A stretch of 64,000 bases of DNA from a virus (lineage: Duplodnaviria; Caudoviricetes), in IMG/VR virus record IMGVR_UViG_3300020577_004340, positions 1 through 64,000 of that record, one strand, 5' to 3'. Below, piece after piece: positions 1-64,000 of the stretch; the stretch's first letter is position 1, and each line of letters begins with the position of its first letter. Made by a program: the position numbers and the translations under genes. The notes under the pieces are model-generated. The model did no database searches and had not been told where the DNA came from. It worked only from the letters and a program-made list of their open reading frames with translations.

Positions 1-1269
1 GGCAGAAGCCCAGATTTAGGAGATAATTCAAATCCCCCACCTGTAAAGAATCCCCCACCAGCTCCTGCACCATTATTGGGGTCAGGACAATGTTATATAC
101 CATTATATTCAGATGATGTAATAGAAACTGAGGAGATTATAACTCAAGGAATGTGGTTTACAAATGGTGCAAATGAATACGGTGAGTATGGTAATAAATA
201 TTCTGGATCATATAATATGCGATTTCACAAGGAAAGTCAGCTGCTTAATTTCAATGATACAGCCAATTATATAATAGATGTTTATAATGTTCATGATGAT
301 GAATTTCCGGAAATCTGTCGAAGTAACTATTTACAATATAAAGTTATATATGCTGATTATGATGGTCGGGGTGATATTGATTTAGGAGGGTTGGATTCAG
401 AAACAATGACAAAGGCGATGTATTCACAGTATTCAAATATTTTATTGCCAAAAAATCAGAATAAATTTATAATTAATGGTTTAGAACAAGATTATGTTTA
501 TATCATAGATATTGAACGATCTAGATATGAAAATTCTATTGACCCTGGTAACTGGCAATTTACATTATGTCAAATGGATTTTTATCAAAATCATCCAACT
601 ACTGGTTCGAATTCAGTATACGATTTAAAGGCTGGGGGTATTTATGATACAGTACCATATAGTTTTATTGATGATAGTTATGGGCAGGAAGTTCATTTTA
701 CAAATAGAGTTTACAACATAGTTCCGGGTAGATTAGAAGGAGGTCCTGACTCTCAAATACCAGCTGGTATTTTAACAAGCAGTTATTGGCCTGGAATTGA
801 TTCTATTGGATTATTTTATCCAAATCATGGTATATATGTATTATCTGGAAACTTGCTGGATACATATATGGGATTTAGAACTAACAGAAATATTCAGAAA
901 AATGGATTAAATCCATATCGTTTAATTAAATGCTTACATCTCAGTTCAGAGCAAGCAGATGCCGAAGGTTTTGATTCTTCTGGTGATGGATATGGGTTTT
1001 TATCTAGATCAATTGTCAAAAAATATAATAAAATATATTTTATTAGGGTAAAAAATCAACAATTGAATTATTCAAATAATCCAACATATCAAATTTCTGG
1101 AAGTACTGGTACAATTATAGATGGTTTTATGGGAACTGAAAAAGCATATTTTACAACAGTCGGTTTATATAATCAAAATAAAGAATTACTTGCAGTTGGT
1201 AAAGTGTCAAAAGCAACATTGTCATCAGCAACTGAGGAAACTTTATTCACAGTAAAAGTATCACTTTAA
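1..1269 (+). CDS. Virion structural protein (tail/baseplate-associated), 5'-truncated
   Basis: Frame is open from base 1. C-terminal YFTTVGLYNQNKELLAVGKV motif is shared with the next ORF. Confidence 0.6.
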   Translation, partial: GRSPDLGDNSNPPPVKNPPPAPAPLLGSGQCYIPLYSDDVIETEEIITQGMWFTNGANEYGEYGNKYSGSYNMRFHKESQLLNFNDTANYIIDVYNVHDDEFPEICRSNYLQYKVIYADYDGRGDIDLGGLDSETMTKAMYSQYSNILLPKNQNKFIINGLEQDYVYIIDIERSRYENSIDPGNWQFTLCQMDFYQNHPTTGSNSVYDLKAGGIYDTVPYSFIDDSYGQEVHFTNRVYNIVPGRLEGGPDSQIPAGILTSSYWPGIDSIGLFYPNHGIYVLSGNLLDTYMGFRTNRNIQKNGLNPYRLIKCLHLSSEQADAEGFDSSGDGYGFLSRSIVKKYNKIYFIRVKNQQLNYSNNPTYQISGSTGTIIDGFMGTEKAYFTTVGLYNQNKELLAVGKVSKATLSSATEETLFTVKVSL

Positions 1270-2994
1270 ATGGCAATACCAAGTACATTTGCATTAGTTA
1301 AGAAAAGTGATTTTGTTTTAACTCCAATTAAGGTTCATAAGAGTTATTCAATAACCGAGGTAGATACTGAAACAACTTCTAGTGGTTATGTATTACATGA
1401 AGGATATTATTCACGAGTACCTACCGCAATCGGCGCCGATAAAACAAACAATGATCCACGAAATATTACTGATAATTCATATAAACATATTATATGGAAT
1501 TCAATTAATCATAGATATTACAAACATCCATATGATTTAGGTAAGACTTTTGAAGGGTACAATAACAGATATATACATAAGACACTATACCCTTCATGTT
1601 CAATATTGTCAATACCTTATATGAAATATGGAGAAAAAATATTACCTAAATCAGTTAATCTAACAGTATTACCAAATGAGTTAAATATACAAATTAAAGA
1701 TGATGGTTATGGTAATTTATATAGGGTAGATTATGAAGAATCAGGTACATTTATACCTAGAAAGAATATAGTTGGCTATTGGGGATTTAATTCAGAATTT
1801 ACTAATTTTAAAAGTAATACCGATAAATTAATTTCGGGAAACTATAATTTCCAATCGGGACAATTTTCCAATGGAACATCAGTCGTATCAAATATTCAAT
1901 ATGTTCCTGGTGTGGCTAGTGGGTCTGAAGGTAATTATGGACTTGGTATTAAAACAAATGGAACATCATCGTTTGTATTAACTCCAGACCGTCCAGAATT
2001 TAATTTCGATAATTCAGACGAATTTAATATTAGTTTTTGGGTATATTCGTCAAATGATACTGGGTATAAACCATTAATTACAAAAAGAGGAACTAAATTT
2101 ACCAATAATCTAGGGGTGAATCCAAAAACAGTTGGTTCAGGACAAGTAACTGATTCATTACATGTTAGTAGTTCGTATATTGATACATATGTTGATATGA
2201 GTAATCCATATGGTGTATATCCATATGAATTTGTTATGATAGATTCTGATGTTGAATTTAGAAGATGTGATGGGATTAAATTGTTTTCTTTAGCTGCAAC
2301 AACAATACCTAATCAATGGAATCATTTTTCAGTTACTCGTTTTTGGGATTCGATTGATAATTGTTTCCGAATTGCTCTATTTTTTAATGGAGTGTTATGG
2401 GATACCGATATCGACCCAACAGACAATCCAATTAATACCAATGCAATTTTATTTGGTAATTACAATCAATTACCTTTCCCATCTAATGATTTCGAGTATG
2501 CTCCAGTTATAATGGATGAAATTTATATATGTAATAGTTCATTTTATTCTGGAGATAATAATGGAATAACATCATCATCTTTTCATACGAATTTAAATTC
2601 ACAAATTAGTATTTATAATACACCTATTGTTGGTAATGTATTCTATCGTCAGGGGGTGATTGTATTAAATCAAAGAGACGAAACTGATTTTACAGCATTA
2701 TTGAATTATCCATTTAATTTAGAATATAAAGGAACACACACTATATATCAATATGATGTATTATGTAGAATAAAGAAAGGTGATTTCAATTTATCATTAA
2801 ATCCATCAGCCAGAAAATCAGCTAAATCAGATATGATTTTAGATGATATGACAGGGTCATTGTTAGCACCATATGCAACTTCAATTGGGTTGTATAATGA
2901 TAAAAATGAATTATTAGTGATAGGAAAATTAGGTCAAGCTATTCAAATGCGAGAAGATGTTGACATTAATATAGTTGTTAGATGGGATATATAA
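1270..2994 (+). CDS. Virion structural protein with LamG/concanavalin-like domain
   Basis: IVGYWGFN, FNISFWV, NQWNHFSVTR, IALFFNG and MDEIYI LamG motifs. C-terminal PYATSIGLYNDKNELLVIGKL is paralogous to ORF1. Confidence 0.7.
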   Translation: MAIPSTFALVKKSDFVLTPIKVHKSYSITEVDTETTSSGYVLHEGYYSRVPTAIGADKTNNDPRNITDNSYKHIIWNSINHRYYKHPYDLGKTFEGYNNRYIHKTLYPSCSILSIPYMKYGEKILPKSVNLTVLPNELNIQIKDDGYGNLYRVDYEESGTFIPRKNIVGYWGFNSEFTNFKSNTDKLISGNYNFQSGQFSNGTSVVSNIQYVPGVASGSEGNYGLGIKTNGTSSFVLTPDRPEFNFDNSDEFNISFWVYSSNDTGYKPLITKRGTKFTNNLGVNPKTVGSGQVTDSLHVSSSYIDTYVDMSNPYGVYPYEFVMIDSDVEFRRCDGIKLFSLAATTIPNQWNHFSVTRFWDSIDNCFRIALFFNGVLWDTDIDPTDNPINTNAILFGNYNQLPFPSNDFEYAPVIMDEIYICNSSFYSGDNNGITSSSFHTNLNSQISIYNTPIVGNVFYRQGVIVLNQRDETDFTALLNYPFNLEYKGTHTIYQYDVLCRIKKGDFNLSLNPSARKSAKSDMILDDMTGSLLAPYATSIGLYNDKNELLVIGKLGQAIQMREDVDINIVVRWDI

Positions 2995-3051
2995 TGAAAA
3001 AATACAAGTTAAATATAATTTAGAAATTGAAATTCAAAAATAAGGTATAGT

Positions 3052-3228
3052 ATGGATGCTAGACAAAAATATAAACTAAAAATAGATTCAGCAAAATTAT
3101 TGGTTCAGATATATACATTAATGTTAAAGAGAGTTGATGAAATGGATAGTGATAAAAAACAACGACTTACTGACCAAATATTACAGATACAGAATAAAAG
3201 AAACCGAATTAATTCACAAATAAAGTAA
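3052..3228 (+). CDS. Small hypothetical protein (58 aa, helical), not in ORF track
   Basis: ATG 3052 to TAA 3228 (MDARQKYKLKIDSAKLL...), AAGGT upstream, fills the gap. Confidence 0.5.
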   Translation: MDARQKYKLKIDSAKLLVQIYTLMLKRVDEMDSDKKQRLTDQILQIQNKRNRINSQIK

Positions 3229-3230
3229 TT

Positions 3231-3677
3231 ATGAGTCATTGGATATATCAAGATAAAATAATTGAAGATTTACCAATAGGTATAGTTGGATTTGTGTATA
3301 AAATTACTAATATTGAGACTGGTAAAATGTATATTGGTAGAAAATATGCCACCTCTAGAAAAAGAAAGGCATTAACTAAAGCACAAAAAATATCTGGCAG
3401 GAAACGTAAAGATGTAATTGTCACTGAAAGCAATTGGGCAACATATACCGGTTCAAATAAGTATCTAAATTCAGAAATTGAAGCATTGGGTAAAGATAAA
3501 TTTAAGTTTGAAATTTTATATTTTGGAAAAACTAAAGGGGTCGTAAATTACATTGAAGAAACATTGCATCACAAATTGGATGTGATATTGAATGAAAATT
3601 ATTATAACGAATGTATTGGTCCAAGAAGATTTATGGCATTACGGTATAATAAAGAATTACAAGGATTATTACTATGA
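3231..3677 (+). CDS. GIY-YIG nuclease
   Basis: GFVYKITN...KMYIGRK, Y-x-GS, EILY, conserved E and YYN. Confidence 0.8.
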   Translation: MSHWIYQDKIIEDLPIGIVGFVYKITNIETGKMYIGRKYATSRKRKALTKAQKISGRKRKDVIVTESNWATYTGSNKYLNSEIEALGKDKFKFEILYFGKTKGVVNYIEETLHHKLDVILNENYYNECIGPRRFMALRYNKELQGLLL

Positions 3678-4162
3678 AATTAATTACAATATTAAATAAA
3701 ATAGTAGAATCCGGAATTATTGCGTATGGAGTTAATAAAATAGTTGAATTGACTAAGAACTATATTAAAGATAATAATCCAGATTTAATTACACAATTAA
3801 AAGAGATGTTAATTTATGATACCGATTACAAATCATTATTAACTGAAAAATATAAAAATAATTCAATTTTGTATAGGGGAATTGGAGGAAAAGGGCCACG
3901 ACCATCTATAGACGAAATATTATTTACAGAGAAAGAACAATTATACAAATCTACTACTAAATCATATGATATCGCAAAAAAATATGCGTTGTCCGATAAA
4001 CCATCCTGGTCTTACATAATACAATATAATACAAATCCTAATACAATAATTTTGGATATCGATTTGTATAATACTCTACACAATGTAAATATTAAGAACG
4101 AGGAAGAGGTAATAATTAATATTCACGAATGTGTATCTTTAGAAATAATAACTGTTAAATAA
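3674..4162 (+). CDS. ADP-ribosyltransferase, R-S-E clade (Alt/Mod-like)
   Basis: LYRG, STTKSYDIAKKYA and NEEEVII catalytic motifs. N-terminal MKLITILNKIVE propeptide-like segment. Confidence 0.7.
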   Translation: MKLITILNKIVESGIIAYGVNKIVELTKNYIKDNNPDLITQLKEMLIYDTDYKSLLTEKYKNNSILYRGIGGKGPRPSIDEILFTEKEQLYKSTTKSYDIAKKYALSDKPSWSYIIQYNTNPNTIILDIDLYNTLHNVNIKNEEEVIINIHECVSLEIITVK

Positions 4163-4212
4163 TTTGGATATTTGAGATTTTTTTTGTATTATGTTATACA
4201 AATGAATATATT

Positions 4213-5175
4213 ATGACTGAATTGGTTCCATTATTGGAAATGGTTCTTGGGGAAAGTGTTGAAAAAAACAAAAATAATTATGCCTTTACATGCCCATTTT
4301 GCCATCATTATAAAAAGAAATTAGAGGTTAATATTCGAAATTCTATGTGGAATTGTTGGGTATGCCAAGCAAAAGGCAAACAGATAATACATTTACTCAA
4401 GAGATTGAATGTATCCAACGCCACACTTGAATTATATAGAAAGATAGTACCGTCAGAATCTTTATTCACTGAATATAAGAAAAAAGATTCACTTGATAAT
4501 TTATTTGATACTGAAGTTAATGATATAATTACTCGTGTAAATTTACCAAAAGAATATATTCCATTATACGAGCCATCCAAAAATTTTTATTATAAAACAT
4601 GTATTAATTACCTATCAGACCGCGGTGTGTTTATAGATGATATTTTTAAATACCGTCTAGGTTATTGTATTGATGGTTTATACGCTGGAATGATAATATT
4701 TCCAAATTATAATTCCGATGGAGTATTGAATTTCTTTTCTAGTCGTTCATACATGCGAGGCTCAAACACAAAATTTAGAAATAATGATATATCTAGAAAT
4801 GTAATTGGGTTTGAATTACAGATATCACCATCTCAACCACTAATATTGGTGGAATCGGCTTTGGATGCTATTGTAATTAAACGCAACGCTTCACCATTGT
4901 ATGGTAAACAATTATTATCTTCCATTAAAGAATATTTATTAATAAACGAGGTAGAGGATGTGTATATATGCTTAGATGCCGATGCACTTCAAGACACTAT
5001 TGCTATTTCAGAATATTTAATTAACAATGGAATAAATATTTATTTTGTAAAATTACCCGATGACGAAGACCCAAATTCATTGGGTTATACGAAAATGTGG
5101 CAATTGATTGAAAGTACACCAAGATTAGAATTGGGTGATTTATTTACAACAAAAATTCAGAAGTTATTATGGTAA
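4213..5175 (+). CDS. DNA primase (Zn-binding + TOPRIM)
   Basis: CPFC...CWVC zinc knuckle, LVESALDA, ICLDADA and DEDPN TOPRIM motifs. Confidence 0.85.
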   Translation: MTELVPLLEMVLGESVEKNKNNYAFTCPFCHHYKKKLEVNIRNSMWNCWVCQAKGKQIIHLLKRLNVSNATLELYRKIVPSESLFTEYKKKDSLDNLFDTEVNDIITRVNLPKEYIPLYEPSKNFYYKTCINYLSDRGVFIDDIFKYRLGYCIDGLYAGMIIFPNYNSDGVLNFFSSRSYMRGSNTKFRNNDISRNVIGFELQISPSQPLILVESALDAIVIKRNASPLYGKQLLSSIKEYLLINEVEDVYICLDADALQDTIAISEYLINNGINIYFVKLPDDEDPNSLGYTKMWQLIESTPRLELGDLFTTKIQKLLW

Positions 5176-8100
5176 TTGATAAAATATATCATATTGCAGA
5201 TGTTCATATACGAAATTTAAAGAGGCATCGTGAATATAAAATAGTCTTTGATAGATTATTTGAATATATCAAGTCAACGAAGACGGAAAATTCAATTATT
5301 TATCTGGCTGGGGATATAGTACATTCTAAGAATGAAATGTCACCTGAATTGATACGCTTAGTATCATATTTCTTAAAAGGGTGCACACAATTATTACCTA
5401 CAGTCTTGATTATTGGAAATCATGATACTAATTTAAATAATGAAACTAGGTTAGATGCACTTACACCAATTGTTGATAATTTAAATTTATCCAATTTATA
5501 TTATTGGAAAGACAATGGAGTATATGAATTAGGAGGCGTTCATTTTTCAGTATTTTCAATATTTGCAAATCCAGATGAATGGATTAAGGCGAGTGATATT
5601 ATAGGAAATTACAAAATAGCATTACATCATGGAGCAGTTAACTCGGCAATTACTGATTTAAAGCACGTCATCAATAATGAGTATGTTAATACAAATGTAT
5701 TTAATGGGTTCGATTTAACTTTATTAGGAGATATACATAAAAGACAATTTTTAGATGAAAATAATACAATTGCATATCCAGGTTCGTTGATACAACAAAA
5801 TCATGCGGAGCTATTAGACCATGGTATTTTAGTTTGGGATTTAAAAACAAAGAAATCGGAATATGTGCCAATTAAAAATGATATTGGTTACGTAACAGTT
5901 GACATTGACAATGGTAAAATTGTTACCCCGAAAGAAGTTATAACGAACTATCCTGAAAAAATTAGATTGCGTTTACGTTATACAAACACACAACAAAAAG
6001 ATTTAAACAAAATAATAGATATTTTTAAAAAGAAATATTCAATTATAGAAATTTCATTACAGAAATCTCACGGTAATGAAATAAGTCAATATCATAATAC
6101 AACTAATATCGGTGATGTTCGTGATATAGAATTTCAAAATAATTTAATAACAGAATATCTAACAAAAATTGATGTTAATAAAACTATTGATATTGATAAA
6201 ATACGTCATATCAATCGTGTTATGAATAGCAAATTAATATTAGATGATGTTGTGATACGAAATGTAATTTGGCGACCATTAAAATTCTCTTTTTCCAACA
6301 TGTTTTCTTATGGTGAGGGAAATGTGTACGATTTTAATAAGAGAGGGGTTCAAGGAATTTATGGAAGTAATGCTATTGGTAAATCATCTTTGTTGGATGC
6401 AATTACATTTTGTTTATATGATAAATGTACTAGAACATTTAGAAGTTCGGATATAATTAACAATAAAAAGAATACATTTAAATGTAAATTGAATTTCATA
6501 CTGGATGAAGTTGAATATATTATAGAGAGAATTGGGGAAAGAAATAAAAGAGTGCCTGAAAATGTTAAAGTCAATGTTAATTTTTGGAAAGTAGGCGAAG
6601 ATGGGGAATTAATATCATTAAATGGTCAGGATAGAGACCAAACTAATAAAGTAATTCGTTCATATATTGGTACATATGACGACTTTTTATTAACGGCATT
6701 GTCATCACAAAATGATAGTAAGAATTTTGTATTTAAATCACAACGAGAACGGAAGGATTTATTGAATTCATTTTTAGGAATTTCAATATTCGATTCATTA
6801 TACAATCTTACTAGAAATGAAATAAAAGGTAAACGAGAATATTTGAAAATGTTGGAAATTGATTTAGGCTCAACGAACCATATCGATTTATTAAGTTCAA
6901 TTGAAAACACAAATAGTAAATTCCAACAGTACTCATCATCGTTTAATGATTATGAAAATACGGCAACTAAATACAATGATAAAATATTAGAATTGACTAA
7001 TAAAATTAATCCTAATATTCAATTAATTGATAGTCACAAATTAAATATTGATATTGATACAAATAATTCAAATTTAGTAACTAAAGAACAAGAATTAGCA
7101 ACTCAAATTGAATTATTGCAACGATACGTTTCTGAACAAAATATGTTTGAAGTATTATTGAGTTCATATGATAAATCTAATTTACTGTTAAGTAAAAACA
7201 AGTTAGATGAACGAACTAGTAAATTTGTTGAATTGGATGGGAAGCGTTTAGTATTGGAAAGTAAAATTGAATCTTTACAAACAGAAATAACTAAATTAGA
7301 GAATCATAAATTTAATCCGGACTGTGAATTTTGCATTCAGAATGAATTTGTTAAATCAGCTCAACGTGCATCGATACAATTACCAATTACTATTAAAGAA
7401 CATTTTACATTAAAAAATGATATCAATTCAATTAGTGTTGAAATAACATCTTTAAAGGAAGACGAAGCTAAATTAAATGAATTACTTCAACTTGAAACTA
7501 ATATTATTACTAATAGACATAATATTGTAATTACAGAGAATAAAATTGATTCTTTAAAGAAAGATTTGAAACGTCTAGAATCAAAACATATTGAATTGAA
7601 TAATTTATTAAATAAATTCGAATTACAAAAAAAGGAAATTGAACTTAATAATAGATACACAACAGAAATTTCGGAATTAAATCAGTCGTATGTAAAAATT
7701 AAAGAGAAAGTAAAAACTACACATGCGTCAATGATTGATTTAAATTCTAGTCTAATAACATTACAAAATCAATATTCGGCATTTAAAGAAAAACAAGCAA
7801 AATTAACAGAAGTTTGGAAAGAAATTGAATCGTATGATTATTATTTACAGGCGATATCGAAAGATGGGGTGCCGTATTTATTATTGGAAAAAATATTACC
7901 AGTTATAGAAATTGAAGTGAATACAATATTAAATCAATTGGTAGATTTTACAGTAACATTATCAACTGATGATAAAAATAATATTAATTGTTATTTGTTG
8001 TATGGAACAAGTGATAAATGGCCTGTAGAATTATCTTCTGGAATGGAAAGATTTGTCGTATCGATTGCCACTAGAATAGCATTAATTAATATTACAAGTT

Positions 8101-8321
8101 TACCAAGACCAAATTTTTTAGCAATTGATGAAGGTTTTGGAGTAATGGATTCAGATAATGTTAACTCATTAAATCAACTATTTGATTACTTGAAAACCCA
8201 ATTTGATTTCATTTTAATAATCACACATATTGATGCGATGAAAGATTTCGTTGATGATATGATATATATAACTAAAAACACAACAGGGTTTTCACAAATT
8301 GGGAAAGAGCAGGTGTCATGA
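5169..8321 (+). CDS. Fused Mre11/SbcD phosphoesterase and Rad50/SbcC ATPase (gp47-gp46-like)
   Basis: HIADVH, AGD, GNHD, LGDIH nuclease motifs; Walker A GSNAIGKSS; coiled coil with CEFC hook; SSGMERF signature; Walker B AIDEGFG; IITH. Confidence 0.9.
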   Translation: MVIDKIYHIADVHIRNLKRHREYKIVFDRLFEYIKSTKTENSIIYLAGDIVHSKNEMSPELIRLVSYFLKGCTQLLPTVLIIGNHDTNLNNETRLDALTPIVDNLNLSNLYYWKDNGVYELGGVHFSVFSIFANPDEWIKASDIIGNYKIALHHGAVNSAITDLKHVINNEYVNTNVFNGFDLTLLGDIHKRQFLDENNTIAYPGSLIQQNHAELLDHGILVWDLKTKKSEYVPIKNDIGYVTVDIDNGKIVTPKEVITNYPEKIRLRLRYTNTQQKDLNKIIDIFKKKYSIIEISLQKSHGNEISQYHNTTNIGDVRDIEFQNNLITEYLTKIDVNKTIDIDKIRHINRVMNSKLILDDVVIRNVIWRPLKFSFSNMFSYGEGNVYDFNKRGVQGIYGSNAIGKSSLLDAITFCLYDKCTRTFRSSDIINNKKNTFKCKLNFILDEVEYIIERIGERNKRVPENVKVNVNFWKVGEDGELISLNGQDRDQTNKVIRSYIGTYDDFLLTALSSQNDSKNFVFKSQRERKDLLNSFLGISIFDSLYNLTRNEIKGKREYLKMLEIDLGSTNHIDLLSSIENTNSKFQQYSSSFNDYENTATKYNDKILELTNKINPNIQLIDSHKLNIDIDTNNSNLVTKEQELATQIELLQRYVSEQNMFEVLLSSYDKSNLLLSKNKLDERTSKFVELDGKRLVLESKIESLQTEITKLENHKFNPDCEFCIQNEFVKSAQRASIQLPITIKEHFTLKNDINSISVEITSLKEDEAKLNELLQLETNIITNRHNIVITENKIDSLKKDLKRLESKHIELNNLLNKFELQKKEIELNNRYTTEISELNQSYVKIKEKVKTTHASMIDLNSSLITLQNQYSAFKEKQAKLTEVWKEIESYDYYLQAISKDGVPYLLLEKILPVIEIEVNTILNQLVDFTVTLSTDDKNNINCYLLYGTSDKWPVELSSGMERFVVSIATRIALINITSLPRPNFLAIDEGFGVMDSDNVNSLNQLFDYLKTQFDFILIITHIDAMKDFVDDMIYITKNTTGFSQIGKEQVS

Positions 8322-11300
8322 TCCAGAATCAGAAGTTTAGTTCCAACATATCAGAGTTTAAAAGGAATATTCCATATCGAGATGCTTCAGTGTCATCGGA
8401 TAGTTATTTTCGTCTATTTGACGTACCTTCAAGATTATTTTTAGGTAAAAATTCATTTAGAATTCGAATAAATAAAGATTATGTTGCACCTAATTCACTG
8501 ATATACATTGACATATTAGATTCTACAGGTAAGCCAATATATCATGAAATATCATCATATTTAGGTGAAGACGATTCTAGATTGGTTGTTGTTAACATTT
8601 ATGAGAATACCCCACCAGGGGAAGCCACTATAATGATTGCTGGCAGAATAACTTATAATGTTGGTACCAAGCAATCATTACCGTATAATAATGATGAAAC
8701 AAGTTTTGATTTTAAAGACATCCCAAATCTTCTTTGGGAAAAAAAGGTATTGGTTGTACCAACTGTACAAAATCTAGAGGAAATTGTATATTTTGCACCA
8801 CCAAATATCAATTATAAAGAGCGTACCGAAGTATTCAATAGATTACCATTATTGAATAGTCGTTATGTGAATTTCAGTGGAAGTGCAACAGCATCTATTT
8901 CATTGAAATCTACAATCAATCCATACCAATATTCAAACTCAAGTAAATTTAATACTTCCAGAGAAGTTGATAGGTTTGTTAAAGATGTAGATCCAGAATA
9001 TACTGGTGATTACTTAGTGAGCAAGCAAACGCAATTACCTAAGTATTCAGAGTTATCCACAATATTTGCAAGTGGATTTGAATTCATTCCAAGTATGGTT
9101 GGTGGACAATTAGTTATTAGAAATATCAATGATTTCTTATTAGTGCCATCTAGTAGTGTATCAAGTATAATTCCAGACTTTTCATGTAGTATCATTGAAA
9201 TTTTGGATAAAACTACTGCTAAAATTGATAATGGATTTTATGCACAAGTGGATGGAATTTCTTACACTAGTATATTAAATGCAACTAATTTCACTGCATC
9301 ATATTATACAAAAGATGTAACAATACAATCCCAATATTCAGAATCATTTTTGGAATTGCAATTTAATCAACTTGAACCAGTTGCTGGAATAGTAGATACA
9401 GTTAAATTATCATATAAAAGTTTTGGATCATTTGGGGATTTTACTACCATTGGTGAATTTGCCATTAAAGAACAAAACATTCTAGTTGATTCATCATCTA
9501 TTGTACCAACAAAATTAGAGATAATTGAAAAACCAATTGGCCAACTAGATGATTGGACTGAATATTCTACGTATTGGAATATTTACAAAAATCCAAATTT
9601 CGACTTATATTACAACTTCAGTCAGTCAATATCATTTGAAAGTGGTGTATCGTTAATTTTCACGGCTTCTGCTGCATTATCTACTGAAAATGGATACTTA
9701 GTGTATACTAATCTAAAAAATGCCTTTAGACCTATTGTAAATGAGAATACTGAATATAAATTGGAAATATCCGCCAGGGTACATCAAAGACCAACTTCAT
9801 CTTTAATTGATGATGCTAGGATAAGCCAGATTGATGTATACATTTCTGGATCAAGTGTTATCAGTGATATAGTACATCAGCCTAATATAATGGCACCAAT
9901 TAAAAGTGATTCTTTTGGTTCGTATATAGGTAGTATTACTAACAATACTGGTAATACACAATTAAATTCCAAGCTGTATTTTAAAACATTATCAACAGCA
10001 AATATAACACCAACATTTGTTGTAAGATCTGGGCAATTTTGGGAAATCAAAGATATCAAACTAATACCTAGAAATGAATCTGGGTATAGCCCAAATCAAG
10101 CTAAATTACAAGTTCCATTAAATACATTCAAGACCAATACTGAACTAATTCTTAAAGCAGAATATCTAAATTCAGCTGGTAGAAAGAGCGAATATGAAAC
10201 TAGATTGATTGGTGTTAATTTTACTGGTTCTGGAATCAATCAAATTTTACGAGAAAGTAATATCATTTCTGGTTCTGAACAAGTGCGTGATATACTTCAA
10301 GGTGATGGTGCTACATACATAACACTGAGGGATCAACATGGAGATCCATCCCCATTACCTGGAACTGTTCAAATATATAATAGTGGATCAGTTATATACT
10401 ATCAAGATGAAACTGGGTCTAAATATCCATTAGGTGGACCAGCATCAGGTAGTGGTGGAACTGATTGGTCAGCATCAGGTAGTGGTGGAACTGATTGGTC
10501 TGCAATGACTAACAAACCAGCTGGATTAGTTTCTGGATCTAGTCAGTTGGCATCTGAAATTTCTGGGGCATTTACTTTAGTATCAGCAAGTCTTTCAAGT
10601 GATAAACTAAATAAAATTGGAAGTGGTGTATATTCAAGTTCTACACAATTACCTTCTGGAATTATTAGTTCTAGCACCCAATTACCAGCTAATTTGTTAT
10701 CAAGTTCGGTACAAATAGCTTCTGATATTTCAGGTGCATTTACACTAGTGTCTGCATCACTAGCTTCCGAAAAACTAAACAAAATTGGTAGTAATGTGTA
10801 TTCAAGTTCAACACAACTACCATCAGGTATAATTTCATCATCAGCTGGATTTTTAAGTTCGAGTGCTCAAATTGCATCTCAAATTTCTGGAGCCTTTACA
10901 AGCGTATCAAGTTCACTAGCTTCAGAAAAATTAAATAAAGTAGGTAGCAATGTTTATTCAAGTTCTAATCAATTACCAAGTGGTTTAATATCAAGTTCAG
11001 CTGGTTTATTGAGTTCGTCAGCACAGATATCAAGTGATATTTCTGGGGCATTTACATTGGTATCATCAAGTCTTGCAAGTGAAAAATTAAATAAAGTAGG
11101 AAGCAATGTATATTCTAGTTCCAATCAATTACCTTCTGGAATTATAAGTAGTTCAGTTGGATTTTTAAGCTCATCAGCACAAATATCTACTGATATATCA
11201 GGAGCATTTAATTCAATATCTAGTAGTCTAGCTTCTGAAAAATTAAATAAAGTAGGAAGCAATGTATATTCTAGTTCCAATCAATTACCTTCTGGAATTA

Positions 11301-13267
11301 TAAGTAGCTCTACTCAAATAAGTACTGAAATATCTGGTGCATTTACTACTATTTCAAGTAGTTTAGCTTCAGAAAAGTTAAATAAAGTAGGCTCAAATGT
11401 ATATTCAAGTTCAGCCCAAGTAAATTCTGTATTGGAAGATAGTGGTGTCACCTATATAACATTAAGGGAATATCATGGTGATCTAGCACCATTAGCTGGT
11501 AGCGTTCAAATATATAATAGTGGTTCTGTAATGTATTATCAAGATGCAACTGGCTCAAAGTTTCAAATGGGAGGGGTTGCTTCTGGAAGTGGTGTTGACT
11601 GGTTGGTAATAACAAATAAACCAGCTGGGTTATTATCTGGCTCAAATGGATTTCTAAGTTCATCAGCACAAATTGCAAGTGAAATATCTGGAGCATTTAC
11701 TTTAGTGTCAAGTAGCCTTGCAAGTGGTAAGTTAAATAGAATAGGTGACAACGTATATACCAGTTCAGCTCAATTACCATCAGGCATCATAAGTAGTTCG
11801 ACGCAAGTAAATTCAATTTTACAAGATCCAGGAGTTCAGTACACTACATATATAAATCAAAGTGCTGATCCAACACCAATACCAAATACGCTTCAAATTT
11901 TCAGTAGTGGCTCATCACTGTATTATCAAGATGGTACAGGATCAAATTTCCAAATTGGAGGCCCTGCAAGTGGAAGTGGAACTGATTGGTCAGTAATAAC
12001 TAATAAGCCTTCTGGACTTATATCATCTTCAGCGCAATTACCAAGTGGTTTAATTTCAGCATCTGCACAAATAAGTACTGAAATATCTGGAGCATTTACT
12101 TTAGTTAGTTCCAGTCTTGCAAGTGAAAAATTAAACAAAGTAGGTAGTGGAGTTTATTCAAGTTCCAATCAGTTACCTTCTGGAATTATAAGTAGCTCTA
12201 CTCAAATAGCAACCGACATTTCAGGTGCATTTACAAGTGTATCAAGTTCATTGGCATCTGAAAAGTTGAACAAGGTGGGTAGTGGAGTTTATTCATCATC
12301 TACACAATTACCAAGTGGACTTATATCATCTTCAGCACAATTACCAGCAAATTTATTATCTAGTTCAGCGCAAATAAGTACCGATATTTCAGGAGCATTT
12401 ACAAGCGTTTCAAGTAGCCTTGCATCAGAAAAACTTAATAAAGTTGGTAGTGGCGTTTATTCAAGTTCGGCACAATTACCAAGTGGAATTATAAGTGGGT
12501 CAAGCCAAATTGCATCAGAAATATCTGGGGCATTTACTTCAATTTCAAGTTCACTAGCATCTGAAAAGCTAGATAAAGTTGGTAGCGGAGTTTATTCATC
12601 TTCAACTCAATTACCTTCTGGAATTATAAGTGGATCAAGTCAATTACCAAGTGGATTGTTTTCAAGTTCTGCACAATTACCATCGGGCATAATTTCAAGT
12701 TCTGCCCAAATAAGTACTGATATTTCTGGTGCATTCACAACTGTATCTGCATCATTAGCTTCAGAAAAGTTAAACAAAATTGGTAGTGGTGTTTATTCAT
12801 CTTCAACTCAATTACCGAGTGGTATAATTAGTTCAAGTACTCAATTACCATCTGGACTTATAAGTTCAAGTACACAACTTCCAAGTGGAATTATAAGTAG
12901 CTCAACACAATTACCAAGTGGTATAATTTCAGGTGCAGCACAGTTGTTACCAAGAGTAAGTTCATCAGCAACCAATGCAACACCGATACCAAATGTAGAT
13001 ACAACTGATATATATACATTAACAGCACTGGCATCGGCAGCAACTTTTGGGGCACCTACTGGAACTGCAAACAACGGTGAAAAGTTAATAATAAGAATTA
13101 AAGATAATGGTGGGGCGCAGACAATTGGATGGAATGCAGCATATTCAGCAGCAGGTATACCATTACCAGTATCTACCACTGCAAGTAAAACTATGCATTG
13201 TGGATTTATGTATAATGCAGATAATGCATTGAATAAATGGGAATTAATAGCATTTTTAACAGCATAA
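8318..13267 (+). CDS. Giant virion fibre/baseplate protein with Ser-rich repeats
   Basis: Globular N-terminal ~640 aa, many QLPSGIISSS and QIxxEISGAFTxxSSSLASEKLNKVGS repeats, C-terminal fibre-tip-like domain (GEKLIIRIKDNG). Confidence 0.7.
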   Translation: MIQNQKFSSNISEFKRNIPYRDASVSSDSYFRLFDVPSRLFLGKNSFRIRINKDYVAPNSLIYIDILDSTGKPIYHEISSYLGEDDSRLVVVNIYENTPPGEATIMIAGRITYNVGTKQSLPYNNDETSFDFKDIPNLLWEKKVLVVPTVQNLEEIVYFAPPNINYKERTEVFNRLPLLNSRYVNFSGSATASISLKSTINPYQYSNSSKFNTSREVDRFVKDVDPEYTGDYLVSKQTQLPKYSELSTIFASGFEFIPSMVGGQLVIRNINDFLLVPSSSVSSIIPDFSCSIIEILDKTTAKIDNGFYAQVDGISYTSILNATNFTASYYTKDVTIQSQYSESFLELQFNQLEPVAGIVDTVKLSYKSFGSFGDFTTIGEFAIKEQNILVDSSSIVPTKLEIIEKPIGQLDDWTEYSTYWNIYKNPNFDLYYNFSQSISFESGVSLIFTASAALSTENGYLVYTNLKNAFRPIVNENTEYKLEISARVHQRPTSSLIDDARISQIDVYISGSSVISDIVHQPNIMAPIKSDSFGSYIGSITNNTGNTQLNSKLYFKTLSTANITPTFVVRSGQFWEIKDIKLIPRNESGYSPNQAKLQVPLNTFKTNTELILKAEYLNSAGRKSEYETRLIGVNFTGSGINQILRESNIISGSEQVRDILQGDGATYITLRDQHGDPSPLPGTVQIYNSGSVIYYQDETGSKYPLGGPASGSGGTDWSASGSGGTDWSAMTNKPAGLVSGSSQLASEISGAFTLVSASLSSDKLNKIGSGVYSSSTQLPSGIISSSTQLPANLLSSSVQIASDISGAFTLVSASLASEKLNKIGSNVYSSSTQLPSGIISSSAGFLSSSAQIASQISGAFTSVSSSLASEKLNKVGSNVYSSSNQLPSGLISSSAGLLSSSAQISSDISGAFTLVSSSLASEKLNKVGSNVYSSSNQLPSGIISSSVGFLSSSAQISTDISGAFNSISSSLASEKLNKVGSNVYSSSNQLPSGIISSSTQISTEISGAFTTISSSLASEKLNKVGSNVYSSSAQVNSVLEDSGVTYITLREYHGDLAPLAGSVQIYNSGSVMYYQDATGSKFQMGGVASGSGVDWLVITNKPAGLLSGSNGFLSSSAQIASEISGAFTLVSSSLASGKLNRIGDNVYTSSAQLPSGIISSSTQVNSILQDPGVQYTTYINQSADPTPIPNTLQIFSSGSSLYYQDGTGSNFQIGGPASGSGTDWSVITNKPSGLISSSAQLPSGLISASAQISTEISGAFTLVSSSLASEKLNKVGSGVYSSSNQLPSGIISSSTQIATDISGAFTSVSSSLASEKLNKVGSGVYSSSTQLPSGLISSSAQLPANLLSSSAQISTDISGAFTSVSSSLASEKLNKVGSGVYSSSAQLPSGIISGSSQIASEISGAFTSISSSLASEKLDKVGSGVYSSSTQLPSGIISGSSQLPSGLFSSSAQLPSGIISSSAQISTDISGAFTTVSASLASEKLNKIGSGVYSSSTQLPSGIISSSTQLPSGLISSSTQLPSGIISSSTQLPSGIISGAAQLLPRVSSSATNATPIPNVDTTDIYTLTALASAATFGAPTGTANNGEKLIIRIKDNGGAQTIGWNAAYSAAGIPLPVSTTASKTMHCGFMYNADNALNKWELIAFLTA
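10441..10500 (+). repeat. Perfect 30-bp tandem duplication (in frame, ASGSGGTDWS x2)
   Basis: agcatcaggtagtggtggaactgattggtc at 10441-10470 and 10471-10500. Confidence 0.95.
10520..12940 (+). repeat. Degenerate Ser-rich coding repeat array
   Basis: Repeated ~10-aa (QLPSGIISSS) and ~35-aa (SSAQIxxxISGAFTxxSSSLASEKLNKVGSxVYSSS) units, plus three ~70-aa VQIYNSGS/YYQD-x-TGS modules in and around the array. Confidence 0.9.
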
Positions 13268-13279
13268 TAAAAATTTTAA

Positions 13280-15793
13280 ATGGCAACATTATTTAGTAAA
13301 GCAACGGGAAATTTCACAGCAGCTGCGACATGGGGTGTGGTGAATGCCACAATGTTTAATGCATCCGAAACAACAACAACTGCATTGACAACATCGTTTG
13401 TAGGCGCAACTACTTATACTCCAGGTGCCATAACAATTACTCATATAGGTGTTAAATTATCGGTTAGAACTGGTACAACTGGAACGATGTCAGTTAGGTT
13501 AGCACAAGGTGGGGTAGCAGTTGCAGGTACCACAGTAACTATAAATGTGGCTGATTTACCAGTAGCGGCAACAGCAGATTTAAATGGTGGGTGGATATTT
13601 TTTAAATTGGCAGCCCCAGTCACGCTATTAGCAGCAACTACATATTCAGTTCAAGCAAGAACCTCAAGTGCCTCACAAGTAAGTTTAAGGTCAACAGCAA
13701 CAAGTAACTGGGCAGTGGCATTGGTCACAACCACAACAGCAGCACCCGCAGCATCGGACAATTTCATTATTGGCGGCGAATATATAAGTGCTGGGTCATC
13801 CAACTCATTTACAGTGACAATGGATAATACTGCCACAACAGATTTTGGATCAGCACCAACAGCAGCCAATTCATTGTTAACTCCTGGAATTGCAATTGGG
13901 TCTAAAGGTACATTGGAATGGGGAACATCAGCTGCAACTGCTTACTATATGAGAATGTCAAACAGCATAATTGTATATACTGGTGGTACATTGAACATGG
14001 GTACATCTGGAACACCATGTCCACGAGATAGTACAATGACGTTGTTTTTGGATATGGATTCTAGCGGTGATTATGGTATTGTGGTTAGGAATTTGGGTAC
14101 CATGAACACATATGGTCAGAGTAGAACGTCTGGAAAAGACGTGTATTACTGTAAATTAAATGCAAATCAACAACCTAGTGCGAGTGTTTTAAATGTAGAT
14201 ACTGATACTGGGTGGCTAGATACTGATTATATAGGAGTTGCAAATACAACAATTAACGAAACAGCGGTTAATGCTATACTAAGTGGGTCGGCAACTTCAA
14301 GTACATTAATTGTTACAGGATCTAGTGCATACAGCGGATCAATTGAAAAACCTCGTATGGGAACCCCACCGATGGAGGCCGATGTAATTTTGTTGACTAG
14401 AAATGTGTCAATTACAGCGCAAAGTGGTGGATGTCAAATGTATATAAAAGTTGATGCCACGTCAACTGTAACATTTCAATGGACATCTTTTCAATATTTT
14501 AATAGTGGTGCAAACAAAGAAGGGATTCGAATTGAAACCACCACTGGGACATTTACTTGCAATTATTGCTCATTTTACAATACGGTAACCGTTTGTTGGT
14601 ATGTTGCATCAACGACAGCAACTTTAATTACGATAACTAATAATGTAGCAATGGCAGTCAATGTTTATATATTATATGTAGCATCTGGCACATCAAATGT
14701 CATGTTTTCCAACAATATATATATAGGAACAAATAGCCAATCTGCTGGTACAATTAACATAAATAGTCCAAATGTAACCATGACAAATAATATTCTTGTT
14801 GGTGGTACGTCAAATACTGGAATTTTAGTGTTTAATTCCAAAATGAATTGGTCGGGTGGTAAAATATATTGCGGTGGTGGACCAGCACTCAATTTACCAT
14901 CAACTCTACTCACTGGATCATTTGTTAGTTGCTCGATGTGGAGAAACCTAGCAGGTGGACCCGCTATTGCTGGTGGTATAGTCATAGCATCATCGACTAT
15001 ACCAGTGCAAAGAAACATCTATATAGGTGCTTGTACGTTGTTTGGGAATGGTACTGCCAACATTGCAACGACAACTAATTACTATGGAGTTACATTTGAT
15101 GGTATAGTATCAAACAATGATGCAACTGCATCAACTCCAACTGGCATCGTTATTCCAACAAGTCTTCAACCAGTCAATATACTAAATTCTACATTCAGTT
15201 CCGCATCTGGTCACCGAACAGTTCATACAAATGATTTATCTATTAATGCATCGTGTATTCCACAAATCATTTGCCAAAATACTAGTTTTAACAGTACGAA
15301 CGGTATTCCTTCAATGTCGTTGTTCCATCCATTATCATATATAGCATCCCAAAGAAATGGCGGAGTTGTGAATAGTCATGTGTTATATAAAAAATACGGT
15401 AAAATACGAATATCATCAGGTACAGTGCATTCTGGGTCAACTAGCTTACAATTACAACCTAACAGCGCATCAAATAAATTAGAATCTTCTGGATTATATG
15501 GTGGATTCAAAGTACCAATAAGTTCTGGACAATATTGCTCACCTACAGCATATGTATATGAAGATAGTGCATATAATGGTAGTAGGGCTAGGTTAATTGT
15601 AAAGCGAAATGGCGCATTGGGAATAGAAGAGTCGGTTCTAATGACAGCAACTGCTGGGTCTGATTTGGCTTGGCAAGGATTATCTGGCAGTACAGCAGTA
15701 GTTTCCGATTCAGGAGTATTGGAATTTGTAATTGATTGTGATGGAACAGCTGGTAATTTATATGTAGATACCTTTTCAGCAACATTAACATAG
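13280..15793 (+). CDS. Beta-rich virion protein, G8-like domain plus parallel beta-helix (possible receptor-binding/depolymerase)
   Basis: IIVYTGGTLNMG and ADVILLTRNV resemble G8-associated motifs, followed by ITNN/FSNN/MTNN beta-helix rungs. Confidence 0.55.
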   Translation: MATLFSKATGNFTAAATWGVVNATMFNASETTTTALTTSFVGATTYTPGAITITHIGVKLSVRTGTTGTMSVRLAQGGVAVAGTTVTINVADLPVAATADLNGGWIFFKLAAPVTLLAATTYSVQARTSSASQVSLRSTATSNWAVALVTTTTAAPAASDNFIIGGEYISAGSSNSFTVTMDNTATTDFGSAPTAANSLLTPGIAIGSKGTLEWGTSAATAYYMRMSNSIIVYTGGTLNMGTSGTPCPRDSTMTLFLDMDSSGDYGIVVRNLGTMNTYGQSRTSGKDVYYCKLNANQQPSASVLNVDTDTGWLDTDYIGVANTTINETAVNAILSGSATSSTLIVTGSSAYSGSIEKPRMGTPPMEADVILLTRNVSITAQSGGCQMYIKVDATSTVTFQWTSFQYFNSGANKEGIRIETTTGTFTCNYCSFYNTVTVCWYVASTTATLITITNNVAMAVNVYILYVASGTSNVMFSNNIYIGTNSQSAGTININSPNVTMTNNILVGGTSNTGILVFNSKMNWSGGKIYCGGGPALNLPSTLLTGSFVSCSMWRNLAGGPAIAGGIVIASSTIPVQRNIYIGACTLFGNGTANIATTTNYYGVTFDGIVSNNDATASTPTGIVIPTSLQPVNILNSTFSSASGHRTVHTNDLSINASCIPQIICQNTSFNSTNGIPSMSLFHPLSYIASQRNGGVVNSHVLYKKYGKIRISSGTVHSGSTSLQLQPNSASNKLESSGLYGGFKVPISSGQYCSPTAYVYEDSAYNGSRARLIVKRNGALGIEESVLMTATAGSDLAWQGLSGSTAVVSDSGVLEFVIDCDGTAGNLYVDTFSATLT

Positions 15794-15800
15794 GAAACTG

Positions 15801-15977
15801 ATGATAAATACGTTTACATATTGGGATAACGGATTTCCAATTGGATTAGAAGATGCAGATAATATAAATCACATGATATATTGGGATAATGGGTTTCCAT
15901 TTATTTACATCTCATCTATAATACCACCGCCATCAACAATAGTTCCAAACTATTCAAAATTCTTTTTCTTTTTTTAA
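15801..15977 (+). CDS. Small protein (58 aa) with YWDNGFP x2 and C-terminal FFFFF, not in ORF track
   Basis: ATG 15801 to TAA 15977, AGGA upstream, internal peptide repeat. Confidence 0.65.
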   Translation: MINTFTYWDNGFPIGLEDADNINHMIYWDNGFPFIYISSIIPPPSTIVPNYSKFFFFF

Positions 15978-15992
15978 CATATTTATTGATAT

Positions 15993-16326
15993 ATGGAATA
16001 TTTAAATTGGGAAGATCCTAGATTAGGTACGTGGGATTCACTAACAGATAATTGGGAAGCAGTTTTAATTGAAGAAATTGTAGATCAATCCATTAGGTCT
16101 GGAATTCCAATTGAAAGTGTTCTACAACAACTACCACCAGAAAAAACTAAAAAACTATTAAAGATTCTAGTTACGGTTAATGGTGAAGAGTATGTGGAAC
16201 AAAAATATAAAAATCAGAATAGAATATATATATCAGTAAGTGATTTCAAACAGATTGCAACTAATACATATATCAGTAAGTGATTTCAAACAGATTGCTG
16301 CTGCATATAATATTGAGGTGATATAA
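15993..16326 (+). CDS. Hypothetical protein, 3' end disrupted by a 40-bp insertion
   Basis: Track ORF stops at 16283. Removing the 40-bp duplication gives ...FKQIAAAYNIEVI-TAA overlapping the next ATG (TAATG at 16324-16328). Confidence 0.6.
16228..16298 (+). repeat. 31-bp direct repeat with 9-bp spacer (40-bp period)
   Basis: atatatcagtaagtgatttcaaacagattgc at 16228-16258 and 16268-16298. Confidence 0.95.
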
Positions 16327-16877
16327 TGAAAATTTATTTGGATGAAAGTAAATTATTTAAATGTAAACTAAAAGTTGAAGGTACTACATTAAGTAAATCT
16401 AAATGTAGATTACTAGTAAAATCAAATGACTTAACATTAATGTATGAAGGTAAAATACATGATAACGGTGAAGTTGAAGTATCCATACCAAAATTAAAAC
16501 GATATATTGAATCAAAAAATGGAATGGCTACATTAGAAGTAATTGCTGATGATACAGTATTTACACCATATACAGAAACAATAGAGTTTGCGAATAAATA
16601 TGTGGTGGAAGTAATTGGGGAAGAAAAAACAAAAATTAATAAACCAGTGATTAGCGTAACACATGTAGCAACAAAACAAACGCCTGTAAAAACTACATTC
16701 CAAAAACCATTAAGTGAATTGATATATAATATTAGTAAGAAAAATATTACTATTGAAAATATTAATAAAAATGGAAAAACTATTCGTACTTTATTAGAAT
16801 CTACAATGAGAAAATATAAACTTAATGTAGATTTTATTGAATATGCAATTAAAAATATACCGAAATATTTGAAATAA
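16326..16877 (+). CDS. Hypothetical protein with beta-sandwich-like N-domain, probable virion protein
   Basis: Beta-strand pattern, LEVIADDTVFTP; context among fibre genes. Confidence 0.5.
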   Translation: MKIYLDESKLFKCKLKVEGTTLSKSKCRLLVKSNDLTLMYEGKIHDNGEVEVSIPKLKRYIESKNGMATLEVIADDTVFTPYTETIEFANKYVVEVIGEEKTKINKPVISVTHVATKQTPVKTTFQKPLSELIYNISKKNITIENINKNGKTIRTLLESTMRKYKLNVDFIEYAIKNIPKYLK

Positions 16878-18373
16878 TGAATATATATGATTTAACTGGA
16901 CAAGAAGTTTCTAAAACGTATTACAGAGTAGTTCAGGTAATATCTGGTTCGCTATATGATGGACTTGGAAATGCAATTGCACTCAATGTATCAGGTACGG
17001 TTGACTATAATAATATACTCAATGTACCTAGTGGAATTATTAGTGGTTCCAATCAATTACCATCTGGGTTAATTTCAAGTTCAACCCAACTTCCAAGTGG
17101 TTTAATATCTAGCTCAAATGGATTTATAAGTTCAAGTGCCCAAATAAGTACTGAAATATCTGGAGCATTCACATCTATTTCAAGTAGTTTGGCAGCTGGA
17201 AAATTGGATAAACTAAACAATAATGTTTACTCTTCATCCAACCAATTACCACCAAACCTACTTAGTTCAAGTATTCAGATAAGTACTGATATTTCAGGCG
17301 CATTTAATTCAATTTCCAGTAGTATTTCAACTGATAAGCTGAATGTAATTGGTTCAAATGTATATTCTTCTTCAATTCAGCTTCCGTCTGGAATTATTAG
17401 TTCAAGTACCCAATTACCTAGTGGGTTAATATCAAGTTCAGTTGGAATTTTAATTGGATCCAATGTATATTCATCATCCAATCAATTACCGTCTGGATTA
17501 ATATCAAGTTCAAATGGATTTTTAAGTTCGTCAGCACAAATAAGTACTGATATATCAGGAGCATTCACAACTATATCTAGTAGTCTAGCTTCTGACAAAT
17601 TAAATAGAATTGGTGACAGTGTTTATTCATCATCAACTCAATTACCAAATGGGATTATAAGCAGTTCCACGCAGCTACCTAATGGATTGATATCTAGTTC
17701 AGCTGGATTTATTAGTTCAAGTAATCAAATATCCAATGAAATATCTGGTGCTTTTACTTCCGCCAGTGCATCAATAGCTTCTGAAAAATTGAACAAAGTC
17801 GGATCTAATGTGTATTCTAGTTCAGTACAGTTACCGACTGGAATTATAAGTAGTTCTAATCAATTACCGAGTGGAATAATTTCTAGTTCTACTCAATTGC
17901 CATCAGGTATAATTTCTAGTTCAAATGGATTTATAAGTGCATCATCACAGATTGCATCAGACATATCAGGATCCATTGGAAATTTCAGTTCAAGTGTTGC
18001 AACACAACTAAATACAATCAACACAAAATTAACTGATTCATTTGGTATAGTTATAGCTGGTGGAAATTCAGTTCTAACTACTGGATCAAAAAACATTTCT
18101 AGAATGAAAAATGATGGGATATTGATTGCGTATCAAATGGATTCATATGTAATTGGAAGTGTCACCCCATTAACTGGTTCAATTGAAATTGATGTTCAGA
18201 GAAATGGTGTAACGATGGGTACAGCTTCTATGTCAGCAACCGCATCAATTCTAAATACTACCTTAACTGAATGGCATACTACATTGAATAAGTACGATGA
18301 GATGAGATATTCAGTCAAATCAAATAGCGAAATTAAAAATATTACATTAACATTATTTTACAATATAAATTAA
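16877..18373 (+). CDS. Second Ser-rich repeat fibre protein
   Basis: Same QLPSGIISSS / ISGAFT repeats as 8318-13267; different N- and C-terminal domains. Confidence 0.7.
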   Translation: MNIYDLTGQEVSKTYYRVVQVISGSLYDGLGNAIALNVSGTVDYNNILNVPSGIISGSNQLPSGLISSSTQLPSGLISSSNGFISSSAQISTEISGAFTSISSSLAAGKLDKLNNNVYSSSNQLPPNLLSSSIQISTDISGAFNSISSSISTDKLNVIGSNVYSSSIQLPSGIISSSTQLPSGLISSSVGILIGSNVYSSSNQLPSGLISSSNGFLSSSAQISTDISGAFTTISSSLASDKLNRIGDSVYSSSTQLPNGIISSSTQLPNGLISSSAGFISSSNQISNEISGAFTSASASIASEKLNKVGSNVYSSSVQLPTGIISSSNQLPSGIISSSTQLPSGIISSSNGFISASSQIASDISGSIGNFSSSVATQLNTINTKLTDSFGIVIAGGNSVLTTGSKNISRMKNDGILIAYQMDSYVIGSVTPLTGSIEIDVQRNGVTMGTASMSATASILNTTLTEWHTTLNKYDEMRYSVKSNSEIKNITLTLFYNIN

Positions 18374-18376
18374 TAT

Positions 18377-20737
18377 ATGGCTAAATCAGCAGTAGAACAT
18401 ACATTTACAGGAACGACATCAAGTGGGTCATACGATTCTACAGTAACTATGATTGGATCATTATTCACTCAATTCACTGGTGCTACGCCAAATGATAAAT
18501 ATATAAGTGCTAATCCACCAGTTTTGATAAATATGACAGAATTGGCTGGATTTACATTTTATTCACCCCATGTTGTTCAGTGGTCGAGTAATATATTTTG
18601 GATATTTGCACCAACCAATGCCGCAGCAGCAGTCACTAGAAATATTGGATTATTTGAATATAATAAGTCAGCCAATTCTATAACGTGGAAGGGGTATATT
18701 ACATTGAGTGGTACGACAATTGCAGGGGCAAAAACGTTAAGAGCCTTGCGTGGTTATGTGTATACCCATACCACTGGTACATTAAGTACATCTGGAAGTT
18801 CAACTACATTAACTGGTTCATCGACATTGTTCCAGACGGACAGAATTGCAGTAGGTGCTAGAATTGGATTTAATACAACTGATCCAACAGCGGTGACAAC
18901 TTGGTATGAAATAACAGCAATTGCAAGTAATACATCGTTAACCATATCGGCACCAGTAAATTTATCAGCTGGTACATCTTATGTAATTGAAGAAATTCGA
19001 ATTATTACATCTGCTACAAATGCCACGTTATATAATGGGGGAATCCATATAATCAAAGGATTGAATTATGGAACATTTCAATTAGGTGGTACTGTAATTG
19101 CAGAAGCAACTTCAACTGATAATGTTAGAGCATCATATTTATGCCGTGATGTTAATACCAGTACATTTACAGTAACAATTGCCAGTCCAGGGGTATTCAC
19201 TGTCAGTTCACATCCATTTACAACTGGAGATCCAGTAGCATTTTCAACAACTGGTGCATTACCAACAGGTATAGTTGCCAACACGATATATTATGTTACA
19301 GCTACGTCATTAGAAACAAACACGTTAACAGTATCAGCAACACTTGGAGGTGCTGCAATCAACACAACTGGTGGGCAATCTGGCGTACATACTATATATA
19401 GTGCTGGACTGTTGGCTAATATGGGAATTGCAGGGGATGATTATGTTTCAGCTACTTCACATGACCTATACTTTTTGAATTTGGACAATGCAACATCAGT
19501 TAGAATGCATAGATTTAATATGAGAGCTGCATTAACTGTAACTGCTGGTATTGCTATTGGAATGTGGACTTATAAAACAGCCATACAAACAATTGTAGGT
19601 ACAGCCCAACAAGTTGGTAACGGTAGAATATTTTCAGTTGCACATGGTTCGGCATCTGGAATTAAATCTTTTTATTTCGTAACAACAACTAGGGTATACA
19701 GATGTGTATTATCAGATATTACTAGTTTAGGGACATCGTGGTTATCCGATTTTATGTTGGAAAATCCACCAGGTACAATTACAGCTAATTTAGCAACTGC
19801 TGCAATGGTTCAAGTTGATTATTCAAGTACAATTGACAGATTGCTGATTAGCACTACATTGGCTGGTAAACATGGAGTTTATGTAGCTAGATACAATACA
19901 GCATCTCCACAATTTGAAAAGATTTTCGGTCAGATCTCAAATAGAACAAAACTAACAACTACACCATCAGGGGCACCCGATGCATTCTTCAATCCAGCAG
20001 CATTATCCATGTGGACTGAAGCTGGATATTTATTTGCAATGCCAAATATCACAACGACTGGTTTAAATTGGTTGGGGGTTATGCCAATTGGAATTGATGG
20101 ATATTATGCAGCCACATCAGGCCAGTCTATAATTACTCCAAAAATGGCAACAACGAATGCAAGTCAACTATATAGATTATATGTTCATACCAATCAATAT
20201 GTAGGTGATTTCAATTTGGGTTATACACCAGAACCAATACGAACGTATTATAGAACAAGTGGAATTGATGATGACAGTGGAACGTGGACTGAAACAATAA
20301 GTGGTGATCTATCAAATGCCACTCCAGGAACTCATATTCAAGGTAAATTGGAACTTGATATATTAGGTGAATTATGTATACCAAGGAGAGTCTATTCAGT
20401 TAGCTGTACATTTGAAGATAATACATCTATCAGTAATTATTTACCATCAGCCGATTTATCAGACAAAACCACAAAGACGTTTGCTTGGAAATTCAGAACA
20501 TCATTTGGAGGAACAGTACCTACACTTAGGATAAGATTATACAATGCAATTACCAATTCATTATTAGATGATGATGACAGCGTAACTAGATCTGGTACAT
20601 GGGAAAAAACAACGGATGGTACAAATTGGGTCACGTATAATTCAACTGATAAATCGAATGAAACTACATTCATAAGATTTACACCAAATTCTATTCCAGA
20701 TAATATTCAAGTGAGGGCAGTGATAACATTATTATGA
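18377..20737 (+). CDS. Beta-rich virion appendage protein
   Basis: Thr/Gly-rich; HPFTTGDPVAFSTTGALPTGIVANTIYYV module typical of phage tail proteins. Confidence 0.55.
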   Translation: MAKSAVEHTFTGTTSSGSYDSTVTMIGSLFTQFTGATPNDKYISANPPVLINMTELAGFTFYSPHVVQWSSNIFWIFAPTNAAAAVTRNIGLFEYNKSANSITWKGYITLSGTTIAGAKTLRALRGYVYTHTTGTLSTSGSSTTLTGSSTLFQTDRIAVGARIGFNTTDPTAVTTWYEITAIASNTSLTISAPVNLSAGTSYVIEEIRIITSATNATLYNGGIHIIKGLNYGTFQLGGTVIAEATSTDNVRASYLCRDVNTSTFTVTIASPGVFTVSSHPFTTGDPVAFSTTGALPTGIVANTIYYVTATSLETNTLTVSATLGGAAINTTGGQSGVHTIYSAGLLANMGIAGDDYVSATSHDLYFLNLDNATSVRMHRFNMRAALTVTAGIAIGMWTYKTAIQTIVGTAQQVGNGRIFSVAHGSASGIKSFYFVTTTRVYRCVLSDITSLGTSWLSDFMLENPPGTITANLATAAMVQVDYSSTIDRLLISTTLAGKHGVYVARYNTASPQFEKIFGQISNRTKLTTTPSGAPDAFFNPAALSMWTEAGYLFAMPNITTTGLNWLGVMPIGIDGYYAATSGQSIITPKMATTNASQLYRLYVHTNQYVGDFNLGYTPEPIRTYYRTSGIDDDSGTWTETISGDLSNATPGTHIQGKLELDILGELCIPRRVYSVSCTFEDNTSISNYLPSADLSDKTTKTFAWKFRTSFGGTVPTLRIRLYNAITNSLLDDDDSVTRSGTWEKTTDGTNWVTYNSTDKSNETTFIRFTPNSIPDNIQVRAVITLL

Positions 20738-20886
20738 TAGATAATATGATTTTTGATACTATTGATGGGTTTGTTTTAGACTTGGATGATACCAACACTG
20801 GTGCCGCTGAAAGTATATTATACGATACATTCATGCAGCATTTTACCCTTGAAGTTGGACAAAGTGAAGTATCTTATACATTTTAA
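20734..20886 (+). CDS. Small acidic protein (50 aa) ending EVSYTF, not in ORF track
   Basis: ATGA overlap with the previous stop; TAA at 20884-20886. Confidence 0.6.
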   Translation: MIDNMIFDTIDGFVLDLDDTNTGAAESILYDTFMQHFTLEVGQSEVSYTF

Positions 20887-20908
20887 TATATATTGAATAA
20901 AAGGTTAC

Positions 20909-22816
20909 ATGAGGACAATTGTAATATATCCAGGTAGATTTCAACCATTTTGCCCCCATCATTTTGCAGTTTATAGAAACTTAGTAAAAAAATTCGGGGA
21001 TAATGTTTATATTACCACAAGTAATAAGGTAGACACATTATCTCCTTTGAATTTTAATGAAAAGAAATCTATTATCACTCAATATGGAATACCGGCGGAT
21101 AAAATTGTACATACTACGCAACCATATAAATCAACGGAATTACTTAGTCGATATAATCAAAATGAATATTCTGTTATATTTGCCTTAGGTAAAAAGGACG
21201 CTGACAGGATTCAATTTACAAAAAAGGACGGTACTTCAGGATATTTTTCTCTATACAAAGATGGAGTTGAATTACAACCTATCAATCAAACTGGATATGT
21301 ATATATTACACCTAATATAACAATTAAGATGCCTGATAACACAGAAATGTCAGGGACTAAAGTTAGAGGTTGGATTGGAAAATCGACACCGGAAAGTTTT
21401 AAAAAATTATTTGGTTGGTATAATCCAGGGTTATACAATTTAATGAAAAAAAAATTTAATGTTGACGAAGACATTAATGTTCCTATTAATGTCGGGGATA
21501 CAGTATTAGGTGGCAGATTCAAGAATAAGAAAATAAAAATAAAGGATATCGGAAAGAATGATAAGGGAGATATTACCATTAATGGTAAACCTCTTTTAAA
21601 AGTTCGAATTAATTCTAAAATTAATGAAAGTGGGACGGGTGGCCATATTCAACATCCTTACGACGATTTAACATTGAAATTTTCAGACATTAAAGAATTA
21701 ATTAAAACGACATTATCTGGGCATATGACGATAAAGAATGCAACTGAAAAAATGGACGGGCAATCTTTATCGATAACATATATTAATGGGCAATTTAGAT
21801 GTGCTAGAAATAAGACTGATATATTAAATCCAATGTCATTACATGATTTAATTTCAAAATTTGATGGGAGAGGTACCATCTCGGATAGTTTTACAAAAGC
21901 AATGCAATTTATGATCAAGAATTTAGACAGACTGTCTGATTCTTTATTGAATAAATTTTTTAAGAATGGAAAAGTATTTCTTGGTATTGAAATTATATAT
22001 GAATCAAATAAAAATGTATTGGATTATAGTGGGTCTTATATTGTATTTTTAAACATGAATGAATATGATGAAGATGGTAAAATAATACAAATACGACCAG
22101 ATTATGCTAAAAAATTAAAATCAATTATTGACAATGTTAATGATGATTTGGACGATGAATTTAATATTAGATTACCAAATAATATTCAGTTAAACAAGGC
22201 AGTTAATTATAATGAAGATTTGACAAAATTTTTGGGGATGGTCACTAAATTACAGAACAAATTTCAATTAAGTGATTCCGATACTATCGGCGATTATTAT
22301 TCATCGTATTATCACATATTAATTAATAAACTATTTCCAAAATTGACAACGGATGCTACTGATATATTACTTAGACGTTGGGTATATGACAAGAAAACAA
22401 TCAAGTTAAATTCAAATTTATTTACAGTATATTATGAAGAATTAAAACAATTTGAAAATGAACAAGTTCCTAAGATAAATTCTACTATTAAAAGTAAATT
22501 TGAATTTATTTTTTTACAATTGGGCATAGAAGTTTTATCTAATATAACATCATTTTTTGCACCCAATCCATCGGATACTATTCAAAAAATTAGAAAAGAT
22601 TTACTTGGTGTGATTAAACAAATTAAATCGAGTGACGACCCTAGAAAATTGGATTTATTGAAAACACAATTAGGCAAGATAAAGAAACTTGGTGGATTCA
22701 ATAAAATAGTCCCCTCAGAGGGAATTGTATTCAAGTACAATGGAAAAACATATAAATTAACAGGTATGTTTGCTCCAATTAATCAGCTATTAGGTATAAT
22801 TAAATATAATAGATAA
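20909..22816 (+). CDS. Cytidylyltransferase-like domain fused to a polynucleotide-ligase-like nucleotidyltransferase domain
   Basis: YPGRFQPFCPHH (HxGH-like) and MSGTKVR; then TEKMDG (motif I KxDG), GIEII, SEGIVF (IV), YKLTG (V). Confidence 0.7.
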   Translation: MRTIVIYPGRFQPFCPHHFAVYRNLVKKFGDNVYITTSNKVDTLSPLNFNEKKSIITQYGIPADKIVHTTQPYKSTELLSRYNQNEYSVIFALGKKDADRIQFTKKDGTSGYFSLYKDGVELQPINQTGYVYITPNITIKMPDNTEMSGTKVRGWIGKSTPESFKKLFGWYNPGLYNLMKKKFNVDEDINVPINVGDTVLGGRFKNKKIKIKDIGKNDKGDITINGKPLLKVRINSKINESGTGGHIQHPYDDLTLKFSDIKELIKTTLSGHMTIKNATEKMDGQSLSITYINGQFRCARNKTDILNPMSLHDLISKFDGRGTISDSFTKAMQFMIKNLDRLSDSLLNKFFKNGKVFLGIEIIYESNKNVLDYSGSYIVFLNMNEYDEDGKIIQIRPDYAKKLKSIIDNVNDDLDDEFNIRLPNNIQLNKAVNYNEDLTKFLGMVTKLQNKFQLSDSDTIGDYYSSYYHILINKLFPKLTTDATDILLRRWVYDKKTIKLNSNLFTVYYEELKQFENEQVPKINSTIKSKFEFIFLQLGIEVLSNITSFFAPNPSDTIQKIRKDLLGVIKQIKSSDDPRKLDLLKTQLGKIKKLGGFNKIVPSEGIVFKYNGKTYKLTGMFAPINQLLGIIKYNR

Positions 22817-22855
22817 ATTTTGTAAGTTTTTACTATTTATAGTTAAAGAAAACTT

Positions 22856-23107
22856 ATGAGAAAATTGACCGAATTATATGAAGGCCCTCCTCCAGTAGAT
22901 GAATCACCTAAACAACTTCCACGAGTTACTAGACTAATGGCATTAATTGACAGAGGGGTTATTCAGAAATCAATCAATGCATTAAATACCCCAAAAGAAA
23001 AATTGGGTGCTATATTATCGTTTGCTGGATTGTTAGGAATATCTGAAAGTCAACTGCCAGTATTAATTAATCAATTAAAGACGATTATTAAAAACCCAAT
23101 TAATTAA
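22856..23107 (+). CDS. Small hypothetical protein, possible internal head protein
   Basis: MRKLTELYE N-terminus; preceded by TATTTAT motif. Confidence 0.5.
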   Translation: MRKLTELYEGPPPVDESPKQLPRVTRLMALIDRGVIQKSINALNTPKEKLGAILSFAGLLGISESQLPVLINQLKTIIKNPIN

Positions 23108-23108
23108 T

Positions 23109-23723
23109 ATGATAGGACTTGATAAGTTAAAGAATACTGATGCCATTCGAAAGATGTTGGATGGTACACATAAGACACAAACTAGAACTAATGTAGGGTG
23201 GGATAATACAATTGCTCATACAACGCACGAGATTGGTGATATTTGGCCGGAACTAGATTCTTCTGGAAATATATTATGTATATGGGAACAGAAAAAAGGG
23301 TATAAAATCAAACATCCTCCTAATTACAAGGCATTTGAAGGGTTAAACGACTATCTAAACGAATATCCAAATTGTTTTGGCGATGATTGTAAAACTAGGA
23401 TAAAAACTAGGTTAGACCAAAAATTTAGAGTGCGAACTGGAATGTGTTCAGAATGTGTGGCTAAATTAGAAACTAAATTAAAAATTCAAGGAAAATTTAA
23501 AGAATACGAAAAGGAAAAGTTAAAGAAAAATGCCCAAGCATTCTTTAATTCAACTGATATAGAAATACAATTGTTAGCTAATTCAATTGCAAGTGGTTCT
23601 GGAGTAGCACATTCAGATGGCTCAATTGAAAAATGGCTAGGGGATACAGGCCAAGCGGAAAATATATTACAAGAATATAATGAATACAAAAACATTGTAT
23701 TAAGGAGGTTGGATGAATATTAA
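23109..23723 (+). CDS. Hypothetical protein with Cys cluster
   Basis: CxxxxC...CxxC; complete ORF. Confidence 0.55.
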   Translation: MIGLDKLKNTDAIRKMLDGTHKTQTRTNVGWDNTIAHTTHEIGDIWPELDSSGNILCIWEQKKGYKIKHPPNYKAFEGLNDYLNEYPNCFGDDCKTRIKTRLDQKFRVRTGMCSECVAKLETKLKIQGKFKEYEKEKLKKNAQAFFNSTDIEIQLLANSIASGSGVAHSDGSIEKWLGDTGQAENILQEYNEYKNIVLRRLDEY

Positions 23724-24018
23724 AGTTTATTTGTTTAGTATTATTGCTTTGTTATTAATAGTAATTTATGGTGGTTACACAATACATCAAAAAAATACAG
23801 AAATTTCTAATCTGAAATTGGCTATTATTAACAATCATCTATCACAGATTGATACATTGAAACCAGTAATTGATTCATTGAATTATAAAATTGTTATAAC
23901 GTTAAATGATATTGAATATCAAAAAATATATTTAGACTCATTACAATCTAAATTAAAAAACGCTAAACAAACAGAAATTTCTATTGATAGTGCATTAAAA
24001 TTATTGAATAATTTATGA
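23713..24018 (+). CDS. Membrane-anchored coiled-coil protein (possible spanin-like)
   Basis: N-terminal TM, heptad pattern, AAGGAGG upstream. Confidence 0.45.
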   Translation: MNIKVYLFSIIALLLIVIYGGYTIHQKNTEISNLKLAIINNHLSQIDTLKPVIDSLNYKIVITLNDIEYQKIYLDSLQSKLKNAKQTEISIDSALKLLNNL

Positions 24019-24410
24019 GAAAAACTATAATATATATTATCTTATTAATGTGTAATATATCAATTTTTGGTCAATCAATTGATACTTGTTTGACAAAAGA
24101 AAAAATTGTACATATAGCAACCACAATTAATGAATTAAAACAAACGGATTCTATACATGTATTACAGATTTCTACATTGAATAAATTGGTCCATAATTAT
24201 GAATTGGTTAATAGTTTGAATTCTGAAAAAATAGAAATCCAAAATAAAGAATTGAGTATATATAAAGAAGCTATACTCGATATGCAATCTTTAATGAAGA
24301 GTCAAAATCCAAAATGGTATGAAACAAAAACAAGTAATATATTATTAGGATTTATTATTGGTACTGTTAGCATATATACCGGGTCATTAATAATTAACAA
24401 TATACGATAA
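24015..24410 (+). CDS. Exported protein with C-terminal TM (possible spanin partner)
   Basis: Sec signal ending FGQ, coiled coil, KWYE plus hydrophobic tail; ATGA overlap with the previous gene. Confidence 0.45.
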   Translation: MRKTIIYIILLMCNISIFGQSIDTCLTKEKIVHIATTINELKQTDSIHVLQISTLNKLVHNYELVNSLNSEKIEIQNKELSIYKEAILDMQSLMKSQNPKWYETKTSNILLGFIIGTVSIYTGSLIINNIR

Positions 24411-24412
24411 TA

Positions 24413-25258
24413 ATGAATCCAGATTTAAGAGCAGCGATAGCGGTAGAATTTCAGAAATGTAGCATGGATTATGTGTATGCTACAAAAAAATACCTGAAAA
24501 TAGAGCACCCTTTGAAAGGTAAGATTCCGTTTCACTTGTTTCCATTTCAGGAAAAAACTCTAACTGAATTACAAAAACATCGTTTTAATGTAGTATTGAA
24601 ATCTAGACAGATGGGTATATCTACGTTATTAGCTGCTGATTCTTTATTAAAAATGTTATTCAATGAAAATTTTAAAGTTTTAGTTATAGCTACGACACAA
24701 GATGTAGCAAGAAATTTAGTGCATAAAGTTAAAGTTATGCACGAAAATCTTCCAGTTTGGATGCGAGGTAAGATTGTAGATAATAATAAGTTATCAATAT
24801 CATTTAAGAACGGGTCATCAATAAAAGCCGTATCAAGTTCAGCCCATTCAGGACGTTCGGAGGCGTTATCTTTATTAATAATTGATGAAGCTGCATTTGT
24901 TGACCGAATTGATACAATTTGGGGGGCAGCCTTGCCAACATTATCAACGGGTGGTTCGGCAACTTTATTATCAACACCAAATGGAATTGGTAATTTATTC
25001 CATAAGATTTGGGAAGAGGCAGAAAGTGGTTTAGTGACAGAGGGATTAGAGCCATTTAATCCAATTAAGTTGAAATGGGATTTACACCCCGAAAGAAATC
25101 AAGCTTGGAGAGACCAACAAACATATGCACTAGGAGAACGTATAGCATCACAGGAATGCGTTTCAGGTGATACACTTATTACAATAAGAAATAATGAAAC
25201 TCTTGAAATTGAAACTATTACTATTTTTGAATTAGAAAACAGGTTGAAAAATGAGTAA
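24413..25258 (+). CDS. terL: Terminase large subunit N-part (ATPase) plus split intein N-fragment
   Basis: LFPFQ, KSRQMGIST Walker A, LLIIDEAAF Walker B, STPNG. Ends in IntN CVSGDTLITIR... starting at 25157. Confidence 0.93.
   Translation: MNPDLRAAIAVEFQKCSMDYVYATKKYLKIEHPLKGKIPFHLFPFQEKTLTELQKHRFNVVLKSRQMGISTLLAADSLLKMLFNENFKVLVIATTQDVARNLVHKVKVMHENLPVWMRGKIVDNNKLSISFKNGSSIKAVSSSAHSGRSEALSLLIIDEAAFVDRIDTIWGAALPTLSTGGSATLLSTPNGIGNLFHKIWEEAESGLVTEGLEPFNPIKLKWDLHPERNQAWRDQQTYALGERIASQECVSGDTLITIRNNETLEIETITIFELENRLKNE
25157..25255 (+). mobile_element. Split intein N-fragment (33 aa)
   Basis: Block A CVSGDTLITI follows extein ...IASQE. Confidence 0.88.
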
Positions 25259-26150
25259 TTTATTAAAATGTAAGATGTGTAACCAATATGAAGCTAGACA
25301 ATTATTTCAACACTTAAAAAGTAAACATGGTATTACTACATCTGAATATAGAAACAAATTTGGTAAAAATGAAATTGTTCAGATTGGATTTACTCCAAGT
25401 GATACTCGTGTAAAACCAAATAATATTCAATCAGAACAAGTTAAAAAAACGTATATTGGAATTGAACATAAACTTAATTTAATTGTAAATATTTATACAA
25501 AAGAAGAAGTTAGAAAGATATTACTTGAAAATGACAGATTTAAAAGATATTTTGGGAAAAGTAAAAATCGTACATTGATTGTGGAAGATGCTAAATTATA
25601 TAAATCCATTAAAGAGCATACTAAAATTCTAGATGAAATTGCAATTGATAAAATAAATTTTAATTACTTGTCAAAAAGAATTAAATTTATTGTAGATTAT
25701 AATTATGATGAAAGATTACTGAAATGCCGGTGTGGAAATTCTTTTACATTTAATAATGGTTGTAGGCTTTGTGCCGATAACAAAAATAATTTTCTAGGGA
25801 AAACACATACACAAGAAACCTTGACTAAATTAAGGTTATCTGCTATTAAAAGAATAGAAAGACAAATTGGACAATTAGCTCCTGCATATAATATTAATTC
25901 AATTGCAATAATTGAAAAATTCGGAAAGGAAAATGGATTTAATTTCCAACATGCAGAAAATGGTGGAGAATTTAAAGTTCCAGGATTAGGTTATTGGGTT
26001 GACGCTTATGATAGTAAAAAGAATGTTGTGTTAGAAATCGATGAACGCCAACATTTCGATAAATTTGGAAATTTAATTGAACGAGATGTTAAGAGACAAA
26101 ATGAAATAATTTCAGTGCTCGGTTGCCAATTTTATAGAATAAAATTATGA
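25251..26150 (+). CDS. Free-standing homing endonuclease (Zn fingers + NUMOD3 + Vsr/EDxHD-like domain)
   Basis: CKMC..H..H, CRCG..CRLC, NNFLGKTHTQETLTKLR, HAENGGE..YWVDAYD..VLEIDERQH..RDVKRQ. Confidence 0.8.
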   Translation: MSNLLKCKMCNQYEARQLFQHLKSKHGITTSEYRNKFGKNEIVQIGFTPSDTRVKPNNIQSEQVKKTYIGIEHKLNLIVNIYTKEEVRKILLENDRFKRYFGKSKNRTLIVEDAKLYKSIKEHTKILDEIAIDKINFNYLSKRIKFIVDYNYDERLLKCRCGNSFTFNNGCRLCADNKNNFLGKTHTQETLTKLRLSAIKRIERQIGQLAPAYNINSIAIIEKFGKENGFNFQHAENGGEFKVPGLGYWVDAYDSKKNVVLEIDERQHFDKFGNLIERDVKRQNEIISVLGCQFYRIKL

Positions 26151-26488
26151 TTTTAAAAAATAATACATATGCAGTTTTAACTCCAGACGGGTTCCGTGAA
26201 TTCGATGGATTGGCTATTAATACTCATACAAATTATTTACAAATTAATTTTACCGATGGGAATAGTATTAAATGTTCTAGTAATCATAGATTTTTCACAG
26301 ATAATTTTACTACTATCTTTGCAAATGAATTAGTCATAGGAAGTGTGATTGTTGGCGATAATTCATTATTAATAGTACAATCAATTATACAACAATCAAT
26401 TATACAAGTTAATGATGCTGTAAACTTATATGATTTATTTTCCGTTGATGGGCACAAATATTATACACAAGGGATACTAAGTCATAAT
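26147..26488 (+). mobile_element. Split intein C-fragment (114 aa)
   Basis: VLTPDGF, block B CSSNHRF, block F LYDL, terminal SHN followed by Cys+1. Confidence 0.9.
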
Positions 26489-27339
26489 TGTGATTGTGAT
26501 TTCATTTCTTCTGGACATACAGTAATACCGTCAGATATTTTACAATGGTACACTAATACACATGTTCAAGACCCAATTCAAACTAGAGGTGCTAATAATG
26601 ATGTTTGGATATGGAAATTCGTTGATTATACAAAAAGTTATGTTATAACGGCTGACATAGCTAGAGGAGATGGTGCGGATTTCTCAACATTCCACATATT
26701 TGATATTGAAACACTTGAGCAGGTTGCGGAATTTAAAGGACAATTAGGAACTCGTGAATTTGGTAATATGTTAGTTGCATATGGTCATGAATATAATACA
26801 GCATTAATTGTTCCAGAAAATATCCAGAAAATAAAAATGTTGGATGGGATACTGTACAACAAATTATTGATTTAAAATATCCAAATTTATATTATTCATT
26901 TAAATCAGACCCATTTTTAGACCCATCAATTCACTTAGCAAAGTCGTACGATTTAAAAGATAGAAAAGACATGGTTCCTGGTTTTACAACCACACCAAGT
27001 ACTCGTCCGGCCGTTGTATCTAAATTACAATTATATTTCGAACAAAAAATTCCTATAATACATTCAAAAAGATTGATATCAGAATTATATGTATTTATGT
27101 GGATTGATGGGAAACCACAAGCTCAAAGAGGTTATCACGACGATTTAGTAATACCTTGTGGAATAACATTTTTTATCCGTGATACTACGATTAGACTTAG
27201 ACAATTAGGTATAGATTTAACAAAAAAAACACTTAATTCGACACATAAATTAGTACACAAACCAACTGTCCAACAAAATTCTGCTTGGGAACACCGAACA
27301 GCCAGAGGGACAGTTGAAAAATTAAATTGGTTATTATAG
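26147..27339 (+). CDS. terL: Intein C-fragment plus terminase large subunit C-part (nuclease), frameshifted by an 11-bp duplication
   Basis: CDCDFISSG, ADIARGDGADFS, GYHDDLV. Removing one tccagaaaata copy gives VPENKNVGWDTVQ..., in frame with the 26971 ORF. Confidence 0.9.
26812..26833 (+). repeat. Perfect 11-bp tandem duplication causing a frameshift
   Basis: tccagaaaata x2. Confidence 0.95.
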
Positions 27340-29160
27340 ATGGCAAATTCATTTTCAGATTTTGTTAATAGATTATTTTCTAGTAAAGTAATTCTCAAGA
27401 AAATGCCGTCTGGTAGAATAAAGACGGTTGATTTAAACAGATTACAATCTGTAGGTAATTACACTACTGGTAGATTTAAGGGGTTACGACTTAATAGTAA
27501 TGGTCAAGCTAGCTTCTTTGGTAGTGGATATTCGACAGATACACAATCTGCTCAATTAGATGTCATGCGTAATTTGTTGTATATAGATTACGAATTGATG
27601 GATAATGACCCAATATTAGCAGGGGCATTGGATATATATGCGGATGAGGTAACAACTAGAAATGCGCATGGTGATGTATTAACTATTAATTGCCCAAACG
27701 ATAAAATAAAACAAATACTTTATAATTTACATTATGAAATTTTAAATATTGAATTTAATTTATGGAGTTGGGTTCGTACATTATGTAAATTCGGTGATTT
27801 GTATTTATACACCCCCACATTACCAACTGTCGGCGTAATAGATGCTATTCCAATTCACCCATCATTAATGAATAGACGTGATGATTCGGGTCCAAATAAG
27901 GATGAAACTAAATTTCTATTTGAACCGGCCAATTCCCAAATTACATATTCATTGGCGAAATCATCATTTGATATCCAAGAAATTGCCCATTTCAGATTAT
28001 TAACAAATACAAACTTCTTACCGTATGGTAAATCTATGTTAGAGGGGGCTAGGAAAGTTTTTAAACAACTTTCTATGATGGAAGATGCTATGTTAATACA
28101 TAGAATTATGAGAGCCCCAGAACGTAGGATATTTAAAATTGATGTGGGTAACATTGCACCTGAAGAAGTAGATGGTTATATGGAAGAAATTACCAATTCC
28201 ATGAAAAAAACTCCATACGTTGGAGATGATGGTGAATATAATCTTAAATATAATCTAATGAATATGTTAGAGGATTATTATTTACCAGTGAGAGGTGGGG
28301 ATACTGGTACTGATATTAGCTCATTACCTGGACTTACTAATGAGGGGCAAATAGACGATATTGAATATTTACGTAATAAAATGATGGCGTTCCTTAAAAT
28401 ACCTAAATCATATATGGGTTATGATGGAGAAGGTGGAAAGACAACATTGCCAGCTGAAGATGTACGTTTTGCAAGAACAATAGAACGTTTACAAAAAATG
28501 GTTACCGCTGAATTATATAAGATATCAGTAGTACATTTAATGACGCAGGGTTATACTGGTGAAGAATTATACGAGTTTTCATTGACATTGTCCCCGCCAT
28601 CAATGATATATGAAAGACAACGAGTCGATTTATTGAATGAAAAAGTTAATTTGATATCAAATATTAAAGAGCAAAAGTTATTATCAAATAAATATATATA
28701 TGAAAATATATTGAATCTCACGCCAGAAGAATGGAAGTTAGAAGAAGATTTGATAATAGAAGATTTAAAATTACGTTTTAGGCAAACACAAATTGAAGAA
28801 GAAGGTAATGACCCAGCCGTTACAGGTAAATCATTTGGTACTCCGCATGACATATCAGCATTACAAGTAGCATCAAAATTGTCAGGTACTGGAGAAAATG
28901 AAAAAACGTTTGATATAAGTACTGATAAACGACATGATAATGAAGGTCGTCCAGAAAAACCAGGGTCATTTGAACGTGCTAAAGATTCTGATTTAGGTTA
29001 TGACCCATTTGGGCGTAAAGAAATGAATAGAAATGAAGGAATGCAAAGACTGATAAAGGCATTGAATAAAGATATTGCTAAATCAATTAAAACTACACCG
29101 ACACATAAAGACCCTGATTCTGGTATAGAAATGTTAAACGAATCACTTTTATTGGACTAA
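27340..29160 (+). CDS. Portal protein (T4 gp20-like)
   Basis: QLSMMEDAMLIHRIMRAPERRIFKIDVGN, MLEDYYLPVRG, LPG. Confidence 0.95.
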   Translation: MANSFSDFVNRLFSSKVILKKMPSGRIKTVDLNRLQSVGNYTTGRFKGLRLNSNGQASFFGSGYSTDTQSAQLDVMRNLLYIDYELMDNDPILAGALDIYADEVTTRNAHGDVLTINCPNDKIKQILYNLHYEILNIEFNLWSWVRTLCKFGDLYLYTPTLPTVGVIDAIPIHPSLMNRRDDSGPNKDETKFLFEPANSQITYSLAKSSFDIQEIAHFRLLTNTNFLPYGKSMLEGARKVFKQLSMMEDAMLIHRIMRAPERRIFKIDVGNIAPEEVDGYMEEITNSMKKTPYVGDDGEYNLKYNLMNMLEDYYLPVRGGDTGTDISSLPGLTNEGQIDDIEYLRNKMMAFLKIPKSYMGYDGEGGKTTLPAEDVRFARTIERLQKMVTAELYKISVVHLMTQGYTGEELYEFSLTLSPPSMIYERQRVDLLNEKVNLISNIKEQKLLSNKYIYENILNLTPEEWKLEEDLIIEDLKLRFRQTQIEEEGNDPAVTGKSFGTPHDISALQVASKLSGTGENEKTFDISTDKRHDNEGRPEKPGSFERAKDSDLGYDPFGRKEMNRNEGMQRLIKALNKDIAKSIKTTPTHKDPDSGIEMLNESLLLD

Positions 29161-29190
29161 ATGTATATTTATATTAATACAGGAAGAATT

Positions 29191-30039
29191 ATGATTAATA
29201 ATAAGTTGAAGCATTCTAAATATAAGAATACGGGATTTATATTTGAATTATTAACGAGACAGATTGCAACAGATGTATTGACTGCTGGGCAAACGCCATC
29301 ATTAGCATTGATAAAGAAATACTTTAAAGAAGGGTCTGAGATGTATAAAGAGTTAATGCTATATAAGGCCTTACTTGAATTTAAAACTAAAAATTCAGTC
29401 AGCATAGATAAACTAATTAATTTATCAAAGAATGCCTACCAAAAATTAGATAGAAGTAAATTAAATAAAGAGAAATATAATTTAATTAAAGATATTAAGA
29501 ATGAATATCTTACAGAATCATTCTTCGATTCTAAGATTGATAATTATAAATTGTATGCTACTATATATAAATTATTTGAGTCTAATCCAGTGACTCAAAT
29601 AAATGATTATATGGTATGTTATGATTTTTTAATAGAAACTTTGGGAAGCCCAAAAAAACCAGTAATCAAAGAAGTTGTAAAAGACTATTCTATATATGAT
29701 ACACAGAGTCCAGATATAAAATCATTAACTGCAAATTTAATTATAGAAAAATTTAACCATAAATACCAAAATTTAAATAGTAAACAGCGGATATTAATGT
29801 CCAGGTTTATTAATGAAAATACTAGTTTAACGCCATTCAAAAATTTCGTGTACTCTGAAGTTATGTATATTAACAAAGAACTTGATTCAATGGTAAAATC
29901 GGAGACTGATAAATCACTGATTGTTAAATTGAAAGAGATACGTAAATTGACAGAAAATGTATTGAAAGCTAAATTAATTACAGATTCTCATGTATCTGCA
30001 TTATTAAAATTTTATGAATTAATTGATATTTTAAAATGA
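29191..30039 (+). CDS. Hypothetical prohead-associated protein
   Basis: KHSKYKNTGFIFELL N-terminus; between portal and protease. Start 29191 preferred because a TATTTAT motif and AGGA lie just upstream. Confidence 0.55.
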   Translation: MINNKLKHSKYKNTGFIFELLTRQIATDVLTAGQTPSLALIKKYFKEGSEMYKELMLYKALLEFKTKNSVSIDKLINLSKNAYQKLDRSKLNKEKYNLIKDIKNEYLTESFFDSKIDNYKLYATIYKLFESNPVTQINDYMVCYDFLIETLGSPKKPVIKEVVKDYSIYDTQSPDIKSLTANLIIEKFNHKYQNLNSKQRILMSRFINENTSLTPFKNFVYSEVMYINKELDSMVKSETDKSLIVKLKEIRKLTENVLKAKLITDSHVSALLKFYELIDILK

Positions 30040-30389
30040 AATCATTAGTAGAATTATTATTAGAGGATAATGTAACTGCACCTGGTATGGAATATGACAC
30101 TCCATATGCTTTTAGTTCCGGTTCAGTGGGTACACCAGTCAATGAAATTACATACGCTGATTTTAAATCTGACCAGACAATTTCATTTAAAGAAAAAATT
30201 AACAATAGTATTAAAGAAGTTAATAGTCAATTAAGAGTTTTAGAAGGCGTTGTTCGTAGAGCAAGTAAATTAAAATTGGAAATGGATTTAGACCAACGAG
30301 TATTTTATAAAAATACATTTACTCGCTTTGGGCAAATACAAGAAAGACTACAAAAATTATCTAATAACATCAGAGAGTTATCTAAATGA
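30036..30389 (+). CDS. Hypothetical head-associated protein
   Basis: MKSLVELLLE N-terminus, YDTPYAF motif, VNE site. Confidence 0.5.
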   Translation: MKSLVELLLEDNVTAPGMEYDTPYAFSSGSVGTPVNEITYADFKSDQTISFKEKINNSIKEVNSQLRVLEGVVRRASKLKLEMDLDQRVFYKNTFTRFGQIQERLQKLSNNIRELSK

Positions 30390-31000
30390 AAAAATTATTA
30401 ATTGAATATACACCGTTCGCTGTTACTCCACAGAAAATTAATGAATCCATTACAAATAACAATGGCAGATTAATAGTAACTGGAGTCATTCAACGAGCAA
30501 ATGTTCCTAACCAGAATTCCAGAGTTTATCCAAAAGATATCTTGGAAAGAGAAGTGGCTAGGTATATAGCAGAAGAAGTTGCACAGAATAGAGCTTTAGG
30601 TGAATTAGACCATCCAGAAGATTCAGTTGTTAACTTACGAAATGTATCACATAATATAATTGATATTAAATGGAATGGAGATGATGTTATTGGTACAATC
30701 GAAATATTAACGACTCCATCAGGTAATATTTTACGAGAGTTATTAAAAAATGGAATAACAGTAGGTATTTCTTCTAGAGGAATGGGTAGCGTTCGGCAAT
30801 TGTATGAAGATACAGTTGAAGTGGATAGTGATTTTAGTTTGTTATGTTGGGATTTCGTATCCAATCCATCTACACATGGTGCATTTATGAAACCAGTAAA
30901 TGAATCGATTAATGTTCAAAATAATCCAAATGATTACGCCCATCAATTGATTAGAGATATAGTATGCGATTTATCTGGGGTGTGTTGTTTAAAAAAATAA
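30386..31000 (+). CDS. Prohead core protease (T4 gp21-like)
   Basis: NQNSRVYP, ALGELDHP, VSH, GISSRGMGS, DFVSNPS. Confidence 0.95.
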   Translation: MKKLLIEYTPFAVTPQKINESITNNNGRLIVTGVIQRANVPNQNSRVYPKDILEREVARYIAEEVAQNRALGELDHPEDSVVNLRNVSHNIIDIKWNGDDVIGTIEILTTPSGNILRELLKNGITVGISSRGMGSVRQLYEDTVEVDSDFSLLCWDFVSNPSTHGAFMKPVNESINVQNNPNDYAHQLIRDIVCDLSGVCCLKK

Positions 31001-31008
31001 AAAAAATA

Positions 31009-31040
31009 TTTGTATAATATAAAAATAAACTATAACTTTG
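31009..31040 (+). promoter_or_regulatory. Bacteroidota-type primary-sigma promoter
   Basis: TTTG (31009) - 20 nt - TAACTTTG (31033). Confidence 0.75.
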
Positions 31041-31071
31041 TAGTATTATTTTAAAAATAAAAAAAAGGAAA

Positions 31072-31551
31072 ATGGAAATGTTAACTTTAAAAGAAAAAAA
31101 ATTAGTAAAAGAGTATGCTAAAAAAATAGCAATGAAAAAACAGTCTTCTTCTACAACTAAAAAGAAAAAATTAGTTGAAGCTAATGGTGACGAAATGACA
31201 AGAGTAGAAGTGTACGATTCAATTAATTGGGATTTAGTAGGGAAAGAAATATTAAAGAAGTTTCACATTAACACTAAATTAAGTTTCCGATTGGGTGGAA
31301 ATGCTGGTAGAGAATATCCAGTAATGGAGAGTGATAATATAATAAAACAATGTGGCATATTTAAATATGCAATTGGTGAATGTTATTTAACTTTTTTCAA
31401 TGCTCAATTAAATACTGACTCGTCAAGCAAAATCAAGTTCTGGGGGACTATCAATTTTGATTATCCGGGTAATGGTATGAGAATTGGGCAAATTGTAATT
31501 GATAATAACGGTAAAATTACTGTTGACACCGATGCCCCAAGACATAATTAA
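31072..31551 (+). CDS. Hypothetical protein with MLTLKEKKLVKEYA leader
   Basis: Leader, then LVE site, then a unique domain. Confidence 0.65.
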   Translation: MEMLTLKEKKLVKEYAKKIAMKKQSSSTTKKKKLVEANGDEMTRVEVYDSINWDLVGKEILKKFHINTKLSFRLGGNAGREYPVMESDNIIKQCGIFKYAIGECYLTFFNAQLNTDSSSKIKFWGTINFDYPGNGMRIGQIVIDNNGKITVDTDAPRHN

Positions 31552-31595
31552 ATAAAAAATAAAAAAAATATTTGTTACAACTAAAGGAAAATGTA

Positions 31596-32603
31596 ATGTT
31601 AACATTAAAAGAAAAAAAATTAGTCAAAGAGTACGCCACTAAGTTAATCAGAAAAAGAAAACTCAATGAGGCTTTCCAGTCAAAATTAATGAAACGCATA
31701 CTGACAATACAAATTCCACCATTTAAATGGGGTGGATCTCACGGAAAGAAAATTGGCGTTGAAGGTAATATAATGAATTATTTACGAGTATTAGGAGTTA
31801 AGCCATCAGAAATTACAGATGAACAGATTACCGTGGGTGAAAATGGTGGAGTGAATTATAGTAAAAGTAATTCCGATTCTATTGTATTAATTTATGATAA
31901 ATCAACAAATAATTTAATTAATATAGTAGTAGATGGAAAAAATTCAAGAGTATATGCTAGAAGAAATAAATATTACAGTAGTGTAGATGCAAGTGATCCT
32001 AAATTTAAACGTAATTCTACTGCAACGTATGTAGCTGGAGGTGCTAGATTTGGGGGGTCATCGAAAGATGACAAGACTGGATTAGCCAGTATCGAAGCAA
32101 TGACGGTTGGTGAAATGAATTCATATCCATTTTATGCAATTAATGTAAAGGTAGACCCCACATCAAAAACTGTAAATACCGATTTTAGTGCATCTATGGA
32201 AGCCAATTACAGATTACTTGATAAGAAAAAATCTGAATACAAACAGAAAATAGTGGATATTAGAGCGGCTGCAAGAAAGGATGTAAAATATCCAGATGAA
32301 TTGACTGATGGCGCAAATAAATTAGAAGAGATAGGTAATTTACTAACTAATTTATTTGAACTAGTTAAGAAAAATCCTGCTAAATACGCATCTTCGACTT
32401 TTGGTAAGACAACGACATACGGCAAGGGGATGAGCTCTAAATCATACTATACAGATTTTTTGACTATGTATGCTAAAGTAGCTCGAATATTAGAAGATTC
32501 GGCTACACTTTACACAAAAGGGGCTGATTTTTCAACTGAGATGAGACGTTTTGATACAGATGCTACTGACTTAATACAACGATTACAACGAGCACTTAAA
32601 TAA
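31596..32603 (+). CDS. Hypothetical protein with MLTLKEKKLVKEYA leader
   Basis: ATG 31596 after AAAGGA; leader, then LNE site. Confidence 0.7.
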   Translation: MLTLKEKKLVKEYATKLIRKRKLNEAFQSKLMKRILTIQIPPFKWGGSHGKKIGVEGNIMNYLRVLGVKPSEITDEQITVGENGGVNYSKSNSDSIVLIYDKSTNNLINIVVDGKNSRVYARRNKYYSSVDASDPKFKRNSTATYVAGGARFGGSSKDDKTGLASIEAMTVGEMNSYPFYAINVKVDPTSKTVNTDFSASMEANYRLLDKKKSEYKQKIVDIRAAARKDVKYPDELTDGANKLEEIGNLLTNLFELVKKNPAKYASSTFGKTTTYGKGMSSKSYYTDFLTMYAKVARILEDSATLYTKGADFSTEMRRFDTDATDLIQRLQRALK

Positions 32604-33139
32604 TGCCATTATACACAAAAAGAAAAGATGCTGGCCTTTTAAAAGGCATTAACCGTGAATTACTTCATAGAATAGTTTCTATTGAATTGGCGGTATATCA
32701 ATTAAATTTGTCAGCATCTCCGACAAATATATACGGAGAATCATCGAAAAAAGCATATAATCCGCCGGTTAGAATTATCGCTTTACCTAGTATAGATCCA
32801 AAATCAACATCAGGTGAAAATGTAGTGGATTATGTACAAACGACACGTTTTGCAATGATGGCATCCGATTTAAAAGAAGCTAACCTTGTTATAGAGGCGG
32901 GTAATATTATTGAATTTAATAATAGATTCTATGAAGTGGATAATGTAATTGACACACATTATTGGTCTGGTAGAAACCCTGAGACGTTGTTCAATGTAAC
33001 AGAAGATAAAATGGCTGAATATGGATATAATCATTCAATTTCTATAGAATGTCATTTAACTAAGTTATCAAGTATATCTATTATAGATGTTCATACTGCT
33101 ACTACTTATGAATATCGACACACAAACAAAATAGTTTAA
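32603..33139 (+). CDS. Neck/head-completion protein (gp14-like)
   Basis: NIYGES, GNIIEFNNRFYEVD head-tail adaptor pattern. Confidence 0.6.
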   Translation: MPLYTKRKDAGLLKGINRELLHRIVSIELAVYQLNLSASPTNIYGESSKKAYNPPVRIIALPSIDPKSTSGENVVDYVQTTRFAMMASDLKEANLVIEAGNIIEFNNRFYEVDNVIDTHYWSGRNPETLFNVTEDKMAEYGYNHSISIECHLTKLSSISIIDVHTATTYEYRHTNKIV

Positions 33140-33150
33140 AGGAAAATGTA

Positions 33151-33448
33151 ATGTTAACATTAAAAGAAAAAAAAATTAGTAAAACAGTATGCTCGTTCAC
33201 TAATGGAATCCCCGGCAAATCAAGCTAAGGAAGATATAATATTGAATGCAATTAGAAAAAGTGGGTTAGCATCAACCGATAATAAAGTTTCTCAAGGAAA
33301 AATGCCCGGATTGTATTCATGTGAATTGAAAGGAAATAGTATAATTGATGTTGATAGATTAATCAACCTTCAAAAAAATTCATTTTCTAAAGTATCTATA
33401 CGTAGTGGTAATGACACTTTGAAAGCTTATTTTAGATTTAATAATTAA
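33151..33448 (+). CDS. Leader-bearing small protein with one extra A in an A9 run
   Basis: With A8 instead of A9 it reads MLTLKEKKLVKQYARSLME, in frame with the 33203 ORF. Confidence 0.65.
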
Positions 33449-33460
33449 ACAAAATTAAAA

Positions 33461-33796
33461 ATGGCAATAAAAGCAAATTTAGAAGCAAACGACCAGATTT
33501 ATCCATCGGCGTATTATAAAATTAGTAAACTAATATTAGCCACAGCTGATATTGAATCATTTGTACCGGATAAAGATGGTAACTTAGTATTATCATATGA
33601 AAAAATACATGAGGATTTTGCTCATGTTGTTGTATATCTAGATGAAGAATCTAGACGTAAAAATGTGTTTCCGGTGAAAACGTTTGCAATTGAGTTTAAT
33701 TATGATATTAATAATACAAATAATGCCTATCAACAAGCATACGATGCATTGAAGAATGTAGAGGCGTTAGCAAATTCAGAAATCATTGATTGTTAA
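33461..33796 (+). CDS. Hypothetical protein
   Basis: Complete ORF; AYYKI...AYQQAYDALK pattern seen in small tail-associated proteins. Confidence 0.55.
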   Translation: MAIKANLEANDQIYPSAYYKISKLILATADIESFVPDKDGNLVLSYEKIHEDFAHVVVYLDEESRRKNVFPVKTFAIEFNYDINNTNNAYQQAYDALKNVEALANSEIIDC

Positions 33797-33807
33797 TGAG
33801 GAATAAT

Positions 33808-34137
33808 ATGACAGCATTTAATAAGAATGACAAAAGAGCTTTTTTAGAGAGACTTAAGACTTTCTCCAGCATGGGTGAATCGATTTATCGTGCAAAAGAT
33901 TTAAAAACTCGTTGTGACGAAGTTAGAAATATAATTGAAATTGCTGAGCAATTGACATTGCAGGAGACTGAAAATTGGTTCGATGATGTGACTGTTAATA
34001 AGCACATGAAGACACTTAAAGAATCATATAAAATCTTTGAGAAAACTACAAACGAAATTATTACTTCACAACAACGTCTAGAATCTTCATATGAAGATAT
34101 TGCGAATATTCTAGAAAGATATTATGATATAGGATAA
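33808..34137 (+). CDS. Hypothetical coiled-coil protein
   Basis: ENWFDDVTV...LERYYDI. GAGGA upstream of ATG 33808 (track start 33790). Confidence 0.55.
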   Translation: MTAFNKNDKRAFLERLKTFSSMGESIYRAKDLKTRCDEVRNIIEIAEQLTLQETENWFDDVTVNKHMKTLKESYKIFEKTTNEIITSQQRLESSYEDIANILERYYDIG

Positions 34138-34141
34138 TATT

Positions 34142-34345
34142 ATGGGAATTACAGAAACTGTATTAAATGAAGTAGATGATTTACTCATGGATATTGAAAT
34201 ATTAATTGATTCTGATTATGGAAAGGTGGATGTGGCAACCTTTAAAAAGGCATATTCAAATATATCAGATGAATACATTAAGAAGTTTACTAAATTGTTG
34301 ACTACTATTCAAAGGAATGGCAATTTACAAAATACTGGAAAATAA
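34142..34345 (+). CDS. Small hypothetical protein
   Basis: Complete ORF; VLNE near the N-terminus. Confidence 0.5.
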   Translation: MGITETVLNEVDDLLMDIEILIDSDYGKVDVATFKKAYSNISDEYIKKFTKLLTTIQRNGNLQNTGK

Positions 34346-34348
34346 ATT

Positions 34349-35530
34349 ATGTACGAAGTTAATGTTAACATATGGCCAGGGTCTTCATCATTTGTAAGTG
34401 GGTCAACTCCATTTGGGTTCTATGATACAGACCCAGCATTTATAAATGATATTGATAAAGTAGCTGTTTGGTGTTCAAGACGGTTAGGGTATCCCATCAC
34501 TGACATTGAATTACAGGATGTTAATTTCTATGCAGCCTTTGAAGAATCGATAATTGAATATTCTTCACAAATCAATTCATTGAATGCTAGAGATAATCTA
34601 CTTCCGATGATTGGTTTACCATCAACAACAAATTTAAGTGGGCAATTAATTAACCCATCTTTACAAGGGATTTTTCGTGTTGCGAAACAGTATGGCTCTG
34701 AAGTAGGAGCTGGCGGTTATCTTACTTATTACACTGGTTCAATATCAATAACAAGAGATAAACAAGTATATGATTTATTATCAGAAGAGATAGATTTAGA
34801 AAAAGGTGATTTTAATACAGATACATTCACGATACGTAGAATATTGTATGAATATAGTCCAGCAATAAATAGGTCAATTGACCCTGGTATAAGTTCTGGA
34901 TTTGTAGATCAACAAATGTTAACACAATTTGGCTGGAGTGGTTTTTCATCTGGTATGAATTATACTACAATGCCATTATATCATGACCTGTTAAAATTAC
35001 AGGCAGTTGAATTTTATGACCAAATTAAAAAATCAGGCTATTCATTTCAATTAACGAATAATAGATTAAGAATATTTCCAATACCGACATCAGATTATAA
35101 AATATTCTTTTTATATACGTTGAACGATGAGATATTGGAAAATTTATCAACTGGTTCCGGGGCATATGATACTACTGGCTCAGGTGTAATTACTGATTAT
35201 AGTAATATTCCATATAATAATATTCCATATACATTAATAAATGATATTGGCAAAACTTGGATACGAAAATATACATTAGCATTATCGAAAGAAATGTTGG
35301 GGTTGGTTAGAGGAAAATATTCAGCAATACCAATACCAGAAAATGAAATCACACTAAATGGGGCTGAATTAGTTAGTTCCGCCCAAACAGAAAAAGATAC
35401 TTTGATTCAAGAATTAAAAGATACATTGGAATCAATGGGAAGGCAAGCACAATTAGAACGTAAGACAGCTGAATCAGATGCCTTAACATCTCAAATTAAT
35501 AAAGTTCCAATGAAAATATATATTAGATAA
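34349..35530 (+). CDS. Neck protein (T4 gp13-like)
   Basis: RRLGYPITDIEL, WIRKYTLALSKEMLGLVRGKY, ITLNG. Confidence 0.85.
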   Translation: MYEVNVNIWPGSSSFVSGSTPFGFYDTDPAFINDIDKVAVWCSRRLGYPITDIELQDVNFYAAFEESIIEYSSQINSLNARDNLLPMIGLPSTTNLSGQLINPSLQGIFRVAKQYGSEVGAGGYLTYYTGSISITRDKQVYDLLSEEIDLEKGDFNTDTFTIRRILYEYSPAINRSIDPGISSGFVDQQMLTQFGWSGFSSGMNYTTMPLYHDLLKLQAVEFYDQIKKSGYSFQLTNNRLRIFPIPTSDYKIFFLYTLNDEILENLSTGSGAYDTTGSGVITDYSNIPYNNIPYTLINDIGKTWIRKYTLALSKEMLGLVRGKYSAIPIPENEITLNGAELVSSAQTEKDTLIQELKDTLESMGRQAQLERKTAESDALTSQINKVPMKIYIR

Positions 35531-35536
35531 AAATAA

Positions 35537-35568
35537 TTTGGAATATTACAATAATATTAATAACTTTG
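35537..35568 (+). promoter_or_regulatory. Bacteroidota-type primary-sigma promoter
   Basis: TTTG (35537) - 20 nt - TAACTTTG (35561); the following ~24 nt match those after the 31033 promoter. Confidence 0.78.
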
Positions 35569-35596
35569 TAGTATTATTTTAAAAATAAAAAATGTT

Positions 35597-35962
35597 ATGA
35601 GTGTATATAAAGAATTAAGATCAGTAGTTGATGTTATAGAAAAAGGCAGTAAACAAATTTATACTGATTCAATTGATTTTGGAATGCCAGTAAAAAGTAA
35701 AACTGACCCAATTGTGAAAACAATTAAGGGGATAATAACTCAATATAAACCAAGTGTTGATACACACTGACATGGAACCGGGTCAACACAAACAATTACA
35801 TTTAATGGTGGTGTTGGGCAATATATTGAGGCTGGAGATTCTATTATTAAGATAATATACACTACTACAAGAAAACATTCATCTGGTATAATTGGATATA
35901 TATCTGTTGAGGGAAATACTCCACCGGAGATAAAAAAACGAGCAAGAGCAATGGATTATTAA
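35597..35962 (+). pseudogene. 121-codon frame interrupted by a single in-frame TGA (pseudogene or readthrough gene)
   Basis: ATG 35597, 57 codons, TGA 35768-35770, then 63 open codons to TAA 35962. Confidence 0.6.
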
Positions 35963-36018
35963 ATAATTTAGTTTAAAATAAAAAACATAAATTATTTTAT
36001 ATTTATTTATAAAAAAGA

Positions 36019-36249
36019 ATGACGAAATCGGAAAAGAAATTTTTATCAATAACACCAGGAACATTGGGCGTAAATGTAATTAATAATGATATTGCATTTG
36101 CATTAAGAGAATTTAAATCTTTAATGAAAAGAAGTGGAAAATTAAATAATATTAAAAAATGTTATGTAAAACCATCAATACGCAGAAAAGAAAAATTAGA
36201 TTCAGCAAAGTTTAAACAGTATTTGAAAACGAAGAGGGAATTATGTTAA
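36019..36249 (+). CDS. rpsU: Phage-encoded ribosomal protein bS21
   Basis: V..NNDIAFALREFK...KRSG...YVKPSIRRK matches the bS21 pattern (ALR/KxFK, KPS); located next to capsid genes. Confidence 0.8.
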   Translation: MTKSEKKFLSITPGTLGVNVINNDIAFALREFKSLMKRSGKLNNIKKCYVKPSIRRKEKLDSAKFKQYLKTKRELC

Positions 36250-36405
36250 ATAAACTTGAAAAAAGAATTACCAAAAGACCCAACAATCGATGATTTAGAA
36301 ACAGTATTAGATAAATATGGATATTCCTCAGTTTTTGATTGGGTAAATTCCTTGTTAAAATAACAATTAATCGATATTTTCTAGATTTTTTTAAAAAATA
36401 TTAAT

Positions 36406-36437
36406 GTTTTGAAAAAAACTTTATATTTATATTAAAC
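36406..36437 (+). promoter_or_regulatory. Putative phage late promoter (TATTTAT core with extended upstream match)
   Basis: GTTTTGAAAAAAACTTTATATTTATATTAAAC closely matches 46433-46464 upstream of the sheath gene. Confidence 0.6.
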
Positions 36438-36442
36438 AATAT

Positions 36443-36505
36443 ACCATATTCTTAATATATGGTTACACATAAAAAATCCTACCATTAAGATTCCTAATAA
36501 TCTTA
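36443..36505 (+). promoter_or_regulatory. Twin hairpins in the scaffold/capsid 5' leader
   Basis: accatat-TCTTAAT-atatggt and taagatt-CCTAAT-aatctta. Confidence 0.55.
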
Positions 36506-36529
36506 TATTTACAATACATAGAGGTATAA

Positions 36530-37414
36530 ATGAAGAAACCGGCAAAATCAACATTATTGTCCGAAGTAATCGCAGATGCTAAAGCAGTAAAACATACAGC
36601 TGAACAAGCAGCATTCTCAGCGTTAAAAGAGGCTTTCCAGCCAACCATCAATCGATTGGTTTCAAATAAATTGGCAGAAGAAGGTGAATTAGATGATGAA
36701 CCAGAAACTGATGATATCGATTTAGATTCAACAGAATCACCAGAACCACCAGCTGCAGAACCAACTCCAGAAGAAGAAGACTACATGGAAGACGAACCAG
36801 ATGAAGATGATGTTGACTTGGAAGAAATTTTGAGAGAACTGGATGGCGAAGATGATGAGGAAATGATGGATGAAGAAGATGACATGGAAGGCAACGAAGA
36901 TTTATTTAATGAATCAGATGATGCGGACGAAGACGATTTAGATGACTCAATTGATGAAATTATCAATGAAGTTGAAGATGAATTGGAAGAAGAAGACGAC
37001 ATGGAAGACGAACCAGCTCCGTCACCCGAAGTAACAGCTGAAAGTAAAAGATTACGAAGACAATTAAAGAAGACTAGATTAGACTTAAAAGAGGCGCATC
37101 TTGCAATCGCTACTTTAAAAAGTGCATTGACAGAAGTTAACATTTTAAATACTAAGTTGACATATGCAACAAAATTATTGAAAAATAATAATTTAAGTGA
37201 AGCTAAACAAACTGAAATTTTAAAATCGTTTGACAGAGCAAAAACTATAAGAGAAGTTAAGTTAGTCTATGCAACGATTGTAGAAAGTTTGAAGAAAGTT
37301 AAAACACCTACTATTAAAGAATCTATTAATAAAACACCTAAAGCAGTTAATCCAAATGGCAGTGATTTCTATTCATTCGCACCAAGATGGAAAGACTTAG
37401 CGGGTATTAAATAA
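36530..37414 (+). CDS. Prohead scaffolding protein (gp22-like)
   Basis: Highly acidic middle, coiled C-terminus, RWKDLAGIK end; immediately upstream of the capsid gene. Confidence 0.8.
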   Translation: MKKPAKSTLLSEVIADAKAVKHTAEQAAFSALKEAFQPTINRLVSNKLAEEGELDDEPETDDIDLDSTESPEPPAAEPTPEEEDYMEDEPDEDDVDLEEILRELDGEDDEEMMDEEDDMEGNEDLFNESDDADEDDLDDSIDEIINEVEDELEEEDDMEDEPAPSPEVTAESKRLRRQLKKTRLDLKEAHLAIATLKSALTEVNILNTKLTYATKLLKNNNLSEAKQTEILKSFDRAKTIREVKLVYATIVESLKKVKTPTIKESINKTPKAVNPNGSDFYSFAPRWKDLAGIK

Positions 37415-37443
37415 TTAAAATAAAAACAGAAGGAAACTTATAA

Positions 37444-39096
37444 ATGGATATATCAAAATTAGCGCCGGGTAACTTGGCGGAACAAAAGAAAAAAGAAGCC
37501 ATGTTGTTAGTTAGCAAGTGGGCTAAAACAGGACTTTTAGAGGGCTTAGCTGAAAAAGATAAGGGAGCGGTAGCTACATTATTAGATAATCAGGCTAGAC
37601 AATGTCTAAAAGAGGCGAATAACACAAGTACACAAAATGGAGCTGAAGCTTGGAATGGTGTTGCATTACCATTGATTCGTAGAATTTTTGGTGAAATTGC
37701 ATCAAAAGAATTCTTATCAGTTCAACCAATGAATATGCCTTCAGGCCTTGTATTTTGGTTAGAATATAAATATGCAACTGGACAACCAGGTTATACTACT
37801 AATTCTGGATTAGGTTCACAAGAAGATTCAATCTGGGGTGTAACTGATGCTAGAAAAGGTGATGTGGCTGGAACAGGTGGTTTATATGGTGCTGGAAGAT
37901 ATGGTTATTCAATTAATGATTATAGTTCAAGTGCATTTAGATGTAATGAAACAGCATCTGCAGGTAATATACTAGCTGGTACTGGTTCAGTTGAGGCTTG
38001 TAATTTAACATCAGATATTAATTTTAATTCTGATTTCAGTGGGTCAGTAGTTAACGCTGCTCAAATTAAGAAAATTATAGTTCCAATATCTGGAAGTTCA
38101 CCGAACAACAATATTACAAACGCAGACCCATTGGGTGTAAGAGCATTTACAATTTCTGGAACTGGTATTAACGAAATATATCAAGAATTTACAACTGTAT
38201 CAAGTGATAGTAAGACGGTGACATTTGTGGTATCAGGTTCAATTACTTCAGCAACTGATGTTGTATTGTATTACCATAAACAACCAACTGATATTACTAG
38301 AGGTGATTTTGAGGACAGTAAGACACAAGAAAATCCATTGGATATTCCAAGTTTAGACTTACAATTCCATCAAGAGACAATTGTTGCTAAAACTAGAAAG
38401 TTGAAAGCACACTGGACACCAGAATTTGCACAAGACATTAATGCGTACCAAAACATTGATGCTGAAGCTGAATTGACTGGTATTTTAGGTGAATATGTAT
38501 CACAAGAAATTGATTTGGAATTATTAGATATGTTATTGGATGGGGCACAATCTAAAGATTATTGGTCAGCCAATTTAGGTTATGTGTACAACGCTGGTAG
38601 CAAATCATTTAGTCAAGTAGCAGCAAATGTTGCAGCATACAATCAAGGAACATGGTTCCAAACATTGGGAACTAAAATCCAAAAAATGTCAAATGAGATA
38701 CATTCATTGACACTTAGAGGTGGAGCCAATTTCTTAGTTACTAGCCCAAGAGTTGCAACTATATTAGAATCAATTCCAGGTTATGCAGCTGATACTGATG
38801 GCGATAAAATGAAATTCGCAATGGGTGTTCAAAAGATTGGTACTATTAACAGTAGATTTACAGTATATAAGAACCCTTATATGAGAAGTAATGTTATTTT
38901 AATGGGTTACAGAGGTGCTCAATATTTGGAAACAGGTGCTGTTTACAGTCCATATATTCCATTGATGATGACTCCAACTGTTTTAGATCCAGATAACTTC
39001 ACACCAAGAAAGGGTATTATGACAAGATATGCTAAGAAACTATTAAGACCTGAATTCTATGGTAAATTATATATCAAGGATTTAGATACGGTGTAA
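37444..39096 (+). CDS. Major capsid protein (T4 gp23-like)
   Basis: SVQPMNMPSGLVF, AKTRKLKAHWTPEFAQD, DAEAEL, YSPYIPL, PRKGIMTRY. Confidence 0.97.
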   Translation: MDISKLAPGNLAEQKKKEAMLLVSKWAKTGLLEGLAEKDKGAVATLLDNQARQCLKEANNTSTQNGAEAWNGVALPLIRRIFGEIASKEFLSVQPMNMPSGLVFWLEYKYATGQPGYTTNSGLGSQEDSIWGVTDARKGDVAGTGGLYGAGRYGYSINDYSSSAFRCNETASAGNILAGTGSVEACNLTSDINFNSDFSGSVVNAAQIKKIIVPISGSSPNNNITNADPLGVRAFTISGTGINEIYQEFTTVSSDSKTVTFVVSGSITSATDVVLYYHKQPTDITRGDFEDSKTQENPLDIPSLDLQFHQETIVAKTRKLKAHWTPEFAQDINAYQNIDAEAELTGILGEYVSQEIDLELLDMLLDGAQSKDYWSANLGYVYNAGSKSFSQVAANVAAYNQGTWFQTLGTKIQKMSNEIHSLTLRGGANFLVTSPRVATILESIPGYAADTDGDKMKFAMGVQKIGTINSRFTVYKNPYMRSNVILMGYRGAQYLETGAVYSPYIPLMMTPTVLDPDNFTPRKGIMTRYAKKLLRPEFYGKLYIKDLDTV

Positions 39097-39111
39097 CCGT
39101 TATAAACCGAA

Positions 39112-39151
39112 AAAATCGCCCCTATTAAGAAATTAGTAGGGGATTTTTTTT
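39112..39151 (+). terminator. Rho-independent terminator after the capsid gene
   Basis: cccctattaa-gaaa-ttagtagggg followed by a T-run. Confidence 0.85.
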
Positions 39152-39184
39152 GAATTGTCGTAAAATAATATTATATTGTATTGT

Positions 39185-40720
39185 ATGAATAAAAAATGTT
39201 TAATGTGTGGTACTGTATTGACTGTAAAACAAAAACAATTTTGTTCAGTTCAATGCAAAAGTAAATCACAAATTAGAAAGGTGGAAATTGATACAACAAA
39301 ATTGTTTAGATGTAAATTAACTGGAAAAACCGTGTCACTTGGTTCTAAAATGTCCGGATACTTAACTAAATATTCTAAGACAGTTTTGAATAAAGAATAT
39401 GATTCCGATGATTGGGAAATCATTGATAATATTATTACTGTTGTACCCACAATGAGTTGCCCGATATGTATGAGATGGTCAACAAAAGACGTACAAAACA
39501 AATCAGGATGTTTAACAGCACATATTAATAAAGAGCACAAATTAAATATAGATGAATTTTGTACAATTTATCCAGAATTCAAACATCTTTGGTCAATACA
39601 TTGGAAAAAACAAACATACAATGAAGAATTAAATATTCCAGATAATAATATACAATGTTTGGAGTGTGGGAAATTATTAAAAAAGATAACATGTACCCAT
39701 TTAAAAAAACATAATATGAGTAATTCCCAATATTCAGATAAATATGGTGTAACCAATCTATCGTCATTGAACACTAGAAAAAAATTACAAGTATTATATG
39801 CAAATAATGATAATTTATTAGATACTAATTGGAATTCTAAAGGACAGATTGAGATACAAACGTTTATTAATGATTTAGGATTTAAGACTGTAATTAGAAG
39901 AAAAGATCACGTTGAATTAGATATATTCATACCAGAAAAAAATATAGCTATTGAATATAATGGTTTATATTGGCATTCCGAATTTCATGGTAAAAAAAAT
40001 AAATTATACCATGTTCATAAAACTGATTATTGTGAAAAAAATGGAATTCATTTAATACATGTATTTGAGGATGAATGGTATAATAAAAATGATATTATTA
40101 AATCCAGAATTAAAAATATATTAGGAATTAATACAGAACGTATTTATGCTAGGCAATGTACAATACAACCAGTTTCAGGTATAGACAAAAAAGAATTTTT
40201 AGATTTAAATCACATTCAAGGGCATGATAACAGTTCATATTCAATCGGATTGTTTTATAAAACGGATTTGGTTTCCATAATGACTTTTAGGAAGCCGTTG
40301 GTTAGTATGGGGCACAAAAACACGGCTAATAATATAATTGAATTGTCTAGATTTTGCAGTAGATTAAATACAAATGTAATAGGTGCGGCAGATAAATTGT
40401 TTAAATACTTTTTAAAGAATAATACTGAATACGATACAATAATTTCATATGCAGATAGACGTTGGACAACGACAATACGAGAGTCTGTATATGATAAATT
40501 GGGTTTTGTTAATATTGGAAAATCTAACCCAAATTATTGGTACATGAAACGGCACAAAATTAGATTATCAAGATTTAATTACACAAAAAATGCAATATTA
40601 GATAAATTTCCAACTACCTCCCCTGAATTGACAGAATGGGAAAATATGTTGAAGTTAGGTTATGACAGAATATGGGATTGTGGGACATTAAAATATAAAT
40701 ACGATGTGAAAAATAATTAA
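39185..40720 (+). CDS. Hef-like/PD-(D/E)XK homing endonuclease with Zn fingers
   Basis: Multiple CxxC/C2H2 motifs; ELDIFIPEKNIAIEYNGLYWH, IHVFEDEW, IYARQC, ELSRFC, SYADRRW, IWDCG. Confidence 0.85.
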   Translation: MNKKCLMCGTVLTVKQKQFCSVQCKSKSQIRKVEIDTTKLFRCKLTGKTVSLGSKMSGYLTKYSKTVLNKEYDSDDWEIIDNIITVVPTMSCPICMRWSTKDVQNKSGCLTAHINKEHKLNIDEFCTIYPEFKHLWSIHWKKQTYNEELNIPDNNIQCLECGKLLKKITCTHLKKHNMSNSQYSDKYGVTNLSSLNTRKKLQVLYANNDNLLDTNWNSKGQIEIQTFINDLGFKTVIRRKDHVELDIFIPEKNIAIEYNGLYWHSEFHGKKNKLYHVHKTDYCEKNGIHLIHVFEDEWYNKNDIIKSRIKNILGINTERIYARQCTIQPVSGIDKKEFLDLNHIQGHDNSSYSIGLFYKTDLVSIMTFRKPLVSMGHKNTANNIIELSRFCSRLNTNVIGAADKLFKYFLKNNTEYDTIISYADRRWTTTIRESVYDKLGFVNIGKSNPNYWYMKRHKIRLSRFNYTKNAILDKFPTTSPELTEWENMLKLGYDRIWDCGTLKYKYDVKNN

Positions 40721-40727
40721 TGAAAAA

Positions 40728-40759
40728 TTTGGATAATACATAAACACTATATATATTTG
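40728..40759 (+). promoter_or_regulatory. Bacteroidota-type primary-sigma promoter
   Basis: TTTG (40728) - 20 nt - TATATTTG (40752). Confidence 0.75.
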
Positions 40760-40779
40760 TAAGGATAAAACTAAATAAA

Positions 40780-41034
40780 ATGAAAAGGTTCAAATTTACA
40801 TTAGTATATAAAGCATTTGGTGCTAATATCAATTTACCAGTTACATTCGAATATTCGGGTTGGAGGTATCCATCAAAAAGAACTCCACAAAAAGAAATAC
40901 TTAGCATTATAAGTTATGATACGAGTGATATTGACATTGCAACCATTGGATTAGACAATTCGTTTACTTATGGGTTAAAAGGAGATGTAATTAATCAATT
41001 ATATTCAAATTATTCAGAATGGCAAGAAATATAA
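40780..41034 (+). CDS. Hypothetical protein
   Basis: Complete ORF behind a host-type promoter. Confidence 0.55.
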   Translation: MKRFKFTLVYKAFGANINLPVTFEYSGWRYPSKRTPQKEILSIISYDTSDIDIATIGLDNSFTYGLKGDVINQLYSNYSEWQEI

Positions 41035-41045
41035 AAACTGAAATT

Positions 41046-41198
41046 ATGAAAAATAAAAAAATTGTAAAACGACAAAAAAAATCTCTTGAAGATAAGAAAC
41101 CTATTTTAACCAAAAAAGACTTGAAAATTACTAAACTATTTGATGAAATTGATACTGGCGTATCATATGATGATTTGTTAGAAGAATATGGCTATTAA
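41046..41198 (+). CDS. Small protein (50 aa), basic N-half and acidic C-half, not in ORF track
   Basis: ATG 41046 to TAA 41198. Confidence 0.45.
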   Translation: MKNKKIVKRQKKSLEDKKPILTKKDLKITKLFDEIDTGVSYDDLLEEYGY

Positions 41199-41242
41199 AT
41201 TTGTCAGAGAATTTATATTTATTAATATAATATAGGATTACA

Positions 41243-41497
41243 ATGAGCGTATTTAACGAAGAATATATTCAGGAAATCGTTGAGGTAACTGTTCCATTCC
41301 CATTTATATCAACCAACGAAGTTGGGGAAACGACGGCAATCACAATGGTTAACGACATTCAAGGCGAAGATATCAATGGTATGCCAATGATATTAGAATT
41401 AGAAACGGAAACTGAATATAGTTCAACATATGCTACATATCAATTAGTATCCTCGACGAAAGAATTTAAAAATAATAACGTAGTACAGGAAAATTAA
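41243..41497 (+). CDS. Small acidic hypothetical protein
   Basis: Complete ORF after TATTTAT and AGGA. Confidence 0.5.
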   Translation: MSVFNEEYIQEIVEVTVPFPFISTNEVGETTAITMVNDIQGEDINGMPMILELETETEYSSTYATYQLVSSTKEFKNNNVVQEN

Positions 41498-41498
41498 A

Positions 41499-41690
41499 AT
41501 GATAAAAGTATATATCCCACTAGCAGAAGTGAATCAAGTTATCCGTAGTGATAGTTATATTCCAACTGCCGTATATCTAGTAAACGATAAACCACAATAT
41601 ACAGAATTAGTTGAAATGACAATTCCATATAATAAATGGGAGAGTTGGTCAAAAAATATTCAAAATAAAAGAATGAAATTATGGGATTAG
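41499..41690 (+). CDS. Hypothetical protein
   Basis: Complete ORF in tight packing. Confidence 0.45.
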   Translation: MIKVYIPLAEVNQVIRSDSYIPTAVYLVNDKPQYTELVEMTIPYNKWESWSKNIQNKRMKLWD

Positions 41691-41893
41691 AACCAGGTAA
41701 TTTAATATTAATATCATTAAACAATCTATGTGACAAAATCAAACAGAAAATATTATCAGCCGATAATAGAAATACTGGTATAATAGAATATATAGATTAT
41801 AATACTAATTTAGTTGATGTTAAAATTAATAGACCGACAACAACTTTACCAATTATTGTAGAGGTTCCACTAGATAATATCATTCCTATTTAA
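41681..41893 (+). CDS. Small SH3/KOW-like hypothetical protein
   Basis: LEPGNLI...TGIIEYID...VDVKI pattern. Confidence 0.4.
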   Translation: MGLEPGNLILISLNNLCDKIKQKILSADNRNTGIIEYIDYNTNLVDVKINRPTTTLPIIVEVPLDNIIPI

Positions 41894-41995
41894 AATTAAG
41901 TATTTATAGTGAATGAGTACCTGTAATACAATAACTTTTTATAATAAATAATATACTTAACTATTAATAAAATTACGTTAGAACTAAAATAAAAT

Positions 41996-42646
41996 ATGGA
42001 ACGAAATCTTCAGTTATTGGAATATGATAATATTCAAATACGTCACCCATTGACGAAAAAAATGGTTACATTATACAGAATAATTGCATTATATACATTT
42101 AAAATTAATGATTTTCACATTGAGAAACATCAGATAGGCGGTTATGTTCAATCCATTGATAATATCGATATGAATACGTTGAATTGGGTTGATGGTAAAT
42201 CAAAAATCTTTGATTCGGCTGTAATAAAGAATGGTACTGTCACTTTACATAATTCACTGGTATTTGGAAATGCGATTGTGAGTGATTCGGTTGTTGCAAA
42301 TTATGCTAGAGTATATGGTAATACAGTAGTTGAATCGACTTTAGTAAATGATTTATCGGAAATTAGAGGTAATGCAAAAGTAACGAATTCTACATTGTAT
42401 AATTCAACACTTATATTCGAAGATGCTGTGGTATCAAATACGGAATTGCATACTGGCTCCAATATTAGGGGTAAAACGAATGTAACAGATTCTTTTTTAT
42501 ATGATACTGCCGAAATTAGCGGAACAGCTATTTGTGTTGGATGTAAATTAACGGGTGCTGCATTATTTAAAGAGGGTGAACATATTAATGAATTGCAAGA
42601 CAGAACATCTAATTTGCGATTTATAGACCCAGTAAATAAAGAGTAA
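41996..42646 (+). CDS. Left-handed beta-helix repeat protein
   Basis: LYRIIAL, GGYVQS, WV, then VFGNAIV/ARVYGNTVV/IRGNAKV repeats. Confidence 0.75.
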   Translation: MERNLQLLEYDNIQIRHPLTKKMVTLYRIIALYTFKINDFHIEKHQIGGYVQSIDNIDMNTLNWVDGKSKIFDSAVIKNGTVTLHNSLVFGNAIVSDSVVANYARVYGNTVVESTLVNDLSEIRGNAKVTNSTLYNSTLIFEDAVVSNTELHTGSNIRGKTNVTDSFLYDTAEISGTAICVGCKLTGAALFKEGEHINELQDRTSNLRFIDPVNKE

Positions 42647-43140
42647 TGAGTTATTCATTATTCAAGACAGAAATAATGGCATTAACTGGAATGCAACATG
42701 TTTCCAGAATCCAATTTGCCCAGACTGTTGGAAATGCTTATAATAATTTAGTGTTACGATGTTTCGAAACATTATCTGGCGGTGGGCAATTTCTGGCAGC
42801 TGCTGGTGGTGTAGGAGCTTTAATTAATGGAATACATTCAATTACCGAACAAAATCTACAACAGCACAATAACATTGATTTTTTTAATCAAATAGCTCCA
42901 TTTATATACACATATTGGGCAGGTCAACCATGTATTGGTCCATTAGGCGTGGTTACAGTTACGTCGCCAGGTACATTTCAAGGTCCAATAGTTCCACAAA
43001 ATTTCGATGCTACTATTTTTATAAATATTTTTCAAGGGGTAGTGGCCACCCATTTACTAACCTTACAAGGAACATATTTAAATTCAATAACAGGCGTTAC
43101 TACTCCATGGAGTGGGGCGACATTGATGACAACTCCATAG
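42646..43140 (+). CDS. Hypothetical protein (possible virion component)
   Basis: Complete ORF, TAATG-coupled to the previous gene. Confidence 0.5.
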   Translation: MSYSLFKTEIMALTGMQHVSRIQFAQTVGNAYNNLVLRCFETLSGGGQFLAAAGGVGALINGIHSITEQNLQQHNNIDFFNQIAPFIYTYWAGQPCIGPLGVVTVTSPGTFQGPIVPQNFDATIFINIFQGVVATHLLTLQGTYLNSITGVTTPWSGATLMTTP

Positions 43141-43143
43141 ATT

Positions 43144-43338
43144 ATGACTAAACCAACATTTCCGGAAAACAGTCCATTTTCATATGATGTATTGACGACA
43201 TATTCAATAAAGAAGTTGAAAAGAATGCAGGAAGATGAGAAAAAATCATCGGGTACATTCGTATGGTATATGTATCCATGTAATATTAAGAAATTATTGG
43301 AATATATTATTTGGGAAAAAACTGAAAATATTCAATAA
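43144..43338 (+). CDS. Hypothetical protein
   Basis: Complete ORF. Confidence 0.4.
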   Translation: MTKPTFPENSPFSYDVLTTYSIKKLKRMQEDEKKSSGTFVWYMYPCNIKKLLEYIIWEKTENIQ

Positions 43339-43342
43339 AAAA

Positions 43343-43374
43343 TTTGGAATGTTATTAAAGTGTACTTAACTTTG
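43343..43374 (+). promoter_or_regulatory. Bacteroidota-type primary-sigma promoter
   Basis: TTTG (43343) - 20 nt - TAACTTTG (43367). Confidence 0.78.
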
Positions 43375-43399
43375 TTGAAAATTATTAAAAACAATTATT

Positions 43400-43948
43400 A
43401 TGAAGACAATTAATATTATTTTTGTTTTATTATTATCCAATGTTATAATTGGACAGACAATGAGAGTAACATATTTCAGAGCTAAAGAAGTTAATAATAC
43501 CATTAATTTATACTGGAAGACATTTGTTGAAGATGGTACTGATACATTCAAGATTTATAAATCAATTAATTCGGGGGAATGTGATTATTCCGAGGATAAT
43601 TGGGAATTGATAACTAAAATATCCAATACCAACACTAAAGATGGGGATTATTATAATATTAGTACTACAAGAATTGTTGGTAAACAATATTATAGGTTAG
43701 TTTGGGGGCAATATAAAACTAAATTATATTCATACACAAATCTTAAAGACACGAATGAAATTCCTTTAGTGTATTGTTATGATAACGTTATACATGTACC
43801 CAACATAGACCGTATATTTAATGTATATAATGTAAATAATCAATTGGTGTTGACTAATGTTCAAGACGGGCAATCAATAGAAAATTTGCCAAGTGGTATA
43901 TATATTATTACAGACGATAACAATAGTTATAAAATTATTAAGAGGTAA
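43400..43948 (+). CDS. Exported protein with T9SS type-A C-terminal sorting domain
   Basis: Sec signal ..VIIGQ; F-x-A...LYWKT..E..F-x-I-x-x-S...YYRL Ig-like module; VYNVNNQLV...SIENLPSGIYII...KIIKR CTD. Confidence 0.7.
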   Translation: MKTINIIFVLLLSNVIIGQTMRVTYFRAKEVNNTINLYWKTFVEDGTDTFKIYKSINSGECDYSEDNWELITKISNTNTKDGDYYNISTTRIVGKQYYRLVWGQYKTKLYSYTNLKDTNEIPLVYCYDNVIHVPNIDRIFNVYNVNNQLVLTNVQDGQSIENLPSGIYIITDDNNSYKIIKR

Positions 43949-43949
43949 T

Positions 43950-44681
43950 ATGCCAAAAGTAGATTATGCAGAGTATAAAACGATAAAAGATAAAGTAGTT
44001 GCTAAGGTTACTAAGCAAGGAGCATCTGCATTTACAAAATTAGCCAAACAATATGAAGAATTAGATAAAGAATTATCTATACTTGAGGCAAAAAAGAGAG
44101 AATTAAACGAATTCCAAAATTCAGTTAAGGACAAAGAATCGTCTTTAAAATCTCAAATTCGGGAAAAAATTCAATCGGTTTTCGATGAATCTGAACAAGC
44201 AATGACATTGACTGTTGAATGTTTAGGTTCGGCATTCACGTTATCCAAAGAAACTGAAAATAATAGAGAAAAGGTGATTACAAAATCAGGAGAAATAATT
44301 TCAACTGATTATCAAAAGGTAATTAATCTACTTCTTGAACAAACTCCCGAACTTAAATCGACGATTGATTTGTTGATTAAGAAAGCAAGTGTTATAGCTG
44401 AAAATGATATAACAAAGGCAGGAACAGCACGTGGAGTTAGAATTAGTGCAATTGAATCTATTGTGACTGAAGGTATATGGGATAAAATTACATCAATAGC
44501 GAATAAAATTAGTTCTAAATTAATGGGATTATTTTCAGCATTGACAAATAGACAGAAAAAAATTAATATATTATTGGGTAATCTTAAAGAATCAAAGAAC
44601 GAAAAACCAATTATGTTAAATAAACGTGAGAAAGAATTAGTAAAAGAATATGCTAGAAAAATAATAGAAAAACGTAAATAA
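43950..44681 (+). CDS. Coiled-coil protein with a C-terminal copy of the KELVKEYA motif
   Basis: ATG 43950 after AGAGGT; ends ...LKES..MLNKREKELVKEYARKIIEKRK. Confidence 0.65.
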   Translation: MPKVDYAEYKTIKDKVVAKVTKQGASAFTKLAKQYEELDKELSILEAKKRELNEFQNSVKDKESSLKSQIREKIQSVFDESEQAMTLTVECLGSAFTLSKETENNREKVITKSGEIISTDYQKVINLLLEQTPELKSTIDLLIKKASVIAENDITKAGTARGVRISAIESIVTEGIWDKITSIANKISSKLMGLFSALTNRQKKINILLGNLKESKNEKPIMLNKREKELVKEYARKIIEKRK

Positions 44682-44687
44682 AAATTC

Positions 44688-44945
44688 ATGAAAATAACAA
44701 ATCTCTTAACAATAGCTATTTTCGTTTCGTGTAGCTATTTAATTTTAAACCAATTTGGTTGTACCCCTGGAAATTGTGGATGTGATGAAAAGAAAGAGGT
44801 AATCACAAAAGCAGAAATAGACACAATACCTAATACTGTTGACACAGTAGTAGACAATGTTTCAGAAATTAATGATACTTTAATTGTATCAAAAAAATTA
44901 AAACATTTAAAAATGAAAATTGTTATACCTTACAGATACCAATAA
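44688..44945 (+). CDS. Small membrane/lipoprotein-like protein
   Basis: Hydrophobic N-terminus with Cys; DTI/DTV/DTL sequons. Confidence 0.5.
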   Translation: MKITNLLTIAIFVSCSYLILNQFGCTPGNCGCDEKKEVITKAEIDTIPNTVDTVVDNVSEINDTLIVSKKLKHLKMKIVIPYRYQ

Positions 44946-44954
44946 AGGAGTTGA

Positions 44955-45587
44955 ATGGCGAAATATAAAGTGCCAAAAGTTACCATTCCATTATGTGTTG
45001 AGCAAATAGCTGCAAAAGAATTAGTTATTACTAAACCAGTAAGCTTTTTAACTGGTAAACCTGGAACAGGTAAAACATGGCTAGCATGCCATATTGCATT
45101 ATCTTTACTAAATGTAGATAAAGATAAAATTATAATTACCAGACCAACTGTTGGTACTGAAGATAATGGGTTCATTCCAGGGGATATTAATGAAAAATTA
45201 GACCCATGGATGGTACCAATTAGAGATAATATTCGGAAATTAGTTGGAACTGAAACCTTACAAAAATTGGAATCGGATTTAAAACTTCAATTAGTATCAC
45301 TCCAACATTTCAGGGGTAGAACATTTGAAAATTCAGTTTGTATAGTAGATGAATTTCAGAATTTAAAGTGTAAACAATTGGCTATGGTGATTGGGCGTTT
45401 GGGAGTAAATTCAATGATGATATTATGTGGAGATGGTCGCCAGATCGATGTAGCTGGAGGATTATCAAAATCAGCATTTTCTAAAATGGAATTGTTAAGA
45501 CAATCAAAACATGTTAATATAATTGATTTACAAGAAAATCACAGACTGCCAGAATTGTTTGAAATATTGGAATTGTTAGATGAGTAA
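44955..45587 (+). CDS. phoH: PhoH-family ATPase
   Basis: GKPGTGKT, ITRP, GFIPGDINEKLDPW, RGRTF, DEFQN, GRLG, GDxxQID. Confidence 0.95.
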   Translation: MAKYKVPKVTIPLCVEQIAAKELVITKPVSFLTGKPGTGKTWLACHIALSLLNVDKDKIIITRPTVGTEDNGFIPGDINEKLDPWMVPIRDNIRKLVGTETLQKLESDLKLQLVSLQHFRGRTFENSVCIVDEFQNLKCKQLAMVIGRLGVNSMMILCGDGRQIDVAGGLSKSAFSKMELLRQSKHVNIIDLQENHRLPELFEILELLDE

Positions 45588-46416
45588 TAAAATTCCATTT
45601 TCGCGAACACCAATTGCAGAGCCTAAAGATAGCAATAGAGCAATGGATATTAGACGGGATACCGATATATTCAACATCCCGTCTATTACTATCTATGATA
45701 TTGACTTCGCTGTATTATGGCACTTACAAAATAAAATTAGACCACAAATAACTGACAACGGTAGAATAATTGATGTTCCAATCATAATGGATAATGGAGA
45801 AAAATGGTCACAGATACAAGATTTTGGATTTCTCCGTGATAAAGATGGGAAGGTTCAATCACCATTAATTACATTAAGACGTACTACTTTTATAGCAGAC
45901 GACCGTATTCCAAAATTAGATTTACCTAATATATCATCTACAAACGATGCAGGTGATATTAACTCCAACAATGTATTAATCTATACGAGTAATAGACAAA
46001 AGAATAATCAATATGATTTTTTAAATGAATTACAAAACACGAAAAAGTCAATTGAATATTATGTTACAGTACTTCCAGAATATGTTAGAGTATCATATGA
46101 ATTGATGATATGGACTGATATGGTTGAACAATGTAATAAAATTATTGAATTAATTTGGCCACAATCTAGATGTCCATGGGGAGATTCATTGACATTCACA
46201 ACATATGTATTAGACCCAACATTTGAAGTGGTTAATACACTAGGTGAAGATAGATTGGTACGGTGTACAGTTGGTTTAGAAACGGCTGGACAGATACAGC
46301 AACAATATGAATTAAGACAATCAAACATTCGAAAAGCATATTCCAATAAAAGAATTGTGTTTCAAAATGACCGTTCTCAATATGACTTGAATGTCGACCA
46401 AGAATTTCCAATTTAA
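45580..46416 (+). CDS. Tail terminator/sheath stabiliser (gp15-like)
   Basis: IDVPII, PLITLRR, PEYVRVSYELMIWT; immediately upstream of the sheath gene. Confidence 0.65.
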   Translation: MSNKIPFSRTPIAEPKDSNRAMDIRRDTDIFNIPSITIYDIDFAVLWHLQNKIRPQITDNGRIIDVPIIMDNGEKWSQIQDFGFLRDKDGKVQSPLITLRRTTFIADDRIPKLDLPNISSTNDAGDINSNNVLIYTSNRQKNNQYDFLNELQNTKKSIEYYVTVLPEYVRVSYELMIWTDMVEQCNKIIELIWPQSRCPWGDSLTFTTYVLDPTFEVVNTLGEDRLVRCTVGLETAGQIQQQYELRQSNIRKAYSNKRIVFQNDRSQYDLNVDQEFPI

Positions 46417-46432
46417 TATCTAAAAAATGTAC

Positions 46433-46464
46433 GTTTAGAAAAAACCTTTTATATTTATATAAAC
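46433..46464 (+). promoter_or_regulatory. Putative phage late promoter
   Basis: GTTTAGAAAAAACCTTTTATATTTATATAAAC, matching 36406-36437. Confidence 0.6.
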
Positions 46465-46491
46465 AGTATAATTAATTAAAGGTTTTAAACA

Positions 46492-48315
46492 ATGGGAAAA
46501 AGTACATTTTTATCAGCTGGTGTTTATACAAGGGAATTTGATTTATCATTTTTACCAGCAGACACACCAGCAGTAGGTGCCGCAGTAATAGGCCCAACAG
46601 CAAGAGGTCCAGCGATGGTACCGACTACCATATCAACATATTCAGAATATCTTAGATGGTTTGGTGATGTATTTAGTTCAGGTTCAGGAGCAAACGAACA
46701 GGAATATAAATATTTAACTTCATATTCAATTCAAGAATATTTACGTTGGGGAGAAACAGCTACCGTAGTTAGAATATTAGCAGGTAATTATCAACCAGCG
46801 TATAGCAATGTAATATCTTCAGCATCATTAGCTGCAAATTTACATGCAACCACAGACATGGCATTTACTTTGTATGCTTTAACTGATGGTGAAATTACTA
46901 ATTCAGGCCAGAATTCAGCTGCAATAAGTGGGTCTGGAATTTCTGGTGATGAAACAATTTCAGGGTCATTGGCATCTGGATCAAAATATAATATTAGATG
47001 GGAAGTAGCTAATATTGATAACAATCGTGGAACATTTGATGTATATATCAGACGTGGAGATGATTCCAGTAATAGAAAAATTATATTAGAATCATTTGTA
47101 GGTGTATCTTTAGATCCAAATACATCCAACTATATTGGAAAGGTAATAGGCGACCAGACTTACGCATTAAGATATGATTCATCTGGAGAACCTTATTTAC
47201 AGCCAAGTGGTTCGAATTTAAACCGTTCTAGATTTGTTAGATGTCAAGTTAATAAGAAGACTTTAAATTATTTGAACAATGATGGTGGTATAAGAGATGC
47301 ATCACTTTCAGGTTCGTTGCCAATAGCATGTTCTGGAACATTTGGTGCTGGAAATGATGGAAACGTGGCTCATCCAAGAGCAATGTACACTGATATCTGG
47401 AATTTAAATACACAAGGGTTTAACCTAGCATCGTCTTCATATGGACAAACAGCATACGAAGATGCAATAGACATATTATCAAATAAAGACCAATACGATT
47501 TTGACTTATTAGTGACACCAGGTTTAATTGACAACTTAGAAGACCATGCTAAAGTTATCACGAAAGCAATTAACATGGTTGAAGATAGAGGCGATTGTTT
47601 CTATATAATTGACCCTACATACTTTGGTTCAACTGTTGGTCAAGCTAGAATGGCATCAGAGGCAAGAAACACTAATTATGCATCATATTACTATCCATGG
47701 GTTCAAGTTGCAGACGCTGATTTAGGCGGACCAAAATGGGTTCCACCATCTGCAATGTTACCAGGCGTAATCGCATTTAATGATTATGCATCAGAGAAAT
47801 GGTATGCTCCAGCTGGATTAAATCGTGGTGGATTGGATACTGTATTGCAAACTGAAAGGTTTATGACACAAAATGATAGAGATAATTTATATCAAAAATC
47901 AATCAATCCAATTGCAACGTTCCCTAGAGAAGGTGTAGTTGTTTGGGGGCAAAAAACATTACAGAAGAAAAGAAGTGCCTTAGACCGTGTTAATGTTAGA
48001 CGATTGTTAATCGCTGCAAAAAGGCATGTTACTATAATTGGGCGACAAATTGTATTTGAGCAAAATACGAGAGAAACAAGAACAAAATTCCTTAATCTAG
48101 TAAGACCTTGGTTTGAAAATTGTCGAAGAAAACAAGGATTGTATGATTTCAGAATCATCGTTGACGAAAGAAACAATACGGCGGATGTAGTTGATAGAAA
48201 TGAAATGAGATGTCAAATATTTTTAAAGCCAGCAAAAACAGCAGAATTTATAATTACAGACTTTAACATTCTACCAACTGGTGCAGCTTTCCCAATTGAT
48301 AATGATGTGAAATAA
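46492..48315 (+). CDS. Tail sheath protein (gp18-like)
   Basis: SAGVYTREFD, YYPW, WYAPAGLNRG, INPI, WGQKTL, RVNVRRL, PAKTAEFI. Confidence 0.97.
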   Translation: MGKSTFLSAGVYTREFDLSFLPADTPAVGAAVIGPTARGPAMVPTTISTYSEYLRWFGDVFSSGSGANEQEYKYLTSYSIQEYLRWGETATVVRILAGNYQPAYSNVISSASLAANLHATTDMAFTLYALTDGEITNSGQNSAAISGSGISGDETISGSLASGSKYNIRWEVANIDNNRGTFDVYIRRGDDSSNRKIILESFVGVSLDPNTSNYIGKVIGDQTYALRYDSSGEPYLQPSGSNLNRSRFVRCQVNKKTLNYLNNDGGIRDASLSGSLPIACSGTFGAGNDGNVAHPRAMYTDIWNLNTQGFNLASSSYGQTAYEDAIDILSNKDQYDFDLLVTPGLIDNLEDHAKVITKAINMVEDRGDCFYIIDPTYFGSTVGQARMASEARNTNYASYYYPWVQVADADLGGPKWVPPSAMLPGVIAFNDYASEKWYAPAGLNRGGLDTVLQTERFMTQNDRDNLYQKSINPIATFPREGVVVWGQKTLQKKRSALDRVNVRRLLIAAKRHVTIIGRQIVFEQNTRETRTKFLNLVRPWFENCRRKQGLYDFRIIVDERNNTADVVDRNEMRCQIFLKPAKTAEFIITDFNILPTGAAFPIDNDVK

Positions 48316-48356
48316 AAAATCTGGATTAATTAATATTTATAGTAAAAAGGAATAAA

Positions 48357-48818
48357 ATGATATTTACACCATTTGAACCGAAAGTTGCTTTTAGGTTCTT
48401 GTTATCAATAGATGGAATACCAGCATATTTGATGAAAGCATCTAGTATGCCTAATCTAGACAATGGGGAAATAGTAATTGATTATATAAATACAGATTTT
48501 AAAGTTAAAGGAAAATCTAGATGGCAAGATATAACAGTTACCTTATATGACCCAGTCGACCCGTCAGGTGCAACAGCAGTTCACGATTGGATTAAAATAC
48601 ACCACGATTCAGAAAGTGGGGAAGACGGTTTTGCTTTTGATGAATATAAGAAAGATATTACGATTGAAGCCCTCGACCCTCATGGTTCACCAGTTGAAAC
48701 GTGGGATATAAAGGGAGCATTTATCGGGGCATCGAATTGGGGTGACATGGATTGGAGTACTGATGAAGCCAAGACTATCGAACTAACAATTAAATACGAT
48801 TATGCCGTATTATCATAA
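48357..48818 (+). CDS. Tail tube protein (gp19-like)
   Basis: FEPK..RF, WQDITVTLYD, YKKDI, W-x-IKGAF, ELTIKYDYA. Confidence 0.93.
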   Translation: MIFTPFEPKVAFRFLLSIDGIPAYLMKASSMPNLDNGEIVIDYINTDFKVKGKSRWQDITVTLYDPVDPSGATAVHDWIKIHHDSESGEDGFAFDEYKKDITIEALDPHGSPVETWDIKGAFIGASNWGDMDWSTDEAKTIELTIKYDYAVLS

Positions 48819-48841
48819 TAATTAAAAAAAGAGAAAAAATT

Positions 48842-49096
48842 ATGTCAGAAGGTTTAAAATCATTAATTAGACATGCGCTTACCTTGTTAGGTGGATTATT
48901 GACAGTTTTAGGACTTGGTAAATATTCCGGTGCATTGACTTATTTATTGGACAATTTAGATGTCCTTTGGGCATCCATCGCAGCAATAGTAGGTATCGTT
49001 ACCATGTTATATGGCTATTTTAAAGATACTACTAGATTCGCAGTTAGAACTGAAGCTGCCGCTATTAACGAAGTTAGTTCCAGTAATAGTAAGTAA
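48842..49096 (+). CDS. Small two-TM membrane protein (holin-like)
   Basis: LIRHALTLLGGLL, two hydrophobic helices. Confidence 0.55.
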   Translation: MSEGLKSLIRHALTLLGGLLTVLGLGKYSGALTYLLDNLDVLWASIAAIVGIVTMLYGYFKDTTRFAVRTEAAAINEVSSSNSK

Positions 49097-49117
49097 TTTG
49101 TATTAACATGAAGAATG

Positions 49118-49152
49118 AAAGCTCTATCAAAAAGTTGGTAGGGCTTTTTTTT
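49118..49152 (+). terminator. Rho-independent terminator
   Basis: aaagctctatcaa-aaag-ttggtagggcttt followed by a T-run. Confidence 0.85.
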
Positions 49153-49205
49153 GTCGTTTCTATATATTTATATATGAATACAAATTTTAAAATAAAATTA
49201 TTGAT

Positions 49206-50006
49206 ATGGAATCTAAACTTATTAAAGACAGACAAACACCGGGTGAATATAAATACCCGACGGAATTAGTTAATTTACCATCAAAGGGGTTATTATATCC
49301 AGATGGTCATCCTCTACGTGATGGAGTCATTGAAGTAAAATACATGACAACAAAGGAGGAAGATATATTGTCAACACAATCATACATTAAAAATGGAGTG
49401 GTGTTAGATAAATTATTTGAGTCGCTTATTGTTACTAAATGTAATTACTCGGATTTATTGATTGGTGACAAAAATGCAGTTATGTTGGCAGCTAGAATTT
49501 ATGGGTATGGCCCAGAATATAACACAACTGTTATGTCAACGATTAGCAATAAACCAATTCCAATTACCATTAATTTAATGGAGGTGCCTCACAAAGAGTT
49601 AGACGAAACTCTTATAACACCAGGAATAAATAAATTTACATTTGTTACACCACGTGGTAAAAATGTATTGGAATTTAAATGTTTAACTGTTAAAGACCAG
49701 AAATATATTGAAACTACTTCAAATGAAGTTAAGAAGAAATTAGGTGTTAATAGAGCAGACGCAACATTTACAAATACTTTAAAAAGAATGATTGTAAGTG
49801 TTGATGGTGAAACTGACGAAGGCGTGATTTCAAATTATGTTAATAATATGTTGGCAATTGATTCGAGAGCATTTAGAGAATACTTCGGAAAAATTCAACC
49901 CGATATTAATTTAGAAGTGGAAGTGGAGGACCCAGATTCCGGAGAAACCTTTCGTGGTAACTTCGAAATTGGAATGGATTTCTTCTGGCCAGATTACAAA
50001 GGGTAA
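49206..50006 (+). CDS. T4 gp26-like baseplate hub/tail assembly chaperone
   Basis: LPSKGLLYP, MTTKEEDIL, LLIGDKNAV..AARI.GYG, DFFWP; lies between tube and tape measure genes. Confidence 0.8.
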   Translation: MESKLIKDRQTPGEYKYPTELVNLPSKGLLYPDGHPLRDGVIEVKYMTTKEEDILSTQSYIKNGVVLDKLFESLIVTKCNYSDLLIGDKNAVMLAARIYGYGPEYNTTVMSTISNKPIPITINLMEVPHKELDETLITPGINKFTFVTPRGKNVLEFKCLTVKDQKYIETTSNEVKKKLGVNRADATFTNTLKRMIVSVDGETDEGVISNYVNNMLAIDSRAFREYFGKIQPDINLEVEVEDPDSGETFRGNFEIGMDFFWPDYKG

Positions 50007-50250
50007 ATTATTACGAACACGAATTAATCTAGAATTAAATCACGATTTTTTCGGAGTTACTTTTGAATATAAAGAAAAATTACACGCTCAGATATTTGAT
50101 TTTTTATATAGGTCTAAAGGTGGATTTACATATACTGATGTCTATAAGATGCCAATATCGATTAGGACAATGTATATGAATAGGTTAGCTAAATATATAG
50201 AAGAAGAAATAGAAGAGATGAAAAAGGCTAAGAAGAAGAAACGTGGATAG
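50002..50250 (+). CDS. Downstream tail-chaperone segment (gp51-like), probably reached by +1 recoding
   Basis: FFGVT..Y...LH.QIF....GGFTYTDVYKMPI..R. Lies in the +1 frame with no ATG before the conserved part. Confidence 0.6.
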   Translation, partial: GKLLRTRINLELNHDFFGVTFEYKEKLHAQIFDFLYRSKGGFTYTDVYKMPISIRTMYMNRLAKYIEEEIEEMKKAKKKKRG

Positions 50251-50282
50251 TATTATATATATTTAGATAAGGCTATTCATAT

Positions 50283-50525
50283 ATGAATTCAAATAAAATT
50301 ATACAATTTCAGGAAAATATATTAAACAATATCGTTAAGATACTTGCGATACCTGACATCAAAAAGAAGCTTTCCAAAGTAGAATTGATGTGTGATGAAG
50401 ACCCAACTCTTAAGAGTAAATTCCAGGAGTTGGATTTTCATTACAAAGACTTAGAAAAACAACTTAAATTCTTCTGCATTAATAACATAGATTCGTATTT
50501 ATGTAAAGATTACAAAGGTAAATAA
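50283..50525 (+). CDS. Hypothetical protein
   Basis: Complete ORF before the tape measure gene. Confidence 0.5.
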   Translation: MNSNKIIQFQENILNNIVKILAIPDIKKKLSKVELMCDEDPTLKSKFQELDFHYKDLEKQLKFFCINNIDSYLCKDYKGK

Positions 50526-50527
50526 TA

Positions 50528-53500
50528 ATGCCCGAACTTAATATTAAAAATAATATAGCAAATGTTAAGGCGGCGATTAATCAGCTAGACACAGCTGCCA
50601 AAAAACTATCAGATAACTCCAATGCAGTTATGTTGATATTGAAAGCTGTTGATAAAGGAATGTTAACAACTACAGATCAAATTAAAAAAGGATTGGAGTT
50701 AGCAGGAACAGGTATCTTTGATAAGAAAGATATTAAAGCATTTCAAAATCAATTAAATTTATCGGAAAAAAATGTTGAGGAATTATCTAGATATTGGGAA
50801 AAAATACGTACCATTTCCAAAGATAATTTAAAGAGTTCAATTGAGTTTAAAGAGATATATGCAGAGAATGGGGATATTGTTGATACTCTATTAAATACAT
50901 ATAGCCAAATAGGAACTCAACAGAAAGATAATTTGAGAATTGAACAAAAATCATTTGATTTAAGTTCCAATTTAGTTGATAAATTAAAACAATTTTCATC
51001 CAATTTCAATAAATTGACCCCTGTAACAAAGGGTGTTAATATAGATCTTAGTAACAGTATTGAATCATTGGCTAAGATGACAGCGGAATCAGTTAAATTA
51101 AGTAATTTATTTGACCCTGCTCCTTTTGATTGGGGGACTCTAGAACCTCAAATCAATGCCGCTAAAACATTGATTGATGCATTGGAACAGGGAAAAAGTT
51201 CAATTGAACTACCTGATATTGGTGAATTGGATACTGGTAATGCTGTTGAAGTGATTACCAAAGCTCATGATATTGCAGTTGGTATGATTAATCAAGAATC
51301 TGCTATAAGAATGCAGAAATTGAAGACATACATCGCTGCACAAATGGGATTCCAATACGATTTACAGAATCAAATATTAACAAATTTAAATACACAAGAA
51401 AAATTAAATAAATCATCGGCTAATGAAAAGATAGCTGAAATAGAAACGATTGCTAAAGAGATGGATTTGTTATCAGATAAACTGATAGTAATGGATTCGT
51501 TGAATGCCACTGATAAGACTGTTTTAATGCAAAAGTTAAGTGTATATGATGATATATCTAAACAATTATTAATTCAAAATACTTCAGCAAAAAATATTGA
51601 AAATACTCATTTGTCACAATTGGAGACACAAAAGAGTCAGGTTGATGTATTGAAATCAGTATCTAGGCAGATGGAATCTCTTAGAGATATATCATATTCT
51701 GTACAAGAAGGTATCCAATCAATGTTCTCTGCATTACCATATTCAATGCAAAATTTATTAGGAATCCAAAATGTATCGGCTGAAATAGGTAAGGCTACCA
51801 ATAAAGCAACAGAAGCTTGGTTAACTACTATTAAGGCAAGTAAAGGCCAAGTAGCACCAACCGCTTCATTTTTAAAATCATTTGGAACTTCGATAACAAC
51901 TGCAATTGGTCCATTAGGATTATTATTGGCTGGTGTCGGGTTGATAGCTGCTACATTAATGGGATTTGAAAATGCTGTAGGTGATATTGCAAAGGATTTT
52001 GGTATATCAAGAAAGAAGGCATTGGAATTATATGATGCTAATAATCAGTTACTTACATCATATGGAAATCAATTAGTATCACTTGAAGATATTAATGCTG
52101 TACAAAAAGCACATTTAGATACCTATGGGCGTACAATGGATGTTACAACTGAAGCTAATAAATCAGCAATTATGTTCGCATCTAATATGGCAAATGCATT
52201 CAACATACCAATTGAAGATGCTTATTCATTGTCATCAACAATGCAAAAACTCGGAGCCGACCAATCATTAGCAGAAAACTTAATTGCTAACATGGGTTAC
52301 ATATCAGAGATGGCAGGTATATCTCCAAATATTATATCAAAAGATTTATTGGAATCAGCAGACGAATTATCTTTATATTTTGCAAATCAGCCAAAACAGG
52401 CAATGAAAGCAACTATTGAGATTAGACGTATGGGTATGTCATTGAAAAAAGCTGGAGAAATTGCAACAAAAATGTTGGATATCGAAGGATTTATGACTGA
52501 TATGACTGAATTGGCTGCAATGACAAATGGTGGTTTGAATTTATCTAAAGCATTTGATTTGAGAATGAATGGTGATATTGAAGGTATGACCAAATCAATT
52601 ATGACAGAAATTGGAAGTCTACAAAATTTTAATAATCAATCAGAATTTGTACAGCGAAAATTAGCCAATACATTGAATATGAGTGTCTCAGAATTAAAGA
52701 ATTCCGTTAAATTAAATGAATTAAATAATTCTTTAAGTAAAGAAGAAAAGGCACTACTAGAATCCAAGCTAGGGTCAATAGGTGATATATCAGGTATGAA
52801 TGCAGACCAGCTTAAACAAAAGGCTCAAGAATTGGACAACCAACAAAGATTGAGTGTAGCATTTGGTAAATTAAAAGGGGTATTAATAACGGCATTATTT
52901 CCATTAATGGAGTCATTATCAAGAACTATTACTGATTTATCACCTGCGTTTGATATATTTATTGGAGGTGTTAAATTGGCATCTAAATTATTAACTCCAT
53001 TAATTTGGGTTGCCCAAGGATTTTTAATTCCATTTAAACTATTAGGAGTTGTTATAGGTAGGATTAATGATATTTTAGAAGATGTTGTAAACTTCTTTTC
53101 TAAGTTGACTGGCCAATCAACCACGTTAAACGGTACGTTAGATGTAACGAGTGGATTAATTAAAGGTATAGGAGCATATTTAGGAATTAAATATTTAGGA
53201 AAATTAATTGGTATTACTAATTTAATTGGTAAATTAACACAGACATCAAATGCGGCAAGTACAGTAACCGAATCATTTCAGAATATTGGAAAAAGCACTT
53301 CATTCTTATCTAAACTTAAAGGTATGTTGACTGGTGAAGGTAGTTTAATTGGAAAATTATTTGGAAAGAATATTGGTGAAACTACTGCTGGAACTATGTC
53401 TGAAACACTGACTAAGAAGAAAGGGTTAATTGGTAGAATATTTGATAAAATAAATCCATTTAAAGGGCCATCCAAAACGATTATTGAAGATACGATAACA

Positions 53501-55498
53501 ACTACTGAAAAATCTGGTAATATATTTTCCAAATTTTGGGAATTATTGAGTACTGGTTTTAGTAAAGTATCTGAAAAATTTATAGATGTGGCTAAATCAA
53601 TAGTTAAAGGGGCGAAACAATTAATAGGGTCGATAACCAGTACTATAACATCAATGGTAAAGAATATTCTTAGTACTATTGAAAATGTGGCGAATAGTGT
53701 TATTAATACAGTATTTAATATAGGTAAGAATATTGCCGATAAAATAGTTAAGTTATTTAATACAACCCTACCAGATTTAGGTAAAGGTATCGTTAAAATA
53801 ACCAATAAAATAGTTAGCGGAATATCACAGAGTTTTAACTCGATTATTGATATGTTATCAAAAGGAATTAAAACGGTAAGTTCAGCTGCTGGAAAATTAA
53901 TTGAAAATTTATTAACAGGTTTGAGTAATGGGTTAAATAAATTTAACACTAAATCATTGATAGGTGCTTCTACGTTATTAGTTGTGTCTGGTGCTTTATA
54001 TGTAACTGCAAAAGCGGTACAAGAGTTTATCAATGTGGATTGGGAATCATTAGGAAAAGCTGGCGCGTCACTTTTAGGGTTAACTGGAATAGCTATGTTA
54101 CTAGGTAATTCAGCCCCAATGGCAATAGCTGGAGCCGCTGCATTATTGTTATTATCAGCTGCCTTAATACCTATGGCATATGGATTGAATATGTTTAATG
54201 ATATTTCATGGGAATCATTAGGAAAAGCTGGAGTGGCTTTATTAGGATTAACGGCAGCTGTTATTGGTTTAGGGGCTATTATGTTATCGGGAGTAGGCGC
54301 CGCTGCAATAATATCAGGTACAATTGCTTTAGCTGCTATGGGTGTTGCATTAATGCCTATAGGTATAGCACTTAAAATGTTAAGTGGGGGTATTGATTCA
54401 TTGGCCAATGCTAATTGGGATGGATTAAATAAAGGTATCCCAATATTATTATCAATGAGTACATCATTGTTAGCATTTACATTACTAAGCCCAGGATTAA
54501 TTCTAAGTAGTTTTGCCGTATTAACTCTTGCAGGTAGTATATTAGCATTATCAGCTAGTTTAATTACATTACCATCGCTCAAAACAACGTTAAACGAGCC
54601 TTTAATAGGTCTTAATCAAATCGATTCTGGTAATATAATAAAATTATCGGGTGGGTTGATAGCATTGTCCGGCGCCTTGGCTATATTTTCTGGTGGTAAT
54701 TTGTTGACAACATTTGTCAATATGTTAGCTGGTAATCCATTCAAAGAATTACAAGTATTGGCAGATATGTCCAATCCAATAAAGACCGTAGCAGATTCAA
54801 TTGTTTTATTGGTTAGTTCATTAAGTGATTTAGGTGTAATAGTTAGTTCATTACAATTGGAAAAATTAGGCGACTTAAAAAATATTAGTGTTCCAGATAT
54901 TCAAAGAAGTGTGATGGCGTCAGCTGATATTAATACCAATAATACAATGTCAGATAAATTAACAAATAGGTTGGTTGACGCAAAACAAATTCAAACACCA
55001 ACTAAATTTACGACACCTACTTCAATTGAAAGGCCTATTAATAATAACAGTCAACTGAATGAAATAAATAAAAATTTCTTCAGACGAACTGATATTAATG
55101 CCGGTGGAAATAGTTTAGTTGATAATAAAATTATTGATGCTAAACAATTATACATTAATACTGATAAAATTATTCCTAAAGATAATATTAAACCAATTGT
55201 TGATAAACGATATGAAATGCAACCATTGGATAATAGACCGCAGATTAATGTAAATAATCCAGTACCTACTATTCGTCCAGAAAATACACAAACAGAAGTA
55301 ATTGATAAACCTACAACTCCAAAACAAACTCAAGTAAAATATCCTGATGTTAATCAAGATAATAATAGATTGGTATTTGTGTTAACACAAATATTAACAG
55401 AAATTAGAAATTCTAATGGGAAACCAATACAAGTAAATTTATCAGATGATACTTTAAAATCGATGAATAAAAAAATGAAGGCGTGGAATAATAATTAA
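50528..55498 (+). CDS. Tape measure protein
   Basis: 1656 aa, helical, Ala/Gly/Leu-rich hydrophobic region, WESLGKAG repeats; follows tube and chaperone genes. Confidence 0.88.
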   Translation: MPELNIKNNIANVKAAINQLDTAAKKLSDNSNAVMLILKAVDKGMLTTTDQIKKGLELAGTGIFDKKDIKAFQNQLNLSEKNVEELSRYWEKIRTISKDNLKSSIEFKEIYAENGDIVDTLLNTYSQIGTQQKDNLRIEQKSFDLSSNLVDKLKQFSSNFNKLTPVTKGVNIDLSNSIESLAKMTAESVKLSNLFDPAPFDWGTLEPQINAAKTLIDALEQGKSSIELPDIGELDTGNAVEVITKAHDIAVGMINQESAIRMQKLKTYIAAQMGFQYDLQNQILTNLNTQEKLNKSSANEKIAEIETIAKEMDLLSDKLIVMDSLNATDKTVLMQKLSVYDDISKQLLIQNTSAKNIENTHLSQLETQKSQVDVLKSVSRQMESLRDISYSVQEGIQSMFSALPYSMQNLLGIQNVSAEIGKATNKATEAWLTTIKASKGQVAPTASFLKSFGTSITTAIGPLGLLLAGVGLIAATLMGFENAVGDIAKDFGISRKKALELYDANNQLLTSYGNQLVSLEDINAVQKAHLDTYGRTMDVTTEANKSAIMFASNMANAFNIPIEDAYSLSSTMQKLGADQSLAENLIANMGYISEMAGISPNIISKDLLESADELSLYFANQPKQAMKATIEIRRMGMSLKKAGEIATKMLDIEGFMTDMTELAAMTNGGLNLSKAFDLRMNGDIEGMTKSIMTEIGSLQNFNNQSEFVQRKLANTLNMSVSELKNSVKLNELNNSLSKEEKALLESKLGSIGDISGMNADQLKQKAQELDNQQRLSVAFGKLKGVLITALFPLMESLSRTITDLSPAFDIFIGGVKLASKLLTPLIWVAQGFLIPFKLLGVVIGRINDILEDVVNFFSKLTGQSTTLNGTLDVTSGLIKGIGAYLGIKYLGKLIGITNLIGKLTQTSNAASTVTESFQNIGKSTSFLSKLKGMLTGEGSLIGKLFGKNIGETTAGTMSETLTKKKGLIGRIFDKINPFKGPSKTIIEDTITTTEKSGNIFSKFWELLSTGFSKVSEKFIDVAKSIVKGAKQLIGSITSTITSMVKNILSTIENVANSVINTVFNIGKNIADKIVKLFNTTLPDLGKGIVKITNKIVSGISQSFNSIIDMLSKGIKTVSSAAGKLIENLLTGLSNGLNKFNTKSLIGASTLLVVSGALYVTAKAVQEFINVDWESLGKAGASLLGLTGIAMLLGNSAPMAIAGAAALLLLSAALIPMAYGLNMFNDISWESLGKAGVALLGLTAAVIGLGAIMLSGVGAAAIISGTIALAAMGVALMPIGIALKMLSGGIDSLANANWDGLNKGIPILLSMSTSLLAFTLLSPGLILSSFAVLTLAGSILALSASLITLPSLKTTLNEPLIGLNQIDSGNIIKLSGGLIALSGALAIFSGGNLLTTFVNMLAGNPFKELQVLADMSNPIKTVADSIVLLVSSLSDLGVIVSSLQLEKLGDLKNISVPDIQRSVMASADINTNNTMSDKLTNRLVDAKQIQTPTKFTTPTSIERPINNNSQLNEINKNFFRRTDINAGGNSLVDNKIIDAKQLYINTDKIIPKDNIKPIVDKRYEMQPLDNRPQINVNNPVPTIRPENTQTEVIDKPTTPKQTQVKYPDVNQDNNRLVFVLTQILTEIRNSNGKPIQVNLSDDTLKSMNKKMKAWNNN

Positions 55499-55545
55499 AT
55501 AATATTTGGAAATATGAAATAATTTTATTATATTCAAGAATAAAT

Positions 55546-56121
55546 ATGAGTTCAACATTAAGAGCAGGCGGTACATTATTTGCGTTTTATCCAATTCCAC
55601 CTAATTCTGGAATATGGAATAACAAAAAAAATAATGAAAATTTAATTCAGTTCAGGGCATTGATTACCAATATATCTGACTCTTCATCTCCACAATGGGG
55701 GGAGTCATTAGATATGGGTAGAGCTGACCCGAAATATATGTATCAATCGTATAGTAGAGTATTAACTGTTGAATTTATGACAGCTGCGTTGTACAAAGAT
55801 GAGCATTGGGGCTGGATAAATACATTGAATAGCTTAGTAGAAATGACGAAACCGATTTATAAAAATAATCTTGGTTATAATGGTGTCTATACCCAGATGA
55901 TAATAGGTGAATTGTATAATGAAATTGGAGTGTTACAATCAGTTGATTTTACTATTAACAATGAGACTCCATGGAAAGATGATATTCCAATGTACATTCA
56001 ATGTTCATTATCATTGAAAATTATTGGAAAAAATAAACCAAATTATAAAAAGAATTCTGGAAATTTAGGTACTCGTCCTAACAAGACAGGTAAATTTAAA
56101 TATGGGGAATGGTATAAATAA
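55546..56121 (+). CDS. Baseplate tube-initiator-like protein
   Basis: IQFRALIT..SD..SPQW....GRADP.Y.Y..YSR, ETPW. Confidence 0.6.
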   Translation: MSSTLRAGGTLFAFYPIPPNSGIWNNKKNNENLIQFRALITNISDSSSPQWGESLDMGRADPKYMYQSYSRVLTVEFMTAALYKDEHWGWINTLNSLVEMTKPIYKNNLGYNGVYTQMIIGELYNEIGVLQSVDFTINNETPWKDDIPMYIQCSLSLKIIGKNKPNYKKNSGNLGTRPNKTGKFKYGEWYK

Positions 56122-56429
56122 TGAGATATTCAGATAATGTACAGTTAATTAATGAATTGAGGCGGGGTAAAACTAAACGTAGATACGAAACGATGTTATA
56201 TCCTACTATCCCAATAAGTGATAAAGATACTTATATAATATCGACCGCAGGGGCTAGATGTGATAATTTGGCATATGAATACTATCGAGATCAGCGATTG
56301 TGGTGGGTTATATCCAGGGCAAATGATTTACCAGTTGGGGCTTTTATGATTCCTCCTGCACGTAGAATTAGAATTCCTGATATTAATTCATTTCAAATTA
56401 AAACTTTAATACAAGATAATCAATATTAA
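56121..56429 (+). CDS. LysM-like baseplate protein (gp53/tail X-like)
   Basis: RCDNLAYEYY.D..LWWVISRAN...RIRIP. Confidence 0.8.
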   Translation: MRYSDNVQLINELRRGKTKRRYETMLYPTIPISDKDTYIISTAGARCDNLAYEYYRDQRLWWVISRANDLPVGAFMIPPARRIRIPDINSFQIKTLIQDNQY

Positions 56430-58428
56430 TGAATCCATTCAGACGAAATCCAACAGGAAACGCAATATCTGATTTAAAAGCTAGGGCTTCTAAATATAGA
56501 AATGGGCCACATTACGATGCGGCTACTAGAAATCCGGCATGGATTCGTATTACTGGGAAAGGTCCAAAAGCAGGAAAGTCGGGAACTTATACAATACCAA
56601 AAGAACAAAATACATTTGCTGAGGCATACGGCAATCATTTTAAACCATCCCCAATACTATCAGATGCTACAATAACATTTGGTGGAGATTTTGGGTTGAC
56701 TATGACTTTAGAGGCAACTATTGAATGTCATTTAAAATCCGATTTTGAATTAGTAGAGAAGGCATTTTTATATCCGGGGTCAATAATTGATTTATCATTT
56801 GGTTATGGGAATCCTAGACCATCTGGATATTCTGACGGTCATAAATTTACTGGATTCAGAACTGCTACATATTCATTTAATACAACTGAACAGGGATTTT
56901 GGATTGCAAAATTTAAGGCAGTTGCTCCATCCGAAGCGGCTAAGACATTGGATATGTCAACATCGATATTTGCTAGTAATCTAACGTATTTAGATGGCGG
57001 AAAGACATATAAAGTGCATGGTATAGCTGAATTAATGGCACATGATGCTCAAGTTAATGGTCAGAAATCTATTGATGAATTGGCAGACGGTGAAACAATT
57101 ACCTCATTTAAATCACATGGATATAAAGAATCGCCTGGTGCTTGTGTTGTATTTACATCAGACCATTTAAAATCGGGTGGAGTAATGGCAAACTTCGCAG
57201 CTTCAATGATGGCAACGATTGGCGGTAGTACTTCAAGTGAAGTTACGGAATCTAAGAATATTCCGTATTATACACTTGAATATCTTGTTAACCGGGTAAT
57301 TATGGGTCAATTGAAAGAAACTCAGAACGCAGGAATCCATCCAAAAGATAAAGACGATTTTAAGAAAGTATCAATTAAATTTCATCCTAAATATTCGAAA
57401 TCGATTATAGATTTAAATATTCGAAATCGATTATAGATTTCCATATACAATCAGGGAGTCCAACAAAAATACTTTTATTAGGGTCTTCTTTAGGGGATTA
57501 TTTAAATTCAAAAGGTGCCGGGAAGAATTTTGAGAAAGCTCCTGCTATTAAATTAGGTTCTGTAAAATGTGTCACTAAAACAGAATCAGGTAAGAATGAA
57601 ATCGATTTCAAAAAAATATTAATTGAACGTTCTACTATATTAGCCGCATTAGGTGATATAGATAAAGCAAGACCACAGGCTAATAATACAGATGTTAAAC
57701 AATTTCAAGAAGGTGTTATTAATGTAGAGACCTTTTTAAATAATGTATTCAATCAAATAAAAGCAGCAACTGGTGGGGCAATTGCATTAAGATTAATTCA
57801 AAATCCAGATGAAGGAGATTCAGCAAAATTTGAACAGATTATTATAGATGAGAATTATGGTGTGGCTGATACTCTACAATGTATTGTATTTGACCCAATA
57901 GATGGTGATGGGTCAACTAGAACATGTTCAGTATCTTCCGGTGTAGGGTCACAAGAATATAAAGCTGGAATGTTTGCTGGTGCAATGAGAAAGGGAGATT
58001 CTGTAATGGCGGCTAAAGAAGCTTATTCAGATGTCGAACCCCAACGGGCTATTCAGTATGCCAAAGAAGTAATTAAACAAAAGGAAATAGTCAAAAGCCC
58101 AGGTGCATTAGGAGATTCACATTTTGACGCAGTACAACAAGATGCGTTGATGAATTGTATGGGGTCATTGCGACAAACGAGCCAAAACTCAGATAAATAT
58201 GATTTAAGTATGTATCCTGGAATGGGCATCGATGTATCATTAGACGGGGTTTGGGGGTTTGTTCCAGGAAATGCAATATCATCTACCCAATTAACATCTG
58301 GTTATTTTAAGACGAATTATTTCTTTGTGAAACAAGTTGTTCATACATTTTCCCAGTCAGATTGGGAAACTAAAATATCCGGTATATTATCTTTTTATTC
58401 TAATATTAAATATAATTATTTGAATTAA
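56429..58428 (+). CDS. Baseplate hub-like protein (~657 aa), split by a 26-bp duplication
   Basis: Removing one repeat copy joins the 56429 and 57862 ORFs in frame. FLYPG..I.LSFGY and VSLDG.WG..PGN...FFVKQVVH...WETKISG hub-like motifs. Confidence 0.7.
57389..57440 (+). repeat. Perfect 26-bp tandem duplication causing a frameshift
   Basis: aaatattcgaaatcgattatagattt x2. Confidence 0.95.
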
Positions 58429-58429
58429 T

Positions 58430-58984
58430 ATGTTACAAAAACCATATTTCGCCCCCCACCAAATACAAAGTGGTCAATACACATCAGGTAATGAATTTGT
58501 AGATGAATCTGGTAATGATTACATTGGGTTATATCATATATTACCTACTGGACAATGTTTTACAGAATCAACACAAACTGATAAATCAATTCTGTTATTA
58601 AAAAAACGTCTCGATTTGAGTGAATCTGGAAAAGTATTTAATAAAATTACTGATTTCAAAACTTTTAATTATGTATTACCTAAATCATATTTCCCACAAT
58701 TGACACCTAATGAATATGCAGCTGGACTTTTTACTCGATATTTCGTTCAGAAAAAAAACAATCCAATTTCAACAATTATGGAAATTGATGTTGAACAATA
58801 TGATAGTATTAATAATATCAATCAAGTTGGCATCAATGGGAATATCTATAATAAATGTATGGTAATTTGGAGAGTGTCTGGTCCTAAGGTTGACAGTTGG
58901 AATAAATTTTCTGTTTCAGTTGCACAACGAAATTTTCCATATTTAGAAACTTTCTTTACTAATTATTTGGAATTCACAAAATAA
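58430..58984 (+). CDS. Hypothetical baseplate-region protein
   Basis: YTSGNEF...YIGLYH, RYFVQK; context. Confidence 0.5.
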   Translation: MLQKPYFAPHQIQSGQYTSGNEFVDESGNDYIGLYHILPTGQCFTESTQTDKSILLLKKRLDLSESGKVFNKITDFKTFNYVLPKSYFPQLTPNEYAAGLFTRYFVQKKNNPISTIMEIDVEQYDSINNINQVGINGNIYNKCMVIWRVSGPKVDSWNKFSVSVAQRNFPYLETFFTNYLEFTK

Positions 58985-59013
58985 ATTTGTATATTAATAA
59001 TAAATAATAAAAT

Positions 59014-60198
59014 ATGATAAGTGCAAAAGTCATTAAACATTCTATTACTACCTTTTCCGAAGAAATTGCGACGTTAAAATTAGTATTTCCTAGATTTATC
59101 TTATCTGAATTGAATACACATAGAGTGTTTACTAAAAATTCGGCGTCAAGTCGAGCAATACCATTTCTTAAAATGGTTAAAACAGTAAAAGAAAATACCT
59201 TTATACCAATAGCATATCAGAAGAACCACTCAGGTATGCAAGGTACTGAATATTTATCCAAATCGGTTAAATATGGGTTAACGGCATTTATAGGTACGTT
59301 AATTGATACTTTACAAACTTTTACGAAAGATTCTAAAGATTATGATGTATTAAAGGCGGAAGTGGATGAAAAAGTTGCGATGATAGAAACTACATTGCTA
59401 CCATATAAATTTCAAGAAAAAACTTTAGATGAATGGTGGTTATTTGCAAGAGACAAAGCAATAGAAGCAGCTTGTATTATGTATTGTTTCGGGGTCACTA
59501 AGCAACTCTGTAATCGATTATTAGAACCTTTTATGTGGCATTCAGTTATTTTAACAGCAACTGAATTTGAAAACTTTTTTAAACAAAGATGTCCTAAATA
59601 TGCTCTCTTTTCTGAAAATATTCCTATCGAATTTAGAAGTAAAAAAGATTTACTTAGATATGTTAAACAAGTTGAGGCGCCAGAATTTAAAGATTCATAT
59701 GATAATCTTACACAATTAGAATGGTTGGAAATAAACGAAGGCCAAGCAGAAATACATATGATGGCTCTAGCTGAAGCTATGTGGGATGCTTTAAATGAAA
59801 GTACTCCACAATTACTACAACCAGGAGAGTGGCATATTCCTTATGAGGAATTAATAGATGTAAAAAGTATTCATCCATTAGATTATAAAACTAAAGATTC
59901 ATTTACACCAATTAAAGTTTCTACCGCAATGTGTGCGAGGGAGTCATATACTACAATTGGCGATGAGAAAGAGTTTACTATTGAAAAACAAATAGCTCTA
60001 CATGATAAATTAATTAATTCAGATCCAAAACATTGGTCTCCTACAGAACATTGTTCTAAAGCAATGACAGCTGTAGAAAGAATGAAGTTTCTTGTTACAT
60101 ACGAGGATTCAAAAGGAAATTATTCGATAAAATATGGAGTATGTAGAAATTATACTGGATTTATCCAATACAGACATTTGCTAGATACGGGAGTATGA
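59014..60198 (+). CDS. thyX: Flavin-dependent thymidylate synthase (ThyX-like)
   Basis: PRFILSELNTHR...NSASSRAIP, KQLCNRLLEPF, AEI, HWSPTEH. Confidence 0.8.
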   Translation: MISAKVIKHSITTFSEEIATLKLVFPRFILSELNTHRVFTKNSASSRAIPFLKMVKTVKENTFIPIAYQKNHSGMQGTEYLSKSVKYGLTAFIGTLIDTLQTFTKDSKDYDVLKAEVDEKVAMIETTLLPYKFQEKTLDEWWLFARDKAIEAACIMYCFGVTKQLCNRLLEPFMWHSVILTATEFENFFKQRCPKYALFSENIPIEFRSKKDLLRYVKQVEAPEFKDSYDNLTQLEWLEINEGQAEIHMMALAEAMWDALNESTPQLLQPGEWHIPYEELIDVKSIHPLDYKTKDSFTPIKVSTAMCARESYTTIGDEKEFTIEKQIALHDKLINSDPKHWSPTEHCSKAMTAVERMKFLVTYEDSKGNYSIKYGVCRNYTGFIQYRHLLDTGV

Positions 60199-61511
60199 CA
60201 TATATAGAAGAATTATCTGAACATAACATAGATAGTTTGGCTGATGATTCTTTAATATTAATACCAGTTTTATCCGATTATAATAACCATTGGGTTGTTA
60301 ATGATATATCATTTGTGTATGTTTATCATATAATTAAGCGAAAGGGTTATATATTAAATATACATCATAACGATTATTCACCCAACTCAATTAAATTGTT
60401 GGATAGATTGTCTGGCGTTAAATTTATATATAAAAAGAATTTACTCAATCTATCTAATTCATATGATTTGGAATTATGTTATTGGTTTTATTCTAATGAA
60501 CCTGGAATACAATACAGAGTACAGAATAAAATATCTACGTATTATAAATGGTACGGCGATAAAAAAAATATTAATAACATAATTCCAATATATAATTTTT
60601 TGGAAACATTTAATATCATTGTTAATATTTTCATGACAATATACGATGACATTGAATTGAATTTCTCATTAAATTTTTATCAAAATATTTACAATACATT
60701 AAAGACGATTGAAAAAAATGGAATATGTGTTGATAGAAAAATTATATTAAATAAATTCAGGAAGAATGTAGATGTAGTGTATTCGGAATATAACTTATAC
60801 ACGAGTACCGGACGACCATCTAATAGATTTGGTGGTATAAATTTTGCAGCATTGCCAAAAGATAATGGGACTCGTAAGATGATTATTCCTGAAAAAAATA
60901 ACAATATATTAATTGAATTTGATTACGATTCATTCCATATTAGATTGGCATCTAAATTAATTAAATATCGACTACCTGATATGAATTTACATGAATATTT
61001 TGGTATGCAATATTTCGGGAAAACTGAATTGACTGATGAAGAATATACACTTGCAAAAAATTTATCTTTTAGGTTATTAAATGGCGCCCGGAATATTGAA
61101 TTTGATGATATCGTATTTTTTGAAAAAATATATGAATATAGAGAAAAGTTGTGGGATGAATATATTAAAAATGGATATATTGAATTACCATTATCAAAGA
61201 GAAAATTAAAAAAAGAGTATTATGAAAATATGTCTGAATCTAAATTATTTAATTATGTATTACAGGCAACAGAAACTGAATTTAATTCAATAATATTGGA
61301 TAAAATTAATACTTATTTACACACACAATCCAGTAAATTGATTTTATACACATATGATTCTTTTTTAATTGATTTTGATTTATCAGATGGAAGAAAGTGT
61401 ATTGAAGAATTAATAAAAATATTGGATATCAACGGGTTCCATGTTAAAATGAAATGTGGAAATACATATGATGATATGCTTTTAAAACAAATTAATACCA
61501 ATGGAAAATAA
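60195..61511 (+). CDS. Short family-A DNA polymerase-like protein
   Basis: TSTGRPSN, motif A EFDYDSFHIRL, motif B AKNLSFRLLNG, NYVLQATE, motif C YTYDSFL. Confidence 0.8.
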   Translation: MTYIEELSEHNIDSLADDSLILIPVLSDYNNHWVVNDISFVYVYHIIKRKGYILNIHHNDYSPNSIKLLDRLSGVKFIYKKNLLNLSNSYDLELCYWFYSNEPGIQYRVQNKISTYYKWYGDKKNINNIIPIYNFLETFNIIVNIFMTIYDDIELNFSLNFYQNIYNTLKTIEKNGICVDRKIILNKFRKNVDVVYSEYNLYTSTGRPSNRFGGINFAALPKDNGTRKMIIPEKNNNILIEFDYDSFHIRLASKLIKYRLPDMNLHEYFGMQYFGKTELTDEEYTLAKNLSFRLLNGARNIEFDDIVFFEKIYEYREKLWDEYIKNGYIELPLSKRKLKKEYYENMSESKLFNYVLQATETEFNSIILDKINTYLHTQSSKLILYTYDSFLIDFDLSDGRKCIEELIKILDINGFHVKMKCGNTYDDMLLKQINTNGK

Positions 61512-62631
61512 ATTAAAAAATGTAATTAATGAGTGGTTTTCTCATTCCGATTCCGGATTTATAAATCCACCATATAATGAGAAAGATTTAACATTATTGA
61601 AAATTATTGTTAACGAATCGGTTGATTTAACGGAAGATGACAAACAAAAATTGACAACACACATAAATAATAAATTTAAAACACCTCCTACGCCTGAAAA
61701 GAAGGAAAAGCAAGATAGATTTATAGCAAAATCAGCACCATTCATTCAGGATGCTACTAGTTTTATACAATTTATTAATCAAGAATATCTTAATCCAGGA
61801 ATTGAAATTACAGGCTTGGAAGAATTATTTAATAATATTATTGCATTAGAAACTGAAGATTTTAATAATGTAGTTAAACTATTGGCAAAACATACTAATA
61901 GACAGATTGATTATGGTACGTTTAAAATGGGGCAATACGAATTAAAATTGGCAGAATTATTACATAACTCAATTACATTAACAGGGGCTTCATATTTAAA
62001 TTTATTACTTGCTATAATATTCAATGGAAAATTGTCGGGTACATTGGTACCGAATATATCAAAAATTGGAGTAAATATTAATGGCGTGATGGTTATTAAA
62101 AACGCTTCAAGTGATTTATATGTTCCATTAATTAATTTCAATGATGAGTTATCAACTATTGTTAATAATTTAAGAACATTAAATTCGGTTATCAATGATA
62201 ATGATGGAACTGACACCATGTCTAATTCAGATTTAAATGAATTGTTAAAGGCATTACAAAATGGATCATTGGATGATGATATTGCTAATATCATTAATCA
62301 ATCGAAAACTACTAAAGTTGTTGCAATTAAGACTTTAGCTGGAAAGTTAGAACAAATGTTAAAGGGTAATAATACATCAACTATATATGAATTATTTAAA
62401 ACGACTTATAATAGTTTAATTCAAGCTTCTAGTAAGAATATTACAAAAATATTTGATGTATTCTCCGATAAGATATTAATTGAAACATTCTCTGATTTAT
62501 ATAATAAATTACTATTTAAAGATACTATTCCATCTAATATTGAATTGGGAAGTACTTCAATTAATATATCATCAGAACTATTAAATTTATCAGGAAAAGA
62601 AGAAAAAAATACTGAAAATAATCAACAATAA
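61501..62631 (+). CDS. Hypothetical protein (possible internal head protein)
   Basis: N-terminal VINEW, IVNE and LTE sites. Confidence 0.5.
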   Translation: MENKLKNVINEWFSHSDSGFINPPYNEKDLTLLKIIVNESVDLTEDDKQKLTTHINNKFKTPPTPEKKEKQDRFIAKSAPFIQDATSFIQFINQEYLNPGIEITGLEELFNNIIALETEDFNNVVKLLAKHTNRQIDYGTFKMGQYELKLAELLHNSITLTGASYLNLLLAIIFNGKLSGTLVPNISKIGVNINGVMVIKNASSDLYVPLINFNDELSTIVNNLRTLNSVINDNDGTDTMSNSDLNELLKALQNGSLDDDIANIINQSKTTKVVAIKTLAGKLEQMLKGNNTSTIYELFKTTYNSLIQASSKNITKIFDVFSDKILIETFSDLYNKLLFKDTIPSNIELGSTSINISSELLNLSGKEEKNTENNQQ

Positions 62632-62673
62632 ACTTTGAAATGTCAGAAAAAAAGTGTATATTATAAAACAATT

Positions 62674-62697
62674 TAATTAACTAATTAACTAATTAAC
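62674..62697 (+). repeat. TAATTAAC x3 immediately upstream of the SSB start
   Basis: Three perfect 8-bp units ending 5 nt before ATG 62703. Confidence 0.9.
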
Positions 62698-62702
62698 AAA
62701 CA

Positions 62703-63569
62703 ATGAATTTAGACAAAGTTAGAGCACGCCTTGCATCGATGAATACAGGGCAAAATCAGAAGAAGCACATTTGGAAGCCAGCTCCTGGCGATACGGTAAT
62801 TAGAATAGTTCCGTATATTCACAATCCAGATTTCCCTTTTATGGAATTATATTTCCATTATGAGGTGACGAAACGTAGTGTGTTATCACCTATTATTAAT
62901 GAAGATCCAGATCCAGTAGAAGAGTTTGCAGCTCAATTGAAATCAACTGGTGATCCAAACGATTATTCATTAGCTAGAAAAATTTCTCCAACTATGAGAA
63001 CATATGTTCCAGTATTAGTTAGAGGCAAAGAAGACGAAGGTCCAAAATTTTGGGGATTTGGTAAAACTACTTACGAAGAATTATTAAAATTAATTGACGA
63101 TCCAGATTGGGGGGATATTACATCTTTACGTGACGGAAGAGACATTGTTATTTCATACGAGAAAGGACAAGGTGAATCGTATGCTAAGACTACTATTCGT
63201 CCAAAACCTAAAGCGACAGTAGCAACAGATGACAAGAATGTATTGGAATTGTTGGCGACTATGCCAAAAGTAGAAGACATTTGGCCGGTGGCTACTTATT
63301 CTGAGTTGAAAATTGCATTGGAACGATATATTAATAATATCGCTGGAGATGATGATTCAAACGATGAAGATGTTAAACCGGCAAATGAAAAGAGTTCTAC
63401 ACCTCCGCCAGCATCACCGGGTTATACAAATAAAGAAACGTTAGATGATGAATTTGCAGATTTATTAGATTCGAAACCATCTGCTAAGAAGGCTGAAACG
63501 CCAACTAATAAATCACAAATCAAGGAGACTGTTAATATTGACGAGGCCTTCGACGAAATGTTTAAATAA
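62703..63569 (+). CDS. Single-stranded DNA-binding protein (gp32-like)
   Basis: WKP..G..VIRIVP, YFHY, VLVRG, FWGFGK, GDIT...GRD, acidic tail AFDEMFK. Confidence 0.85.
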   Translation: MNLDKVRARLASMNTGQNQKKHIWKPAPGDTVIRIVPYIHNPDFPFMELYFHYEVTKRSVLSPIINEDPDPVEEFAAQLKSTGDPNDYSLARKISPTMRTYVPVLVRGKEDEGPKFWGFGKTTYEELLKLIDDPDWGDITSLRDGRDIVISYEKGQGESYAKTTIRPKPKATVATDDKNVLELLATMPKVEDIWPVATYSELKIALERYINNIAGDDDSNDEDVKPANEKSSTPPPASPGYTNKETLDDEFADLLDSKPSAKKAETPTNKSQIKETVNIDEAFDEMFK

Positions 63570-63583
63570 TCTAAAATTTTTAA

Positions 63584-64000
63584 ATGGCAAAAACTAAAAC
63601 GCCTGCCGTTGAGCCGGTTGTTGTTGAATCACTAACTAATGATTTATTGAAATCATTAAATATAAAGTTTAAGAATCAACCGGACAAGGCAGCATTTTTC
63701 TTAAATGACCCTAATGTTACTTCCGATGTACATAGTTGGATTCCATCTGGAAATGATGTATTGGACATTGCAATAAGTAATCGACCGAATGGTGGATGGC
63801 CAGTTGGAAGAATTGTTGAATTGACAGGGTTAGAGGCTTCGGGCAAAAGTTTATTAGCCGCCCATGCCTTAAAAAATACACAAGCTTTAGGAGGGGTAGC
63901 AGTTTACATAGATACCGAGTCTGCAGTCTCAGAACAATATTTGGCCGCCATTGGTGTTGATATACCTAAATTAATTTATATGCCAATGGATGCCCTTGAA
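63584..64000 (+). CDS. recA: RecA/UvsX-like recombinase, 3'-truncated
   Basis: WIPSG..LDIAISN..GGWPVGRIVELTGLEASGKSLL, GGVAVYIDTE. Confidence 0.93.
   Translation, partial: MAKTKTPAVEPVVVESLTNDLLKSLNIKFKNQPDKAAFFLNDPNVTSDVHSWIPSGNDVLDIAISNRPNGGWPVGRIVELTGLEASGKSLLAAHALKNTQALGGVAVYIDTESAVSEQYLAAIGVDIPKLIYMPMDALE

Follow-up and report, generated by a model that had tools for sequence, protein, structure and literature searches.

The large terminase gene (terL) of a 124-kb uncultured T4-type phage, of which 64,000 nucleotides make up the stretch analysed here (the window), is, as read from its sequence, a "fractured gene". This conserved enzyme is split into two adjacent ORFs on the same strand whose products jointly cover the whole of TerL, as indicated by the continuity of a profile match and by the abutment of the exteins. 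Very probably, the gene has been broken by a mobile cassette made of a 33-aa IntN, a 299-aa endonuclease gene and a 114-aa IntC; the intein, of the AceL/GOS/Cat lineage, would restore a 527-aa TerL by trans-splicing, the endonuclease would drive homing, and two tandem duplications in the downstream half would be private to the assembly. The split-terminase arrangement is not new: it has been described since 2009, is partly annotated in the cultured phage PX29 and is abundant in metagenomes, so that the element opens no new question. What it adds is one natural, predicted split intein with Cys1/Cys+1 chemistry and a short IntN (33 aa), from a phage of mesophilic river and wastewater origin, to a family of value in protein labelling and semisynthesis. 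The features of the locus are listed in Table 1.

Table 1. Coordinates of the terL locus in the window.
Feature	Position	Strand	Description
terL N-gene	24413-25258	+	281 aa; ends ...IASQE then CVSGDTLITIRNNETLEIETITIFELENRLKNE (33 aa)
terL N-extein	24413..25156	+	248 aa, ATPase domain, ends ...ALGERIASQE; Pfam Terminase_6N E=1.9e-9, phrog_5989 E=3.5e-40
IntN	25157..25258	+	33 aa, Cys1, block A CVSGDTLI, lacks block B; TAA stop 25256-25258
Predicted free-standing homing endonuclease gene	25251..26150	+	299 aa, own frame; 455 metagenome homologues
terL C-gene start	26147	+	114 aa ending GILSHN, then CDCDFISSG
IntC	26147..26488	+	114 aa, blocks B, F, G, ends GILSHN; Cys+1 at 26489
15-bp perfect tandem duplication in IntC	26377-26406	+	unit ACAATCAATTATACA; adds QSIIQ (5 aa)
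terL C-extein, first part	26489..26821	+	C-gene residues 115-225; start of nuclease domain, through catalytic ...IVPEN; tblastn against 25 loci
11-bp perfect tandem duplication	26812-26833	+	TCCAGAAAATA x2, directly after catalytic ...IVPEN; frameshifts terL-C
terL C-extein, second part	26824..27339	+	-1 frame, PENKNVGWDTVQQ... to stop, holds HDD catalytic Asp; phrog_24361 terminase E=2.3e-8

The first-pass annotation of this DNA had recognized an N-gene ending in the IntN, an endonuclease ORF overlapping both of its neighbours and a C-gene starting with an IntC that carries blocks B, F and G, and all three were recovered where it had placed them. Its choice of a terminase as host gene is borne out by the Pfam and PHROG matches of the N-extein and, for the C-extein, by a structural match of the model to the nuclease domain of T4 gp17 (3cpe, Z=10.7). 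It had also set the extein boundaries at QE|CDCDF, and here two lines of evidence agree. The phrog_36964 profile is matched up to position 625 at residue 248 of the N-gene and restarts at position 624 at residue 113 of the C-gene, and in 19 intein-less IMG/VR alleles the exteins abut exactly as AAQE|CDCDF, so that residue 248 and the first C-extein residue are adjacent codons (the junction in alleles of the L005-L018 type reads ...GCAGCACAGGAA|TGTGAYTGTGAYTT...). The cassette, 1332 nt long, sits in frame between the ...IASQE and CDCDF... codons, close to where the ATPase domain joins the nuclease domain. One frame serves both the N-gene and the C-gene, while the endonuclease gene occupies another and shares 8 nt (ATGAGTAA) with the N-gene and 4 nt (ATGA) with the start of the C-gene. 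Neither a second terL nor a second copy of the endonuclease gene was found in the 124-kb genome, and the sole blastn match among cultured phages was the TerL of Microcystis phage Mel-JY01, at 65% identity.

The split falls between blocks A and B of the intein, leaving a short IntN and a long IntC (114 aa as read in the window, against 109 aa for the population form, a length derived from relatives with a 388-aa C-gene). The IntN shares 64% identity with its 32-aa counterpart in a related locus, L001, and its C-[VL]-x-G-[DET]-[TS] pattern also occurs in L001, in another related locus, L003, and in gp17A of Aeromonas phage PX29. When we searched the PDB with the 33-aa IntN alone we found no match at E<=10, the query being too short. 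The IntC is a HINT domain: its best sequence match in the PDB is CatC, from the engineered intein Cat, a consensus of AceL-TerL and GOS-TerL (6dsl_B, E=1.1e-12), and 6dsl_B is also the top structural match of its AF2 model (Z=14.9, rmsd 1.7 over 108/118 residues, 37% identity). Block B consists of S44-x-x-H47, block F of D96...H103 and block G of H113-N114, followed by Cys+1 (C115). Together with C1, which is residue 249 of the N-gene, the catalytic set of a class-1 intein is present (C1, H47, D96, H103, H113-N114, C115), and most of these residues are invariant in alignments A2 and A3. Across the IntC family alignment of eight members, S44, H47, D96, H113, N114 and C115 do not vary. The SxxH form of block B, singled out at first as a departure from TxxH, is therefore real but not unusual, and Cat has the same.

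On the evidence of sequence and model comparison, the intein is one of the atypically split TerL inteins of the AceL-TerL/GOS-TerL/Cat lineage, with an IntC closest to that of Cat. The IntN/IntC sizes reported for this lineage are 25/104 for AceL, 37/115 for GOS and 30/104 for Cat (PMC11766414); our element likewise has a TerL host, a short IntN with block A only and a long IntC with blocks B, F and G, its Cys1/Cys+1 pairing is that of AceL and Cat, and its block B that of Cat. It differs in its diverged sequence and its river and wastewater source, in having Asp rather than Glu as the +2 residue, and in the 5-aa QSIIQ insert of this assembly's IntC, whereas its insertion site can be likened to that of AceL only by the start of the C-extein (CE.../CD...). 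The arrangement had been called uncommon in the first-pass annotation, and that did not hold: an exhaustive search found this type of IntC in 633 cluster representatives (84 of the best 150 start with the IntC), where a word-indexed search with the same query had given only two proteins.

We propose that the three tightly overlapping ORFs would be read from one late transcript, and that the short IntN would dock into the near-complete IntC to finish a HINT fold. Class-1 splicing through Cys1, the S-x-x-H of block B, the D and H of block F and the terminal HN with Cys+1 would then join the exteins into a 527-aa TerL (248 + 279) reading ...IASQE-CDCDFISSG.... The endonuclease would for its part cut the intein-less terL of relatives infecting the same cell, close to the QE|CDCDF codons, and repair would copy the entire cassette into the cut allele. 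For expression, scans for promoters and terminators gave counts not above those of shuffled controls, and we therefore infer the route from the overlaps alone; a late-promoter-like motif, TATAAATA, occurs once in 23901-27600, on the minus strand. In annotation, the terminase of this genome would best be read as an N-gene and a C-gene joined by putative splicing.

The downstream half is not a single ORF in the window, a point missed in the first-pass annotation. The frame that opens at 26147 stops at 26875, giving a 242-aa product, and the nuclease domain continues in the -1 frame, because of the 11-bp tandem duplication (Table 1). The match of relatives to the C-gene ends at N225 in 25/25 IMG/VR cases; homology resumes at 26824 (the listed ORF is 26971..27339), and tblastn shows the second part following directly on the first, in a single frame, in all relatives. 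One copy of the 11-bp unit is absent from every spanning contig in four runs from four other metagenome studies, and the 15-bp duplication is present neither in the contigs of runs X16, X5 and X6 that span it nor in the relatives P0121 and P0122, which have intact 388-aa C-genes with an uninterrupted ...IVPENKNVGWD.... Since the contigs from the four other studies lack both duplications, the population terL is by this comparison intact, with a 388-aa C-gene and a predicted 527-aa spliced TerL. As the four compared runs are represented by contigs, which drop rare variants, the comparison shows that the intact form is dominant rather than that the duplicated form is absent. The spliced length of about 527 aa given earlier thus stands for the repaired frame, but not for the window as written, which would not yield an active terminase because its C-extein is frameshifted. 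Two depth spikes, at 25016-25142 and 26667-26920, correspond to short conserved stretches from contigs of other organisms and have no bearing on this locus.

Both duplications are therefore private to this assembly, either as a rare defective variant or as an assembly artefact. In the former case, the 11-bp duplication would be a real mutation and the sampled phage particle or genome defective, the 15-bp duplication having arisen from relaxed selection or from error-prone repair near the cassette. We regard a dead terminase of this kind as rather unlikely, if worth serious consideration: both duplications are perfect and less than 450 bp apart, the whole 124-kb genome has only four perfect tandem duplications of such kind (period 10-40), and cuts by the homing endonuclease followed by repair could plausibly have caused local slippage. 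However, neither duplication appears in any contig of the four runs from four studies, run X16 is otherwise near-identical (1 difference in 2271 nt), and contigs of these runs break near 26270-26392 and 26865-26976, strain-variable places that are open to mis-joins by an assembler. Far less credible is a frameshift compensated when a ribosome or a polymerase slips by -1 on the run of A at 26830-26838 (ATAAAAATG), which would give ...IVPENIQKIKNVGWD..., a TerL lengthened by four residues behind the catalytic Glu. No stop interrupts the -1 frame at this point and A_AAA would allow tRNA-Lys to re-pair, but a canonical X_XXY_YYZ heptamer is absent, the extra residues would adjoin an active-site residue, and in all relatives and all population contigs the frame simply runs on. 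We recommend that the frameshift at 26812-26833 be treated in annotation as a private variant or assembly error and not as biology of the phage population.

That sequencing errors alone have broken the three ORFs out of a single intein with the endonuclease nested in it, or out of a group I intron with an endonuclease gene inside, is the least probable reading of all: unbroken inteins are indeed present at this site in other loci (L004), but the endonuclease gene is out of frame with both halves and would call for two errors that compensate each other, contigs from X16, X1 and X6 reproduce the stop and the overlaps, the three-ORF layout recurs in L001 and L003, and the HINT blocks sit in the flanking ORFs and not in RNA. 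An Rfam scan of 24000-27700 found no group I intron or other match at E<=1, on which ground the intron was rejected. The fractured terL keeps its split layout in independent contigs from other studies, against the single continuous frame that the first-pass annotation had named as grounds for giving up its reading.

The ORF between the halves has a composite organization. Residues 5-38 form a Ros/MucR-type C2H2 finger (Z=4.9 to Ros 2jsp, VIA), a zinc knuckle (C159/C161/C171/C174) follows and precedes a NUMOD3-like helix, and residues 208-299 form a Vsr-like nuclease domain by structure comparison of the AF2 model (pLDDT 87). The Pfam matches, ROS_MUCR (E=0.0014) and NUMOD3 (E=0.019), are both below the cut-off. 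Compared with solved structures (VIA), the nuclease domain reaches Z 6.6 to I-Bth0305I (3r3p_A, 74/97 residues aligned) and 6.2 to Vsr (1cw0_A), lower than the Z=10.3 to a RAP domain. D251, E262, D264, H268 and D279 do not vary across 32 homologues (alignment A1) and are candidates for the composite catalytic motif of the EDxHD family; their spacing resembles that of Vsr D51, F62, H64, H69 and D97, residues whose roles are taken from PMC2677866 and PMC3239194. Neither the endonuclease alone nor a profile of 32 sequences had a significant sequence match to Vsr or I-Bth0305I in the PDB, NCBIfam and PHROGs returned nothing, and no confirmed relative emerged when viral contigs were scanned with it. 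Its closest metagenome relatives are P0002, P0003 and P0008, and a natural 211-aa deletion form also exists (P0004). Its placement as a probable Vsr-like, EDxHD-type enzyme draws on a middling fold match (Z 6-7) of the model together with the pattern of conserved residues.

The terL arrangement is similar to the fractured genes, phage terminase locus included, that were described with Vsr-like homing endonuclease genes in 2009 by Dassa, London, Stoddard, Schueler-Furman and Pietrokovski (PMC2677866). There too a conserved phage enzyme gene is broken by a split intein into two ORFs on the same strand, with a free-standing endonuclease ORF between them that runs at its 3' end into the beginning of the downstream half; the endonuclease is Vsr-like in half of those loci, and that overlap spans 6-69 bp (PMC2677866). 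In our locus the downstream overlap is only 4 nt, the endonuclease has a Ros/MucR-type zinc finger at its N-terminus, and its gene also overlaps the upstream half, an 8-nt overlap that leaves the gene with neither a 5' UTR nor a hairpin nor a late promoter to itself. The EDxHD family of homing endonucleases is typified by I-Bth0305I of a recA group I intron (PMC3239194, PDB 3R3P), with which the ORF shares an interrupted phage gene as its setting and N-terminal DNA-binding modules (a NUMOD-like motif) ahead of a C-terminal Vsr-like nuclease domain, and possibly also conserved acidic, His and Asp residues at Vsr-equivalent spacing. In contrast to I-Bth0305I, it has an added Ros-type finger and CxC...CxxC knuckle, and the two have no detectable sequence similarity, the fold match being only Z=6.6 with RAP domains better (Z about 10).

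The closest cultured parallel is Aeromonas phage PX29 (GU396103), where gp17A and gp17B are annotated "putative N-intein" and "GIY-YIG endonuclease and C-intein". Its T4-type TerL is split at the equivalent QE(H)|C site, its IntN is also 33 aa long and its IntC is homologous (25.6%, tblastn), but the GIY-YIG endonuclease of PX29 is fused in frame to the IntC, while ours is a separate Vsr-like ORF. One short-IntN lineage, split at the same loop, may pair with different endonucleases.

Among 25 related loci, 19 are without an intein, three have this split IntC (two of the three shown with the endonuclease gene), two have an actual or apparent LAGLIDADG intein and one ends short of the site, a patchy presence that fits a mobile element. 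The intein-less alleles are possible test substrates for the homing endonuclease. We know of no description of a Ros/MucR-type C2H2 finger as a targeting module of EDxHD-type homing endonucleases. A tentative proposal, which we think somewhat less than an even chance, is that interchangeable mobile modules compete for the QE|C hinge site of T4-type TerL, with endonuclease partners swapped on one short-IntN lineage, and that the Ros-finger targeting module is undescribed. Two neighbouring cases would belong to the same picture. L003, which like L001 has an intact C-gene (385 and 391 aa, respectively), is a sibling insertion shifted by 2 codons, and L004 encodes a 926-aa TerL with an unrelated, contiguous LAGLIDADG maxi-intein at QE|C...VHN|CDCDF.

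By its profile matches, the interrupted gene is a large terminase gene. The N-gene matches Terminase_6N and phrog_5989 (E=3.5e-40), and its residues 71-248 align with positions 436-625 of phrog_36964, on which residues 113-198 of the C-gene take up positions 624-706. When the separate gene pieces were compared by tblastn with 25 related IMG/VR loci, we found that in 19 intein-less alleles the residue-248 codon directly adjoins the codon of C-extein residue 1, the junction reading ...AAAQE-CDCDF(L/A/I)(S/T)SG in most of them (hyphens mark junctions throughout). Since the exteins abut in these alleles, the conserved terminase sequence is regained once the in-frame stretch 25157-26488 (1332 nt) is taken out, and the spliced junction in this phage is predicted to be ...IASQE-CDCDFISSG.... 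As modelled, residues 127-242 of the C-gene fit the nuclease domain of T4 gp17 (3cpe residues 364-520, Z=10.7), which would put the insertion site, as placed from offsets, close to where the ATPase domain meets the nuclease domain. Profile continuity, the exact abutment of the exteins and a match to the intein CatC all support the reading in the first-pass annotation of a terminase split by an intein and an endonuclease gene. The genome is a single contig of 123,975 bp (31% G+C), and the window covers its first 64 kb. The head and packaging genes of the genome are of T4 type, and a gp20-type portal ORF comes directly after 24413-27339 (Pfam Portal_T4, E=1e-73). Upstream of the packaging genes, a 635-aa ORF at window 20909-22816 has a nucleotidyltransferase-like motif at its start (IVIYPGRFQPFCPHHF).

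Open reading frames of the fractured terminase region
Feature	Coordinates	Strand	Product and frame
ORF 1 (N-gene)	24413..25258	+	281 aa
ORF 2 (middle gene)	25251..26150	+	299 aa, frame differs from ORF 1
ORF 3 (C-gene start)	26147..26875	+	242 aa, ORF 1 frame
ORF 4	26971..27339	+	122 aa, one base back from ORF 1/ORF 3 frame

The N-gene, the endonuclease ORF and the overlaps of 8 nt (ATGAGTAA; N-gene and middle gene) and ATGA (middle gene and C-gene) were all recovered by ORF reading where they had first been placed. Because the endonuclease gene lies outside the frame shared by the N-gene and C-gene, a contiguous reading requires two compensating errors. The stop, overlaps and starts are reproduced by contigs of the metagenome runs X16 (24000-26270), X1 (24000-25645) and X6 (24373-25636, then 25901-27660), all of which keep the split, and the three-ORF layout, with intact C-genes, is also found in two related loci, L001 and L003. 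One continuous frame through the three ORFs is not supported, given the frame mismatch and these contigs and loci; the split layout is real, not a sequencing error. An Rfam search of 24000-27700 found no intron.

The 33-aa IntN (CVSGDT...) has Cys1 and block A and is without block B. The 114-aa IntC carries block B (S44-x-x-H47), block F (D96/H103) and block G (H113-N114), followed by Cys+1. A sequence search of solved structures with IntC gave one clear match, 6dsl_B ('Consensus engineered intein CatC', E=1.1e-12), and the same entry ('Cat with atypical split site') is the best structural match of the IntC-containing AlphaFold model (pLDDT 85; Z=14.9, rmsd 1.7 Å, 108/118 residues, 37% identity), ordinary inteins ranking below it at Z ~13. 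The split intein fits the AceL-TerL/GOS-TerL/Cat family, whose IntN/IntC sizes are 25/104, 37/115 and 30/104, respectively, and in which AceL and Cat use Cys1/Cys+1 (PMC11766414). The SxxH form of block B, singled out earlier as a departure from TxxH, is indeed present but is not unusual: the Ser is invariant in 8 of 8 aligned family members, two cultured phages among them, and Ser75 and His78 of Cat are cited as functional (PMC11766414), so that SxxH is the normal form in this family. Trans-splicing is predicted from family membership and anatomy.

The frame opened at 26147 reads ...ALIVPEN, then unrelated residues up to the stop at 26875, and the -1 frame (...PENKNVGWDTVQQ...) is open through to 27339; the frameshift arises because TCCAGAAAATA is perfectly duplicated in tandem at 26812-26833. 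The match of all 25 related loci to the 26147 frame ends at N225, and each locus goes on in frame. A perfect 15-bp duplication at 26377-26406 adds an extra QSIIQ within IntC. Logan contigs aligned to 24000-27800 came from four runs of four studies (river, viral fraction, activated sludge and one unlabelled). At 26812, 11 nt are absent from every spanning contig in 4/4 runs, and at 26377, 15 nt are absent from the spanning contigs of three runs, the fourth having no coverage there; these gaps aside, run X16 and the window are almost the same sequence (1 difference in 2271 nt). Among proteins, the nearest relatives are P0121 and P0122, each an intact C-gene of 388 aa (P0121 identity 75% over IntC and 80% in the family protein alignment A2), and 388 aa equals the window's 393 aa (one 11-nt copy discounted) minus the 5 extra residues. 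Because the contigs are without the duplications and the relatives are intact, the circulating gene reads as whole, with a predicted spliced length of 248 + 279 = 527 aa. What the window shows is either a variant of low frequency or an artefact of assembly, the contigs fitting both, and its C-gene product as written would lack the last nuclease catalytic Asp (HDD). Thus the IntC start, blocks and Cys+1 described at first stand, but the C-gene is not one ORF, the frameshift from the 11-bp duplication having gone unreported, and the product of about 527 aa holds for the repaired frame and not for the window as written. Four perfect tandem duplications of period 10-40 occur in the whole genome, two of them in the C-gene; the other two in the 124-kb genome lie at window 57388-57439 (26 bp) and 10440-10499 (30 bp). 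ORF 56429..57436 ends within the 26-bp duplication, which may likewise be either a private variant or an artefact.

The middle-gene protein has 455 metagenome homologues, none of them named. In a 32-sequence alignment, the zinc knuckle residues C159, C161, C171 and C174, the P-x-Y-N motif, HAENGGE, and D251, E262, D264, H268 and D279 are invariant. Residues 208-299 of its AlphaFold model (pLDDT 87) match RAP domains (Z=10.3), the I-Bth0305I catalytic domain (3r3p_A, Z=6.6, 74/97 residues), Vsr (1cw0_A, Z=6.2) and many other PD-(D/E)xK-type nucleases (Z=5-7), a nuclease fold that bears out the proposed endonuclease between the halves. The spacing D251...E262-x-D264...H268...D279 resembles D51, F62, H64, H69 and D97 of Vsr, in the residue pattern given for the Vsr-like/EDxHD family (PMC2677866, PMC3239194). 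A profile of the homologues found no match to Vsr or I-Bth0305I among PDB sequences, and for this reason the gene, which we class as putatively acting like an EDxHD homing endonuclease, is placed there at fold level only. Residues 178-194 weakly match NUMOD3. Residues 2-53 resemble the Ros zinc finger 2jsp (Z=4.9), in agreement with a sub-threshold Pfam ROS_MUCR match (E=0.0014) and a profile match to 2jsp (E=0.08). Roughly one in three of the aligned homologues, those about 241-258 aa long, have no such N-terminal finger, so it looks like a modular add-on. Homing is suggested by family membership and anatomy.

The arrangement had been called uncommon, a view at odds with an exhaustive IntC search that returned 633 cluster representatives at E<=1e-3 (56 at E<=1e-10); in 84 of the best 150 of the 633, the IntC domain starts <=15 residues from the protein N-terminus. 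C-extein motif groups among those proteins include HN-CEFLGS, HN-CAFI and HN-(S/T)TT, which we read as separate TerL insertion sites; the phage described here would use the first. In Aeromonas phage PX29, gp17A/17B are annotated as 'putative N-intein' and 'GIY-YIG endonuclease and C-intein', and the IntN, at QEH-C, is 33 aa long as in the window. Related IntCs occupy other TerL sites in the RB49-like coliphage kaaroe (L027 745-3856, Escherichia phage), with an HN-CAFIQN junction behind a 583-aa 'hypothetical protein' ORF, and in Vibrio phage VPALA (L028 1928-4228), where a contiguous intein ends at HN-TTVVAA. The fractured terL described here is a further case of an already known arrangement, found in cultured phages too.

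Among the 25 related loci, 19 have no intein, three (L001-L003) have a split IntC of the kind found here, two (L004, and L019 by similarity only) have a LAGLIDADG intein at the same site, and one (L025) is cut short of the insertion site. The endonuclease gene was seen in L001 and L003, L002 being cut at IntC. L004 2219-4999 (IMGVR_UViG_3300037264_001396) encodes, in one unbroken frame, a TerL of 926 aa that contains a LAGLIDADG-type maxi-intein (LAAQE-CFDAETR...VVHN-CDCDF); therefore, one insertion point, QE-CDCDF, is used by two unrelated mobile inteins. L003 1815-4560 (IMGVR_UViG_3300046779_002535) holds a sibling of this fractured terL, whose endonuclease is homologous (47% identity) and whose IntN has 38 aa; its intein lies two codons downstream (QECD-CLWGES...SHN-CDF), a shift supported both by the pattern of block A and by the consensus of the exteins. 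Run X6, and weakly X1, carries an in-frame 264-nt deletion of the endonuclease gene (25637-25900) between 9-nt direct repeats AATTGCAAT. The deletion form, a 211-aa protein recorded from 4 contigs (P0004), is identical on either side of the gap and has lost the zinc knuckle, NUMOD3-like helix and PxYN motif. This allele and the presence/absence pattern would fit the usual homing-element cycle of gain, decay and loss. In L001 3058-6117 (IMGVR_UViG_3300042554_001515), the portal gene adjoining the fractured terL is 1019 aa long, against 606 aa in the window; its insert, which starts with ...GLCISPDTLIPL, ends with ...VIIHNSGKAT and has an HNH-like stretch inside, would appear to be a complete portal-protein intein.

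Follow-up and report, generated by a model that had tools for sequence, protein, structure and literature searches.

In T4, a capsid-targeting sequence (CTS) of 10-19 residues is sufficient for the packaging of foreign proteins; amongst T4-type internal proteins (IPs), of which more than 30 variants are known, the proteins are diverse and the CTS alone is conserved, and Alt is processed at its C-terminus too (PMC9026906, PMC3012670, PMC2839356, PMC5694885). The giant phages phiKZ, 201phi2-1 and SPN3US have a related prohead protease that cleaves after Glu, and their propeptides are inferred to direct proteins into the prohead, with the first 15 residues of SPN3US gp53 and gp54 being identical (PMC5694885). 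T4-type genomes also contain mobile regulatory cassettes (PeSLs) and IP-locus elements, which mediate the shuffling of modules; these are short conserved sequences of a non-coding (promoter or stem-loop) kind that flank indels or replacements between close relatives (PMC2839356, PMC4122927).

The stretch of DNA analysed here (64,000 nucleotides, positions 1 to 64,000 of IMG/VR record IMGVR_UViG_3300020577_004340; hereafter the window) holds the head module of a T4-type uncultured phage, whose genome record of 123,975 bp is ~66% complete. An earlier note on the window had proposed that it encodes a portable, T4-like candidate leader cleaved after Glu. This core idea withstood all of the sequence-level tests that we ran, and by analogy we consider that the tag is probably a lineage-specific counterpart of the T4 CTS. 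As with the CTS of IPI, IPII, IPIII and Alt, which is removed by gp21 (PMC9026906, PMC3012670, PMC2839356), the phage has homologues of gp20, gp21 (S77) and gp23 and a gp22-like scaffold, and the tag is a short putative propeptide common to unrelated proteins of one phage, bounded by hydrophobic-x-Glu and attached to cargo that is polymorphic between close relatives. Unlike the 10-residue T4 sequence (MKTYQEFIAE type), MLTLKEKKLVKEYAKKI is about twice as long, with no sequence similarity to it by inspection; it also occurs at the C-terminus and, internally, between two cargo moieties, and the tagged genes lie between protease and scaffold in the head module, whereas T4 uses separate IP loci.

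The propeptides of the giant phages, mostly of more than 100 residues, N-terminal and carried by paralogues, differ from the tag, which is short, modular and borne by unrelated proteins, whilst a related prohead protease with presumed cleavage after Glu is common to both. Short conserved sequences flank indels and replacements here, as PeSLs and IP-locus elements do, but the repeated element in the window is coding and conserved as a peptide. Encapsulin cargo-loading peptides are short and terminal, often C-terminal, and bring unrelated cargo into an HK97-fold shell. Such peptides bind the shell and are retained, in systems without scaffold, protease, portal or DNA, whereas the present locus belongs to a tailed phage with a maturation protease; its context, a complete T4-type head and tail module, is not that of an encapsulin-type cargo peptide. 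On these comparisons the tag would be a variant of the T4-type leader system, set apart by its C-terminal and internal use and by a leader sequence of its own.

Tag copies and tagged genes

The T4-type head genes are all present in the window, where a portal match (Portal_T4, E 1.1e-73, Pfam) is accompanied by the following:

30386-31000, + strand: prohead protease of the T4 gp21 family (Pfam Peptidase_S77, E 2.9e-32), the presumed tag-removing enzyme
36530-37414, + strand: acidic scaffold protein in the gp22 position, assigned by position and composition and conserved in relatives
37444-39096, + strand: major capsid protein (Pfam Gp23, E 9.7e-72)

The closest capsid proteins of cultured phages are 48-54% identical to that of the window, no cultured phage with an LVKEYA-core tag was found, and a megablast search with 10 kb against 50,697 phage records gave no match; the hosts of this environmental T4-type clade are probably Bacteroidota. 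The tag cluster begins directly after the protease, as the earlier note had it. Genome-wide search confines the tag to five sites across the 123,975 bp, with no further copy, and a tag HMM scores the true copies at 16-40 bits, the best decoy reaching 8.2 bits. The tag comprises ~17-25 residues with the core K-x-L-V-K-E-Y-A-x-K-[LI], and is basic (net charge +2 to +4). Its copies, and the DNA shared by two of them, are:

31078-31551, + strand: tagged cargo 1, 157 residues, tag at residues 1-17 (31078-31128); accessory gene
31582-31619, + strand: 38-bp RBS-plus-tag DNA, identical to 33137-33174 with 0 mismatches
31596-32603, + strand: tagged cargo 2, 335 residues, tag at residues 1-17
33151-33448, + strand: tagged cargo 3, frame-broken, with ATG at 33151 and the body ORF called at 33203-33448
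36243-36362, + strand: decayed tagged gene (MLNKLEK, a frame break in the A-run and an internal deletion)
43950-44681, + strand: cargo 4, 243 residues, with a C-terminal tag at 44613-44678

The earlier note had the tag starting three unrelated ORFs. This is correct for 31078 and 31596, of which MLTLKEKKLVKEYA is the N-terminal peptide, but not for 33151, where the A-run has nine nucleotides (A9, 33167-33175) as against A8 in the other two N-terminal copies. As a consequence, frame 0 of cargo 3 ends after 25 codons (stop at 33226-33228), and the remainder of the tag, LVKQYARSLME, together with an 81-residue body, lies in the +1 frame. The same A9 run is found in the close relative L001. In public assemblies, in-frame 98-residue forms of this cargo (P0029/P0030) occur on 12 contigs and the 81-residue calls on 8; how long the A-run is in these in-frame forms is inferred from protein calls. 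The degenerate DNA copy reported at 36243 proved to be the wreck of a tagged gene: translation of its +1 frame gives ELPKDPTIDDLETVLDKYGYSSVFDWVNSLLK, a homologue of P0007's second cargo, and at the equivalent position L001 has a different, intact tagged gene of 99 residues. At 44613 the variant tag MLNKREKELVKEYARKII forms the C-terminal end of the 43950 ORF, after LKE/S (the slash marking the predicted cut), again in agreement with the note.

Pfam and PHROGs searches with the four cargo proteins returned nothing informative, and with the 31596 model Foldseek found nothing in PDB or BFVD at E <=0.001. For cargo 1, which has no homologue among 80 related loci, the ESM Atlas offered no useful lead; its Atlas structural matches start at residue 33. 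The sequence upstream of the tags was inspected for a promoter motif by eye only.

Placement and turnover of the tag

At least 14 cargo moieties are mutually unrelated (BLASTP E above 1e-3); they range from 56 to 335 residues, and similarity is lost abruptly where the tag ends. The signal is not restricted to the N-terminus. The C-terminal use that the earlier note had found unusual is real and conserved (window 43950, P0004 and P0005) and recurs in a second tag class (P0018-P0023), whilst in P0006-P0009, P0042 and L082:2825 a single reading frame carries two cargo moieties with a tag between them, the fusions of P0006-P0009 and P0042 being known as gene calls, at the protein level only. Within a single cargo family, that of 43950, the tag is N-terminal in some phages, C-terminal here, and in others internal, with a second cargo behind it; conservation of the C-terminal tag is 72-94%, as against 48-67% for the body, and in P0005-P0008 the bodies are 96-98% identical and the cargo after the tag differs.

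The contig L001 is collinear with the window and 97.5% identical to it, and the only differences between them are the gain or loss of tagged genes. Both indels are tagged-gene cassettes, one with an out-of-frame tag-tag junction, and the breakpoints of tagged-gene gain, loss and swap fall in or at the tag. Tagged genes are accessory, having no homologue in 80 related loci, whereas their untagged neighbours recur in 11-55 loci. Searches with degenerate tag DNA patterns over IMG/VR and JGI metagenomes added only L093 to L082 and the L001 contig. The idea of a mobile cassette of RBS plus tag survives in part: tagged cassettes do turn over between near-identical genomes, but the RBS belongs to the shared DNA only in the two identical copies, and the other tags have their own generic AGGA- or GGG-type site. 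Likewise, the suggestion that the tag turns arbitrary genes into effectors fits the unrelated cargo, but two of the four cargos here belong to conserved head-module families (31596 and 43950), the former of which is, by its sequence, a conserved family of internal head proteins.

Alternative readings of the tag

That conservation is an argument for regarding the tag as an assembly helix of core or scaffold parts, degraded or retained for morphogenesis (like T4 gp67, gp68 and IPIII), and not as a means of effector delivery. Conservation of the 31596 and 43950 families extends across lineages, their genes belong to the head module and stand beside the protease, the 43950 body is modelled by AF2 largely as long helices, and a T4 IPIII mutant has head-assembly defects (PMC9026906). 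Most tagged genes are, however, small, accessory and variable between the 97.5%-identical genomes, unlike structural parts, and frame-broken and decayed copies are tolerated; we regard this reading as unlikely.

We think it very improbable that the tag, instead of being a capsid address, serves as a leader recognised by some other machine (for example a chaperone, or a modifying enzyme of the RiPP-like kind). A radical-SAM/SPASM partner enzyme was considered and rejected, PF04055 having no match in the ~66%-complete genome record with controls positive, and the tag lacks the Cys/Ser/Thr pattern typical of modified cores. In addition, the tagged genes lie within the head module, and the tag is bounded by a head-protease motif that the capsid and scaffold proteins have likewise kept. 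This motif, [LIV]-x-E with A, S or T as the next residue, lies in the linker or at the tag end and matches the gp21 type (L/I/V-x-E). As previously noted, a hydrophobic-x-Glu site follows each N-terminal copy, with predicted cuts at LVE34/A in cargo 1 (31171-31179), LNE25/A in cargo 2 (31662-31670) and LME/S in cargo 3 (33200-33208), whilst LKE/S (44583-44591) precedes the C-terminal copy in a flexible linker; by chance, only ~5% of 17-residue stretches would contain [LIVM]xE[AST]. The capsid protein has its predicted propeptide cut site at LKE57/AN, with [LIV]-x-E/AN kept in L082, L005, L010 and L025, and the scaffold protein has a conserved ALKE/AF site close to its N-terminus. In the 31596 family (alignment A3) a nearly invariant junction, [LI]-x-E/AF(K/Q)S, with E25 and F27 themselves nearly invariant, stands behind leaders that vary by lineage, and E/ARDN is kept behind the N-terminal leaders of the 43950 family (alignment A2). 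The weaker Glu-ending leaders listed by the earlier note at 3674, 22856, 30036, 34142 and 61501 did not hold up, the frequency of [LIVM]xE ending at residues 8-14 (25 of 147 ORFs, 17%, against ~11% expected) not being beyond chance.

A third possibility, that the shared element acts as DNA or RNA (a hot spot of recombination, or an expression cassette in which the RBS is joined to an unstructured, A-rich start) and its peptide is idle, draws on the 38-bp identity that includes the RBS, a claim of the earlier note borne out by exactly two occurrences (31582 and 33137) against none expected in shuffles, and on the indel breakpoints and the chimeric junction that fall in tags. It is largely refuted by the codon pattern: pairwise comparison of the LVKEYA core gives 60 synonymous and 7 non-synonymous codon differences, with synonymous variants at five of the six codons, and selection on the tag core, as judged from these codons, acts at the peptide level. 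Furthermore, upstream sequences differ between copies, and the tag is conserved at the C-terminus and inside ORFs, where no role in translation start is possible. We give this explanation hardly any credence.

AF2 models place the tag outside the fold of the cargo in both proteins modelled. In the 31596 protein a tag helix (residues 4-20) precedes a folded body, with pLDDT <50 at residues 16-25, and in the 43950 protein a separate helix (225-242) follows a low-confidence linker (216-224), so modelling suggests a detached helix on a flexible linker in either case. Since hydrophobic moments were not significantly above those of shuffles (P 0.03-0.5), we do not claim that this helix is amphipathic. 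Although phage paralogues can diverge beyond recognition, the notion that the tagged proteins are diverged paralogues, recognisable only at the N-terminus, is scarcely credible given these models, the spread of cargo lengths, the abrupt drop in similarity, and a tag that occurs at either terminus of one family and between two unrelated moieties.

A candidate route into the capsid

If the tag is a counterpart of the T4 CTS, it would dock its protein onto the scaffold core during prohead assembly, with the acidic scaffold as presumed receptor for the basic tag. By further analogy with T4, the head protease would cut after Glu, with LKE and VKE within the tag as probable further sites; the resulting fragments of the tag would then leave, and the mature protein would stay with the DNA and be ejected into the host. 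We put forward, tentatively, a more specific possibility: that the tag is a position-independent capsid address which, with protease sites on both sides, may load whichever protein precedes or follows it, or the two together as a polyprotein that resolves itself. Such an arrangement could let a head protein swap N- and C-terminal tagging between lineages, and A8/A9 slippage, in a run made by the tag's own Lys codons, might shift one cargo at least between tagged and untagged states within the population.

Were the tag to load the capsid, this environmental T4-type clade would possess a plug-in system for virion-delivered proteins, amongst which T4 IPI is an anti-restriction protein. The tag would then flag, from sequence, candidate counter-defence or host-takeover proteins, mostly unannotated ORFans that vary between near-identical genomes. 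C-terminal and internal placement would imply that T4-type addresses are not confined to the N-terminus, which bears on how the scaffold core reads the signal, and would enlarge the range of designs by which foreign proteins could be packaged into phage heads.

Leaders of this kind extend beyond the LVKEYA core. Lineage-specific leaders shared by unrelated ORFs were found in L005, L007, L010, L025, L056 and L093, those of L010 being short and T4-like (MNKKIWNE, MKLIDILNE), and a generalised leader regular expression showed 55-fold N-terminal enrichment, a figure that is partly circular, the expression having been derived from some of the hits. In more distant relatives, orthologous cargo bears the leader of its own lineage, and these lineage-specific leaders form a ready-made collection in which co-variation might point to the receptor.

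Head module and tag copies in the window

The virus record is a single sequence of 123,975 bp with 30% G+C, and the window is its first 64 kb. The comparison with T4 drawn in the earlier note applies to homologous machinery, because a T4-type head module with a Gp23-family capsid protein is present, together with a T4-type portal, a Peptidase_S77 protease and a scaffold. Amongst cultured phages, the closest capsid proteins are those of Microcystis phage Mel-JY01 (54% identity), Flavobacterium phage immuto (48%) and Rhodothermus phage RM378 (33%).

Features of the T4-type head module
27340-29160, portal (Portal_T4)
between portal and prohead protease, two conserved core ORFs
30386-31000, prohead protease (Peptidase_S77)
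36530-37414, scaffold, strongly acidic
37444-39096, capsid protein, Gp23 family

A phage-encoded bS21 (36019-36249; Pfam Ribosomal_S21, 7.6e-08), kept in 42 related loci, lies immediately 5' of the decayed tagged gene and the scaffold. The 514-aa ORF that adjoins the capsid gene on its 3' side (39176-40720) matches a ROS/MucR-type zinc finger (2.5e-07) and, weakly and under the cut-off, the Mom family (0.0011); a similar Cys-rich ORF occupies the equivalent place in the related locus L010.

The tag had been described as opening three ORFs, and MLTLKEKKLVKEYA does stand at the start of those at 31078 and 31596; the third copy, at 33151, is out of frame. The tag variant at the C-terminal end of the 43950 ORF and the degenerate copy at 36243 were both found as claimed, and the shared 38-bp string occurs twice with zero mismatches, where 0 occurrences are expected by chance. 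A six-frame scan combined with a tag HMM detected no further tag copies in the whole genome, with scores of 16-40 bits for genuine copies, the highest-scoring reversed-sequence decoy reaching 8.2 bits. The net charge of the tag is +2 to +4; its amphipathicity is not significant.

The third copy contains nine A's (33167-33175) in place of the eight of the other two N-terminal copies, so that translation from the ATG at 33151 reaches a stop after 25 codons, with LVKQYARSLME and an 81-aa body in the +1 frame. In the protein database the in-frame 98-aa form (P0029, P0030) is present on 12 contigs, versus 8, this genome included, for the 81-aa call, and each variant of residue 40 is seen with both forms. 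A-runs of at least nine number just three across the 124 kb. Phase-variation-like switching, transcriptional slippage and plain decay are all possible accounts of the A8/A9 difference; frame repair at 33167-33175 would take either one A fewer or a +1 shift.

A peptide outside the fold, and candidate cut sites

Codons were compared across eight tag copies: four from the window (the 33151 copy minus one A), three from L001, a relative 97.5% identical to the window, and one from the related locus L082. The LVKEYA core shows 60 synonymous versus 7 non-synonymous pairwise codon changes, with synonymous variants at five of its six codons, and the 5' and 3' flanks of the tag are unrelated between copies, two identical copies excepted. 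The conserved element is the peptide, and it lies outside the fold. The AlphaFold2 model of the 31596 protein (17-sequence alignment, mean pLDDT 79) has a helix at residues 4-20 and, past a low-confidence stretch (residues 16-25, pLDDT below 50) containing LNE25/A, a confident body; that of the 43950 protein (23 sequences, pLDDT 70) places the tag in a separate terminal helix (225-242) behind a low-confidence linker (216-224) containing LKE/S (a slash marks the predicted cut).

Predicted sites of the form [LIV]-x-E followed by A or S stand behind each N-terminal tag, and LKE/S stands ahead of the C-terminal one; the background for such a site is about 5% of 17-residue stretches. The same motif is conserved both in the capsid propeptide (LKE/AN in the window; IKE/AN, LNE/AN and VTE/AN in relatives) and close to the N-terminus of the scaffold. 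It is also conserved in the 43950 family, as E/ARDN, and the 31596 family has the junction E/AF(K/Q)S, with E25 and F27 nearly invariant. The candidate motif agrees with the published specificity of T4 gp21 (PMC9026906, PMC5694885).

C-terminal and internal tags

The C-terminal use of the tag is settled by the 43950 family, in which C-terminal or internal tags are 72-94% identical versus 48-67% for the bodies. In L082, P0010, P0024 and P0027 the tag is N-terminal (e.g. MKLTLIQRNQVKRYAKRLVE/ARDN) and there is none at the C-terminus. The window protein and P0004-P0009 have no N-terminal leader, start approximately where other members would be cut, and carry the tag behind the body, after NL(K/N)E/S; in P0006-P0009, which are known as gene calls, a second, variable cargo follows past the tag, after KRKL(N/T)E (KRKMNE in P0009). 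P0018-P0023 end in a tail that is a tag of another class, MIQKIISEEISK, matching the N-terminal leader at L025:7607 at 9 of 12 residues. As the C-terminal tag retains an initiator Met, it probably arose when the body was fused in frame to the start of a tagged gene lying downstream; it has been retained since then. Internal tags are also found in P0042 (a gene call) and in the 268-aa ORF L082:2825-3631, where the tag separates two mutually similar halves and the C-terminal part is a homologue of the window's 34142 ORF. A PhoH-like ATPase (44955-45587; Pfam 6.4e-45) lies just 3' of the C-terminally tagged 43950 gene.

Turnover of tagged genes and lineage-specific leaders

With tags removed, 14 cargo moieties of this tag class are mutually unrelated (BLASTP E above 1e-3). 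No more distant locus has a homologue of the 31078 or the 33203 cargo, two of the window's four, and those of 31596 and 43950 have one each, in L010 and L082; conservation of untagged neighbours extends to 11-55 loci. The contig L001 comes from a different metagenome and is collinear with the window, and both of its indels involve tagged genes: L001 has an intact 99-aa tagged gene at the site of the window's 36243 wreck, and a 0.7-kb insertion of two tagged genes 3' of the 45580 ORF, the second of these two genes containing an out-of-frame junction of two tag copies. In the tagged gene at L001:15353-15610, a second partial tag (LVKEFATKLVGKRKLTE) with its cargo lies one base out of frame behind the tag, which looks like a recombination scar between two tag copies. 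The bodies of P0005-P0008 are 96-98% identical, yet the sequences behind the tag differ.

This tag is missing from relatives with 54-65% capsid-protein identity, which have leaders of their own, common to unrelated ORFs.

Leaders shared by unrelated ORFs in related loci
L005, MKKTTKNLLRKIIKEEI, 3 ORFs
L025, MSQLRQIIKKLIMEE, 4 ORFs
L025, MLKLTKIYNLIKEE, 2 ORFs
L010, MNKKIWNE, 3 ORFs, plus near variants MNSKIWNQ and MNRQIWNE on two more
L010, MKLIDILNE, 2 ORFs
L007, L056 and L093, leaders of similar kind, ORFs not counted

Two leader classes, short and T4-like, coexist in one relative (MNKKIWNE and MKLIDILNE, L010:13972-17400). In every lineage the 31596-family protein begins with the local leader, preceding the invariant junction, the pattern expected if a shared receptor, co-evolving with the phage, reads the address.

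The T4 capsid-targeting sequence is N-terminal, comprises 10-19 residues and is enough to package foreign proteins; T-even internal proteins are diverse, with only this sequence conserved, over 30 variants are known from loci with modular exchange, and both the N- and the C-terminus of Alt are processed (PMC9026906, PMC3012670, PMC2839356). Judged by sequence, the tag system is a variant of this already known kind, a putative short address on diverse cargo. The tag differs from the T4 signal in sequence, is longer, is used irrespective of position and belongs to a distant environmental T4-type clade. The genome record, about 66% complete, has no radical-SAM gene, the partner expected of a leader recognised by a modifying enzyme of that type.

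Two other N-termini were observed. A 115-aa head-module protein (33790-34137 in the window), conserved in 54 loci, has in most relatives a short leader ending in ILNE (e.g. MNKYENKLMKHILNE/KYLGE); the window's copy is without it and has a TTG start overlapping the preceding ORF. In L002, L009, L027, L039, L042, L058 and L060, pairs of large ORFs 3' of the capsid gene have the common N-terminus M(A/P)xWKKV(I/V)VSGS, probably a conserved domain by which tail-fibre-like proteins are attached, and unrelated to the tag.
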